In this document: positions 1-44,560 of the stretch, piece after piece
Numbering within the stretch: position 1 is the stretch's first letter
Layout: the number at the start of each line of letters is the position of its first letter
Origin: Arenicellales bacterium
GTDB lineage: Bacteria > Pseudomonadota > Gammaproteobacteria > Arenicellales > Poriferihabitantaceae
DNA length: 44,560 bases
Reading direction: 5' to 3'
Assembly: GCA_028285795.1 (NCBI GenBank)
Contig: JAPYNL010000053.1
Location: forward strand, 1-44,560
Program-made: the position numbers and the translations under genes
Notes under the pieces: model-generated
Seen by the model: only the letters and a program-made list of their open reading frames with translations
Told to the model about the DNA's origin: nothing
Databases searched by the model: none

Positions 1-1
1 G

Positions 2-817
2 CCAACGCTTAGCCTTCTGGTGCGACAACTCGAAGAGGCAATTGGTACACCGCTGTTTTCGCGAAGCACCCGTCATGTTGCCTTAACCGGCATGGGCAGG
101 GAATTCCTGCCGAGAGCAGATCAGGCTGTCAATGCCGTCTACTCTGCCGTCAGCCACATGCAGGACTATGTTCACCTGAAAAAGGGCAAGGTCACAATAG
201 CCGCCTTTCCCTCTGTTGCGACAAGACTGCTGCCGGGCATTGTCTCCAAGTTCAAGCGGGCAAATCCGAATGTAACCGTGAGCATTCTCGACGGCATTGC
301 GGACTTCATCGTAGAGCGACTTCAATCAGGGGCTGCAGACTTTGCCATTGCCAGTGAGCTGAATGAAGAAGATCTTGAGTTCATCCCCATTTTCGAGGAT
401 GGCATCATCCTGCTGCTTGGCAAGGACCATGATCTCGCACACCGAAAGTCGGTGGCATGGCGAGAGTTTATCGGTGAACATGTGGTGACAGTGTCCATGG
501 AAACAGGCATCCGTCAAACCATTGATGAAGCCCTTGCCAAGGAAGGCCTGAAACTGAAAGCCATCATTGAACCGCAGATGATCCAGACAGTGATGGCCTT
601 ATGCGAAGCCGGAATCGGGCCCGGCATAGTCCTGTCTTCCTATCTGCAGGATGCGCCGCCCGGCCTTGTCGCCATCAAGGTTCGTGAACCGGTCATCCGG
701 CACCGGATCGGCATCATCAAGCGGACTTCCACGGTGCTGACACCTGCCGCTTCTGCCCTGTTTTCCCTGACCGCTGAACGATTGTCAGATACTGCAAGCA
801 ACCGCATCGCGGCATGA
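2..817 (+). CDS. LysR-family transcriptional regulator (5'-truncated by window edge)
   Basis: Frame is open from base 2 (PTLSLLVRQLEEAIGTPLFSRSTRHVALT, end of the LysR HTH), followed by a substrate-binding domain (GKVTIAAFPS...LLPGIVSKFKRANPNV). Confidence 0.93.
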   Translation, partial: PTLSLLVRQLEEAIGTPLFSRSTRHVALTGMGREFLPRADQAVNAVYSAVSHMQDYVHLKKGKVTIAAFPSVATRLLPGIVSKFKRANPNVTVSILDGIADFIVERLQSGAADFAIASELNEEDLEFIPIFEDGIILLLGKDHDLAHRKSVAWREFIGEHVVTVSMETGIRQTIDEALAKEGLKLKAIIEPQMIQTVMALCEAGIGPGIVLSSYLQDAPPGLVAIKVREPVIRHRIGIIKRTSTVLTPAASALFSLTAERLSDTASNRIAA

Positions 818-944
818 CCGGATAAAAACGGAACCCGCTGCTTCAGAGCAGGGATGGAGCATGTTTCATTGCCGACTTCGCATCATTCAGGTCATGCCAA
901 CCTCAACATTCGGTGAAAGAAGGTATTCGGCAATCGCCCTCTCC

Positions 945-1362
945 TTACCTCCCGTAGGCTTCAAATCCAGCATTACTGCACTTTGTTGCTATTGTTGTGA
1001 CATGCCCTGTTCCCCCTGTTCCCGTGCTTTCTGAACGTGCAGAGCGCGCATAACAAAAAAGAGCGTCTGATGGCAACTCTACCTTGATGACATCTGCCCC
1101 GACACCTCCGAAATAGCGGGCAGTAAAAAGGCCAAGCTCAATCGTTGTCAGTCCAATACCCTCAAATCCTTCAGCAAATAATACGCTTTCGATCTCCACT
1201 CGCGCCCGAGCACCTCATGGCACCTGGGTCGATAGACAACCGGAACACGGGGGCGTTTCCCGATTCAGCTCGTATGGGCAGCCTAGAACGAGCCATAGAA
1301 CCAGATTCTATAAAGAAGTCAAGATATGAAGCAGAAATCTCTTCGAGCGTGGCTGGAGTCAT
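945..1362 (-). pseudogene. Degraded CaiB/BaiF (family III CoA-transferase) fragment
   Basis: ORF 945-1199 carries TIELG...LFTARYFGGVGADVIKVE, the N-terminal CaiB motif. The upstream frame (1171-1362) has APVFRLSIDPGAMR, resembling the CaiB C-terminal PxRLSxTPG motif. Both pieces are short and out of frame with each other. Confidence 0.6.
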
Positions 1363-1408
1363 TTATGAGCCATTTTCACCACCATAAAATTTGACGGACC
1401 ACCTTCAG

Positions 1409-3343
1409 TTACGATTTTTGAAAATGTGGTGAAGGATATTGGTTTTCTGGTGTAAATTCAGTATCGTATTTTGGGTAATCGGAATCAGGATTGAAGCCAT
1501 TATTGAAAACACCGTTGGAATTCTTCAATATGTGAATTGTGGCATCAAGTGCCATCCTCAAGGCCGGTTCGGTCCACCCTCCCTCAACGCTATAATTCTC
1601 TCCTGCAAAATAAATGCGGGAATTCTTGCTATGCGTCTGGTTGTAGGCTAACAACGAATAATTCTGTGACCAATTTCTCTGACGATACAACTTGGCACAC
1701 CCGTGATAATAATGTTGAGTTGACCAGTGAATGATTGTTGGACCGCTGTCCAAGTCGACGTATTGACTGATTGACTCTCCAACAGTGGAATTGCAGACTT
1801 CATCTAGCTTCTCAATCATGAATGGGCCAAGAAAGTCCCCATCAAAAGGCAATAACTTGGTAGCGTCGTCTTCCCATGTGTAACTCACCAGCAATACGCC
1901 ATGTTCACCTGTTTCGTCTGACCACTTAACACCATATGCATCCTGTACATACTCGTCGGTGATGATGATCTGCGGAATTTTTGATACACCGTTTTCCCAG
2001 TAAGTCTCTTTCAACTTATAGAACACTTTGCAACTTGTAATAATGTGCTGGGAGTTGCGGGCAGATAATACCGACGAAGGCATTTGGGATTGATCAAATC
2101 CAGTCAGCTTGACATTCAACTCCGAAGCCCAAAGCGTTGGTGTAATCACTACATAATCAACTTCGTATGATTTATCGACTCCAACTTCGTTAACTTTCAT
2201 CTGGATCTTTCCGGTTGAAGAATTTTTCTGCAATTCTTCAACCAGTGTTTCAACCAGTATTCTTACTTTTGGATTGGATTGTTTGGATTTATCATAGAGA
2301 GATAAATCAGATGCGGGTGGGGGCGCATAGAACAACCACTCATCCAGAGACTGAATACCTTTGTAAAGTGGGGGCTCAAGCTTATTCCCATTGCTATCCG
2401 TAACATCAGCATTGTAATATGGCAAGCCAGATTTGTCGGTAATGCCAACTACCGTCTGCAGATTACTGTTGAAGCCAAACATTACGCACCTGATGAACCA
2501 CATCGAACTCGCCTCATAAAACGCTCCCCAACTTCCATCTCCAGACCCAATTAGCGCAAAGATTTCCGCTTGGTCATCATCCATTCCAAATCCGCCAAAC
2601 CAACCATCATTTTGATAATCGGTAATGGCAGGGGTATAAACCAGATCATTTACATTCATCTGTTCATAGTTATTCGACACATCTCTCCAGAAGTCCTGCC
2701 ATCCAGTCCCATCATATAATTCACCAGCTGCCTTGGTGAAGATGGTGATAAAAGCAGATACCTTTTCATAAACCTCTTTGAGTTTTTCATTATCTGGAGG
2801 AGATGGATTCGATGGGTCATAAGGCCAATCAATTAATGTCGGTTTCGAGTATTCGTTATCGGGTCCGTAACCTTTGTTGATGTAGATTCCAGTATTGCCC
2901 GGTGCCGCACCAGGATTGGGAAAATTCTTCAGGGTACAGCCGCTTTCGACCTTGATGTAATACTCGGATATGCAGTTTTGATCACCGGGTTTGGAGAAAA
3001 ATGGAAACCGCATTGCCCCCATTTCCATGTCGGTTACACCATCGGTGTGCACGGTGTAATGTCTGCCACAAATTCGGCCGCTAGCTTCACATAGTATGAT
3101 TTTGTATCCGCAGCGAGAGAGTTCTCTTGCCGCCGCAATCCCCGCAACACCGGCACCCACTATACCGATAGTTGGTGGATTGGTCGGATTGGGTGCGCTC
3201 CCGATGGCGTTCTTGTTTTCTCTTGCAAGGGATAATAGCTGGAAGTAATTGAAACGAAAATCAGGTGGGCTGGGGTATGCAGGAAGCCATTCATTAGCAG
3301 GCTTTCTTCCGCATTGTATTGGTATATTGAATAAAGCTCTCAT
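1409..3343 (-). CDS. Flavin monoamine-oxidase-family protein, similar to amino-acid (Trp/Lys/Phe) 2-monooxygenases
   Basis: FAD-binding IGIVGAGVAG...EASGRICGR, EMGAMRFP, LLVSYTWEDDA, and C-terminal IYFAGENYSVEGGWTEPAL; 644 aa; visibly AT-richer than its flanks. Confidence 0.85.
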   Translation of the reverse strand: MRALFNIPIQCGRKPANEWLPAYPSPPDFRFNYFQLLSLARENKNAIGSAPNPTNPPTIGIVGAGVAGIAAARELSRCGYKIILCEASGRICGRHYTVHTDGVTDMEMGAMRFPFFSKPGDQNCISEYYIKVESGCTLKNFPNPGAAPGNTGIYINKGYGPDNEYSKPTLIDWPYDPSNPSPPDNEKLKEVYEKVSAFITIFTKAAGELYDGTGWQDFWRDVSNNYEQMNVNDLVYTPAITDYQNDGWFGGFGMDDDQAEIFALIGSGDGSWGAFYEASSMWFIRCVMFGFNSNLQTVVGITDKSGLPYYNADVTDSNGNKLEPPLYKGIQSLDEWLFYAPPPASDLSLYDKSKQSNPKVRILVETLVEELQKNSSTGKIQMKVNEVGVDKSYEVDYVVITPTLWASELNVKLTGFDQSQMPSSVLSARNSQHIITSCKVFYKLKETYWENGVSKIPQIIITDEYVQDAYGVKWSDETGEHGVLLVSYTWEDDATKLLPFDGDFLGPFMIEKLDEVCNSTVGESISQYVDLDSGPTIIHWSTQHYYHGCAKLYRQRNWSQNYSLLAYNQTHSKNSRIYFAGENYSVEGGWTEPALRMALDATIHILKNSNGVFNNGFNPDSDYPKYDTEFTPENQYPSPHFQKS

Positions 3344-3537
3344 ATCGACAATCCGAATTTAGAAGGTTCAATAATTTCCTCTCTATGGAATTTTATTACC
3401 CCGTTAATTCAAGTCGGGGGTGCAACACTCCGAAGGAGTGGAATTGGGGTTACTTTTTAATACGATTCCCTTATAATTTTACTCAGAAAAATCATGACAA
3501 AAAGAATCCCTGCTTCCAAATGGCATTTTAGCATTCC

Positions 3538-5097
3538 ATGACTTGGTTTATTGTTTTTATCATTGCGATCGTAGTAACGATTATTGTTATTACTGTTTTC
3601 GGGCGCTTTTACCACAAGGGATCACGTGAAAAAGCATTGATAAGAACCGGAGCCGGTGGACAGAAAATCGTCATGGATGGCGGTTGTCTCGTGTTGCCGT
3701 TCCTGCATCAGGTCGAACTGGTAGATATGAGAACAGCCTATATGGAATTGCTGCTGGAGAAAAATGATTCCATTCTCACAGAGGATCGAATGCGCGTTGA
3801 CCTCAACGTCGCGTTTCATGTACGCGTCATTCCCAGCATTGAAGGCATTGCCACTGCATCCCAGACTGTCGGCGTCAGATCCTTGAACCCCGAGCGACTG
3901 ACCGACTTTCTTAAAGGTAGGTTCATCGATGCCCTGCAAAGCGTTGTAGCTCAGCATACTATGGATAATCTGCATGAAAACCGTGCTCAGTTTGTAGCAA
4001 AAACCACCGCAATATTGAAGCCAAGTCTCGAAGAAAACGGACTCAAGCTTGAGTCCGTGTCCCTGATGAGGCTGGACCAAACAGAGTTTTCCACACTGAA
4101 TGAAAACAACGCATTCAATGCGGTTGGCATGAGGAAGCTGGCAGAAATCGTGACCGCAAACCGACGCAAACGCAAGGAAGTAGAGTCGAATGCCGATCTG
4201 GCCATACGAAGAACCGAGCTTGAAAATACAAAGAGTCGCATGCTGATTGATTTGGAAAAGGAAAAGGCCGAATCCGAAAAAACCATGGAAGTAGAACAGT
4301 TAAAGTCAGAAATGACCCGCCGCTCTTCCCACGAACGAGAGCAGGCAGAAATCGCATCAGGCCAGGCAAAACTGAATCGGGAGCTTGAACTCAGACGTTC
4401 CGAAATCGATCGAGACCAGCAAGTGAGAAAAGCCGAGGTTGTGGCACTTCAATCTGTCGAAGATGCCAGAATTCAAAGCCAGATCGAACTGTCCCAGCGC
4501 AGGGTCGAGGAATCCCAGGCCAAGGCCGATGCTGAATCAAGTCGCAAGGCAATCGTCGAAGCAGAAGAAGAGGTCAATCTTTTGCAGGACCGTCTGACAG
4601 CACAAAGAACCGGGGAAATCGCCCAAATAACAGCAGAGCTGGAATCCACAACCGCTCTTCACAAGGCACAAAGCGCAGCGGAAATCTCACATATCAATTC
4701 TGAAAGCGAAAAGGCTTCGGCCGACCTTGTCCAGGAACAAATCAAAAATGAAATGTCGATCAAAGCACTTGGTAAGCTTGAAATGATCAATGCCGAAAAC
4801 GCCATGAATCCCACATTGGTAGAGATGAAACTCGAAGAGAAGAGGCTAAGCGTACTTCCGGACATGGCAGACAGGATGTCACGGCCCCTGGAAAAAATCG
4901 GAAATATTAATATTAACCATGTCGCAGGACTGGGATCCGGATCGAACAACGGCAATCAGTCTGCAAAAACCGGATCAATTGTCGACGAGGTCCTTGACCT
5001 TGCTTTTCGAATGCCTGCCGTCAAGAAGCTTGGTGAAGCGGTTGGTTCCGAGATTACGGGACCAAGGAAAAAAGACGAGCCCGACAGAGGGAAATAA
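3538..5097 (+). CDS. Flotillin/SPFH (band 7) family membrane protein, YqiK-like
   Basis: N-terminal TM helix, ALIRTGAGGQKIVMDGG, SPFH core (TEDRMRVD, NGLKLESVSL, LDQT, NNAFNAVG), long E/A/R-rich coiled coil, PLEKIGNINI tail. Confidence 0.9.
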   Translation: MTWFIVFIIAIVVTIIVITVFGRFYHKGSREKALIRTGAGGQKIVMDGGCLVLPFLHQVELVDMRTAYMELLLEKNDSILTEDRMRVDLNVAFHVRVIPSIEGIATASQTVGVRSLNPERLTDFLKGRFIDALQSVVAQHTMDNLHENRAQFVAKTTAILKPSLEENGLKLESVSLMRLDQTEFSTLNENNAFNAVGMRKLAEIVTANRRKRKEVESNADLAIRRTELENTKSRMLIDLEKEKAESEKTMEVEQLKSEMTRRSSHEREQAEIASGQAKLNRELELRRSEIDRDQQVRKAEVVALQSVEDARIQSQIELSQRRVEESQAKADAESSRKAIVEAEEEVNLLQDRLTAQRTGEIAQITAELESTTALHKAQSAAEISHINSESEKASADLVQEQIKNEMSIKALGKLEMINAENAMNPTLVEMKLEEKRLSVLPDMADRMSRPLEKIGNININHVAGLGSGSNNGNQSAKTGSIVDEVLDLAFRMPAVKKLGEAVGSEITGPRKKDEPDRGK

Positions 5098-5168
5098 TCA
5101 ACGAACATCCAGGATCAGTATCTGACGACACTGATTTGCAAATTAAAAATGAAGAGGTAATATAAATC

Positions 5169-6404
5169 ATGAATATCAAAAGACGACAATTCATCAAGGG
5201 TGCAGGCGCAGCAAGTGCGGCAATATTTGCGCCACAACTTTCGTTCTCCATGAGCGAGCCGATCAAGATGGGAGTTCTGCTTGACACTTCAGGCCCGTTC
5301 AGTGCCTACGGAACACCCATGGAAATGGCGACCAGCCTGGCCGTCAAGCAAATCAATGATGGAGGGGGATTGCTAGGCCGTGAAGTCGAGGTTGTCTTCC
5401 GCGACACCCAGTCGGACATGAATAACTATTCGACTTTCGCAAATCAACTGGTACGCGAGGGACTTGACGTATTTCATGGCGGCATCCTATCTGCATCCAG
5501 AGAGGCAATTCGACAAATTCTGCGTCAACGAGGCGTACCCTATTTCTATAACGTTCTGTATGAAGGTGGGGTATGTGATCGAAACACCTTTATTACCGGA
5601 ACTACTCCTGCACAGCAGGTTAATGCACTGATTCCATATGCAATGAACAAGTATGGTACAGCGAAAGCATATGTTCTTGCCGCCAACTACAACTACGGAC
5701 AGATAACCGCTGCATGGGTAAACGAGTATGCAAGAGCGAACGGTGCCAGTGAAGTCGAGGTCGAGTTTTTTGACCTGGCAGATGGTGAGTTCGGTCCTTC
5801 CGCGATCGCAAAAATTCAGGAAGCCGGCAGCGATTTGGTTGTATCAGTGCTTGTTGGTGCCGCTCACTTGAGCTTCTATGGGCATTGGGCAGAAACCGGC
5901 ATGAACCAAAATCCTAATGTCCACCTGATTTCGACCACATTCGGAGTCGGCAATGAGCACAAGGTTCTACCGGCAAATCAGAGCGATGGCATGCTAATCG
6001 CCAACAACTGGGCTCCCGAAAATCCGTCCGTTCCTGAAAACAAGGCGTTTCTTGCTGATTGGACTCGGGAATATGGCGACACCGAAGCAATTCACGAAAT
6101 TGCTGTTTCACAATATCAGGGCATCCACCTCTGGGCTGAAGCTGTTCGACAGGCTGGAGCGGTTGATCGGGATTCCATTACCAAGACTCTTGAAAATGGT
6201 CTTGCAATCAATGGGCCCGCGGGCGTGGTGAAAATGGATCCCCTGACCCACCATTGCTCTCTTGATATCCACATTATGGAGCTAAACAATCAGAAACTGG
6301 ATGTTGTTCAGAAATTCGAACAGCGTGAACCTCTTGACACCCGGCGTTTCTGCAACCTGTCCGAAAATCCGGATTCCAATCTCCAGTACGAAATAACCCT
6401 GTAG
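5169..6404 (+). CDS. Amide/urea-type ABC transporter substrate-binding protein (UrtA/AmiC/FmdD family) with Tat signal
   Basis: KRRQFIK twin-arginine signal; PIKMGVL, GGLLGREVE, GGILSASREAIR, YFYNVLYEGG, ANYNYG motifs; GAGG RBS upstream. Confidence 0.9.
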   Translation: MNIKRRQFIKGAGAASAAIFAPQLSFSMSEPIKMGVLLDTSGPFSAYGTPMEMATSLAVKQINDGGGLLGREVEVVFRDTQSDMNNYSTFANQLVREGLDVFHGGILSASREAIRQILRQRGVPYFYNVLYEGGVCDRNTFITGTTPAQQVNALIPYAMNKYGTAKAYVLAANYNYGQITAAWVNEYARANGASEVEVEFFDLADGEFGPSAIAKIQEAGSDLVVSVLVGAAHLSFYGHWAETGMNQNPNVHLISTTFGVGNEHKVLPANQSDGMLIANNWAPENPSVPENKAFLADWTREYGDTEAIHEIAVSQYQGIHLWAEAVRQAGAVDRDSITKTLENGLAINGPAGVVKMDPLTHHCSLDIHIMELNNQKLDVVQKFEQREPLDTRRFCNLSENPDSNLQYEITL

Positions 6405-6560
6405 ATAATCCCGGACAGGGTTGTTTCCGAGGTTGGTAACATTACTTGCCTCTCTTTGTGAGATGAGACATTGCTTCAAGTTTGCTGTTGGGACACAGCC
6501 TCAGCTCACTCTGTTTGCACCCTATCTCTTGAAATAAAGGAGCAGATGTACACTTTCTGA

Positions 6561-7436
6561 TTGCTTGAAGTGGATATCACAGTCATATTCATCCTGCAGA
6601 TACTGTATGCCACGACATTGCTGGCACTGATTTCTTTCGGACTCGCGTTGATATTCGGAATGATGCGTGTCATCAATCTGGCTCATGGAGAATTTCTGAC
6701 GCTAGGTGCCTACGCAACAATCCTTGCTACCAAAATGGGTGTCAACTTGTGGGTATCCATGCTTGTTGTTTCTCCGCTGGTGGTTGGCCTATGGAGCTTG
6801 ATTGTTGAACGTTTTCTCATTCGGTTTATGTATGGCAGACTGGTTTATACGATGCTCGCAACCTGGGGATTAAGCCTCGCCATGGCTGGAGCGATGACCA
6901 TGATTTTTGGGACCACAACCGAAGGTGTCTCGGCTCAGGCAGGATCTTTTTCGATCGGCACTTATCAGGCAAGTGTGTACAGTCTTTTTGTTATTGGAGT
7001 TACGATTGTTGTAGCGACCGGAATTGCCCTCGCCCTGTTTGGCTCAAATTACGGACGAGTCGCTCGTGCAGCAATGGAAAATCGAGAAATGGTCGAGGCT
7101 TTCGGATATCCAATTAACCAGGTGTACATGTGGACCTTTGTCGCCGGCGGCATGCTGGCCGGATTGGCCGGCGGTATCTTGGCGCCTACAACAGGAATCT
7201 CGCCCTACAGCGGAAGTACCTGGATAGCAGATGCCTTCATCACGGTTATTACCGGGGGAACCGGTTCGGTAATGGGCACACTGGCAAGTGCCGGCATTCT
7301 GGGCTCGGTATCTTCAATCACTTCATTCATTTTCAGTTCTGCATCCGGCGGTGTTGCCTTGCTGGTTGCCGCACTCGTGATTCTGCGTATTTTCCCAACT
7401 GGAATATCCAGCCTGTGGCAACAACGTAACCGATGA
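6561..7436 (+). CDS. ABC transporter permease (UrtB/LivH family)
   Basis: GLALIFGMMRVINLAHGEF motif; hydrophobic; TTG start is uncertain. Confidence 0.9.
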   Translation: MLEVDITVIFILQILYATTLLALISFGLALIFGMMRVINLAHGEFLTLGAYATILATKMGVNLWVSMLVVSPLVVGLWSLIVERFLIRFMYGRLVYTMLATWGLSLAMAGAMTMIFGTTTEGVSAQAGSFSIGTYQASVYSLFVIGVTIVVATGIALALFGSNYGRVARAAMENREMVEAFGYPINQVYMWTFVAGGMLAGLAGGILAPTTGISPYSGSTWIADAFITVITGGTGSVMGTLASAGILGSVSSITSFIFSSASGGVALLVAALVILRIFPTGISSLWQQRNR

Positions 7437-8470
7437 CTTTCGGTCAAAACAATTTCACCAGGAGCATGCTGGCCCCATTGCTGACGGCAATTCCCGTGAT
7501 TGTGATTGCACCGGCGATTCTGCAGCCATTTGCACTTGCACAGCTGTCGATTTTCGCTCTACTGGCTTTGAGTCTTGGCTTAATCTGGGGGTACGGTGGT
7601 ATTTTGTGTTTTGGGCAAGGCGCTTTTTTCGGCATCGGAGCCTATTCCTATGTGATTCTGGTAACTAATCTGTCACTGCCCTGGACTTCCCTGATACTGG
7701 CAATCTGCTGCACGATGATCGTTGCGGCATGTCTCGGCCTGGTCATGTTTTACGGAAGACTGGGGGATGTATATCTCGCAATTGTCACATTGGTCTTTAC
7801 CCTCATTCTGAATCGGTTCATGAATGCAACCGCCGGTCCTGAATATCAAATTGGATCTGCCAGACTTGGAGGATTCAATGGTATTCCAGGTTTCGAAGTG
7901 CTGAAACTGCCCTGGAGTGATTTACTGTTCATGCCTGATATACTGTTCTTCTACATTTGCTTTGGCATCCTCATCATGGCCTGGATTTTTTGCCGCTGGT
8001 TGTTGAGAACCCATTTCGGACGTGTGATGATCGCAATACGTGAAAATGAAAGAAAGGTCGAGTTTGCCGGTTATGACACTCGACTACACAAGACCATTTC
8101 CTTCGCTATTGGCGGCGGTCTCGCAGGAATGGCGGGCGTGTTGTATGCAAATTGGGCCGGTATTGTGACGCCAAATCTGTTCAGCCTGACCCAATCTGCA
8201 GAAATCATCATATGGACTATTGTGGGTGGGATCGGTACACTAATCGGCCCGATCATCGGTGCCATCTTGCTGGTATTTCTGAAACTGCTACTCGGATACC
8301 AGAGTGTTGTGGATAATTATTTCCTACTCGGCGTTCTCTTGATCCTTGTGGTAATTTGGTTTCCTAACGGCATTGCCGGTGCTGCCGCGCAATCAAGATT
8401 CATGAGTAGGACCGCGGTCAAAAAATGGAAGACCCATTCAAATCGAACCATGAACGCCAGGCGAAGTTGA
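7433..8470 (+). CDS. ABC transporter permease (UrtC/LivM family)
   Basis: LIWGYGGILCFGQGAFFG, GGFNGI, FGRVMIAIRENE, VGGIGTLIGPIIGA; ATGA overlap with the upstream gene. Confidence 0.9.
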   Translation: MTFGQNNFTRSMLAPLLTAIPVIVIAPAILQPFALAQLSIFALLALSLGLIWGYGGILCFGQGAFFGIGAYSYVILVTNLSLPWTSLILAICCTMIVAACLGLVMFYGRLGDVYLAIVTLVFTLILNRFMNATAGPEYQIGSARLGGFNGIPGFEVLKLPWSDLLFMPDILFFYICFGILIMAWIFCRWLLRTHFGRVMIAIRENERKVEFAGYDTRLHKTISFAIGGGLAGMAGVLYANWAGIVTPNLFSLTQSAEIIIWTIVGGIGTLIGPIIGAILLVFLKLLLGYQSVVDNYFLLGVLLILVVIWFPNGIAGAAAQSRFMSRTAVKKWKTHSNRTMNARRS

Positions 8471-8482
8471 CAGGTTATTCCA

Positions 8483-9208
8483 GTGTCAAATCTCGCCGTA
8501 CTTCAAGTTGAGGATCTGGTTGTCAAGTTTGGCGGCGTGGCTGCTGTTGACGGCGTCGACTTTATCCTCAACAGAAACGAGCTGCGCTGTTTGATTGGAC
8601 CCAACGGAGCTGGAAAAAGCACCTTGTTCAAGGCCATCGCCGGCCTGGTCCGTCCCATGTCCGGCAGAATCTGGGTCAAGGGTAATGAAATAACTCATTT
8701 GCCGCCGCATCTCGTATCACGACGGGGAATCAGCGTCAAAACGCAAGTACCAAGCCTGCTGGAAGGGCTGTCGGTTTATGAAAATCTCTGGATTGTTGCC
8801 AGACGAAAGTATCTCCGTCAAAGCTGCCGGAAAATTATCGAACCAATCATGGAAGATATCGGTATTGGAAAAGATTCTGAGACCATCGTTAACACCATGG
8901 CGCATGGCAGAAGACAGCTGGTTGAGTTTGCAACAGCCTTGATTGCAAAACCTTCCATCATGCTTCTTGATGAACCGGCAGCCGGTCTGTCGGAGGAAGA
9001 GGTTATAGATTTTGCAAAGCTATTGCGTACCCTACCCTCGCAGATGTCATTGCTGGTGGTTGAACACAACATGAAATTTGTACGCATGGTTGCCAAACAG
9101 GTCAGTGTCCTTCATAAAGGACGAATCCTGATCTCGGGAGATCCAGACTTTGTGTTCAATGATGCGAAAGTTCAGGAAGTGTATCTTGGCAAAGAGGCAA
9201 CCGCATGA
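8483..9208 (+). CDS. ABC transporter ATP-binding protein (UrtD/LivG family)
   Basis: Walker A GPNGAGKST, Walker B MLLDEPAAG, VVEHNM, VQEVYLG end. Confidence 0.92.
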   Translation: MSNLAVLQVEDLVVKFGGVAAVDGVDFILNRNELRCLIGPNGAGKSTLFKAIAGLVRPMSGRIWVKGNEITHLPPHLVSRRGISVKTQVPSLLEGLSVYENLWIVARRKYLRQSCRKIIEPIMEDIGIGKDSETIVNTMAHGRRQLVEFATALIAKPSIMLLDEPAAGLSEEEVIDFAKLLRTLPSQMSLLVVEHNMKFVRMVAKQVSVLHKGRILISGDPDFVFNDAKVQEVYLGKEATA

Positions 9209-11526
9209 AAGACGGTGCTCCACTCGACTTACTGAACGTTAGAAATCTGAGTGCGGGTTACTCTGGAATTTCAGTGCTCCGGGACGTCGACCTGCAGGTC
9301 AGTGAAGGTGAGTGTGTTGGCCTGTTCGGCCACAACGGCATGGGCAAGTCGACACTGCTCCGCACCCTGATTGGATTAATTCATCCACTCTCGGGGAGCA
9401 TCGAATTCGACGGTGAGGACATCACTCATCTGCCAACATGGAAACGTGCAAGGCTGGGAATCGGATATCTTCCTCAAGGACGGGGAATTTTTCCGAGTTT
9501 AAATGTCGCAGACAACGTTGGCATTGCATTTAACCCTGACACTCGGGACAAGGATGAATGGTCAGCCCTAGAAGGCGCAATTACGCGCTTTCCGATTCTG
9601 GAATCACTGATAAAGCAAGCAGGGGGTACCTTAAGCGGTGGAGAGCAACAAGTACTGGCGCTTGCTCGTGCTCTCACAGCAGATCCAGTCATGTTGCTGC
9701 TGGATGAGCCCACAGAAGGAATTCAACCTTCCATTGTCATGGAAATTGCCAGCGAGCTCTCCTCAATCGCAAGAAATTCCGGCTTAACCATCTTGATGGT
9801 AGAACAAAATATCGATTTCCTGAATGTGCTCGCGGACCGTGTCCTTCATATTGAAAACGGCCGGGTGACAGATCAGCAACGGTCCTCTTCGGGTATTGCC
9901 CAACCACCAAAACCGACTCCCCTGCAGTCCGATACTTCAATACCCACAACCAACCATGATCCCGATGTATCAATCGATGTCAAGGCCGCACCAATTCCAG
10001 AGAAACAAATGGCAGTAACAAGACCCACAATTGATCAAATGGAAAAGATTTCCTCGGACCTGCATTTTCATATCGACCGAAACGCCCTGTCTGAATATCT
10101 AGATCTGGCTCAATCCACGATTGACGCCTATGACGTTGTAAATGCGATGCCAGATGAATTACCCGTGGTGAAATACCCGAGAGCTGGTGGATATGTGCCA
10201 GCAGAATCCGAGAACCCGCTGAATGCCTGGTACGTGAAATGCGATATCCCAGGAGCCGCAGATGGGCCACTCAAAGGCAAGAATATTGTTTTGAAGGATA
10301 CGATATGTCTGTCCGGCGTTCGTATGATGAATGGTTCCTCAATTCTGGATGGATACGTACCAGATGTTGATGCATCAATTGTTACGCGCACTCTGGATGC
10401 TGGAGCAAGAATAATCGGAAAAGCGCATTGCGAGTATCTCTGTCTGTCCGGAGGTAGTCATACCAGTGCCGGTGGTCCAGTGAAGAACCCTTGGCGTACC
10501 ACTCATTCTTCTGGTGGTTCTTCATCAGGTTGTGGCGCTCTGGTCGGTTCAGGAGAGGTGTCCATGGCAATCGGCGGGGATCAGGGAGGCTCAATCAGGA
10601 TCCCATCTTCATGGTCGGGCTGCTATGGAATGAAACCGACCCATGGTCTGGTGCCATACACCGGTGTTATGGCGATTGAGACCACCATCGATCATGTCGG
10701 ACCCATGACCCGAACCGTATGTGACAACGCATTGTTACTCGAAGCTATCGCAGGTTATGATGACGGTCTCGACCCCCGTCAGTACAATACGAAAACCCAT
10801 GTCTACAGCAAGGAATTGCTACAGGGCATTGCTGGATTGAGGATTGGCGTAGTCGCTGAAGGATTTGGGTGGCCAAACAGTGAATCGGACGTTGACGAGG
10901 CTGTACGCTCAGCGATAAATTTACTGTGCTCAATGGGTGCAGCAATTGATGAAGTGTCGATTCCCATGCATCGACAAGGTGCCGCAATATGGACACCTAT
11001 CGCACTTGAGGGACTCACCGATTTAATGATGCATGGCAATGCCTTCGGAACGAATTACCGCGGATTGTATCTAACTGGCTTGATTGACCACTATGCCAAC
11101 TGGCGGAACCGGGCTGATGAATTGTCTGCGAGCCTCAAGATTTGCATGATGATTGGCGAGTATTTTATCAAGCATCATAGGGGCCGGTACTATGGGAAAT
11201 CACAAAATCTCTCGCGTCGACTGCGCCATGCCTATGACGATGCTTTTCAGCAATTTGATCTTTTGGTCATGCCAACGATCCAAATGAAGGCTACCCCCCT
11301 GCCGCCGCCCGATGCACCGCTATCGCTGTATATTCAGAGAGCATTTGAAATGATTGTCAATACCGCGCCGTTTAATTGCACAGGGCATCCTGCGATGAGT
11401 ATTCCATGTGCACTCCGGGACGGACTACCGGTCGGCATGATGCTGGTCGGCAAACATCTGGATGAGTCGACAATTTACCGGGCCGCATACGAATTCGAAC
11501 AGTCATCCAACTGGCAGGATCTTTGA
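9205..11526 (+). CDS. Fusion of ABC ATP-binding domain (UrtE/LivF) and amidase-signature amidase
   Basis: About aa 1-220: [33 protein letters not shown]-rich linker follows. The amidase starts at MAVTRP (ATG 10009) with [47 protein letters not shown]. There is no stop codon between the domains. Confidence 0.9.
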
Positions 11527-11533
11527 TTGCCCA

Positions 11534-13354
11534 ATGACCAAGCTCAGCGAACCAATTACTGATCTTTCCAAACCGCTGATTGACCATCTAGCCATTCCCG
11601 TAGGTTCGTCTTCTTCGTCGATGACCCATAGCCAAAAATCTATTCGCAAATTCGTGCAGGCCGGTATGTCCCATGTCAGTGGGGATACAACAACTCCCCT
11701 GCTCGAATTATCCATCCCGGAATTGGTCAACGAGACTGTTCGCAACCACTCCAAGCGAACGGCCGTGGTGTTTTGCGATCAGGACATCCGGAAAACCTGG
11801 CAGGAGTTTGCGACAGATATTGATCGACTTGCGGCAGGATTTCTGGCTCTGGGACTGAAGAAAGGTGATCGTCTGGGCATCTGGTCACCGAATCGCTATG
11901 AGTGGCTGCTAACTCAATTTGCCACTGCCCGTACAGGGGTGATTCTGGTCACCATCAACCCTGCCTACAGGATATCTGAACTAAAGCATGTACTGGAAAC
12001 CTCGGGATGCAAGGCCCTTGTGATGGCCCAGAAATTCAAGTCCAGTAATTATGTTGAAATGCTCCTGCAACTAAAAGTGAATGCATTCACATCCGGATCT
12101 TCCAAATCGAGTTTGTCGAATCTGGAACATGCGATCATCATCCAAAATCAGGATCAGAGTGAAAGACCGGTTGGAATGCATGCATTTTCCGAAATCATGG
12201 ATTTGTCCGGCCCCGCACATATTTTGCGTCTCGAAGAAATTAGTGCCCATCTCAACCCGGATGATGCAATCAATATCCAGTTTACCAGTGGGACAACCGG
12301 TTTGCCGAAAGGTGCCACTCTTTCCCATCGGAATATTCTTAACAACGGAAAGTTTGTCACGGATGCCCAAGGATTTATGGAAAATGACACGTTATGCATA
12401 CCTGTTCCCCTGTATCACTGTTTTGGAATGGTTATGGGAGCCCTTGGCTGTGCGACCAAAGGTGCGGCCATGGTATTTCCTTCGGAAAGCTTCGTAGCAA
12501 AAGATACTGTCCGTGCGATAGCTAGAGAGGGTTGCACGGCATTGTATGGTGTACCCACCATGTTCAATGCAATACTGAATCTGGAAGACTTTGATTCGTA
12601 TGACTTGACCTCTCTGAGAACCGGGGTTATGGCAGGTGCACCCTGTCCGATTGAAACCATGAAACGGGTTGTCGATGATATGCACATGACAGAGGTTACA
12701 ATTGCCTATGGCATGACTGAAACAAGCCCGGTTTCTTTTCAAAGCAATCTGGATGACCCTATTGAAATGCGGGTATCGAAAGTCGGCCGGGTCCATCCGC
12801 ATGTGGAATGTCGCGTTATTGATGGCGAGGGCAATACGGTACCAGTGGGGCAACAGGGTGAGTTATGCACTCGCGGCTATTCGGTCATGAAGGGATACTG
12901 GAACGATCCCACACAAACCAGGGCTTCAATCGACACTGATGGCTGGATGCATTCGGGTGATTTGGCCATTATTGATAATATGGGGTATTGCAACATTGTT
13001 GGTCGCGTCAAGGATATGATTATTCGTGGTGGAGAAAATATCTATCCAAAGGAAATCGAGGAATATCTCCACCAGCATCCGGGAATTCAGGATGTCCAGG
13101 TGTTCGGTGTCCCGGACCACCATCTGGGTGAAGAAGTATGTGCGTGGGTAGTTCCGGTAGATTCTCAAGGCTTGAGCGAACAGGATATCATTGCTTTCTG
13201 CAAGGGGCAAATTGCCCATTACAAGGTACCTCGTTATGTACGAATTCGCAATGACTTGCCAATGACGGTTACCGGAAAGGCACAAAAGTACAAAATGAGG
13301 GAGGCTATGCTCAAGGAATTGAAATTGGAAAACCATATTGGGCCCGAGGCATAA
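11534..13354 (+). CDS. AMP-binding acyl-CoA synthetase (ACSF2/FadD-like)
   Basis: [57 protein letters not shown]. Start placed at the ATG just after the amidase stop; the ORF track starts at 11462. Confidence 0.92.
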
Positions 13355-13369
13355 TATCCGCTGCAGTGG

Positions 13370-13397
13370 CTTGACCGCTGTTAAGCTTGGGTCAAGT
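13370..13397 (+). terminator. Possible stem-loop after the acyl-CoA synthetase
   Basis: Inverted repeat cttgacc...ggtcaag just after the stop at 13354; no U-tract. Confidence 0.3.
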
Positions 13398-13407
13398 AAT
13401 GCCATTG

Positions 13408-13624
13408 ATGCGAAGCCGGGGTCGGGCTAGGAATAGTCATGTCTTCCTGTTTGTGGGGCGTGCCATCTGATCTTGCTAGCATTAAGGTGCGTGAGTCGAT
13501 CATTCGGCACCGGATCGGTGTCATCAAGCGTGCTTCCACAATGTTGACACCTGCTGCTTCTGCCCTGTTTTCACTGGCTGTTGAACGACTGTCAAACAAT
13601 GCAAGCAACCGCGTTATTGGATGA
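13408..13624 (+). pseudogene. Decayed duplicate of the 3' end of the LysR gene at 601-817
   Basis: Ungapped alignment of 601-817 with 13408-13624 gives 50 mismatches in 217 nt by hand and the same stop position. Protein: IKVRESIIRHRIGVIKRASTMLTPAASALFSL versus IKVREPVIRHRIGIIKRTSTVLTPAASALFSL. Confidence 0.88.
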
Positions 13625-13653
13625 CTTGACCGGCCGAATCTCCTGCTTCAGGA

Positions 13654-14628
13654 CTAGGCAGCCGAAGATTTATCGCCGATTGCTCTTGCGCCAGTCCCGT
13701 CAGCAGCACCATTCAGGGATTTCAGGTATCCGGCAATCGCTCTCTCGGGATTCCGGTTCTCGGCATTGACCCACGCTACACCGGATTGATTGCGCAACCA
13801 TGTCAACTGCCGCTTTGCAAGCTGCCGGGTCGCCGCCATGCCCTTTTCGATCATTTCGGCATTGGTTGACCTGCCATTAAGATAGTCAATCACCTGACGA
13901 TATCCGACACTGCGCATGGAAGGCGGGATTTCAGGGGTATCAAGTGTTTTGGTCAGAGTTTCAACTTCACGCACCAGCCCTTTCTCGATCATCTCCAGAA
14001 AGCGCTCCTTGATCCGCTCATGCAGAATTGGGCGAGGACGAAACAGGGCGATTTTTTGATATTGAATTTGCATGCCCTGGGGACGGGATTCTGCCATCAG
14101 CGATGAAGGAGACCGGCCGCTAATCATGAATATCTCCAGTGCTCTCTTGAGCCGCTGGGCATCATGGATCCTGATTTTCTCCGCACTCACTGGATCAGCC
14201 TCTGCAAGCTGTTGGTGCAGGTATTCCAGACCCCTTTCCCTCCCGATCCGCTCAATTTCGGACCGTACCGCTGGATCCGCACCGGGCAGTCTTGATATCC
14301 CGTTTTCCAATACCGAAAAATAGAACATGGTGCCGCCCACCAGAAGCGGTGTTCTGCCTCTGGCCAGGACCGATCCAATGAGCGACAGGGCATCGTCCCT
14401 GAACTCGGCGGCCGAATAGCTCTCGGTAATGTCGCGAATATCGATCAGGTGATGGGGAACGCGTTGCCGGAACTCCCGGTCCGGCTTTGCCGTGCCGATG
14501 TTCATGCCCCTATAGACCTGGCCGGAATCCACACTGATCAACTCCGCATCCAGATGCTTGCAGAGCTGACCGGCGACCGATGACTTGCCGACTGCTGTCG
14601 GACCCATCAGAAATACCGCAATGGGCAT
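13654..14628 (-). CDS. miaA: tRNA (adenosine(37)-N6)-dimethylallyltransferase
   Basis: MGPTAVGKS, ISVDSGQVYRGMNIGTAKP, LVGGTMFY, ATRQLAKRQLTW; directly downstream of mutL. Confidence 0.97.
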   Translation of the reverse strand: MPIAVFLMGPTAVGKSSVAGQLCKHLDAELISVDSGQVYRGMNIGTAKPDREFRQRVPHHLIDIRDITESYSAAEFRDDALSLIGSVLARGRTPLLVGGTMFYFSVLENGISRLPGADPAVRSEIERIGRERGLEYLHQQLAEADPVSAEKIRIHDAQRLKRALEIFMISGRSPSSLMAESRPQGMQIQYQKIALFRPRPILHERIKERFLEMIEKGLVREVETLTKTLDTPEIPPSMRSVGYRQVIDYLNGRSTNAEMIEKGMAATRQLAKRQLTWLRNQSGVAWVNAENRNPERAIAGYLKSLNGAADGTGARAIGDKSSAA

Positions 14629-14635
14629 GGAAAGC

Positions 14636-16444
14636 CTACCTGCCACGCATGAACCACTTATCAAGATCGGCCATTGTAATACTCATCCAGGTTGGGCGGC
14701 CATGGTTGCACTGCCCTGAGCGTTCAACTGACTCAATCTGTCGCAATAATGCATCCATTTCAGGAATTTCCAGTTTTCTATTTGCGCGAATTGCGCCGTG
14801 GCAGGCAATGGAAGAAAGAACTTCGTTAATTTCATTTCGCGGGCGATCGCTACTCCCATGCTCCAGAAGGTCGGATGCGGTATCCCGAATCACGGCTTCG
14901 ATGTCACTGTTCTTCAGCAATTCCGGGACCGTGCGGATTACCACCTGATCCTGGGCAAACACTTCCAGTTCAAATCCAAGCCTGCCCAATTCATCTATAT
15001 GGGATTCCAGACAGCGAACCTCCGAGAAGGACATGGCAATCCTGATCGGAACCAGCAGGGGTTGGGCCGGCATCGAATCCCGGGCATCCAGTTGCTGCTT
15101 GAGTGCTTCATAGGTTATTCGCTCGTGTGCAGCATGCATATCCACCATAATCAATCCATCCCTGTTTTCAGCAAGGATGTAGACCCCCTTGATTTGAGCA
15201 ATCGCATATCCGAGAGGAGGCATATCCACAGCCTCATCCTCCCTGTCCCTTGACCTGGACTGATTCAAGCCCATATCCCAGATGCTGGCGGTCAAGCCAC
15301 CCGCAGAAGTCTGATCCGGATCTGGCATTCTGATGCGTTGCTGAGTTCCGCCTGAAATGCCCGACGGGCGGGCTTGAGCTCTGCCAGCGGTGTCCGGCAA
15401 AGGCAGCGCGACCTCTCCTTCCTCTGGCGAAATCCCTGCAACGGCCCGGTTCAGGATTCTGAAAATAAAGTCATAAACAGCTCGGCTTTCCCGGAACCGG
15501 ACTTCATTCTTGGACGGATGGACATTCACGTCGACCAGTTTTGAATCCAGTTTCAGAAACAGTACAAATGCGGGATGTCGCCCGTGATAGAGCACGTCGC
15601 TGTAGGCCCTTTTAACCGCATGCGAGACCAGGTGATCGATAACCGGTCTCCCATTGACAAAAAAATACTGCAAGTCTCTCTGGCTCCTTGAGAATGTCGG
15701 CAGGCCAATCCAGCCCTCAAGTGCATAGGCATCGACCTCATGATCGATATAGATGGATTGAGTGGTAAACGGATGACCGCAAATCTTGATCAGGCGCTGG
15801 GTCATGATTGCCACATTCTGGGCTCTGGAAACCTGAAATACGGTTTTTCCATCACGCATGAAATCGATAGCCACGCCTGGATTGCCCAGTGCGATCCTGC
15901 GGACTATGGCATCGCAATGATTGAACTCAGTCTGTTCAGTACGCAGGAATTTCCGTCGAGCCGGAGTATTGAAGAATAAATCCTCGACCTCAACAGTTGT
16001 ACCAATCGCATGGGCCATGGGCCTGATCTCACCAGATGGCGTACCGCCATGAGAACGATATTCATGTCCCAAATCCTCTTGTACCACCCTGGTTTTCAGG
16101 CTGAGCCTTGATACGGCAGCAATACTCGGCAAAGCCTCGCCCCTGAAGCCCATCGTGGTCAGGCTGAACAGATCGTCTGCGGAATTGAGTTTGCTGGTCG
16201 CATGCCGCGAAACAGCCAGCGGAATCTGGCTGAGTGGAATGCCGCATCCGTTATCGCTGACGGAAACGCGCTTTATTCCGCCACGATCAATGTGGACACG
16301 AATTTCAGTGGCACCGGCATCCAGGCTGTTTTCGAGCAATTCCTTGAGTAGTGATGAGGGACGTTCGACCACTTCCCCCGCCGCGATCTGATTGACCAGA
16401 TTGTCATCGAGAATTCGGATTTCGGCAGGAGGTTGCTTTTGCAT
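14636..16444 (-). CDS. mutL: DNA mismatch repair protein MutL
   Basis: NQIAAGEVVERP, KELLENSLDAGA, GFRGEAL, DVNVHPSK, endonuclease motif DMHAAHERITYE, CNHGRPT. Confidence 0.98.
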   Translation of the reverse strand: MQKQPPAEIRILDDNLVNQIAAGEVVERPSSLLKELLENSLDAGATEIRVHIDRGGIKRVSVSDNGCGIPLSQIPLAVSRHATSKLNSADDLFSLTTMGFRGEALPSIAAVSRLSLKTRVVQEDLGHEYRSHGGTPSGEIRPMAHAIGTTVEVEDLFFNTPARRKFLRTEQTEFNHCDAIVRRIALGNPGVAIDFMRDGKTVFQVSRAQNVAIMTQRLIKICGHPFTTQSIYIDHEVDAYALEGWIGLPTFSRSQRDLQYFFVNGRPVIDHLVSHAVKRAYSDVLYHGRHPAFVLFLKLDSKLVDVNVHPSKNEVRFRESRAVYDFIFRILNRAVAGISPEEGEVALPLPDTAGRAQARPSGISGGTQQRIRMPDPDQTSAGGLTASIWDMGLNQSRSRDREDEAVDMPPLGYAIAQIKGVYILAENRDGLIMVDMHAAHERITYEALKQQLDARDSMPAQPLLVPIRIAMSFSEVRCLESHIDELGRLGFELEVFAQDQVVIRTVPELLKNSDIEAVIRDTASDLLEHGSSDRPRNEINEVLSSIACHGAIRANRKLEIPEMDALLRQIESVERSGQCNHGRPTWMSITMADLDKWFMRGR

Positions 16445-16491
16445 CCGATTCAGGAGGGGTAATAACTGGGTAAAGTCGGAAAAACTGCCAA

Positions 16492-17658
16492 TCAGTACTG
16501 GTAGGCATATATGCCTTGATTTTTGCGCAGATACCGCTTGATGCCGTTAGTAACTGCAGTAGCCAGTTTGGACTGATGTGACTTGGTTCCCAGCAACTTC
16601 TCTTCACTTGGGTTGGTAATGTAGGCCGTCTCGACAAGAATTGAAGGAATGTCCGGTGACTTCAGAACCGCAAAACCCGCCTGTTCCACCCGTTTGCTAT
16701 GTATCTTTCCGATTTTCTTCAGTTCATCAAGCACCTCCCGGCCAAAGCTGATGCTTTCACTCACGGTTTTGGTCATGGACAAATCCAGCAGGACTTCAGC
16801 GAGTAAATCATCCTTGTCCGATATGCTGACCCCGCCCGCCAGATCTGCCGAATTTTCCTTGTCTGCCAGCCATCTCGCCGTTTCGCTAGTGGCTCCTCTT
16901 TGGGACAGGGCATAAACAGAAGCACCTTGAGCCCTGGTATTATGATGACCGTCCGCATGCACCGATATAAACAAGTCAGCATTCATATTGCGGGCCATGA
17001 TGATCCGACGCCTCAAACTGATGTAGTAATCACTGGTGCGGGTCAGCTCAGCCCGCAATCCCGGCTCCCCATCGATCATTTTCTTCAGTTTTTTCGCGAC
17101 AGAAAGAACAATTGTCTTCTCATACGAATGTTTGCCCACGGCACCCGGGTCCTCGCCACCATGACCCGCATCAATGACAACCAGAATATCACCCGTTCGT
17201 TCTCTCTGCTGTCCCGGAACCGCCGAGCTTTTCAGGGGCGGTGCCGGTTGCTCAACATGGTCTTCATCGTAAAAATCAATCACCAGACGATATTGATATC
17301 TGTCAAACGGCCTTAACAGCTGTAATTCGTAGCGAATTGGCTTCGAGATTTCAAAAACCACTCGCAGCGTATCGGGCTTAGGGTTGCCTGATCGCATTTT
17401 TCCGACATACGGGCCGAGTTGATCCGGGGGCGGCATGGGTCTGCCAAGCACAGAACGTTCCAGATCAACAACCAGACGGTCTGGAGATTTTAGGGTGTAG
17501 ACCCTGTAATCCGGTTCCTTGTCGATATCGAAGACAAAACGTGAACGCTCAGGCGCATGCCACATTCGAATGTCTTCGACAACTGCTGATTCTGCAAGAG
17601 CCGGAACACTGACCAGGCCCAGAAGTAAAACCAGTTTAATGATCGACAATGGCTTCAT
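16492..17658 (-). CDS. amiB: N-acetylmuramoyl-L-alanine amidase (AMIN + Amidase_3)
   Basis: Signal peptide, AMIN domain (PDRLVVDL), IDAGHGGEDPGA, FISVHAD, FAVLKSPDIPSILVET; sits between tsaE and mutL. Confidence 0.9.
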   Translation of the reverse strand: MKPLSIIKLVLLLGLVSVPALAESAVVEDIRMWHAPERSRFVFDIDKEPDYRVYTLKSPDRLVVDLERSVLGRPMPPPDQLGPYVGKMRSGNPKPDTLRVVFEISKPIRYELQLLRPFDRYQYRLVIDFYDEDHVEQPAPPLKSSAVPGQQRERTGDILVVIDAGHGGEDPGAVGKHSYEKTIVLSVAKKLKKMIDGEPGLRAELTRTSDYYISLRRRIIMARNMNADLFISVHADGHHNTRAQGASVYALSQRGATSETARWLADKENSADLAGGVSISDKDDLLAEVLLDLSMTKTVSESISFGREVLDELKKIGKIHSKRVEQAGFAVLKSPDIPSILVETAYITNPSEEKLLGTKSHQSKLATAVTNGIKRYLRKNQGIYAYQY

Positions 17659-18092
17659 GGTGCAGAAATCAGGTCTGGATCAAGAAAAATTTTCCTGCCT
17701 CGTTCGAATATCCTTATGCGAATCGTCAGGGATGGTTCAGGCAAATTACCGGCAAACTTCTCAGGCCATTCAATCAGGCACACGGCATGCCCGTCAAGCA
17801 AATCTCTCAATCCCAAGTTCTCAATGTCACCTTGTCTGTTCAAACGGTACAGATCAAGATGATAAACATCATGGCGGCAAGTCGCATAGGGTTCAATCAG
17901 GGTATAGGTTGGACTTACCACATTATCCAGGCACCCCAGGCCTGACAAAATGCCTCTTGCCAGAGTGGTTTTTCCAGCCCCCAGCTCGCCGATCAGGTAG
18001 ACCACCTCTCCGGGTACAATTTTATCGGATAGGGTTTCACCGAATTCAAGCATGGATGACTCATCATCAATTCGATGAGATGGTGCAAGCAT
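17655..18092 (-). CDS. tsaE: tRNA threonylcarbamoyladenosine biosynthesis ATPase TsaE
   Basis: GELGAGKTT, VVSPTYTL, YHLDLYRL, LIEWPE. Confidence 0.96.
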   Translation of the reverse strand: MLAPSHRIDDESSMLEFGETLSDKIVPGEVVYLIGELGAGKTTLARGILSGLGCLDNVVSPTYTLIEPYATCRHDVYHLDLYRLNRQGDIENLGLRDLLDGHAVCLIEWPEKFAGNLPEPSLTIRIRIFERGRKIFLDPDLISAP

Positions 18093-18175
18093 AGTTTCGC
18101 TGGGTCCGAGCCTTAACCGGGCAGTACAAACCAGGTTCCAATTATAACCGTTTCGGCATGCCTTGAATCCTGATG

Positions 18176-19735
18176 TTAATTCCCGTCACGGGCTTCCGGA
18201 AACTCCTCCCATCCATTTTCTTTCCGTAAGGACTCCCCGGAGATACTCCTGTAGACCGCAGGCAGGAAATCAATCACGTCGGTAGCAACAAGCGAGTATT
18301 CAGTCAAACGTCGCGCAGCAAGGTCAGCAGCACCGGAATGAACCCATACCGCAAACTCGGCACAATCATTCTGGGGCCATCCAAACGACAAAAATGCACC
18401 GAGTATGCCGCTTAGCACATCTCCCATTCCTGCCGTCGCCATGCCGGGATTTCCACGATCGCAAATCTTGCAGGATTGACGATATCGTGAATTGGCGATG
18501 ACTGTTCCGGAACCCTTCAATATACAGATTCCTCCATAGCGGCCGGCAATCTCCCTGGCAGATTCAATGCGGTCATTCTGGATGTCGCAAGTATCGCAAT
18601 CCAGCAAGCCTGCTGCCTCACCCGGATGCGGCGTCAAAATCCAGTTATCGCGCTTCTGGCGATATTCGGGGCCAGCCAGCAACCGGAGCGCTCCCGCATC
18701 GACAACCATGGGTCCGTCATAATCATTAACCATCTTCAGTACGTCCTGTGCCCAAACCCCATTGTCCAGTCCAGGGCCAACAACCACGGTATCCGCCCTT
18801 TCCAGCAGCTTATGGACCTGATCATGCTCCGCAAGGTCCAGGCTCATCAGTTCCGGGCAATGCACTGCCAGCACACCTGCATGTTCCTTTGTACTCGCAA
18901 CAGTCACGAGTCCACATCCCGCCCGCATTGCAGCACGACCGGCAAGCAGAACTGCACCAAACATTCCCTTTGAACCGCCAAAAATGACCACATCACCATA
19001 CGACCGCTTGTGTGAATTATGAATGCGTGGCGGCAGCTCCCATGGTACAACCAGTTCCGAGAAGGATTCGGCAAACCCATTTCCATCAAAAGGCACGTCC
19101 AGCGATTCATGGATCAAGTGCCCGCAAAAGTCGTATCCATCTCCAGTATGGCAACCAATCTTTCTGGCGATGAACGACACGGTGACACTGGCTTTAATGC
19201 AGGGAGAATAAGCCACGCCCGTATCGCAATTCAGTCCAGATGGAACATCAAGCGCTACAACAGGACGTGAATCTTCATTGGCATCCTGAATCAGGACGCC
19301 GGCAACCCCGCGGGGAGATTCCCAAACCCCGATACCCAGAATCGCATCGACAATGACATCGCCTTCATCCGGTATGGTCTCGACCCCTGGATTGTATTGC
19401 CTGACCACTCCACCCTGCCCAAGATACCTTTGATGCATCAGCCTGGCATCTCTGGTTTTTGGCTCTCCCGTGAAAACAACCTGAACATCAATCCCCTGCG
19501 ATAAAGCGCAGAGAGCCACCACATAGCCATCTCCGCCATTGTTTCCCGAACCGCACAACACCAGAAGACTTGAAATACCCCCATAGCATTCACGAATACG
19601 GTGAAACGCCCGCTTGCCTGCCCTCTCCATCAACTCACTTCCGGGTATTCCATGCTCCTCAATCACGACCCGTTCAAATTCGCGGACTTGCCTTGCGGTA
19701 AGGAGATGCTTGTTCGAACTGCTTAAAGGAATCAT
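18176..19735 (-). CDS. nnr: Bifunctional NAD(P)H-hydrate epimerase/dehydratase
   Basis: LMERAG, CGSGNNGGDG, VDAILG, DVPSG, HKRSYG, VVGPGL, LTPHPGEA, ATAGMGDVLSG; alternative GTG start at 19774. Confidence 0.95.
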   Translation of the reverse strand: MIPLSSSNKHLLTARQVREFERVVIEEHGIPGSELMERAGKRAFHRIRECYGGISSLLVLCGSGNNGGDGYVVALCALSQGIDVQVVFTGEPKTRDARLMHQRYLGQGGVVRQYNPGVETIPDEGDVIVDAILGIGVWESPRGVAGVLIQDANEDSRPVVALDVPSGLNCDTGVAYSPCIKASVTVSFIARKIGCHTGDGYDFCGHLIHESLDVPFDGNGFAESFSELVVPWELPPRIHNSHKRSYGDVVIFGGSKGMFGAVLLAGRAAMRAGCGLVTVASTKEHAGVLAVHCPELMSLDLAEHDQVHKLLERADTVVVGPGLDNGVWAQDVLKMVNDYDGPMVVDAGALRLLAGPEYRQKRDNWILTPHPGEAAGLLDCDTCDIQNDRIESAREIAGRYGGICILKGSGTVIANSRYRQSCKICDRGNPGMATAGMGDVLSGILGAFLSFGWPQNDCAEFAVWVHSGAADLAARRLTEYSLVATDVIDFLPAVYRSISGESLRKENGWEEFPEARDGN

Positions 19736-19801
19736 TGGTTGTTTTCTCTCATGCCCTGAATGAATAATTTGCACATTTTTGATCTCCGAGGATATCTCCC
19801 A

Positions 19802-21541
19802 TCATCCTGCCCCATGCTCTTCACTTCGGGCAATTTCCAGGGATTTGACATAAGCGGTAATCAGCGATGCTTCATAAATTACCCCAATCATCCTATTGCC
19901 ATCCTTGCTGTCTACTACGGGTAGGCTTTCCCCGGAAAAATCCCGAATTCTCTCCATGGCTTCCCATATCGACATATCCGGAGTAAACAGTATCTGTCCC
20001 GTACAGTAATCTCCGCATTCCAGACCAGAAAGACTCGATCCATTTCGTTCCTCATGGTCAATATCATTTAACGTTATCACCCCTAAATATCTTTGCCTGC
20101 CATCCACAATGTAGAGATTCGTTTTCCCTGAATCCAGGATAACCCGTTTTGCATTGGCGAGACTGGACTCACCGGTCAGCCTTGAATACTCATCCGAAAT
20201 CCAGGCATTGATTTTGCGATCACTCAAGATGACCTTTTCACGCCCCATGCTAAGGTCCAGGCCTTGCCGTTCAAGTTGTGCATCGAACATTGACCGGCCT
20301 ATCAACCGGTACCCTATCAGGTTGGCAAACACCGCGCTCACCATAGCCGCAACTGCCAGATCATAGTTTCGGGTTAATTCAAACACAATCAGTATCGCGG
20401 TCAGCGGCGAGCCCATGACCGGCCCTACCAACGCTACCATGCCGCAAACCATGTAGGGCGTTGCTGATGAATAATGCGTACCCATCACTGAAGCGCTGAT
20501 GATCGAGACCAGCGCTCCAAAAACGATCCCGCACAGCAAAGATGGACTGAAGACGCTGCCGGCCATGCCAAACCCGAAACATATCGCAGTCATGACCAGC
20601 TTCATGATTAGAATAAGCAGTAGTTCATCACCCGGATATCCTGCTCCAACCAGCACTTTCTGCATTACCGGTTCACCAACTCCGAGAATTTCCGGTACCC
20701 ACAACCCAGCCAGCCCGATACCGGCCCCTGCAATGCCGGGTTTCAGCCAAAGCGGAGCGTTCAGGCGTCTTGAAACATCGGTGAAATACAGCATCATGCG
20801 TACGAATACGGTCGCAATCAATGCCCCCGCAACGCCAATCAGGGCAAAGGCCAGAAACTCTTCCGGCTTGATAGCTCCCACTTCTGAAACAGGAAACACC
20901 TGGTGTCGGTCGAACACATGATTGGCAAGCAGATACCCGGCCACCGCTGCAATGGAGATTGGGGCAAACAGTTTCAGCGAGAAATGCCGAATAATGACTT
21001 CATGTGCAAACACCAGGCCTGCTATGGGCGCATTGAAGACAGTGGATATGGCAGCGGCAACACCACAGCCAATACCCATATTTGAAGTGAAGCCGAATTT
21101 TCCACCAGTCCGCTCCATGGCCAGTCCCAGCGTTGCACCGATATGGGAGATAGGTCCATACTGACCCATTGATGCACCGCTGCCCAGGGTCGCCACTGCA
21201 GCTATTGCCGTCTTGAAAGAATCCTTGAAGGATGGCTTAAAGACCATGGATTGGGACATTCTGATCGTCTGCACAAGACTCTCGGGCCGCCCTTCGGGCA
21301 GATCTTTCAGCATGAAACCAACCAGCAGTCCCCCAATCACTGGAACCAGAACAAACATGCCCATGTCCACAATTGATCGAATCCCTTCCTCTCTGGCCTC
21401 AAGAGATACCCGCAAGATCTCATTCAGCCAAACCACCGCCGAAACAAAGGCAATGGATGACACTGATGCCAATATGCCAATAACGAGCGCAAGCAACATG
21501 ATTGCGGTGGTATTTCGAAGTAGACAACCTTTGTCCATCAT
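19802..21541 (-). CDS. ClC-family chloride channel/antiporter with C-terminal CBS pair
   Basis: GSGASMGQYGP, GVAAAISTVFNAPIAG, FSPSL, PLTAILIVFELT; CBS-like tail; GGAG RBS. Confidence 0.9.
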   Translation of the reverse strand: MMDKGCLLRNTTAIMLLALVIGILASVSSIAFVSAVVWLNEILRVSLEAREEGIRSIVDMGMFVLVPVIGGLLVGFMLKDLPEGRPESLVQTIRMSQSMVFKPSFKDSFKTAIAAVATLGSGASMGQYGPISHIGATLGLAMERTGGKFGFTSNMGIGCGVAAAISTVFNAPIAGLVFAHEVIIRHFSLKLFAPISIAAVAGYLLANHVFDRHQVFPVSEVGAIKPEEFLAFALIGVAGALIATVFVRMMLYFTDVSRRLNAPLWLKPGIAGAGIGLAGLWVPEILGVGEPVMQKVLVGAGYPGDELLLILIMKLVMTAICFGFGMAGSVFSPSLLCGIVFGALVSIISASVMGTHYSSATPYMVCGMVALVGPVMGSPLTAILIVFELTRNYDLAVAAMVSAVFANLIGYRLIGRSMFDAQLERQGLDLSMGREKVILSDRKINAWISDEYSRLTGESSLANAKRVILDSGKTNLYIVDGRQRYLGVITLNDIDHEERNGSSLSGLECGDYCTGQILFTPDMSIWEAMERIRDFSGESLPVVDSKDGNRMIGVIYEASLITAYVKSLEIARSEEHGAG

Positions 21542-21704
21542 TGCAATGTCTCCATGTTCTCTTTCTTCAGTATCCGCTATCAGTCAGGGTTTTCAATGAT
21601 ATACAATCAATGAGGAAATCATTCTGTCATGGAAGGATTGAGCATGTCTCGAAAGTGATTTCACTATACCAGCAATGTCGCATGAAAAATGACAATGTGA
21701 ATCC

Positions 21705-22841
21705 ATGCAGCCTTACCGTCTCTCCATGAACCCGAAAAAGATTAGACAAATTGCCCATGCAATCCGCGAATGGAGTAATGAACTGGGCTTTGACCAGATT
21801 GGCGTGTCGGGCATTGATCTTGAGCAGGCCGAAACCCGCCTGGGGAAGTGGATTGAAAACCAATACCACGGTGAAATGAATTACATGTCTCGGCACGGCA
21901 CAAAACGCACTAGACCGGGTCAACTAATTGACGGTACGATTCGGGTTATTTCAGCGAGAATGAATTATATGCCTGAACCGATGTCAAAGAGTAAATCGGT
22001 GCTTGAAGAGCCACATATGGGCTATATTTCCCGCTATGCATTAGGTAGAGACTATCACAAGGTCATACGCTCCAGGCTACGCAAGCTTGCCAGGCGAATC
22101 GAACGGGAAACTGGGCCATTCGGGTATCGGGTCTTCTGTGACAGCGCTCCGGTCATGGAAAAGCCTCTGGCAGAAAAATCGGGCCTCGGCTGGATGGGCA
22201 AGCATACGAATCTGCTTGACCGGCGTGAAGGTTCGTGGTTTTTTTTAGGGGAAATCTATACGGATATACCCCTTCCAGTTGATGCACCCACCCGTCCGCA
22301 TTGCGGCAGTTGTCGTGCCTGCATCGATATCTGTCCCACTCAGGCTATCATCGCCCCCTATGTTCTCGATGCCCGCCGCTGTATTTCATACCATACCATC
22401 GAGCTGCATGGCCCCATACCGGTCGAGTTCAGAAAATCGATCGGCAATCGAATTTACGGATGCGATGACTGTCAGCTTGCCTGCCCCTGGAATCGATATG
22501 CCAAGATCGCCCGTGAGCCTGATTTTGCACCACGACATGCTCTCGACAACTCGCGCCTGATCGACCTTTTTGGCTGGAGCGAACCGGAATTCCTGAACAA
22601 AACGGAAGGGTCGGCGATTCGCCGTATTGGATACCAGCGATGGCTTCGCAATATTGCGGTGGCCCTTGGCAATGCCCCGACTTCGCAAGCGATCGTGAAA
22701 ACCCTGAGAAAACGTCGAGGACAGACTTCAGAGCTAGTCGATGACCATGTTGCATGGGCGCTCGAGCAACATGAACAATCCCCGAATAGCCGGCAAACTT
22801 CAGATGCCGGGCAGCGGAAAAGCGAACCACCCCGAATTTGA
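21705..22841 (+). CDS. queG: Epoxyqueuosine reductase
   Basis: SRYALGRDYH, DSAPVMEK, GSWFFLGE, CGSCRACIDICPT, GCDDCQLACPWN, RNIAVALGN; start could be 21726. Confidence 0.97.
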   Translation: MQPYRLSMNPKKIRQIAHAIREWSNELGFDQIGVSGIDLEQAETRLGKWIENQYHGEMNYMSRHGTKRTRPGQLIDGTIRVISARMNYMPEPMSKSKSVLEEPHMGYISRYALGRDYHKVIRSRLRKLARRIERETGPFGYRVFCDSAPVMEKPLAEKSGLGWMGKHTNLLDRREGSWFFLGEIYTDIPLPVDAPTRPHCGSCRACIDICPTQAIIAPYVLDARRCISYHTIELHGPIPVEFRKSIGNRIYGCDDCQLACPWNRYAKIAREPDFAPRHALDNSRLIDLFGWSEPEFLNKTEGSAIRRIGYQRWLRNIAVALGNAPTSQAIVKTLRKRRGQTSELVDDHVAWALEQHEQSPNSRQTSDAGQRKSEPPRI

Positions 22842-22845
22842 TCAT

Positions 22846-23415
22846 TCAAACAACATGGTCGTAACCTGGCTCCAGAACATTAATGAATGCCTTTCGATAG
22901 AACTTGAGTTCTTCTATTGATTCCATGATGTCATCAAGGGCCTGATGCGTGTTGCGCTTCCTGAAAACATTGACCAGGTCTGGCCTCCAGCGTCGAACAA
23001 GCTCATTGACGGAGCTGACATCAAGGTTGCGGTAATGCAGATACTTCTCCAACTCCGGCATGTATCGATGCATGAATCGGCGGTCTTGGCAGACCGAGTT
23101 GCCACACAGGGGCGATTCATTGATTGGCACATATTGCCTGATAAATTTCAAGGTCTCGGTCTCGGCATGCTGTTCATCGACGCTCGATTCGCGAACTCTC
23201 TGAATCAAGCCGCTTTTGGTATGAGTGCGGGTATTCCATTCATCCATTCCAATCAGGCGTTCCAGTGACTGATTTATTGCAAGTACCGGACCTTGATCAA
23301 GGATATTCAATTTGGCATCAGTAACAACGCTTGCAATTTCGATAATGCGGTCATCTTCTGGAGATAAACCGGTCATTTCCATGTCTATCCAAACCAGATT
23401 TTGTGGGTGCTGCAT
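22846..23415 (-). CDS. orn: Oligoribonuclease
   Basis: [37 protein letters not shown]. Confidence 0.97.
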
Positions 23416-23430
23416 GTGATTTCTGTCCTT

Positions 23431-24186
23431 TCAGCGTCTGGAGATAATTTGTTGACGAATTGCCGCACAAATTGCGATGGCGGCAGTTTCAATTCGCAGA
23501 GTGTGCTCTGACAAACGCAATTCTAATATTTTTTGATCCCTCAAGAATTGTTTTTCCGAATCACTGAATCCGCCTTCGGGCCCCACCATGAGAATGATTT
23601 CCTCAAGAATGGAGAGATTCAATGGACCGAGAGATTCGATTGATTCGCCTTCAGGATCACCTGCAATTATCAGGCAGGTGCCTTTTGACATGGATTCTCC
23701 ATTTGACTGACATAACCCTTCCAGGGTCATGGATTGACTGATTCCCGGAATGTATGGCTGCCGGCATTGCTTGCATGACTGAAGAATTACTTTTTTCCAG
23801 CGTTTCTGCATGTTTGGCGTGTAGCGAACCGCGCTATGCGTGCATTCAAGCGGGATATACTGACTTATTCCCATTTGCACGGTCATGCTGAGCAGAACGG
23901 ATTGACGATCACCCTTGGCAATAGCACTTGCAAGCATTACCCGCGGATCAGGAGACCGATGGCACTCTGACTCTACAATCAGAATTTTGAGAACGCCGCC
24001 CCGGGGCAATTGATTGATAATTCTGGCCATTGCCATCGTTCCCTTTCCATCCATCAAGTACAAATGATCGCCGGTTGTCAAGCGGCGGGATTTGCCGGCA
24101 TGGAATGCCTCGGGTCCGGCAATTTCCGCGTAACATCCCGGCTCAGGAATTGGATTGAGGTAAAATGGTGCAGAATCAATACGCAA
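23431..24186 (-). CDS. rsmE: 16S rRNA (uracil(1498)-N3)-methyltransferase
   Basis: SPOUT motifs QSCKQCRQ, MVGPEGGFS, LRIETAA. Confidence 0.92.
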   Translation of the reverse strand: MRIDSAPFYLNPIPEPGCYAEIAGPEAFHAGKSRRLTTGDHLYLMDGKGTMAMARIINQLPRGGVLKILIVESECHRSPDPRVMLASAIAKGDRQSVLLSMTVQMGISQYIPLECTHSAVRYTPNMQKRWKKVILQSCKQCRQPYIPGISQSMTLEGLCQSNGESMSKGTCLIIAGDPEGESIESLGPLNLSILEEIILMVGPEGGFSDSEKQFLRDQKILELRLSEHTLRIETAAIAICAAIRQQIISRR

Positions 24187-24928
24187 TGCTCGATCCCGGG
24201 AAGTAGATGTCGTAGCGAACCTGCTTGCTCTTGATCTCGCCTACCTTGCCTTTCTGTATTGCGGGGAAGTGATGTGGTCGCTTTATGACGACACGGCGAG
24301 CACCTGAGCTCATGGCCAACTCAAACATCTTTTCGAATGACTGGGTATGGTCGGGACGGTTGACCAGCTCCCTCAATAGGCTAATTGCTTTTGGTGAAGC
24401 TGCATTACGCTTGTGTGCGGGAAACATGGGATCCATGTAAATCACGTCAGCATCCATGGTTCCCGACTGCAATGCCTGGATACTGTCCTCATGCCTCAGA
24501 ACCAGACGTTGCTTGATGAGAGGAAGTCGACAATGTTCAATGGCATTTTGCGTCAGGACATAAACCAGAGGACTATTCTCGAAAGCAACAATGCTGCAGC
24601 CCGAAAAAGCAATTCTCGAGGCATCGACACACCATCCGGCGGTCATATCGATCACCTTACCCTGTTTGGTCCCAATTGCTCGCAGCAACGGATCGATGCC
24701 TCTTGCCGGAAGACCGGGAGCAATAACTGGCATAAAGGGTTTGCATCTGCCTTCGGGAAATTCCAGTTGAATCCTGTTCCCAGAAACACGAAGAAAAAAA
24801 GGAGTCTTGTTCGCTGATTGATTTCCCGGTGATCCCGGATATATCCGGGATCCCAGAATCCTTGATATCCATTCAGTGTACTTGATATCGGACCGGTCGG
24901 ATATTACGGTGATTAAATCGGAATTCAT
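24176..24928 (-). CDS. rsmJ: 16S rRNA (guanine(1516)-N2)-methyltransferase
   Basis: VIDMTAGWCVD, DVIYMDPMFP, RRVVIKRP, RYDIY; alternative TTG start at 24973. Confidence 0.85.
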   Translation of the reverse strand: MNSDLITVISDRSDIKYTEWISRILGSRIYPGSPGNQSANKTPFFLRVSGNRIQLEFPEGRCKPFMPVIAPGLPARGIDPLLRAIGTKQGKVIDMTAGWCVDASRIAFSGCSIVAFENSPLVYVLTQNAIEHCRLPLIKQRLVLRHEDSIQALQSGTMDADVIYMDPMFPAHKRNAASPKAISLLRELVNRPDHTQSFEKMFELAMSSGARRVVIKRPHHFPAIQKGKVGEIKSKQVRYDIYFPGSSIAY

Positions 24929-25224
24929 GCCTGTTGTGAACAATAAAAAGAGGCCGATTTCAATTTTCCCCAACGCTTCAATTTATGCCTTTCCCGAATC
25001 GGTAAAGCACATACGAAAAAATTCGCCCTCATATTTGACAATGCCCTGCTCTCTGTCTCGTAAAATTCACTCGGTCTGTCCATGCGGTTAAACAGATGGG
25101 AATTGTCAAGAAGTTCTAGCACCAACTGATTGATATTTCAACTGTCAATACCATGCATCCCACCAGCGAATTCCGGGTCATCGTACTTATCCGCCCAGGC
25201 GATTCGACTGGATTTGCCAGCAGA

Positions 25225-25410
25225 TCAGCCATGTGTTGCCTGTATTCGGCAGATTCCAAATTGAAATGCAACATGGAAAAGTGACTGTAGTTCAGGGAAG
25301 GCAGTTCGACACAACGTGGTCTTGCCCGACTGCCTCGGCCTGTTCACGGTTACAAATGGGTACTGCTTGAACAAGCGAATCAGGAAAGGGGAAATATCTC
25401 GATCAATCAT
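25225..25410 (-). pseudogene. N-terminal fragment of an AAA_14/DUF4143-type ATPase
   Basis: MIDRDISPFLIRLFKQYPFVTVNRPRQSGKTTLCRTAFP matches the family start (..VTxTGPRQSGKTT..) with a damaged P-loop, and is then truncated. Confidence 0.75.
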
Positions 25411-25504
25411 GCCCCAAACGAGTTTATATGCATATGGTATCCTTGAATGGCATGTCGAGCAATGGAGTTTCAAAATATTTCAAAAACATCCCAAATATTT
25501 GACC

Positions 25505-25911
25505 CTGTGGGCCCAACAACCAGCTCCAGCCAGTTCCAACAATCGCAGCAAGCGGTGGCGGGCACACATCATTGCCACGAAAGAAATTGGCAAGCTGGGC
25601 GCGAGGACCTCATACTCCGCTACACTTTCGATGCCGGCACGCCTGGCACGATCAACTACACCTGCCCCAACCTCGGCTACGGCGGCCTTCAGGACTACAC
25701 GAGGCACATGTTCATAGTCTATGCGAAGCCTGTAAGAGGACATGGAAGCGGCTGGAACAAGCCGCTTGCCTGGCGAGAATTCCAGACTGGTCGCCATCCC
25801 GACGGAACTCCTTCTGTGGATAGCCCGTGCCGATTACGTGACCGACGATGGCGAACCGGCGAAATTGAAGCCGGCCTGTGTCAGCGGTTCGCGGCAGCGA
25901 CTGCGGCCTGA
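25505..25911 (+). pseudogene. Remnant of an unidentified GC-rich coding sequence
   Basis: A run of strongly GC3-biased codons (EDLILRYTFDAGTPGTINYTCPNLGYGGLQDYTRHMF). The GC3-rich frame shifts upstream. No family recognised. Confidence 0.3.
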
Positions 25912-25922
25912 TAAATGACTCG

Positions 25923-25950
25923 AAGGGGCGGTCTTCGGCCACCCCTTTCT
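25923..25950 (+). terminator. Putative intrinsic terminator hairpin
   Basis: aaggggcggtc-ttc-ggccacccctt stem-loop with one mismatch and one G-U pair, ending in tttct. Confidence 0.4.
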
Positions 25951-26265
25951 GCGCGACATGTCCGTCATTTCCAAACGGAGCCACGACCCTTTTCCGATTC
26001 CGTCCCGGATATGAGTCGAACAGACCTTTCCCCTGTGCGGGTCAATCGCCAAATGCAACGTCCTTGCACCCAGGGTTTCGCCCTGCGACAGGACGGATAA
26101 TTGCCGACAAGGTCACATCTAGCGTATCGCCAATCCAGATCATGGGTGTTGACTTGATGCAACTCCACGTCCGGGAAACACTCCATCCTCTCTGTCAATC
26201 TCGAAGGGGTGGTGTAGAATACCTGCTGTTATTATCAGTCACGAATCAATCCATCTGACCTGAAC

Positions 26266-27069
26266 ATGGGCTTTCTTGAAGGAAAAAAAGCACTAATCTG
26301 CGGCATCGCAAATAACCGATCCATCGCATGGGGCATTGCCCAGGCTATGCATCGGCAAGGCGCTGAACTTGCATTTTCCTATCCCAACGACAAACTGAAA
26401 TCCAGAGTTGCTGATCTGGGCGGTCAGCTGGGTTCAGACATCATCCTGCCCTGTGACGTCTCAAGCGATGACGACATAAACAATTTATTCCTCCATCTAG
26501 GAAAGTACTGGGATGGCCTCGATGCACTTGTCCACTGCATTGCATTTGCCAATCGAGAGGAACTCGATGGAACCTATCTCGACTCGATCACCCGAGAAGG
26601 GTTTGCGTTGGCTCATGACATCAGTTCGTACAGCTTCTCTGCCATGGGCAGAGCCGCATTACCGCTCATGCAGGGAAGAAATGCCAGCATGCTGACCTTG
26701 AGCTACCTCGGTGCCGTCCGTTCCATGCCGAATTACAATGTCATGGGACTGGCCAAGGCAAGTCTCGAAGCAAATGTGCGCTACATGGCTCAATCCGTTG
26801 GCAGTCGAAATATCCGGGTAAATGCCATATCAGCCGGCCCAATACGAACACTGGCGGCCTCTGGCATCAGGAGCTTCAGGTCGATGCTTGGTCATTTCCA
26901 GAAGGTTGCACCGCTGGGCCGGGCAGTCACCATCGACGAGGTTGGCAATACCGCCGCGTTTTTATGCTCGGACCTGGCATCCGGCATCACCGGCGAGATC
27001 ACCTATGTGGATGCCGGATTCAGCACCGTCAGTCTGAGTGAGCATCTACTTCAGGAACAGACCCAATAA
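26266..27069 (+). CDS. fabI: Enoyl-ACP reductase (NADH) FabI
   Basis: [46 protein letters not shown]. Confidence 0.97.
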
Positions 27070-27073
27070 TGGT

Positions 27074-28900
27074 TCAAGCCTGTATGGCTAAATCATCCAA
27101 TTTATCGGCACCCGGAATCCCCTCCTGCGACCATCCTCGGATTTTGTAGTACTCGGGCAGCATTACATCCAGTTCGCAGACACCCCCCTTGTTAAATCCT
27201 GCGGGAGCCGGTTCTCTGAGAATGCGCGGGGGCAATGTGTCGTCAGCCTTGGTTAACCCCGCCTTCAGATTGAACAATTTCTCGAGATTCCAGATTCTCT
27301 CACCGGTCTGACGAAGACGTTCAACAGTCCATTCGCCGGGCAGGTCAGCATCAACCATTGCCGCGAAATCTTCATACCCCCACGTACCTGTCGTAAACAA
27401 GCACAAGCCGGTCGAGTCGACCATCGCAACAAAGTCCTGGGTTCGGGCACAGGCTTCGGCTTTACCGACTGTTCCCGGGGTCTGGTAATCTTCTTCAAAG
27501 GTATCATGCTTCAAATGACATGCACCTCGATTGCTGGTTGCATAACCAAGACCCATCCCCTGCATGGAGCGACCGTCGTAACCTGCAAACTCCTGCCCCT
27601 TGGAAACCATTGCCAGTTCGGGGCGGCCGTATTTTTCACATAATAGTTTTGCACCCAGGCCCAGGTCCCTGCCAAAGCCTTCATGCTTTCCGGTCTTCTC
27701 AGACATGGTGACCAATGCCTCTGCACTGCCAAAACGGAGTTCAACCCCATCTGTCTGATCTTTGGTGATCACGCCCAGTTCATACAGCTCCATTGCGGCA
27801 GCCAGAGTAACCCCGAATGAGATCGGGTCCATGCCATGCTCATTCATCATGAACCCGGCAAAGGTCAATGCATCAAGATCATCAACGCCAACAACAGGAC
27901 CAAATGCGAAAGCAGTTTCATATTCCAGCCCTCCCGAAGCAATGTGGTATTCGGGGCGGTCTTTGACACTGAAATGCTTTGGGTCGATATGTGCGATACG
28001 CCCACATCCGATTGTGCACCCAAAACAGGCCGCATTTCGAATCAGATTGACATGCCCATTGCGGTTTTTCGTAGTGACCGAGTCATGGTTGATGTTGTCG
28101 GCGCCCTTGAAAGTCACATCCTGGAAATTTCGGGTTGGAAGTCCACCGAACTCCTGCATGCTGTCCAGCATGGCAAGCGTGCCATAACGTGCCAAACCCC
28201 GTCGATTCCCGCTTCCATGCAGAATGCCATTGGTCTTCTGGATGGCAGACATGAACTGCTTCGGGTTTTCACAATTCACCCCAAGCGATCCACGAGCCGC
28301 AATTGCCTTCAGGTTCTTGCTTCCCATCACCGCTCCAACTCCCGATCGTCCAGCTGCACGATGCAGATCATTGACCACACAGGCATAGCGAACACCCTGT
28401 TCTCCAGAAATCCCGATTGCTGCGATTTTCATTTCAGGCTCCTGGTGCTGCCTGTGTATCCATTCATCGGCAACCCAGACACTTTGGCCCCAGATATCTT
28501 CTGCAGGCAAAATTTCAGCGTTATTGTTTGAGATATTCAGATAAACAGGGCACTCTGATTTTCCGGTAATGATCATGAGATCAAATCCCGCATATTTCAT
28601 TTCGGCGCCAAACTTTCCACCCGAGTTGGAACAGGCGATGGCACCGGTTAGAGGTCCTTTGGTCACTACAACATAGCGTCCACTGGTTGACGCCATGGTG
28701 CCGCCCAATGGACCATTCGCGAAAATCAATACATTTTCAGGACTGAGAGGATCCACTGCCGGATCCATTTCCTCGTAAAGATACCGGGTAGCCAGTCCAC
28801 GCGCCCCCAGATAATCGTTGGCCCATTCCATATTCAGAGGCCCTGTCGATACAGTCCCCTCGGTTAAATCTACACGTAAAATGTTTCTCTGCCAGCTCAT
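27074..28900 (-). CDS. Aldehyde:ferredoxin oxidoreductase catalytic subunit (tungstopterin AOR family)
   Basis: LRVDLT, YLGARGL, KGPLTG, AAGRSGVGAVMGSKNLKA, CFGCTIGC, GLEYET, GMDPIS, TSNRGACH, DSTGLC. Confidence 0.93.
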   Translation of the reverse strand: MSWQRNILRVDLTEGTVSTGPLNMEWANDYLGARGLATRYLYEEMDPAVDPLSPENVLIFANGPLGGTMASTSGRYVVVTKGPLTGAIACSNSGGKFGAEMKYAGFDLMIITGKSECPVYLNISNNNAEILPAEDIWGQSVWVADEWIHRQHQEPEMKIAAIGISGEQGVRYACVVNDLHRAAGRSGVGAVMGSKNLKAIAARGSLGVNCENPKQFMSAIQKTNGILHGSGNRRGLARYGTLAMLDSMQEFGGLPTRNFQDVTFKGADNINHDSVTTKNRNGHVNLIRNAACFGCTIGCGRIAHIDPKHFSVKDRPEYHIASGGLEYETAFAFGPVVGVDDLDALTFAGFMMNEHGMDPISFGVTLAAAMELYELGVITKDQTDGVELRFGSAEALVTMSEKTGKHEGFGRDLGLGAKLLCEKYGRPELAMVSKGQEFAGYDGRSMQGMGLGYATSNRGACHLKHDTFEEDYQTPGTVGKAEACARTQDFVAMVDSTGLCLFTTGTWGYEDFAAMVDADLPGEWTVERLRQTGERIWNLEKLFNLKAGLTKADDTLPPRILREPAPAGFNKGGVCELDVMLPEYYKIRGWSQEGIPGADKLDDLAIQA

Positions 28901-28987
28901 TTTTATGCTTCATGAAATTGTTGTGTGAATAGGGAACCCACAAGAGTGTCGATAATTCAAGTCTTGCCGTTTTTTATAAACAACCAC

Positions 28988-29080
28988 CTGCCAGTATAGA
29001 ACCTCAGCGTTCGTGCTTTAGAACCTGTCCATGCCAAGCCGCATGCCTGAATCAGCCTGGGCATGACTGCCAGTATAGAA
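28988..29080. repeat. 14-bp exact direct repeat ctgccagtatagaa, two copies
   Basis: Copies at 28988-29001 and 29067-29080; each reads TATACT on the minus strand upstream of the AOR gene. Confidence 0.7.
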
Positions 29081-29298
29081 GACATCGTGTATTTTACATG
29101 GTTCCGCCGTCAGAATTCCCACGAAAATATACGCCAGAATATTCCTTCGACGCTGCACGAAAAACTTCTTGACAACCGTTGCACCTGGATTCTGCAGGCT
29201 TTCATGAAACCGGACACCTGGCCAGCAAAAACCCCGGAGTGCCGCGTGGCAAAACCCTGCGCGAGACCGCGAACTCTCATGGAACACGAAACGTTCGC

Positions 29299-29856
29299 TC
29301 AAGCCATCTGGAAACGTTCGCCATTACTCCAGACATGAAAATCTGATTCGTTATCCGGATACCCTCGGGGTGTTTCCACAGCCAAATCCACAAGCTGATA
29401 GTAGACCGACCGAGTGAGCTTCGCCTTGAGTTTGCCCCTGACCTGCACGGTCGGCACAATATGACCGGTAGCCACGTCATGTTCAAAGCGAAGCGGATGG
29501 TCCCTGTCAACCCGGACAATGTCGTCCATATTTGTTCGCAGGCAGATCTGGAGTTGTTCGTCTTGTCCCTGAACTTCCATATCGACAGCCAGCAGCGGAC
29601 ATTCTTCAACCGATACCCGATACTTGACATGTGGCGTGATCAGAAAATACCCATCGTCTCCAAGACTCAACAGGGATGCAAAGAATCTCAGCATCCTCTC
29701 CCGGGTAATTTCAGAACCCTTGTAAAACCACTTGCCCGATCGATCAATCGACAGATCAATATCCATCTCCCGTGTGGGCGACCATTCGTGAATCGGCCAG
29801 ATCCTTTGCAACCCATACTGCGCAAAAAGGCTTTCCGGAGTGGTCTCTTCTGCCAT
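29299..29856 (-). CDS. DUF1285 family protein
   Basis: PIHEWSP, IDLSIDRSGKWFYKGSEI, YFLITPHVKYRVSVEECP, RTNMDD, LKAKLTRSVYYQL. Confidence 0.85.
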   Translation of the reverse strand: MAEETTPESLFAQYGLQRIWPIHEWSPTREMDIDLSIDRSGKWFYKGSEITRERMLRFFASLLSLGDDGYFLITPHVKYRVSVEECPLLAVDMEVQGQDEQLQICLRTNMDDIVRVDRDHPLRFEHDVATGHIVPTVQVRGKLKAKLTRSVYYQLVDLAVETPRGYPDNESDFHVWSNGERFQMA

Positions 29857-29871
29857 GCCTCAACCGAAGAA

Positions 29872-30930
29872 TCATGCGGAATACTGCATGCTCAAGGCAT
29901 TGCTGACAATCTGGGCCGTAATGTCAACAGTATTGATCACTTCCTCATAATGCATGCGGGTGGGACCGATCACGCCCAGTACACCAACAACCTGATTATC
30001 CTGGCTGTAGGGTGCCGAAATAAGACTGCAGTCGCGTAACGGCTCAATACCCGACTCTTCACCAATGAAGATCGTGATTCCTGACTCAGACAGGCTGCTT
30101 TGAAGCAGGTCAAGCAGGATTTTCTTGGTCCTGAAGGTCTCGAAAAGTGTCTTCAATCGGTTCATCTCCGTGAAATCAGTAATCGAAAGCAGATTGCTCT
30201 CTCCACTGATCAATACATCCTCGGAAGCCGTTGTGTCCTGTTCAAACAGCCGGCTAGCCATCCTGACAGCAGTTGATATCTCCCTCTTCATCTGCCTTCG
30301 ATCCTTCTTCATTAATGCAAGCAATTTGCGACGAACCACGGATATGCATTTTGAACTGTATTCGTGATTGAAATAATTGGCCGCCTCAATCAACTCCGAA
30401 CCGGTATAGTCAATTTCGGTTGACAGCACCTTATTCTGCACCTGACCGTCTTCAGTTACCAAAATCGCCAGAACCCGGTTTTTGGAAAGCCTTATGAACT
30501 CGATTTGACGAATGCAGGTTGAACGGGCATCAGGCATTGACAGAATACCAGCAAAAGAAGTTATTTGAGAAAGCAGTTCGGCCGCGTTCACCAGAATGCT
30601 AGATGGATCCGCAACCCCCTCAAATCTCACGGATATCGCCCGATAAGACTCGCTGTCGATGGAATCCGCCTTAAGCAGGCTGTTGATAAAGAACCGGTAC
30701 CCTTTTGCAGTGGGTATGCGGCCAGAAGAGGTGTGCGGGGAATGAATGAATCCACATTCCTCAAGATCAGCCATGACATTGCGGATTGTTGCCGAGCTGA
30801 GTCCGAGAGCAGGCAGTTTGGAGAGAGTTCTTGAGCCTACTGGCACACCATCATCAATATAGTGGCGAACCAGCTTGTCAAGAACAAAGGTTGCTCTCTC
30901 GCTTAACACCATTTGATCTGAATGAATCAT
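29872..30930 (-). CDS. hrcA: Heat-inducible transcriptional repressor HrcA
   Basis: PVGSRTL, SSATIRNVMADLE, PHTSSGRIPTAKGYR, IFIGEE, GVIGPTRMHY; start could be 30912. Confidence 0.96.
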   Translation of the reverse strand: MIHSDQMVLSERATFVLDKLVRHYIDDGVPVGSRTLSKLPALGLSSATIRNVMADLEECGFIHSPHTSSGRIPTAKGYRFFINSLLKADSIDSESYRAISVRFEGVADPSSILVNAAELLSQITSFAGILSMPDARSTCIRQIEFIRLSKNRVLAILVTEDGQVQNKVLSTEIDYTGSELIEAANYFNHEYSSKCISVVRRKLLALMKKDRRQMKREISTAVRMASRLFEQDTTASEDVLISGESNLLSITDFTEMNRLKTLFETFRTKKILLDLLQSSLSESGITIFIGEESGIEPLRDCSLISAPYSQDNQVVGVLGVIGPTRMHYEEVINTVDITAQIVSNALSMQYSA

Positions 30931-31116
30931 CAAATTCTTCCATACTACAAATTTATCGATGCGCTTACTGCCTGTTAAAGCGGACTCCACGCCTTTGTCA
31001 TCATCAGCGAATTAAATTATACAGCCTTGCCGGATCGATCTCGGCAATTCATAATCCAAAAATCTGCAATGCGATTGTAAAATGTACGATATTCTACCGA
31101 GTCAAGCCCAGAAGTC

Positions 31117-31980
31117 GTGCAAATTAAAAATATAGGCCTATTTGGAAAATTCAATGACTACAGCGTCGCTGATGCCGTAACTCATGTAAAAAAATTCCTT
31201 GAGAAAAACAATCTGGCCGTCTATTTGGGCCATACCACATCCTCTCAGATTGATGGAATGCGCCTTGAAGACCAGGATGATCCCCCTGACAGACTGCTGG
31301 ATCTCTCGATTGTTGTCGGGGGCGATGGAACCATGTTGAGCGTAGCCCGCGAGCTATCAAAATTCGGAGTGCCTGCGGTTGGCATCAATCTTGGCAGGCT
31401 CGGATTTCTGACCGATATTCCCATTTCAAATTTCGAAATGTCCATCAGTTCAATCCTGGAAGGCAATTTTCATGTTGAGCAGCGTACCCTGCTCAAGTGC
31501 AGGGTCTTTCGAGAAGGCAAAAAGGTGCTATCGAGTACCGCGCTCAATGACATTGTTCTGTCAAAAGGAAACATGGGACGCCTGATTGAATTCAGTATCC
31601 ATGTCAATGAACAGTACGTGGCCAAGCCGAGAGGTGATGGACTGATCATTTCAACACCAACCGGGTCAACAGCCTATGCCCTCTCTGCAGGAGGCCCGAT
31701 TATTTATCCTGACTTGCCGGTTATCTGCCTTTCGCCAATCTGCCCGCACACCTTGAGTAATCGACCGATATTGCTATCAGAAACCGACAAGATCCATATC
31801 TCGAACATTGAACCGAACGAGTTTCCTCCCAATCTAGCCCTGGACGGCGTGATGCTGATGGAGCTTGACGGGTCTGAAATCATTGATATCTGCAGGGCGA
31901 AGCGAAAATTGAAGCTGGTCAAATCGGATCGTTTCAATTATTTTGAAACTCTCTACAACAAACTCGGCTGGCACGGATAG
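31117..31980 (+). CDS. nadK: NAD kinase
   Basis: VGGDGTML, GINLGRLGFL, ALND, DGLIISTPTGSTAYALSAGGP. Confidence 0.96.
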   Translation: MQIKNIGLFGKFNDYSVADAVTHVKKFLEKNNLAVYLGHTTSSQIDGMRLEDQDDPPDRLLDLSIVVGGDGTMLSVARELSKFGVPAVGINLGRLGFLTDIPISNFEMSISSILEGNFHVEQRTLLKCRVFREGKKVLSSTALNDIVLSKGNMGRLIEFSIHVNEQYVAKPRGDGLIISTPTGSTAYALSAGGPIIYPDLPVICLSPICPHTLSNRPILLSETDKIHISNIEPNEFPPNLALDGVMLMELDGSEIIDICRAKRKLKLVKSDRFNYFETLYNKLGWHG

Positions 31981-31981
31981 C

Positions 31982-33655
31982 ATGATCGACTGGCTCGAAA
32001 TCCGCCAGTTCGCAATCGTTGAGAACCTTGAAATAGAGTTTGAAGCGAACTTTACTGCCTTAACCGGAGAGACCGGTTCAGGAAAATCAGTAATTCTTGA
32101 TGCGATCAATGTGCTCCTCGGGGATCGTTCGGCCGCATCACAAATTCGTTATGGACAGGAGTCTGCGACGATCCAGGCGGGGTTCAGCCTGTCGCAAAAT
32201 CACCCTGCATTCGAATGGCTATGCGCCCAGGGCATGGATGACGGGGCGGACTGCATTTTACGCAGGATACTGCGCAAAGGCCGATCAAGCCGTGGATTTA
32301 TCAATAATCACGCTGCGACCGCCTCACAACTCCGCGAACTGGGAGAATTACTTGTCGATATCCATGGTCAGCATGAACACCTATCGCTTCTCAAGCGAGA
32401 TGTCCAGCGAAATATGCTCGATGAAGCGGCCGGAAATACCGGGATCATACTCAAGGCCGGCACATCCTATGAAAAGATTCGTGACCTAAAACAGAAAATC
32501 AGGGATCTCCGGGAGAAAAGCGAAGCTGACGAAAAGCAGTTCGAGGTACTGAAACACCATTTCGATGAGCTCGGGAGATTCGACCCCAAGGATGGTGAAT
32601 GGACTGAACTGGAATCAAGGCAGCGGCGAGGCGCACATCAAGTCGAACTCATTTCTGCTGCATTGGATATTCATGAGCAGCTTTACAGTAGTGATACGGA
32701 GAGTGTGAATGATCGTCTCACCAAGCATGTATCCCGGCTTGACCCGTTAATCGAATTTGCCCCCGAGTTGGCTGAAGTCAGAAAGATGCTCTCCGAGGCA
32801 CAGATAAACATTGCAGAGGCATCCAAACAGCTCGAACCGCTCATCAATGACAATGAACTCGATGCAGAGTCCCTGCAATATATTGAAAGCAGACTCTCTG
32901 AATACCATTCATTGTCACGCAAGCACAGGATTCAGCCCGAACTGCTTGCAGAACACCTGAAGAACCTGGAGAAGCAATTGGATAATCTTGCCCATCCTGA
33001 AACCGAAATCAAAGAATTGAAGGAGCAGCTGGAACAGGAAAGTTCACGGTATTTCAAGATTTGCGAAACCATCTCCGCCAATCGGCGCAAGATCTCAAGT
33101 CAGCTCCAACAAGACATTTCCTCCATAATCCACGGACTTGGCATGCAGGGGGGATGCTTTGAAATACACTTGAAACCCGAAAAGGGGGATGGAATCACGC
33201 GACATGGAAATGAAGCGGTTGAGTTCCGGGCTTCTGGGAATCCCGGCATACCCGCTCAACCCCTAGACAGGGCAATTTCTGGCGGGGAACTATCCAGAAT
33301 ATCACTGGCCATACAAGTTGTGCTGGCCTGGGAATCCAGTGCGCCGACCATGATTTTCGACGAGGTCGATACCGGAATCGGGGGAGAGGTGGGAAACACC
33401 ATCGGACAGAAACTGCGTGAACTGGGTGAAAGAGGCCAGGTCATCTGCGTTACACACCTGACCCAGGTTGCCATTCATGGAAACCACCAATTCAATGTTA
33501 CCAAGAGCATAGACGATGGTGTTGAAACCATGATCCGTAAATTATCCGACAAGGAACGGATAGCAGAAATTGCCAGAATGATAAGCGGGGAGAAAGTCAC
33601 CTCACAAACCCTGACCCATGCCAGGCAACTACTGATTTCGGCAGGCTCAATATGA
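31982..33655 (+). CDS. recN: DNA repair protein RecN
   Basis: LTGETGSGKS, DIHGQHEH, ISGGELSR, IFDEVDTG, VTHLTQVA; ATG right after the nadK stop. Confidence 0.97.
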   Translation: MIDWLEIRQFAIVENLEIEFEANFTALTGETGSGKSVILDAINVLLGDRSAASQIRYGQESATIQAGFSLSQNHPAFEWLCAQGMDDGADCILRRILRKGRSSRGFINNHAATASQLRELGELLVDIHGQHEHLSLLKRDVQRNMLDEAAGNTGIILKAGTSYEKIRDLKQKIRDLREKSEADEKQFEVLKHHFDELGRFDPKDGEWTELESRQRRGAHQVELISAALDIHEQLYSSDTESVNDRLTKHVSRLDPLIEFAPELAEVRKMLSEAQINIAEASKQLEPLINDNELDAESLQYIESRLSEYHSLSRKHRIQPELLAEHLKNLEKQLDNLAHPETEIKELKEQLEQESSRYFKICETISANRRKISSQLQQDISSIIHGLGMQGGCFEIHLKPEKGDGITRHGNEAVEFRASGNPGIPAQPLDRAISGGELSRISLAIQVVLAWESSAPTMIFDEVDTGIGGEVGNTIGQKLRELGERGQVICVTHLTQVAIHGNHQFNVTKSIDDGVETMIRKLSDKERIAEIARMISGEKVTSQTLTHARQLLISAGSI

Positions 33656-34125
33656 ATGCACTTTCTGACCTGACGATTCAGCAGGCAATGCTTGAGGACG
33701 TTCCCGAGATTTCGGAACTTCTCATGATGTATTCGGAAACCGGTATTCTTCTGCCTCGTTCCAGCACTGACATTTATCATTCCTTGAGGAATTTTCGGAT
33801 CATTCGTGATAATGGACGCCTTGCTGCCTGTGCCTCACTGATGATTTATAATCACGAACTTGCAGAGGTCCGCAGTCTTGCAGTTCACCCTGACTGTCAA
33901 CACCATGGTCTGGGTAAACGCCTGGTGCAACAACTGGAAGAAGAAGCGATTGAGCTGGGTTTGACCCGATTGATGGCTCTGACTTATGTCGTTGAATTTT
34001 TCCGGGATTTGGAATTCAAGGTCGTTGATATGGCCCTGTTACCCGAAAAAGTCTGGAATGTCTGTGTCCACTGCAGAAAATTCAATAACTGCGATGAAAT
34101 CGCAATGGTCAAATATCTCCAATAA
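33652..34125 (+). CDS. GNAT N-acetyltransferase, short ArgA-like (N-acetylglutamate synthase type)
   Basis: LLPRS, LAEVRSLAV, QHHGLGKRLV, ALTYVVEFF, LPEKVWNVCVHC..CDEIAM. Confidence 0.8.
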   Translation: MNALSDLTIQQAMLEDVPEISELLMMYSETGILLPRSSTDIYHSLRNFRIIRDNGRLAACASLMIYNHELAEVRSLAVHPDCQHHGLGKRLVQQLEEEAIELGLTRLMALTYVVEFFRDLEFKVVDMALLPEKVWNVCVHCRKFNNCDEIAMVKYLQ

Positions 34126-34132
34126 GCATGTA

Positions 34133-34531
34133 ATGATTAAGCTCAAGCACAAAATTTGCCTGTTTCTGGCTGCCTTGGTCATGACAGCTACAGGATGTCT
34201 GTATCGACCCGATATTCAGCAAGGGAATGAACTAACCGACGAGATGCTCGCCTTGATTGTTCTGGGCATGACCAAGGAAGAAGTGGCCGATATTCTGGGG
34301 GAACCACTGATCACTGACCCCTTCAACCGCGATCGCTGGGACTATTATTACTTTCTTCGGGATGGAGAAACCGGCAGCGTCATTCGCCGTACGCTCTTCA
34401 TTGAATTCACTGATGAAAAAATCAGCTATTTCAAGAGCTCAGTCCCTCTTCCTCGGCCGGAATCCGATCCTGAGCCAGATGAAGACACTGCTGATTCTGA
34501 AGAATCGGGGTCAGACCCTGCACAAGAGTAA
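34133..34531 (+). CDS. bamE: Outer-membrane assembly lipoprotein BamE
   Basis: Lipobox ATGC, DIQQGN, GMTKEEVADILGEP, DPFNRDRWDY; acidic tail. Confidence 0.92.
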   Translation: MIKLKHKICLFLAALVMTATGCLYRPDIQQGNELTDEMLALIVLGMTKEEVADILGEPLITDPFNRDRWDYYYFLRDGETGSVIRRTLFIEFTDEKISYFKSSVPLPRPESDPEPDEDTADSEESGSDPAQE

Positions 34532-34548
34532 ACCGTCTTGCCGCGAGG

Positions 34549-35268
34549 CTAGCTAGACTCTTTAGCCAATACATCTGGCGGGGCATAGCCGTTAATCACC
34601 TTGCCGTTCTGCAAAATAATGGTTGGCGTTCCAGAAATGCCAATCAATTGTCCGAGCTCATACTGACTTGCAACCGGATTTTCACACTCTGCAGGATCAA
34701 CCGTACCTCCTGCCTTGGCCAGTGTCATTGCATCCGCCTGACTCTCTGAACACCATACTGAAACTGCTTCAAAGTAGCTCTCAGTGCCAATGCCCGAGCG
34801 GGGAAACATGAGGTAGCGAACCTGAATTCCCTGACTCTGCAAATCTCCGATCTCCGTATGGAATTTCTGGCAGTAGAAGCAATCGGTATCCGTAAACACC
34901 GTAATATATTTTTCAAGCGGCTCGCCCATCATGATCATTTCCGATTCTGGTACTTCGCTGATGGCTTTTGCAATTTTTGTGTTGGTGCGCTCCTGTCCAA
35001 CATTGACATGTCTTACCGTATCATAGAGCTCGCCCACCAACAGGTAGTCATCTTTACTGTAGATGAAGAACTCGCGAGAATCCATGGTTACGATATAGAC
35101 TCCTTCTGCATCAGAATTCTCCACATTCTCTATCATGGCCTCCCCGGACGTCATGGCTTTCAGTTTCTCGATGATTCTTTGATGCTCTTCGTCGTCAGCA
35201 GCAGAAAGAGAAAAGGAACTCATGAGAACAACCAGTAGAGTTACCGGTATCGTGAATATTTTTAGCAT
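34549..35268 (-). CDS. dsbC: Thiol:disulfide isomerase DsbC family
   Basis: Signal peptide, N-terminal dimerisation domain, VFTDTDCFYC, YLMFPR, GTPTI, GYAPP. Confidence 0.88.
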   Translation of the reverse strand: MLKIFTIPVTLLVVLMSSFSLSAADDEEHQRIIEKLKAMTSGEAMIENVENSDAEGVYIVTMDSREFFIYSKDDYLLVGELYDTVRHVNVGQERTNTKIAKAISEVPESEMIMMGEPLEKYITVFTDTDCFYCQKFHTEIGDLQSQGIQVRYLMFPRSGIGTESYFEAVSVWCSESQADAMTLAKAGGTVDPAECENPVASQYELGQLIGISGTPTIILQNGKVINGYAPPDVLAKESS

Positions 35269-35398
35269 GGGTTTCTCGCGAAATAGTTGATCAATTGCCG
35301 AAGTATATAACACTTGGAGTCAATCCAATGAATACAGGCCTCAAAAGCGGTTTATTTAATGTGTAAACCGAGCAACATTCCAATTATCGATAAGCGGT

Positions 35399-35995
35399 TT
35401 ACCCGCCTGACGGCAAGGCGTTGATAATCGAGTGGAGCTTCTGTTCGGCAGCAGTCAAAAATTCCAGGACATCAGATTTCGCCACCCGGTGGAATGGATA
35501 ATCCGGACCATCCGTAATCAGTTTTAGAACAAGCGCCTGCTGCGTGAGCGAATGTTTCGACAAGGCCTGCAGGATGCCGGACGCCTCCATGTCATAAGCA
35601 ACTTTCTCTTGATATTCGCGGGATGGCCTGGTAACGGTCTTGACTGTCATGACGGGGAAATCCAAAAAATCCCGGGCAGATAGATCCCACAGGTTATTGC
35701 TTTCTGCATCAATGACCTGATCGGCATAAATCAGGGTGCCCAGCCTGTGAGAGCCTGAACCGGCAATTCCAAAATTGAGCCAGAATGAACTTTCAATGCC
35801 TGCGGCATGAACATAACCTGAAATCAGTGATTCAGTCAGTTTTGCGGAGTACTTTTTTCCCTCGCCAGAAATACCAAGGACCATGGCCTCTGACCGAAAA
35901 ACCTGAAAGTCACCAACTGACTTATCCACGTCAAAGTCAAAAGTTTTGAGAAAAGGCTCTGCTTCAGCGCGATAAGCAGTGATTATGAATATCAT
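35399..35995 (-). CDS. Nucleoside phosphorylase/MTA-SAH nucleosidase-like protein
   Basis: IITAYRAEA, LNFGIAGS, YDMEASG, LKLITD: the PNP_UDP_1 fold pattern. Confidence 0.7.
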   Translation of the reverse strand: MIFIITAYRAEAEPFLKTFDFDVDKSVGDFQVFRSEAMVLGISGEGKKYSAKLTESLISGYVHAAGIESSFWLNFGIAGSGSHRLGTLIYADQVIDAESNNLWDLSARDFLDFPVMTVKTVTRPSREYQEKVAYDMEASGILQALSKHSLTQQALVLKLITDGPDYPFHRVAKSDVLEFLTAAEQKLHSIINALPSGG

Positions 35996-36816
35996 GGAAG
36001 CGCCCAGTCCGTCAATAGTTGGAGGTAATGTTCGGCGTCAATATGGTTTTCCCGTTTCTTGAAGCCATTGACCAGAATTGACAGTTTTTCCGATAGCGCC
36101 TTCCTCGCCTCTCGCCTTTGGCCGGGATTCAGCTGCCTGGACTTCAGAAGATTCAGTATTGACTGTACCCTGAATCGATCCATACCCCAGTACCGCTTCG
36201 ACAATTGATCTGCATGCCCGCCATATTTTATGATTTGAGGCTCATTAACGAGATGGAAGGGATAGCGAGCAGACATTCTCAGCCAAAGATCGTAGTCCTC
36301 GCAAACAGGCAGCAATTCATCGAAGTTGCCAATCTCATCGAACACAGACCGGGAAATCAAGATTGACGATGGGGATACGCAACACAGAGGCAGACAACTG
36401 TCAAAAATCCAGCCGCCTGGTTTTCGGTGTTTCCCTCCCGGATTAACACGTTTTCCATCTCGAATCCAGATTTCATCCGTATGGATAATTCGACTCTCTG
36501 GATTATGGGATAACAGCTCGGCTTGTGATTTCAGTTTATCCGGCAACCACTCGTCATCGGAATCCAGAAAGGCCAGCCAGTTACCTCTTGATCCGGCAAT
36601 GCCAGAGTTTCTGGCGGCACTGACTCCCCGGTTTTTTTGTCGTATCAAATTGACTTCAGGAAAGTCATTAATGACCAATTCAGCCGTATTATCGGTCGAT
36701 CCGTCATCGACAACCAGTATTTCAATCGCAGGATAGGTCTGAGCGAGAACAGAACGAATCGCCCTGTCAATCAACTGCCGGCGATTATGAACCGGAATAA
36801 TGACGCTGACCTCCAT
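35992..36816 (-). CDS. Glycosyltransferase family 2
   Basis: VSVIIPVHNR, VVDDGSTD, NRGVSAARN, AFLDSDD, EDYDLWLR. Confidence 0.93.
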   Translation of the reverse strand: MEVSVIIPVHNRRQLIDRAIRSVLAQTYPAIEILVVDDGSTDNTAELVINDFPEVNLIRQKNRGVSAARNSGIAGSRGNWLAFLDSDDEWLPDKLKSQAELLSHNPESRIIHTDEIWIRDGKRVNPGGKHRKPGGWIFDSCLPLCCVSPSSILISRSVFDEIGNFDELLPVCEDYDLWLRMSARYPFHLVNEPQIIKYGGHADQLSKRYWGMDRFRVQSILNLLKSRQLNPGQRREARKALSEKLSILVNGFKKRENHIDAEHYLQLLTDWALP

Positions 36817-36903
36817 TAGCCAGCGTCATGGAAAGGATCCACGCTCACTCATTCCGGTAGCAAGAAGATATTCGAGCTTGATCATGCATACTCGTGAATC
36901 ATG

Positions 36904-37881
36904 CTATATCAAGTGACGAACCGCTTCGACTTCGGTGATCAGTTCCTGTTCGGTTACAATCATGCGCTCACGACTGAAATCACTGATATCAAGGCCTTGC
37001 ACAATATGATAGCTGCCATCTGAACAGGTCACCGGAAAGGAATACATCAATCCTTCCCGAATACCGTAACTGCCATCCGAAGGAATTGCCATGCTGACCC
37101 AGTCTCCCTCGGGTGTGCCTAACACCCAGTCACGCATGTGATCAATTGCAGCTGAAGCGGCTGATGCGGCACTTGATGCTCCCCGGGCGCGGATAATCGC
37201 CGTACCACGATTCTGCACTGTCGGCATGAAATCGTTAATGAGCCAATCCTGATCCACTTGATCAGAAATCGCTACCCCATTGGCGAGGACATTCGTAATA
37301 TCAGGATACTGGGTAGCAGAATGGTTACCCCAAACGGTCATTTGACTGAGTTCAGAGTGGTGCAGATTCAGCCTTGCTGACAACTGTAACAAGGCGCGAT
37401 TGTGATCCAGACGCATCATGGCCGTGAAATTGGCTGGATTCAAATCCGGTGCATTCTTGGCGGCAATAAATGCATTGGTATTTGCCGGATTGCCCACAAC
37501 AATTACTTTCACGTCATGACTAGCATTGTCGTTCAGCGCCTTTCCCTGTAACGAGAATATCGCTCCATTGTCCTTGATTAGATCAGAGCGCTGCATGTCT
37601 GGCCCTCTTGGTTTCGAACCGACCAGCATCGCAATGTTGGAGTCGCGAAATGCAACTCCCGGGTCATCTGTAATGTTTACCGAGGAAAGCAGAGGAAAGG
37701 CACAATCATCCAGCTCCATGACGACACCTTCAAGGGCTTTCATGGCAGGGATAATCTCCAGTAACTGCAGTACTACAGGCTGGTCTTTTCCAAGCATATC
37801 TCCTGCCGCGATTCGAAATAATAGAGCATAGGAAATATTGCCAGCAGCACCGGTCACTGACACTCTGACGGGATCTTTCAT
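36904..37881 (-). CDS. mdh: Malate dehydrogenase (cytosolic type)
   Basis: [50 protein letters not shown]. Confidence 0.97.
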
Positions 37882-38103
37882 TACTAAGTTTGGGTTGAAA
37901 AAAGCATATTATATACTGTCTGGTTTAGTGCTCGAAGCAAATCCTCGGGTTCGATTCGTTACAATACATGCATCGAGTGATTCGCCCTGCTCTCGATAAA
38001 TTCAGATTGCAGAACTTCCGCATTGCCTGGCACGAATCTAACTGCGGATTCCAGAATTCCCGTAAATGAAAGAACTTATGCACGATTTTGAAATGGATAT
38101 CCA

Positions 38104-39570
38104 ATGATTGATTCGACTGTATACTGGAAAAAATTGTCAGTGGCATTGCCTCTGCTGCTTGGCCTGTCAATGCCTGCTTCAGGGGACCGGCTGATCGCAA
38201 GATCAAGCATCGATCAGATACTTCCCGCTACAACTTCTGAAAAGAAGCCGGAGACGGAAAAGGCCTATCTCAACCCGGAGATTACGGGATCCATTCAAGC
38301 TCCTTTTACCGGAGACATGAATCTATGGCATTTCTTGCGGCAAAATTTTGAGCTCGAGTATTCCGACCCCGATGACGCGCTCGTTGAAACATTCGAGACA
38401 ATGTATGGCAAGAGAAACAACTATCTAGAACAAGTATCGAAACGTGCCTATTGGTATCTTCCCTATATTGTGGAGGAGATTGGGAAGCGTGGTCTTCCTT
38501 ATGATTTCGCAATTATTCCAATGCTGGAAAGTGCCTTCAAACCGACTGCAGTATCGACTGCAAAAGCCACGGGTTTATGGCAATTCATGTCCTCAACTGG
38601 AAAAGAATACGGTCTAAGACAGAACTGGTGGATCGATGAACGAAAGGATTTCATTGAATCTACTCGGGCGGCTCTGGACTTGCTTACCGTTCTTTTGAGA
38701 GAGTTCGACAATGACTGGGAACTGGCCTTGGCCAGTTACAATGCAGGAGAAGGCCGTGTGCGTAATGCGATAAATGTCAATCTGCGAGCAAATCGCCCGG
38801 CAACCTACCCCCATTTGAAACTACCTCGGGAAACCCGCAGCTACCTGCCGAAGTTTCTGGCAATTCGCAATATCATCGCGGACCCTGACAAGTTTGGAGT
38901 CACTCTTCACCCCATTCCCAACACGGCAACCATTGCAGTGATTGATGCCGAATCTCAAACAGACCTGACCTCGATGGCTTCGCTGCTTTCCCTTAAACCT
39001 CGCGACCTGAAGGAACTCAATCCTGGATACTTACAAGGCATAACTCCTCCAACCGGTCCCCACCAAATTGTAGTTCCCATCGAACTGGCTTCAAAGTTGG
39101 AAGACACAGTGAATCAAGGACAGTTGGAGTGGGACGTTCATCGTGTCGAAAAAGGAGAGAGCCTAAGCGTCATTGCCGCCCAATACAACACCAATGTCCG
39201 AATACTCAAGCAGCTGAATAACCTGACCTCAGATGTTATTTTTCCAGATCAGATGCTCCAAATCCCGATACCCAGAATTGATGAAGGCGGGTTTCCCTTC
39301 AATTTGAAGGAAGGGAAGGATCCGGGAAAAGGCGGTTCATCGGACGAAAAACTTCACTCGAGAACTGCTGCATCGCTGGTTGCTCGCTGGGACAAAGGTG
39401 GATCTATCTTCACCGTTGGTGACGGCATCTATAACGTGAGGAAAAACGACAGTCCCAGAAAAATCGCCGATCTTTTCAATATCTCCCTGGAAAAACTCCT
39501 GGAAATGAATGATCTAGACCCATCTTCTGAATTAGTACACGGACAAAAACTGATTATCAGAAAGGAATAA
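38104..39570 (+). CDS. Lytic murein transglycosylase with LysM repeats (MltD-like)
   Basis: SLT motifs ESAF, ATGLWQF, ALASYNAG, LPRETRSY; two LysM domains (VEKGESLSVIA, VRKNDSPRKIA). Confidence 0.9.
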   Translation: MIDSTVYWKKLSVALPLLLGLSMPASGDRLIARSSIDQILPATTSEKKPETEKAYLNPEITGSIQAPFTGDMNLWHFLRQNFELEYSDPDDALVETFETMYGKRNNYLEQVSKRAYWYLPYIVEEIGKRGLPYDFAIIPMLESAFKPTAVSTAKATGLWQFMSSTGKEYGLRQNWWIDERKDFIESTRAALDLLTVLLREFDNDWELALASYNAGEGRVRNAINVNLRANRPATYPHLKLPRETRSYLPKFLAIRNIIADPDKFGVTLHPIPNTATIAVIDAESQTDLTSMASLLSLKPRDLKELNPGYLQGITPPTGPHQIVVPIELASKLEDTVNQGQLEWDVHRVEKGESLSVIAAQYNTNVRILKQLNNLTSDVIFPDQMLQIPIPRIDEGGFPFNLKEGKDPGKGGSSDEKLHSRTAASLVARWDKGGSIFTVGDGIYNVRKNDSPRKIADLFNISLEKLLEMNDLDPSSELVHGQKLIIRKE

Positions 39571-40064
39571 TTTTTTCGAGGGTTAACCCTGGCAGTTGTG
39601 GCCATTCCATTTAAGGAGCAGCCCGATACTGCTAACAGTTACTGCAGAGTTCAAGAGTCCAATCGATAATCGTTGCATTTCGGAAGTCTCTTGGACAACG
39701 GATCCGATACCCATTGACCATGGAATCAACCAAGCCAGGGGGCAGAGTTGACCCTGATGGCGATACCGGCACTAACGACTGTCAACCAGACAATGGAATA
39801 GCATTCTCAAGCAGAACACAGGCCATTAGAGTTTTTACCTTTACAGATCAAGAAAAGGAAAGCCCGAAACATTTCAGGTAAATTTGTCGCCTCCATGGAA
39901 TATAGACCGTATCACAGCCAAAACAGAGTAGGAAAGTAGTGTCAATCCAGCTGCGCATGTTCGCCAGTTAAAATACTTTGCAATGATCAGCATTCGAGAT
40001 GACGCAGGCTAACAAGCCATTGGCGATATGACACAAGCAGTCAATACGAACGCATTGAACAACC

Positions 40065-40086
40065 AGAAAGACGGCTTGGCCGTCTA
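40065..40086 (-). terminator. Putative terminator after the leuA-udg unit
   Basis: Minus-strand agacggc-caa-gccgtct hairpin followed by ttct, about 25 nt after the udg stop. Confidence 0.4.
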
Positions 40087-40110
40087 AGTTTCAACTCACT
40101 GAAAGGAATT

Positions 40111-40851
40111 TCAAGCTGATCCACGCCTCAACTGAGATCTGGCCAATAATAAATCCTGCCATGCAATGCGCTTTTGATCTGGGCTTCTAAGCAAGTATGC
40201 AGGATGATACGTCACTATCAGCGGTATCCCCGTCTTTTCGTATGTGTGTACATCTCCACGTAATTCAGACATCGGTGTTTTTTCATGGGCATCGAGCAGT
40301 AGGCGAGCACTGATTCTGCCGAGTGCAACAATCACACGGGGCTGAATCATGGAAATTTGCGCCTTGAGATAGGGTTTGCATCGGTTAACCTCATCCTCCA
40401 CCGGATCTCGATTGTTTGGTGGTCGGCATTTTATGGCATTCGCAATAAATACCTGATCACGGGTCAACCCCAAAGCAACGATCATGGAAGTCAGTAATTG
40501 ACCCGAACGACCTACAAAAGGCATTCCCTGCAAATCTTCATCCCGTCCCGGAGCTTCCCCAATGAACATCCAGTCCGCTGAAGGGCTGCCTGTACCGGGT
40601 ACGGCACACTTTCTTTCTCGCGACAGTGGGCACCGCTGACATCCCCGCACTGCCGATGCGACCTCTTCAAGACTTGTAAACCGCTCAGGTTCCAATACAT
40701 TGGTGACGTTGGGCTCTTCATCAACCTCAACTCCATCTTCACTTGACAACTCTTCCCCATTTGAGTCATGGTCTGAAAACAGGCGAGATTTCCAGATCGT
40801 TATCCCCATCTGGCCAAGCATCTGGGAGCGACGTTGATCAAGTATTGTCAT
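40111..40851 (-). CDS. Uracil-DNA glycosylase family 4 (Fe-S)
   Basis: [36 protein letters not shown]; ATG immediately after the leuA stop. Confidence 0.93.
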
Positions 40852-40852
40852 T

Positions 40853-42400
40853 TCATATTCCGGAGACTCGTTGCGGGTGGATTCGGGTTTCCTGACTGAA
40901 GATTTTGTTGGCAGCATTAATATATGCCCTGGCTGATGCAACAACAATGTCCAGGTCGGTGCCATGACCATTGAATATCTCGCCATTTTTTTCAAGGCGA
41001 ACGCTGACCTCTCCCTGAGCATCGCTTCCGCTAGTCACGCTATTGACCGAAAATAGCTGAAGAGCGCTTTCGGTATGCAGTACATCTTCAATTGCCTTGA
41101 AGGTTGCGTCAACGGCTCCATTGCCCGATTGCTCGGAAACAACTTCCCTGTCATCAATCTCAATCACCACTCTTGATGAAGGTAAGGTGCCGGTCTCAGA
41201 ACTGGTTTTGAGATGTTTCAGGGTGAAATGATCGTTTTCGGCACGATTGCCTGTTTCGGTTACCAAGGCCTGGAGGTCGTCATCGAAAATTTCATGCTTG
41301 CTATCTGCCATTCTCTTGAAACGGCGAAAAGCATCATTCATCTCATCTTCACTTGAGAACTCAAACCCCAAATCCTTGAGTCTGTCTACGAATGCGTGCC
41401 TACCGGAGTGCTTTCCGAGAACCATTCGGTTTGAGCCCCAGCCGACATCTTCTGCCAGCATGATTTCATAGGTTTCCCGGGCCTTGATCACTCCATCCTG
41501 ATGAATGCCTGCTTCGTGGGCAAATGCGTTCGCACCAACGATTGCCTTGTTCGGCTGTACCGGAAATCCCGTGATGTTGGAAACCAGTCTACTTGCCGGG
41601 ACAATCTGCGTCGTATCGATACCTGTATTGCAGTTAAATTCATCCTGCCGGGTTCGTACAGCCATCACAATCTCCTCCAATGAAGCATTGCCGGCTCGCT
41701 CACCCAGACCGTTTACCGTGCATTCGACTTGTCTGGCACCAGCCATGACAGCGGACAGAGAATTTGCCACGGCCAACCCCAAATCATTGTGGCAATGAAC
41801 CGAGAAGACTACCTTGTCTGAATTCGGAATGGTTTCGATGAGTCTTTGAATCAAGCTGCCAAACTGCCCCGGCAAGTTGTATCCGACTGTATCCGGGATG
41901 TTGATTGTGGTCGCCCCTGCATGGATAACCTTTTCGATGATATGGCACAGGAAGTCGAATTCCGAACGACCTGCATCTTCCGGCGAGAATTCGACATTAT
42001 CAGTATATTGTCGTGACTGGACAACAGCTGTCACGGCATTTTCCACTACCTGGTCAGCTGACATGCGAAGCTTGCTTCTCATGTGGATTGGCGAAGTCGC
42101 GATGAAAGTATGAATACGCGATGATTCAGACGGCTTCAGGGCCTCACCCGCCTTTTGGACATCGCCGGGATTTGCGCGTGCCAGTGCACACACAACGCTA
42201 TTTTTGACCAGCCCTGCGATAGCATTGACGGACTCGAAATCTCCCGGGCTGGCTGCGGGAAATCCAGCTTCGATCACATCAACTTTCATTTTCTCGAGTT
42301 GACGGGCGATTCGTATTTTCTCCTCCTGTGTCATGGAGGCTCCGGGACTCTGCTCCCCATCGCGCAGGGTAGTATCGAAAATTACAAGTTTTTCTTTCAT
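40853..42400 (-). CDS. leuA: 2-isopropylmalate synthase
   Basis: [45 protein letters not shown]-terminal regulatory domain (GNGAVDA). Confidence 0.98.
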
Positions 42401-42434
42401 TTTGCTAACCAAAAAACGGACAATTACAGGTGAC

Positions 42435-42510
42435 TTCTGACTGGTTTGTCGCCAATCAGAAAAGACAGATAGAATTGTGAGAGGAGATTACTGCGCCGCC
42501 GGGCGCAGTA
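42435..42510 (-). promoter_or_regulatory. leuA attenuator-like RNA structures
   Basis: Hairpin tactgcgcc/ggcgcagta (42489-42510) covers the last Leu codons and the leader stop. A pyrimidine-rich tract follows, then a second stem ttctgattgg/ccagtcagaa (42435-42461). Confidence 0.6.
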
Positions 42511-42577
42511 GCAGTAGCAAGCATTCGCCGGAAGCGATCTTGTGGGGGAGAGTTAATACTGTACTTGTGTAATGCAT
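42488..42577 (-). CDS. Leucine-rich leader peptide of leuA (MHYTSTVLTLPHKIASGECLLLLLRPAAQ, 29 aa)
   Basis: ATG...TTG CTA CTG CTA CTG...TAA: five tandem Leu codons, ending 87 nt upstream of leuA. Confidence 0.8.
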   Translation of the reverse strand: MHYTSTVLTLPHKIASGECLLLLLRPAAQ

Positions 42578-42584
42578 GGAACGA

Positions 42585-42613
42585 AGTCTATACAAAGAAC
42601 AATGAATTTACAA
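42585..42613 (-). promoter_or_regulatory. Sigma70-like promoter of the leuA leader
   Basis: TTGTAA (42613-42608), 17 nt, TAGACT (42590-42585), 7 nt, then the leader ATG. Confidence 0.6.
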
Positions 42614-42726
42614 CCACAATTTTTATTCCCCCAATTCAACCCGTTTTCGACTTGCACATCAGATAGAACTCACGTCAAATACGGTTTTGCCCCCTTCATA
42701 TCGAGAATGAGGAGGCTTTTTTGGGA

Positions 42727-43748
42727 TCAAGGCCGCATTTGTCTTCCGACAAATCTCATCAGACTTGGAATGCCCGGCTCATAACAAAGCAACGGATCTT
42801 CCCCTTCCTCCTCACCTGGAACGGCAATCTCCCATACATACCCGATATGCGATAGCTTCTGAACATTCTCTTGAACTATTTCACGACTAACCGGCAGTCC
42901 CTGTTCTGTAGAGATATTCCAACCAATTTCTCAAACTCCTGTACAGGTATGTATTGATTGCCGGATTCATTGAAGGCACTGGCGATATCAGTAGCCAGAG
43001 TAAAACCCATGTTATCCAGTTCATTGTAGCGCTGTCTGTAAATACTGGTGCATTTGATAACCGCGGCAAGCTCAGCCTCCCGGACAGTATCCATCTTCAA
43101 TTTGCGAGACCCGGTTAAAAAAAGCCGGCTTGCAATGCAGTCTCCCCATATTTGCATGAAGTAAGGGTAGTTGTACGCACGATGTGCAATTTCTTCGACA
43201 ACTCCTTCAGTACAGGTAACCTGACAGGAATTAAACGGTATGGTCAGAGCTTTAATGGCATCTTCCGTTGAGAGACGACCCAATGGAAAAATGCTGCTTT
43301 TATCCCAAAAGGTTGCACTGGCTTGATTCAATGTTGTCTCGAGGTTAGGTGTTCCCGCCAAAACCAGGAAAAAGGGACAGTCTTCACCGCGTATGTTTTG
43401 ACTCGCATCCAACAGAATTCCTGCCATGCCAGAAGTCAAGATATGCGCTTCATCCATGATTATAATGAAAGGGTCTTGCTACCCTCTTCCTGCAACAGGT
43501 CTTTGGTAAACTCGGTTGCCATGGATACATCCAGTTCAGCATTGAGGCCGGCAGTTCCCATGCTGGCAGAAATCCCTAGACTCTTGACCTTTTGCAGGAT
43601 TTTCGGATCGCTTCCGGATATGGCCCTAACCAGACCTTCCAGGGTTTTCGCCTTACGCGGCGCAATCCATGTGATATCCAGTCTGCTGCCGATTTTCTCC
43701 AGCGTCTCTTTCTGCAGATAACGCAGCATCGCGGTCTTGCCATTGGGG
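42727..43748 (-). pseudogene. Frameshifted, 5'-truncated P-loop (AAA-type) ATPase
   Basis: Walker A remnant NGKTAMLRYL near 43745. A frameshift near 43475 precedes Walker B PFIIIMDEAH, then LVLAGTP and YPYFMQIWG. A second frameshift near 42885 leads into KLSHIGYVWE...YEPGIPSLMRF, stop at 42727. Confidence 0.8.
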
Positions 43749-43859
43749 TCATACCGGAGTTCCGGGAGAAGACAACCGAATCTTCGACATCATGTCCGAG
43801 AGCGGTCTGCTGACGCTTAATCCCCGGGGCAAGGCGATCTGGCGATGCCGGGTGGCAAT

Positions 43860-44480
43860 CGATGACTGGGTACCCGAGGAACCGTTCTCACTGATTCGCC
43901 TGTCCCACGATACGATCTGGAGCGATCCTGAAGCGGTGCCGGTCTTTGGAGGAACCATTGAAGTTGCAGGCGACAGTCAGAAGAACACCGATGCCGTTCC
44001 TGAAGACGCTTCCTCGGCCGGATCCGGTGATCGACAGGCGGTGGTTCCGGATTCCGCATCGGCATTTCATGGTTGAGAGAGTGACTGCCTTGTTGTGGGG
44101 GTTAGGCGGCTACGTTTTTAGTGTCGGCTGGGAGTTGCTGCCAATACTGGTTTTCACGTGCGGACTCACGGCATTGGCGTTCATTGATCTGGAACACTTC
44201 ATTCTTCCAGGCCATATTGTCGGTCCATTGTTGTTATATGGGGCTTCTGGTCAATACGAATGTAGCGGTTGCGCCAACACTGAATTCAGCGGTATGGGGC
44301 GCAGCGGGTGGCTTTCTTGCGCTTTGGATGATTCGTTCCGGCCATCAGGCCATTACCCTGAGGCAGGATGGCCTGGGGCTGGGTGATTGTAAAATGATGG
44401 CAGCGATCGGGGCCTGGCTGGGGTGGGGTGCACTCCGCGGCCTATCCGCGATTTCCGTGGACAGGCCGGGGCCGAACTGA
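43860..44480 (+). pseudogene. pilD: Frameshifted prepilin peptidase (A24 family)
   Basis: RIPHRHFMVERVTALLW and LAFIDLEHFILP in one frame; GLLVN..SAVWGAAGG and GLGLGDCKMMAAIGAWLGW in another. The Zn-binding CxxC motifs are not recognisable and the 5' boundary is approximate. Confidence 0.8.
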
Positions 44481-44560
44481 CCGTCTTCCTGGCATGGGCA
44501 GGAATTGCTGTCCCGACTGTCCCTGTTTCTGTAATCGACGTCAGATGGCCCATCGTGCTC

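Follow-up and report, generated by a model that had tools for sequence, protein, structure and literature searches.

The divergent arrangement of a flavoenzyme gene and a transport operon in an Arenicellales bacterium raises the question of whether the two form a single pathway, leading from an amino acid through an amide and an acid to an acyl-CoA. We analysed the window of 44,560 nucleotides in which they lie (contig JAPYNL010000053.1, assembly GCA_028285795.1); a sequence-only reading had proposed such a module there, and all of the genes that it named were found in place. A flavin amine-oxidase-fold protein of 644 aa (PF01593, E 9.9e-23) is encoded at 1409-3343 on the reverse strand and is separated by 194 bp of 37% GC (3344-3537, no strand) from a forward-strand operon of about 7-8 genes. 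The first operon gene encodes a membrane-anchored SPFH/flotillin protein of 519 aa (3538-5097; PF15975 and PF01145), followed by a periplasmic substrate-binding protein of the urea/amide-type HAAT branch (5169-6404; Peripla_BP_6/5), UrtB-like and UrtC-like ABC permeases (6561-7436 and 7433-8470, both PF02653), a UrtD-like ABC ATPase (8483-9208), a UrtE-like ABC ATPase joined to an amidase in one frame of 773 aa (9205-11526; PF00005 and PF01425) and an AMP-binding acyl-CoA ligase of the ANL superfamily (PF00501). The ligase ORF spans 11462-13354, with the likely start at ATG 11534, 8 bases past the amidase stop. The list of oxidase, flotillin, importer and ligase genes drawn up earlier stands; the amidase, listed there as an independent gene, turns out to share one protein with the second ABC ATPase. 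No regulator gene is present in the oxidase/flotillin intergenic region 3344-3537, and a promoter scan of this divergent region returned sites no more frequent than chance. In other lineages, MarR and a second binding-protein gene occupy the corresponding gap.

A LysR gene, truncated by the window start (2-817, forward strand), and the N-terminal remnant of a family III CoA-transferase gene (1029-1172, reverse strand, detected by tblastn) are also present as described earlier, but their assignment to the island does not survive comparison within the genus. The remnant matches residues 6-53 of the intact 382-aa protein of G003 (58% over 48 aa, E 5.5e-10), and the CoA-transferase gene is intact in G003, G007, G004 and G006. 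Genus synteny reveals the oxidase gene and the operon as a single indel block between the LysR or CoA-transferase gene and MiaA, with the block lacking from the members G001, G004, G005 and G006, and it places the LysR gene and the remnant in the chromosomal backbone, outside the island. The GC content of the oxidase gene (43.9%) is unlike that of the operon (48-50%), and so co-transfer of the oxidase as a passenger is possible.

Within the 773-aa frame the UrtE-like ATPase occupies aa 1 to about 225 and the amidase aa 269-773 (505 residues), with a variable, Pro/Ser/Thr-rich linker (about aa 226-268) between them. The fused frame is uninterrupted by a stop codon in G002, G003, G035 and G023, the fusion is invariant in five aligned fused proteins, and PF00005-type and PF01425-type domains are both present in all 120 of the database relatives listed. 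A full-text literature search found no description of an ABC ATPase::amidase fusion. With the NCBIfam model PRK07235 (NF005565) the amidase part scores 772.8 bits, over the cut-off of 545, and its match to the amidase of Rhodococcus N-771 (RhAmidase, PDB 3a1k) extends over chain residues 2-499 with an E of 1.6e-137. Its predicted catalytic Lys-Ser-Ser residues, K364, S439 and S463, are invariant in the five fused proteins, and the GGSSSG signature is retained. According to the available part of PMC11732141, the RhAmidase counterparts Lys96, Ser171 and Ser195 have catalytic roles, and the close relationship of the two enzymes extends to the N-terminal helical domain described there. The island amidase is, judged by its sequence, an amidase-signature enzyme of the PRK07235/Rhodococcus N-771 type. 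It is not IaaH, since the IaaH model (NF005688) gives it 202.8 bits, far short of the cut-off of 532. Database entries for the fused homologues carry the label 'amidase', with one UniRef entry named 'indoleacetamide hydrolase'.

An amidase of this type could also finish the classical nitrile route together with the ligase, the amide then being supplied by a nitrile hydratase encoded outside the island. Rhodococcus nitrile-hydratase clusters encode amidases of this type, which the island enzyme resembles, and the source genome (G000) does encode both subunits of nitrile hydratase, alpha and beta, on contig C219, where no amidase gene adjoins them. The Pseudomonas chlororaphis B23 cluster, which comprises aldoxime dehydratase, nitrile hydratase, amidase and acyl-CoA synthetase, resembles the island in taking an amide to an acid and on to an acyl-CoA within one cluster. 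A nitrile pathway with an acyl-CoA synthetase was reportedly described by Hashimoto in 2005. The island differs in its importer, its flotillin and its ATPase fusion; domain searches of the Pfam/NCBIfam type found no nitrile hydratase in the window, and the island is also without an aldoxime dehydratase. Nitrile hydratase occurs in 27 of 41 relatives, among them all four island-less members of the genus (G001, G004, G005 and G006), and so does not track the island. Its location on another contig, and the importer and oxidase that it leaves unexplained, also argue against a nitrile origin of the amide, which we consider quite improbable.

The importer shares the five-component layout of UrtABCDE (binding protein, two permeases and two ATPases) and differs in the amidase borne by the second ATPase, in the flotillin gene at the head of the operon and in the lack of a urease. 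Orthology to UrtABCDE was rejected because all five components fall under the equivalog cut-offs and are relatives only: the binding protein scores 301.5 bits against 494.8 for TIGR03669, the UrtB-like permease 212.6 against 374.25 for TIGR03622, the UrtC-like permease 240.9 against 575.55 for TIGR03727, the UrtD-like ATPase 221.6 against 304.1 for TIGR03411 and the UrtE-like ATPase 240.9 against 285.8 for the fifth Urt model. The binding protein (Peripla_BP_6, E 1.4e-73, with a Tat signal match barely over cut-off) finds urea-binding proteins and AmiC of Pseudomonas aeruginosa (1pea), which has the same fold, among its PDB matches. The nearest curated models are those of urea components, and these relationships suggest an importer of the amide type. 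The flotillin scores 66 bits with PF15975 and 52.5 bits with PF01145, both over cut-off, and combines a Band 7 domain, a flotillin C-terminal domain and a membrane anchor with a hydrophobic N-terminus; its gene leads the operon in G002, G003, G035, G023, L040, L062 and L063. The ligase matches PF00501 (E 7.2e-97) and PF13193 and lies slightly under the cut-off of NCBIfam PRK12583 (NF009233; 791.1 bits against 832).

Other Alpha- and Gammaproteobacteria carry the operon too, in most cases with no oxidase alongside it, and the same order of operon genes is found in G002, G003, G035, G023, L040, L062 and L108-L118. The oxidase was found in none of 20 operon loci, within the DNA of each locus as examined, and in none of 12 operon genomes, comprising all ten searched genomes of those 20 loci together with G035 and G023. 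The operon therefore appears to be sufficient by itself for bringing in an amide, hydrolysing it and activating the acid with CoA. It would import a small amide, not urea, through the urea/amide-type ABC importer, for which the flotillin may serve as a membrane scaffold. The amidase, tethered covalently to the second transporter ATPase and so positioned to act at the inner face of the transporter, would split the amide into ammonia and a carboxylic acid, and the ligase would activate the released acid, so that nitrogen and carbon would both be retained. We infer an amide as the transported ligand, and the import, amide hydrolysis and CoA activation proposed earlier are borne out by homology (the PRK07235 and 3a1k matches and the retained Lys-Ser-Ser residues among the evidence).

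The oxidase is a member of a rare, unnamed and uncharacterised flavoenzyme family, relatives of which were found in 236 stretches in a collection of 185,579 species genomes; no NCBIfam model matches it over its full length. PF01593 spans residues 66-599 and PF13450 also matches. Among 19 family members, neither the FAD-binding Rossmann motif (G63, G65, G68 and E86) nor the residues R112, K439, Y488 and W590 vary, as expected of the L-amino-acid oxidase/2-monooxygenase branch of the PF01593 superfamily, and the gene is under purifying selection (dN/dS 0.05-0.09 against the genus orthologues). These four residues align with R98, K365, Y413 and W519 of the Trp 2-monooxygenase 4iv9 (numbering counted by hand), K439 and K365 being what we take to be the active-site lysine. 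In the available part of PMC5832979, the aligned Arg and Tyr bind the alpha-carboxylate and the Trp forms an aromatic cage. Foldseek places 4iv9 and the L-Lys oxidase/monooxygenases 3we0 and 5yb6 at the top (E about 3e-23), followed by snake-venom L-amino-acid oxidases (about 1e-18), with a fold-alignment identity to the nearest solved relatives of 17-21%, and the predicted model is poor precisely at the active-site loops (pLDDT below 50 at 93-114, 267-274 and 424-435). The family profile matches 4iv9 at 7.3e-47 and an ancestral vertebrate L-amino-acid oxidase at 5e-38, nearly as good as the monooxygenases. These comparisons make the enzyme a candidate amide-forming alpha-amino-acid 2-monooxygenase.

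IaaM (4iv9) ranks first among solved structures in sequence, profile and fold comparisons alike, and the IaaM/IaaH systems of the Ti plasmid and Pantoea pPATH share with the island the amine-oxidase fold, the Arg of GAMR(F)P, the Tyr of SYTWEDD, the active-site Lys and the adjacency of the oxidase gene to an amidase-signature amidase. On this likeness of fold and gene logic, and on the one fused homologue labelled 'indoleacetamide hydrolase', would rest the view that the island is for making or breaking down indole-3-acetamide, an auxin precursor. The oxidase is, however, only 21% identical to 4iv9 in the fold alignment and 22-24% identical to annotated iaaM over at most 57% of the query (22.4-22.6% and 57% for the Ti-plasmid iaaM), and its family is a separate deep clade with the iaaM outgroup branch 1.87 changes per column away in the tree, so that the oxidase is not an IaaM orthologue. 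The amidase fails the IaaH model, and the island adds an importer, a flotillin, an ATPase fusion and a CoA ligase, the last of which would destroy an auxin signal. W272 stands in place of Phe244 in the alignment to the Trp enzyme, where Phe244 widens the Trp pocket according to the available part of PMC5832979. The substrate of the oxidase is probably not tryptophan, and the auxin role put forward earlier has become extremely unlikely.

Second place in the fold ranking goes to the DavB type (3we0, 5yb6; E 4.4e-23), with which the oxidase shares the Arg and Tyr of the alpha-carboxylate site and a Gly-rich 'plug loop' ending in Trp (IGSGDGSW in the island oxidase, VGFGTGGW in the DavB type). The identity is 17%, and Asp238, which binds the epsilon-amino group of lysine, is replaced by an invariant Phe275 in a weak stretch of the alignment, so a basic substrate is unlikely, as far as that weak stretch can be trusted. 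DavA belongs to the CN_hydrolase superfamily and its gene adjoins davB; the Pseudomonas clade of the oxidase family likewise adjoins a CN_hydrolase of that superfamily. CN_hydrolase genes adjoin the oxidase in 35 Pseudomonas/Xanthomonas loci, 29 of which also have a type II asparaginase. These oxidases form a separate clade and the CN_hydrolase is non-homologous to the island amidase, and the pairing of the oxidase with an unrelated CN_hydrolase and an asparaginase supports an amide-forming role.

The same comparisons bear on whether the flavoenzyme is instead an ordinary deaminating L-amino-acid oxidase that yields a 2-oxo acid, NH3 and H2O2, the operon working as described. The two parts would then share only the theme of nitrogen scavenging, or H2O2 would decarboxylate the oxo acid, by established chemistry, to a one-carbon-shorter acid for the ligase. 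The ancestral and snake-venom oxidases are close seconds in sequence and fold, linkage to a ligase fits either reaction, and the same Arg, Tyr and Lys serve both reaction types in the available part of PMC5832979. A keto-acid producer nevertheless gives no reason for amidase-signature, CN_hydrolase and asparaginase genes to recur beside the oxidase, and both of the best-placed solved relatives are 2-monooxygenases. We infer the amide-forming reaction and hold the deaminating one to be rather unlikely.

The oxidase does co-occur with the operon in other genomes, the opposite of the finding by which the sequence-only reading had proposed that it might be refuted. The operon lies no more than 10 kb from the oxidase in 11 of 80 family loci, against a chance expectation of less than 0.5 in 80 even with one operon per 4 Mb in every genome. 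Eight further linked loci lie outside the genus; they fall into at least three clades of the oxidase tree and show three gene orders: divergent as here, with the oxidase directly upstream on the same strand (L062) and with it directly downstream of the ligase (L040). Twelve of the 53 rows of the oxidase tree are operon-linked, which needs five state changes, and placing these rows in one clade is rejected (p-AU 6e-127). In L042, genes for an unfused amidase, a ligase, a DUF1501 protein and the oxidase follow a TonB-dependent receptor gene on one strand, and ABC importer genes were not found at that locus. Co-transcription of the oxidase with its neighbours is probable in L040, L042 and L062 and, together with the repeated independent joins, suggests a shared function.

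The commonest neighbours of the closest oxidase relatives are two GT4 glycosyltransferases, GT_A and GT_B, forming with the oxidase a trio that spans Acidobacteriota, Gemmatimonadota and Alphaproteobacteria (16 loci), and another oxidase clade adjoins giant sensor kinases and a GGDEF regulator. The oxidase might on this account be unrelated to amide catabolism, acting in sensor-kinase signalling or on a product glycosylated by the GT4 pair, its adjacency to the operon arising from gene gathering in islands. The trio, the glycosyltransferases in 6 of the 8 operon-linked loci outside the genus, the differing GC content and the lack of the oxidase from the 12 operon genomes are all consistent with this; an orthologous amidase is absent from 3 of 5 genomes with a glycosyltransferase-linked oxidase. 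Poriferihabitans, L062 and L042, however, have the oxidase with the operon (or with amidase and ligase) and no glycosyltransferase, a search of the source genome for GT_A relatives returned nothing beyond one 54-residue match, and the probable co-transcription and repeated joins also stand against a mere gathering of genes, which we think rather unlikely. A broader and doubtful proposal makes the family a new 2-monooxygenase class producing small neutral amides whose fate, depending on lineage, is to be glycosylated, sensed or burnt, the island being a complete shunt from amino acid through amide to acyl-CoA. In its details, the GT4 pair, joined in L040 by a GDP-mannose enzyme, would yield an amide-type solute or signal, the giant kinase and GGDEF systems would sense the amide, and the importer-tethered amidase and CoA ligase would burn it, hydrolysis being physically tied to the ABC transporter within a flotillin microdomain.

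The reading that we prefer, tentatively and with a little less than even confidence, is that of a two-part island, in which an operon for amide import, hydrolysis and CoA activation is joined by an optional feeder. By oxidative decarboxylation the divergent flavoenzyme would convert an alpha-amino acid to an amide accepted by the amidase, giving amino acid to amide to acid to acyl-CoA inside the cell. Against this, the importer is superfluous if the amide is made intracellularly, and neither partner requires the other, since the operon occurs without the oxidase and the oxidase without the operon. The module as originally conceived is partly supported: homology and linkage speak for it, while the operon is usually oxidase-free and glycosyltransferases are the commonest neighbours of the oxidase. 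The island is a variant of a known amide to acid to acyl-CoA logic.

If the oxidase makes an amide, its family would be a third one of bacterial amino-acid 2-monooxygenases beside IaaM and DavB, widespread but rare, a reading open to testing given a new substrate and carriers that can be cultured, such as Mesorhizobium zhangyense or Salinarimonas. The flotillin-led ABC ATPase::amidase fusion is abundant in Proteobacteria independently of the oxidase and would plainly exemplify a physical link between catabolism and import. The island marks a route by which sponge symbionts could obtain nitrogen and carbon from host- or community-derived amides.

All genes named in the sequence-only reading are present in the window, as judged by Pfam and NCBIfam profile matches. 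The oxidase, a 644-residue PF01593 flavoprotein (1409-3343, minus strand), is transcribed divergently from a plus-strand operon encoding a flotillin (3538-5097), a Peripla_BP_5/6 binding protein (5169-6404), two BPD_transp_2 permeases (6561-7436 and 7433-8470), a UrtD-like ATPase (8483-9208), a 773-residue UrtE-like ATPase::amidase frame (9205-11526) and an AMP-binding CoA ligase, whose ORF runs from 11462 with a likely start at ATG 11534, 8 bases past the preceding stop. MiaA and MutL lie beyond the ligase on the minus strand. The oxidase side of the island is flanked by a LysR gene (2-817) and by what is left of a family III CoA-transferase, 48 residues of its N-terminus (1029-1172, minus strand). 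The GC content is 43.9% in the oxidase, 48-50% in the operon and 52-55% in the flanks. A scan of 800-13800 returned 18 promoter-like and 15 terminator-like sites versus 17.2 and 12.3 from shuffled sequence. Four sequencing runs contain this stretch, all of sponge metagenome DNA from one study and none of RNA.

The amidase had been described as a separate gene; it is indeed present, but the 773-residue frame joins it to the ATPase. In this frame a UrtE-like ABC ATPase (residues 1 to ~225) is joined by a Pro/Ser/Thr-rich linker, which varies in length, to a complete amidase-signature amidase. The amidase passes the cut-off of NCBIfam PRK07235 (772.8 bits against 545) and matches chain residues 2-499 of the Rhodococcus sp. 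N-771 amidase, RhAmidase (3a1k, E = 1.6e-137). PMC11732141 gives the RhAmidase triad as Lys96/Ser171/Ser195, to which K364/S439/S463 of the fusion correspond. Five fused proteins, drawn from four lineages, align without a break in the frame, and these three residues are invariant among them. PF00005 and PF01425 occur together in at least 120 database relatives, every one of those listed, and the sources label them simply "amidase".

The five transporter components are nearest to the urea Urt models, all below the equivalog cut-offs, and the PDB structures related to the binding protein are those of urea binders and of the amide sensor AmiC. Uptake of urea and amides by ABC transporters is established. 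Given the tethered amidase and the lack of a urease, a non-urea amide would be the most economical ligand. Conversion of amide to acid to acyl-CoA is said to have been described by Hashimoto et al. in 2005 for the nitrile pathway of Pseudomonas chlororaphis B23, and the genome of the window also encodes nitrile hydratase alpha and beta subunits (contig C219, locus L197, 8753-10026, minus strand), so that the amide could be supplied from a nitrile. No amidase was found beside these genes, however, and nitrile hydratase occurs in 27 of 41 relatives, members of the genus without the island included; we consider this source quite unlikely. Nitrile hydratase was also ruled out as a marker of the island, since its distribution does not track it. 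The neighbors on C219 are a NERD/UvrD-like helicase, a Fic protein and a TauD dioxygenase.

Among seven other genomes of the genus (Candidatus Poriferihabitans), the complete block is found in the same order in G002 and G003, and in G007, which is 75% complete, a 6-kb contig carries both oxidase and flotillin. The oxidase and the fused amidase were both missing in genome searches of G001, G004, G005 and G006. In G004 and G006 MutL-MiaA lies directly next to LysR, with the CoA-transferase and HflX beyond and no island, and in G003 and G007 an intact CoA-transferase adjoins the oxidase. This synteny identifies the oxidase and operon as one 12-kb indel in the mutL-miaA/hflX neighborhood, and it rules out the LysR gene and CoA-transferase remnant, noted alongside in the sequence-only reading, as parts of the module; they are backbone genes. 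The occurrence of oxidase and operon in the genus is a single event and not independent support for their coupling. Against genus orthologues the dN/dS of the oxidase is 0.05-0.09, much like that of the amidase and binding protein, these figures being approximate because synonymous sites are close to saturation. The surrounding mutL-miaA ... hflX neighborhood is conserved (13654-16444 of the window; loci L191 and L192). The miaA match of G006 is in two pieces with one TGA within the second, which may reflect a broken gene or an assembly error.

Outside the genus, the order flotillin, binding protein, permease, permease, UrtD, UrtE::amidase, ligase is kept in G035, from another family, and G023, from another genus, with genes for a MarR regulator and a second Peripla_BP_6 protein ahead of it; genome searches gave no oxidase match anywhere in either. 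The second Peripla_BP_6 protein may be an AmiC-like sensor. The Poriferihabitans island lacks the MarR gene, this protein and any regulator of its own. The same pair lies ahead of non-genus operons at L024 2890-4658, L025 17244-18961, L063 7910-9633 and L057 17308-18958. When species genomes were scanned with the fused protein, 80 loci were recovered. An orthologous amidase (>40% identity) is present in 20 of these and is unfused in four of the 20; at the identity filter used, flotillin is visible in 4 of the 20 and the ligase in 7. No oxidase relative was found in the DNA around any of the 20, nor at E 1e-40 or better in whole-genome searches of ten of them, made with the query that recovered oxidase orthologues in related genomes. 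The operon is therefore a self-sufficient module. In some alphaproteobacterial operons a second, unfused amidase paralogue (48-50% identity) replaces the CoA ligase (L107 5585-7105, L119 13011-14525, L127 20746-22263).

The sequence-only reading counted a failure of the oxidase to co-occur with this operon in other genomes as one way to refute its proposal, and we found co-occurrence in eight non-genus loci with varied gene orders. Operon parts are present in 11 of the 80 best oxidase-family loci, taken with 10 kb of DNA on either side where available (many are MAG contigs with short flanks); the remaining three are genus loci. In L040 (Rhodospirillaceae MAG) the oxidase starts ~180 bases past the ligase, and in L062 (Arenicellales MAG) it lies ~220 bases upstream of flotillin, in both cases on the same strand. 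L042 (Pseudomonadota MAG) has a TonB-dependent receptor, unfused amidase, ligase, DUF1501 and oxidase on one strand; ABC permease and ATPase genes were not found in this locus, which has one Peripla_BP-like gene upstream on the opposite strand. The oxidase is divergent from the operon in L041 (Aquibium), L045 and L048 (Salinarimonas) and L063 (Mesorhizobium zhangyense), with a MarR gene and second binding protein in between (Pfam evidence for L063 only). It is ~6 kb from the operon in L057 (Aestuariivita), and in one more genome, G044, the fused amidase is ~39 kb from the oxidase. These counts rest on tblastn, because longest-frame ORF calling misfires in high-GC DNA.

Even with one operon in every genome, chance linkage within 10 kb is ~0.5% per random gene, giving fewer than 0.5 expected loci per 80 against the 11 seen; the related genomes among these loci are not independent. 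A quick IQ-TREE phylogeny (LG+G4) was built from 53 family rows and two iaaM outgroups, leaving out the partial L046, the two loci with an internal stop (L060 and L084) and another 25 loci of the Pseudomonas clade. Operon linkage marks 12 rows of this tree, which are spread over an alphaproteobacterial clade (7 of its 10 rows), the Poriferihabitans clade and the far-off L062. The operon-linked state takes 5 changes on this tree, and constraining it to a single clade costs 401 log-likelihood units (p-AU 6e-127, weakened in that the group was chosen once the tree was known). Set beside this recurrence, a role of the oxidase unrelated to the operon, with adjacency as a mere passenger, seems to us rather improbable.

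The best PDB match of the oxidase sequence is the Trp 2-monooxygenase 4iv9 (1.5e-29), ahead of an ancestral vertebrate L-amino-acid oxidase (1.6e-20) and the L-Lys oxidase/monooxygenase 3we0 (1.4e-18), and a 19-member family profile gives the same order (7.3e-47, 5.2e-38 and 1.8e-34), with snake oxidases at ~1e-23. Foldseek of the AlphaFold2 model (mean pLDDT 76.3, pTM 0.83, several active-site loops poor) places 4iv9 and the Lys enzyme structures 3we0/5yb6/5yb7 on top (E 3e-23 to 2e-21, TM ~0.7 on target), and snake oxidases next (~1e-18). Relation to DavB, the Phe oxidase and the snake oxidases was judged by this PDB ranking of sequence, profile and fold. In a distant pairwise alignment R112/K439/Y488/W590 correspond to R98/K365/Y413/W519 of 4iv9, and all four are invariant in the family; the lysine among them (K439, K365 in 4iv9) corresponds to the active-site lysine. 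A Gly-rich loop, IGSGDGSW, matches the plug loop of the Lys enzyme (VGFGTGGW), whereas an invariant Phe275, in a weakly aligned stretch, stands where the Lys enzyme binds the lysine side chain through Asp238. The pocket has W272 like the narrow lysine enzyme and G589 like the wide Trp and Phe enzymes, on a weak alignment and low-confidence model. As the alignment around Phe275 is weak, the reading of the substrate stops at probably not basic, and F275 argues against a basic side chain only. Annotated iaaM proteins of Ti and Pantoea plasmids share 22-24% identity over at most 57% of the oxidase, and we regard an auxin reading of the island, through indole-3-acetamide, as very improbable. The family is rare: a search of the species-genome collection with two conserved peptide patterns gave 324 stretches, 236 of them confirmed relatives.

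The route from amino acid to amide to acid is established for IaaM/IaaH and for DavB/DavA, in which an amide-forming monooxygenase is paired with an amide hydrolase. Downstream of the oxidase in 35 loci of Pseudomonas/Xanthomonas (36-39% identity to the oxidase of the window) come first a CN_hydrolase, nearest to nitrilase and N-carbamoylputrescine amidase models, and then an unknown 400-residue protein; a type II asparaginase is next in 29 of the 35, and an AraC/FtrA-type regulator lies upstream of the oxidase. This CN_hydrolase would be a second, unrelated amide-hydrolase partner, as expected of an amide-forming oxidase. If the oxidase were instead a deaminating enzyme, tied to the operon through nitrogen scavenging only, the ligase would keep a place in the scheme, since H2O2 decarboxylates oxo acids; with the partners found, we think this unlikely. 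The Pseudomonas cluster occurs in culturable strains of the fluorescens/putida group (L088 8738-16503; L099 8744-15250) and appears uncharacterized; its 400-residue protein has no Pfam or NCBIfam match. In the full-text literature, where blanks are weak because subscription journals fall outside coverage, we found no description of the oxidase family or its pairing with an amidase, of the ATPase::amidase fusion or of the flotillin-led operon, and nothing relevant on short-chain amide transporters or the Pseudomonas oxidase cluster.

Other family members have different neighbors. Two GT4 glycosyltransferase genes follow the oxidase in 16 loci, the closest non-genus relatives among them, and the pair is also present in 6 of the 8 non-genus operon-linked loci (L040, L041, L045, L048, L057 and L063), followed in L040 by a ManC-type GDP-mannose pyrophosphorylase/isomerase. 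Relatives of the pair in the genome of the window do not extend beyond a 54-residue match, and the orthologous amidase is absent from 3 of 5 glycosyltransferase-linked genomes searched. The oxidase-GT4 trio, with GT4 proteins of ~580 and ~350 residues, is conserved across Acidobacteriota, Gemmatimonadota and Alphaproteobacteria (L074 9989-14731; also L032, L039, L040, L057 and L063). In 11 loci a 1600-2200-residue sensor protein (TIR or Ser/Thr kinase, AAA_16, GAF, histidine kinase, receiver) lies beside the oxidase, directly followed in three by a receiver-GGDEF gene; examples of these giant sensor or GGDEF neighbors are L039 3810-9935, L053 12324-17732 and L067 16308-17258. A simple role as catabolic feeder does not account for the GT4 and sensor contexts, and the sensor context hints that part of the family is linked to signaling or biofilm.

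The main observation is an asymmetry: the operon is often found without the oxidase, yet the oxidase is repeatedly found beside the operon or, in Pseudomonas, beside another type of amidase, which suggests that it is a peripheral enzyme feeding a general module. We tentatively favor two routes into one amidase and ligase pair, amide import and amide made by the oxidase, a proposal drawn from gene content and homology. An imported amide would be hydrolyzed at the transporter and the resulting acid ligated to CoA, and the oxidase would turn an alpha-amino acid into a similar amide within the cell, for the same amidase and ligase.

Follow-up and report, generated by a model that had tools for sequence, protein, structure and literature searches.

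An amidase fused to the ATPase of an amide-type ABC importer, probably also made as a free enzyme from an internal start

Why would an enzyme be built onto the ATPase of an importer, when an ABC importer and the enzyme that uses its substrate are, as a rule, distinct proteins? The question is raised by one gene in the window analysed here, a stretch of 44,560 nucleotides that makes up positions 1 to 44,560 of contig JAPYNL010000053.1 from an Arenicellales bacterium. On the forward strand, at 9205..11526, a single reading frame of 773 aa without an internal stop encodes a UrtE-type ATPase, a linker and an amidase. A 'transport metabolon', in which transport is coupled to the first step of metabolism, has often been proposed and is hard to prove. 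The reading that we favour, and regard as quite probable when taken as a whole, is that the gene is a genuine fusion under selection, whose importer-tethered amidase would split a mono-amide other than urea, and that it probably also yields the amidase as a free protein.

The sequence-only reading of this locus had described an intact LivF/UrtE-type ATPase joined by a Pro/Thr/Ser-rich linker of about 45 residues to a full amidase with a Lys/Ser/Ser triad, and profile searches, alignments and structure prediction bore out all three parts. The ABC nucleotide-binding domain occupies residues 1-224 (9205..9876, + strand; pLDDT ~70-90), with the Pfam family ABC_tran (PF00005) at residues 25-170 (E = 3.5e-34, 118.8 bits, gathering cut-off 25). 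Its best ATPase model is TIGR03410 (UrtE, residues 10-227), yet the score of 240.9 bits lies below the cut-off of 285.8, and the domain is UrtE-like, not a UrtE equivalog. Walker A (GHNGMGKST, 42-50), the Q-loop (Q91), the signature LSGGE (143-147) and Walker B (LLLDE, 164-168) are all present, labelled according to the usual definitions of these motifs (the signature being of the LSGGQ type), and their core residues are invariant across 35 aligned fused homologues. The linker, residues 225-268 (44 aa; 9877..10008, +), contains 8 Pro, 6 Ser and 4 Thr in its ~45 residues and is predicted to be disordered, with pLDDT <50 over residues 225-271 of the full-length AlphaFold2 model (mean pLDDT 66.3, pTM 0.51), which is informative for linker disorder and not for domain docking.

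Residues 269-773 (10009..11526, +) form a complete amidase-signature enzyme with an N-terminal helical domain, whose helices 276-285 and 292-309 are visible in the predicted structure. Amidase (PF01425) was matched at residues 350-757 (E = 2e-90, 304.4 bits, cut-off 27), and the NCBIfam amidase model NF005565/PRK07235 scored 772.8 bits, above its cut-off of 545. Because positions 1-504 of the 506 in the latter model cover residues 269-771, Met269 (nt 10009) is the position where free homologues begin, as had been read from the sequence; likewise, residues 270-766 align with residues 2-499 of the 3A1K chain (E = 1.6e-137), Met269 falling immediately ahead of residue 2. The triad K364/S439/S463, placed through the 3A1K alignment read against Lys96/Ser171/Ser195 in an excerpt from a review, and the GGSS motif (G437, G438, S439, S440) are invariant in all 35 aligned fused proteins. 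The gene would, on these sequence features, encode a catalytically intact amidase carried on a flexible linker by a UrtE-like ATPase, with the catalytic residues kept.

Such a frame could in principle arise artificially if a mistake of assembly or sequencing within the linker had merged neighbouring urtE and amidase genes. Other genomes do have the two as unfused neighbours, and at two related loci, L072 and L080, the frame is not kept. Against this, one study supplied four runs, and a contig from each crosses positions 9000-11600 with 6-9 substitutions and 0 gaps; the only linker change among them, 9907 C>T, produces Pro235Ser and no stop. This four-contig agreement is not independent support, because the study may include the source sample. 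In the genome loci, a linker stop in close relatives, the observation that would have told against the fusion, was looked for, and one open frame was found in 62 of the 64 related loci holding both domains, which come from many assemblies. Similarly, the best 120 protein clusters all combine PF00005 with PF01425, at 755-866 aa and down to ~53% identity. Because the loci share kinship, these counts overstate independence. The fused protein hits include some from cultured bacteria, namely Mesorhizobium sp. CGMCC 1.15528, Pacificispira spongiicola and Denitrobaculum tricleocarpae. The breaks in L072 and L080 hit several cassette genes, UrtD, the amidase and the ligase included, and not the linker alone, for which reason both were discarded as natural unfused forms. 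The artefact reading is contradicted by these observations, and we give it practically no weight.

Across the fused loci the linker is hypervariable and cannot be aligned between clades, while its length, from 37 to 158 aa, stays in frame throughout. The fusion is genuine and under selection. It is shared by 5 of 41 relatives (G000, G002, G003, G023 and G035). It is also uncommon, as had been suspected: in an even sampling of the phylum, 2 of 401 genomes had the fusion without interruption. Two candidates for long-linker fusions, suggested by their long open frames, turned out to be unfused, L086 (in G064) through a stop codon after UrtE in the ORF listing and L085 (the second locus of G264) through a spurious GC-rich extension. 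In the literature searched, namely papers readable without a subscription, no account of the fusion or its cassette was found, and the fusion is uncharacterised there. In databases the fused proteins are named 'amidase' only, which hides the transporter half.

The fused gene lies within an importer cassette encoded on the forward strand. The first gene is a flotillin (SPFH/Band_7 + Flot; 3538..5097; Pfam Flot 4.5e-18, Band_7 8.3e-14), followed by a periplasmic substrate-binding protein with a Tat signal (5169..6404; Peripla_BP_6 1.4e-73, TAT_signal), a UrtB-like permease (6561..7436; BPD_transp_2 2.3e-33; TIGR03622 212.6 bits, below the cut-off of 374.25), a UrtC-like permease (7433..8470; BPD_transp_2 4.1e-42; TIGR03727 240.9 bits, below 575.55) and a UrtD/LivG-like ATPase (8483..9208; ABC_tran 1.5e-29, BCA_ABC_TP_C; TIGR03411 221.6, below 304.1), whose stop overlaps the start of the fusion in ATGA at 9205-9208. 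Downstream lies an acyl-CoA ligase (11534..13354, +; AMP-binding 7.2e-97; NF009233/PRK12583 791.1 bits, just below the cut-off of 832). The longest ORF of the ligase begins at 11462, within the amidase gene, and the NF009233 match begins at residue 69 of that ORF; the in-frame ATG at 11534, 8 nt past the amidase stop, is the likelier start. The order flotillin, amide-type binding protein, two permeases, UrtD, fusion, acyl-CoA ligase is conserved. Among the fused loci with at least 5.6 kb upstream, 48 of 49 have a flotillin homologue upstream on the same strand and the same number have a binding protein there; among those with at least 2 kb downstream, 52 of 54 have the ligase. No flotillin was seen adjoining the unfused relatives examined. 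Consensus scans of the cassette yielded neither an internal promoter before 10009 (14 promoter-like sites, 12.4 expected) nor a terminator (11 terminator-like sites, 10.4 expected), both being at chance level.

The cassette shares its five-component layout with UrtABCDE (TIGR03407-03411), and each of the five parts finds its best NCBIfam match in a Urt model. It differs in that every part falls below the equivalog cut-offs, that UrtE bears an amidase, and that the set also includes a flotillin and an acyl-CoA ligase. The binding protein belongs to the urea/amide-binding branch and is no UrtA equivalog, with 301.5 bits for TIGR03669 (cut-off 494.8) and 186.1 bits for the UrtA model TIGR03407 (cut-off 492.75). 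Among solved structures it comes closest to 8TG1 and to the urea binders 7S6E and 8HIC, the latter two, both UrtA, being the nearest with a named ligand. UrtA contacts urea through the conserved residues Trp120, Ser122, Tyr141, Gln144, Glu146, Tyr190, Asn246 and Ser274 (PMC10392092). In a hand-read pairwise phmmer alignment to 8HIC, of low overall identity, the pocket residues I106, S108, Y127, L130, E132, Y174, Y176, V229 and T257 correspond to W, S, Y, Q, E, Y, F, N and S of UrtA. Trp120, Gln144 and Asn246 are replaced by Ile106, Leu130 and Val229, the first Ser, the Tyr, the Glu and the second Tyr are retained, and the last Ser has become Thr; the pocket is not of the UrtA type. The same non-urea signature recurs in 53-54 of 57 cassette binding proteins. 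Because three key urea-binding residues are absent, the imported substrate is probably a small mono-amide, not urea. The nearest solved chains of the ligase are mixed (feruloyl-, fatty-acyl-, malonyl- and oxalyl-CoA ligases, E 1e-73 to 1e-58), and no substrate was therefore assigned from it.

Relatives without the fusion bear on how it arose. In L093, L095, L084 and L086, urtE is followed by the amidase as a separate gene, and in G264 the two share one frame with a single TGA between them. Because unfused relatives keep urtE and then amidase, the gene order is older than the fusion. A quick amidase tree of 81 rows (83 minus 2 identical) did not resolve the two fused groups and a 13-row unfused group, and is compatible with a single origin of the fusion as well as with more than one. 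The suggestion made from the sequence, that an amide hydrolase is tethered to an amide-type importer, fits both the conserved cassette and the gene order of these relatives.

The sequence-only reading had also raised a second start at 10009, and here the family and the window part company. The candidate internal start consists of a weak purine tract, agagaaacaa, and the ATG at 10009-10011 (Met269; 9999..10011, +), and was identified by comparison. All 63 fused genes retain the junction ATG. Paired with a generic bacterial anti-SD string, which may differ from that of these genomes, the sequences ahead of this ATG gave a mean duplex energy of -6.63 kcal/mol in the 63 fused genes, as compared with -2.80 at 46,420 in-frame gene-body positions, -2.92 at 1,734 other in-frame ATGs and -6.85 at 55 aligned starts of neighbouring genes. 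Energies of -4 or lower were found in all 10 representatives below 80% identity and all 6 below 70% identity. The residues preceding the Met differ by clade (E-K/E-N versus G-x-x), and GGAG-like strings are encoded in both. From -20 to +20 around the ATG the mRNA folds at -1.2 kcal/mol versus a gene-body mean of -6.9, and at all 63 loci the start region has less structure than the gene body (mean z 1.14, raw and uncorrected for local composition). Just 23 of the 63 loci have their best-scoring SD-like position 3 nt or less from the junction ATG, and GC-rich loci have stronger SD-like strings at other linker positions. A putative start codon, a ribosome-binding site and open mRNA are together conserved at the level of the family, and on this comparative evidence the internal start is, on balance, rather likely to be used in the family. 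In the window, the mRNA of the start region is likewise open (z 1.92, raw and uncorrected for composition), and the Shine-Dalgarno sequence, ccagagaaacaaATG, reaches only -2.9 kcal/mol, a background level, the nearest relatives having ttggagaaacaaATG at -6.4 kcal/mol. Internal initiation may therefore be weak or lost in the window, where use of the start is less probable than in the family at large. As to the fused gene in general, the internal ribosome-binding site and ATG at Met269 suggest that it probably also yields free amidase.

What a free copy might do is suggested by the quaternary structure of this enzyme type. A review describes RhAmidase as a dimer of ~107 kDa whose N-terminal helical domain is unique. 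A two-copy model of residues 270-769 scored 0.93, against 0.00 for the best of 3 controls, a result possibly owed to its likeness to RhAmidase; in calibration, 20 of 30 proteins with structures solved as pairs attained such a score, as did 1 of 23 solved as single chains. Three runs of the dimer model had at least 97% of contacts in common, with partner pLDDT of at least 95, and the modelled interface includes residues 271-319. With the amidase modelled as a homodimer, a free copy may pair with a tethered one, and we infer that tethered-plus-free dimers form.

Taken together, these features suggest a route in which a Urt/Fmd-type five-component ABC importer would take in a small non-urea mono-amide, the amidase at the cytoplasmic face of the transporter would convert it to a carboxylate and ammonia, and the downstream acyl-CoA ligase would activate the resulting acid. 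A small neutral solute might leak back out of the cell, and prompt hydrolysis would keep it in; uptake would in this reading be coupled to hydrolysis. Because each transporter has a single UrtE and the amidase is predicted to be homodimeric, a free chain would complete the tethered one. A more extended version, in which a flotillin organises the importer, a dimer of tethered and free amidase stands at its exit, and hydrolysis to a charged acid and ammonium with subsequent CoA activation makes uptake practically irreversible in a manner resembling group translocation, is tentative, and we think it rather less likely than its opposite.

The strongest competitor accepts a functional fusion and regards the internal SD and ATG as a relic, with only the 85-kDa chain being made and tethered amidases dimerising so as to bridge two transporters, perhaps inside flotillin-organised clusters. 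SD and ATG do occur at the same place in unfused relatives, so the start signals were inherited; the SD of the window has decayed, linkers of the lengths observed would permit bridging, and flotillin accompanies the fused cassette in nearly all loci and was not seen by the unfused relatives examined. A neutral relic would, however, be expected to decay with the linker, and instead the ATG persists in every fused gene despite changes in linker length and divergence beyond alignment, the SD still matches real starts in strength among representatives with less than 70% identity, and the mRNA is locally open at every locus. We consider a relic start unlikely, though worth keeping in view.

Another possibility turns on the position of the amidase, which is C-terminal to the nucleotide-binding domain. 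MalK and MetN have C-terminal regulatory domains, and regulation is a common role of C-terminal extensions on importer ATPases; by analogy, the amidase domain might be mainly a cytoplasmic sensor gating the ATPase, and not the main catabolic enzyme. This is difficult to reconcile with the invariance of the Lys/cis-Ser/Ser triad and GGSS motif in the aligned fused proteins and with an end-to-end match to an enzyme subfamily above its cut-off. Moreover, a long disordered linker is an unlikely allosteric route, and the ligase downstream implies an acid product. A sensor role appears very improbable, and we retain the catalytic, importer-tethered amidase as the preferred reading.

The RhAmidase gene lies in a nitrile hydratase cluster, and Hashimoto et al. 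are said to have described in 2005 a nitrile pathway in which an amidase and then an acyl-CoA synthetase turn amide into acid and acid into acyl-CoA. There the amide reportedly arises within the cell from a nitrile, whereas that of the window would be imported, and Pfam and NCBIfam profiles revealed no nitrile hydratase in the window cassette. RhAmidase itself (Rhodococcus sp. N-771, 3A1K/3A1I) has the same N-terminal helical domain and Lys/cis-Ser/Ser triad and, according to a review, is homodimeric in its solved form; it is a free-standing cytoplasmic enzyme, in contrast to the amidase of the window, which is joined to an ABC ATPase in an importer operon. Operons for the import and hydrolysis of L-amino acid amides encode an ABC importer together with an amidase, as the abstract on MeAmi_SBP of Mesorhizobium states (bioRxiv 10.1101/2024.02.22.581678); that system has an SBP_bac_5 binding protein and an FmdA_AmdA amidase, families unlike those of the window, and its abstract mentions no fusion. 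For the production of two chains from one gene, two-polypeptide phage endolysins offer a parallel, with an in-frame internal start, a common stop and a short chain that multimerises with the long one (PMC9430671, in excerpt); these are lysis enzymes for which the excerpt gives experimental proof, whereas the two products of the window are proposed from comparison.

The covalent link between importer and amidase is kept across Alpha-, Beta- and Gammaproteobacteria and offers a natural system for testing channelling by cutting the linker. The family is also a candidate bacterial case of one gene supplying both the tethered and the free subunit of a dimeric enzyme, which, if true, would be asymmetric, with both halves coming from one gene. 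For flotillin, the cassette provides an obvious candidate client. More broadly, it would represent an uncharacterised route to amide nutrients in bacteria that are apparently sponge-associated or live in freshwater and soil.

The gene at 9205..11526 (+) is one ORF of 773 codons with zero internal stops, as expected from the sequence-only reading of an ABC ATPase joined in frame to an amidase. Pfam places ABC_tran (PF00005) on residues 25-170 (E 3.5e-34) and Amidase (PF01425) on residues 350-757 (E 2e-90). The top NCBIfam model for the ATPase is UrtE (TIGR03410; residues 10-227), at 240.9 bits and thus below the cut-off of 285.8, and residues 269-771 span positions 1-504 of the 506 in the amidase subfamily model NF005565/PRK07235, at 772.8 bits and above the cut-off of 545. 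Among solved structures, the Rhodococcus sp. N-771 amidase (RhAmidase; 3A1K, E 1.6e-137) comes closest, and because residues 270-766 align with residues 2-499 of its chain, Met269, encoded at nt 10009, matches the start of the free enzyme exactly, as had been noticed from the sequence. The ATPase motifs (Walker A GHNGMGKST at 42-50, Q91, LSGGE at 143-147 and Walker B LLLDE at 164-168) and the amidase triad K364/S439/S463, the latter located by hand from the 3A1K alignment and the residues Lys96/Ser171/Ser195 given in a review, are all present and invariant across 35 aligned fused homologues. The linker (residues 225-268) is rich in Pro, Ser and Thr, with pLDDT < 50 in an AlphaFold2 model that is mediocre for the whole fusion (mean pLDDT 66.3, pTM 0.51).

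An assembly artefact is ruled out by gap-free contigs and by the reading frame kept across relatives. Four runs each contributed one contig that covers positions 9000-11600, with 6-9 substitutions and 0 gaps, Pro235Ser being the sole linker change; the runs belong to one study labelled sponge metagenome and may include the source sample, hence they are not independent support. Judged by sequence comparison, the relatives are stronger evidence against an artefact than these contigs. The pairing of PF00005 with PF01425 recurs in all of the best 120 protein clusters from a search of 5.8 billion proteins (lengths 755-866 aa, identity down to ~53%), where the names, if given, are just 'amidase'. 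A one-genome-per-species scan yielded 71 loci, 64 of them with both domains and 62 of these 64 in a single stop-free frame. Linker lengths range from 37 to 158 aa and the linkers are not alignable between clades, but the frame is preserved in every length change, which argues for selection on the fused product. The other two of the 64 loci, L072 and L080, were considered as natural unfused forms and rejected, since frame breaks also occur there in UrtD, the amidase and the ligase; both contigs are either error-rich or decaying throughout.

The closest relatives of the fusion, at 81-83% identity, come from MAGs labelled Candidatus Poriferihabitans, Arenicellales or Gammaproteobacteria. It is present in 5 of 41 related genomes, namely three of the eight from the same genus (G000, G002 and G003), one from the same family (G023) and one from another family of the order (G035). 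An even sample of 401 phylum genomes contained an uninterrupted two-domain match in only two (G000 and G396), and the species-level scan found the fusion in Arenicellales, Burkholderiales, Rhodospirillaceae, Bradyrhizobium, Rhodobacterales and other taxa; the fusion is therefore rare per genome yet widespread. A 3,076-nt contig labelled Chloroflexi bacterium (L013) carries a fusion 82% identical to that of the window, which the tree places among Arenicellales; the phylum name probably reflects faulty binning.

The fusion is outnumbered by free-standing amidases of its subfamily (49-62% identity): among 17 genomes of the phylum sample with matches at E ≤ 1e-150, 14 have amidase-region matches only, and in a 15th (G264) the pair is unfused. 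At four loci (L093, L095, L084 and L086), within a similar transporter cluster, the amidase comes directly after a urtE that is not fused to it; the unfused UrtE tails are short, ending for example in EFVGMSS or ERLVGFH, and the next amidase has its own GGAG-type site and ATG. At L084 (G264:C1, minus strand, ~5642-5724 in locus coordinates) the two unfused genes share a frame and are separated by a single TGA plus six codons (HLAP-stop-QEKEEAM), and are therefore one substitution short of fusion. In the alpha and beta clade (L031-L076), the long linkers open, within their first ~20 residues, with a conserved motif of the approximate form G-x-x-[IL]-x-x-L-[LV]-G-[LM]-G (LLGLG); a similar sequence ends the unfused UrtE proteins, and the Arenicellales clade, window included, lacks the motif. 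In the simplest history suggested by these sequences, urtE would first have lost its stop codon and the linker would then have lengthened. A quick tree built from 81 amidase rows gave groups of 31 fused, 29 fused plus 2 cut at contig ends, and 13 unfused sequences; it does not settle the branching order of the three groups and so speaks neither for nor against a single origin. The unfused clusters L086 (G064; 1150-2667) and L085 (G264; 5931-7436) hold another, more distant member of the amidase subfamily (46-48% identity) beside their transporter genes.

The fusion is the sixth gene of a seven-gene, same-strand (+) cassette comprising a FloT/YqiK-like flotillin (3538-5097), a Tat-signal binding protein (5169-6404), UrtB-like (6561-7436) and UrtC-like (7433-8470) permeases, an UrtD-like ATPase (8483-9208), whose stop overlaps the start of the fusion (9205-11526) as ATGA, and an acyl-CoA ligase (11462 or 11534 to 13354). 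The longest ligase ORF, starting at 11462, overlaps the amidase gene by 65 nt; the in-frame ATG at 11534, 8 nt past the amidase stop, fits the other loci better, because the ligase match there begins after the amidase end. Urt models are the best NCBIfam match for all five transporter parts, each scoring below its equivalog cut-off. This gene order is conserved: among fused loci with enough upstream sequence, 48 of 49 have the flotillin and likewise 48 of 49 the binding protein, and the ligase lies downstream in 52 of 54. The flanks retrieved for the unfused loci examined gave no flotillin or ligase match. A 644-aa flavin amine oxidase is encoded divergently from the cassette (1409-3343, minus strand), with 80% identity in L011 and 41% in L015, and lies outside the conserved cassette elsewhere.

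The second start suggested at 10009 is backed across 63 mutually related fused genes (window plus 62 loci) by a conserved ATG, Shine-Dalgarno (SD)-like pairing and open mRNA, but the SD of the window itself is at background. The ATG is kept in 63/63 genes amid a hypervariable linker, and all 35 aligned proteins have Met269. When positions -20 to -3 were paired with a generic anti-SD string, which may differ from that of these genomes, the energy averaged -6.63 kcal/mol at the junction ATG, versus -2.80 at other in-frame positions (n = 46,420), -2.92 at other in-frame ATGs (n = 1,734) and -6.85 at aligned starts of neighbouring genes (n = 55). Scores <= -4 persisted after thinning, in 28/31 representatives below 90% identity, 10/10 below 80% and 6/6 below 70%. 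The residues before the Met vary by clade (E-K-x or E-N-x versus G-x-x), and GGAG-like strings are encoded in both, which points to nucleotide-level constraint. Folding of the 40-nt stretch centred on the ATG is weaker than that of the gene body in 63/63 loci (mean z 1.14, local composition uncorrected). The GC-rich linkers hold stronger SD-like strings elsewhere, and the best position lies <= 3 nt from the ATG in only 23/63 loci. The window's own string, ccagagaaacaaATG, scores -2.9 kcal/mol, whereas its nearest relatives carry ttggagaaacaaATG at -6.4 kcal/mol; its mRNA at the ATG is very open (-1.2 versus a mean of -6.9; z 1.92).

With a single UrtD and a single UrtE, an Urt-type transporter would carry one amidase chain only. 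RhAmidase, according to the review excerpt, is a dimer of ~107 kDa whose unique N-terminal helical domain helps to form the substrate tunnel. A two-copy model of residues 270-769 scored 0.93 (best of three controls, 0.00); in the tool's calibration, proteins with paired solved structures reached this mark in 20 of 30 cases and those solved as single chains in 1 of 23. The model's runs share at least 97% of contacts with partner pLDDT of at least 95, and the interface includes residues 271-319, directly past the junction. The model supports amidase pairing, although resemblance to the solved enzyme may account for the score. A free amidase chain could complete its tethered counterpart; another option is that a pair of tethered chains bridges two transporters. 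Phage endolysins offer a precedent, described in PMC9430671, in which a single gene yields a long chain together with a shorter in-frame one and the two multimerise.

The available part of a study of Prochlorococcus UrtA (PMC10392092) names nine residues around urea, and mutation of Trp120, Ser122, Gln144, Tyr190 or Asn246 abolished or greatly reduced urea binding. A hand-read alignment to the UrtA structure 8HIC shows Ser108, Tyr127, Glu132 and Tyr174 conserved in the window's binding protein, but Trp replaced by Ile106, Gln by Leu130, Asn by Val229, Phe by Tyr176 and Ser by Thr257. Each position of the resulting signature, I-S-Y-L-E-Y-Y-V-T, is kept in 49-54 of 57 cassette binding proteins (>= 40% identity), most exceptions being positions outside alignment coverage. 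Two side chains that bind the nitrogen atoms of urea are thus replaced by apolar ones, so that the ligand is probably a mono-amide with an apolar side rather than urea. For the ligase, the NCBIfam model NF009233/PRK12583 gives a close match (791.1 bits, below the cut-off of 832), and the solved structures nearest to the enzyme are too varied to point to one acid substrate. The nitrile pathway reportedly proceeds from amide to acid to acyl-CoA. ABC importer operons with amidases of other families, for L-amino-acid amides, appear in the available part of a preprint (bioRxiv 10.1101/2024.02.22.581678).

No paper on the fusion or cassette was found in the openly accessible literature searched. The fusion is real and uncharacterised, combining two known kinds, an Urt-type importer and a RhAmidase-type enzyme. 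From the observed features and their conservation we infer a chemistry and assembly in which the importer would take up an amide, the tethered amidase would hydrolyse it at the transporter and the acid product would be activated to acyl-CoA. Since small neutral amides readily permeate membranes, turning them into charged products at once would keep the solute inside the cell. The flotillin may act as a scaffold for this assembly, and its fixation in the fused cassette (48/49 loci) makes this importer-amidase a candidate client complex for flotillin.
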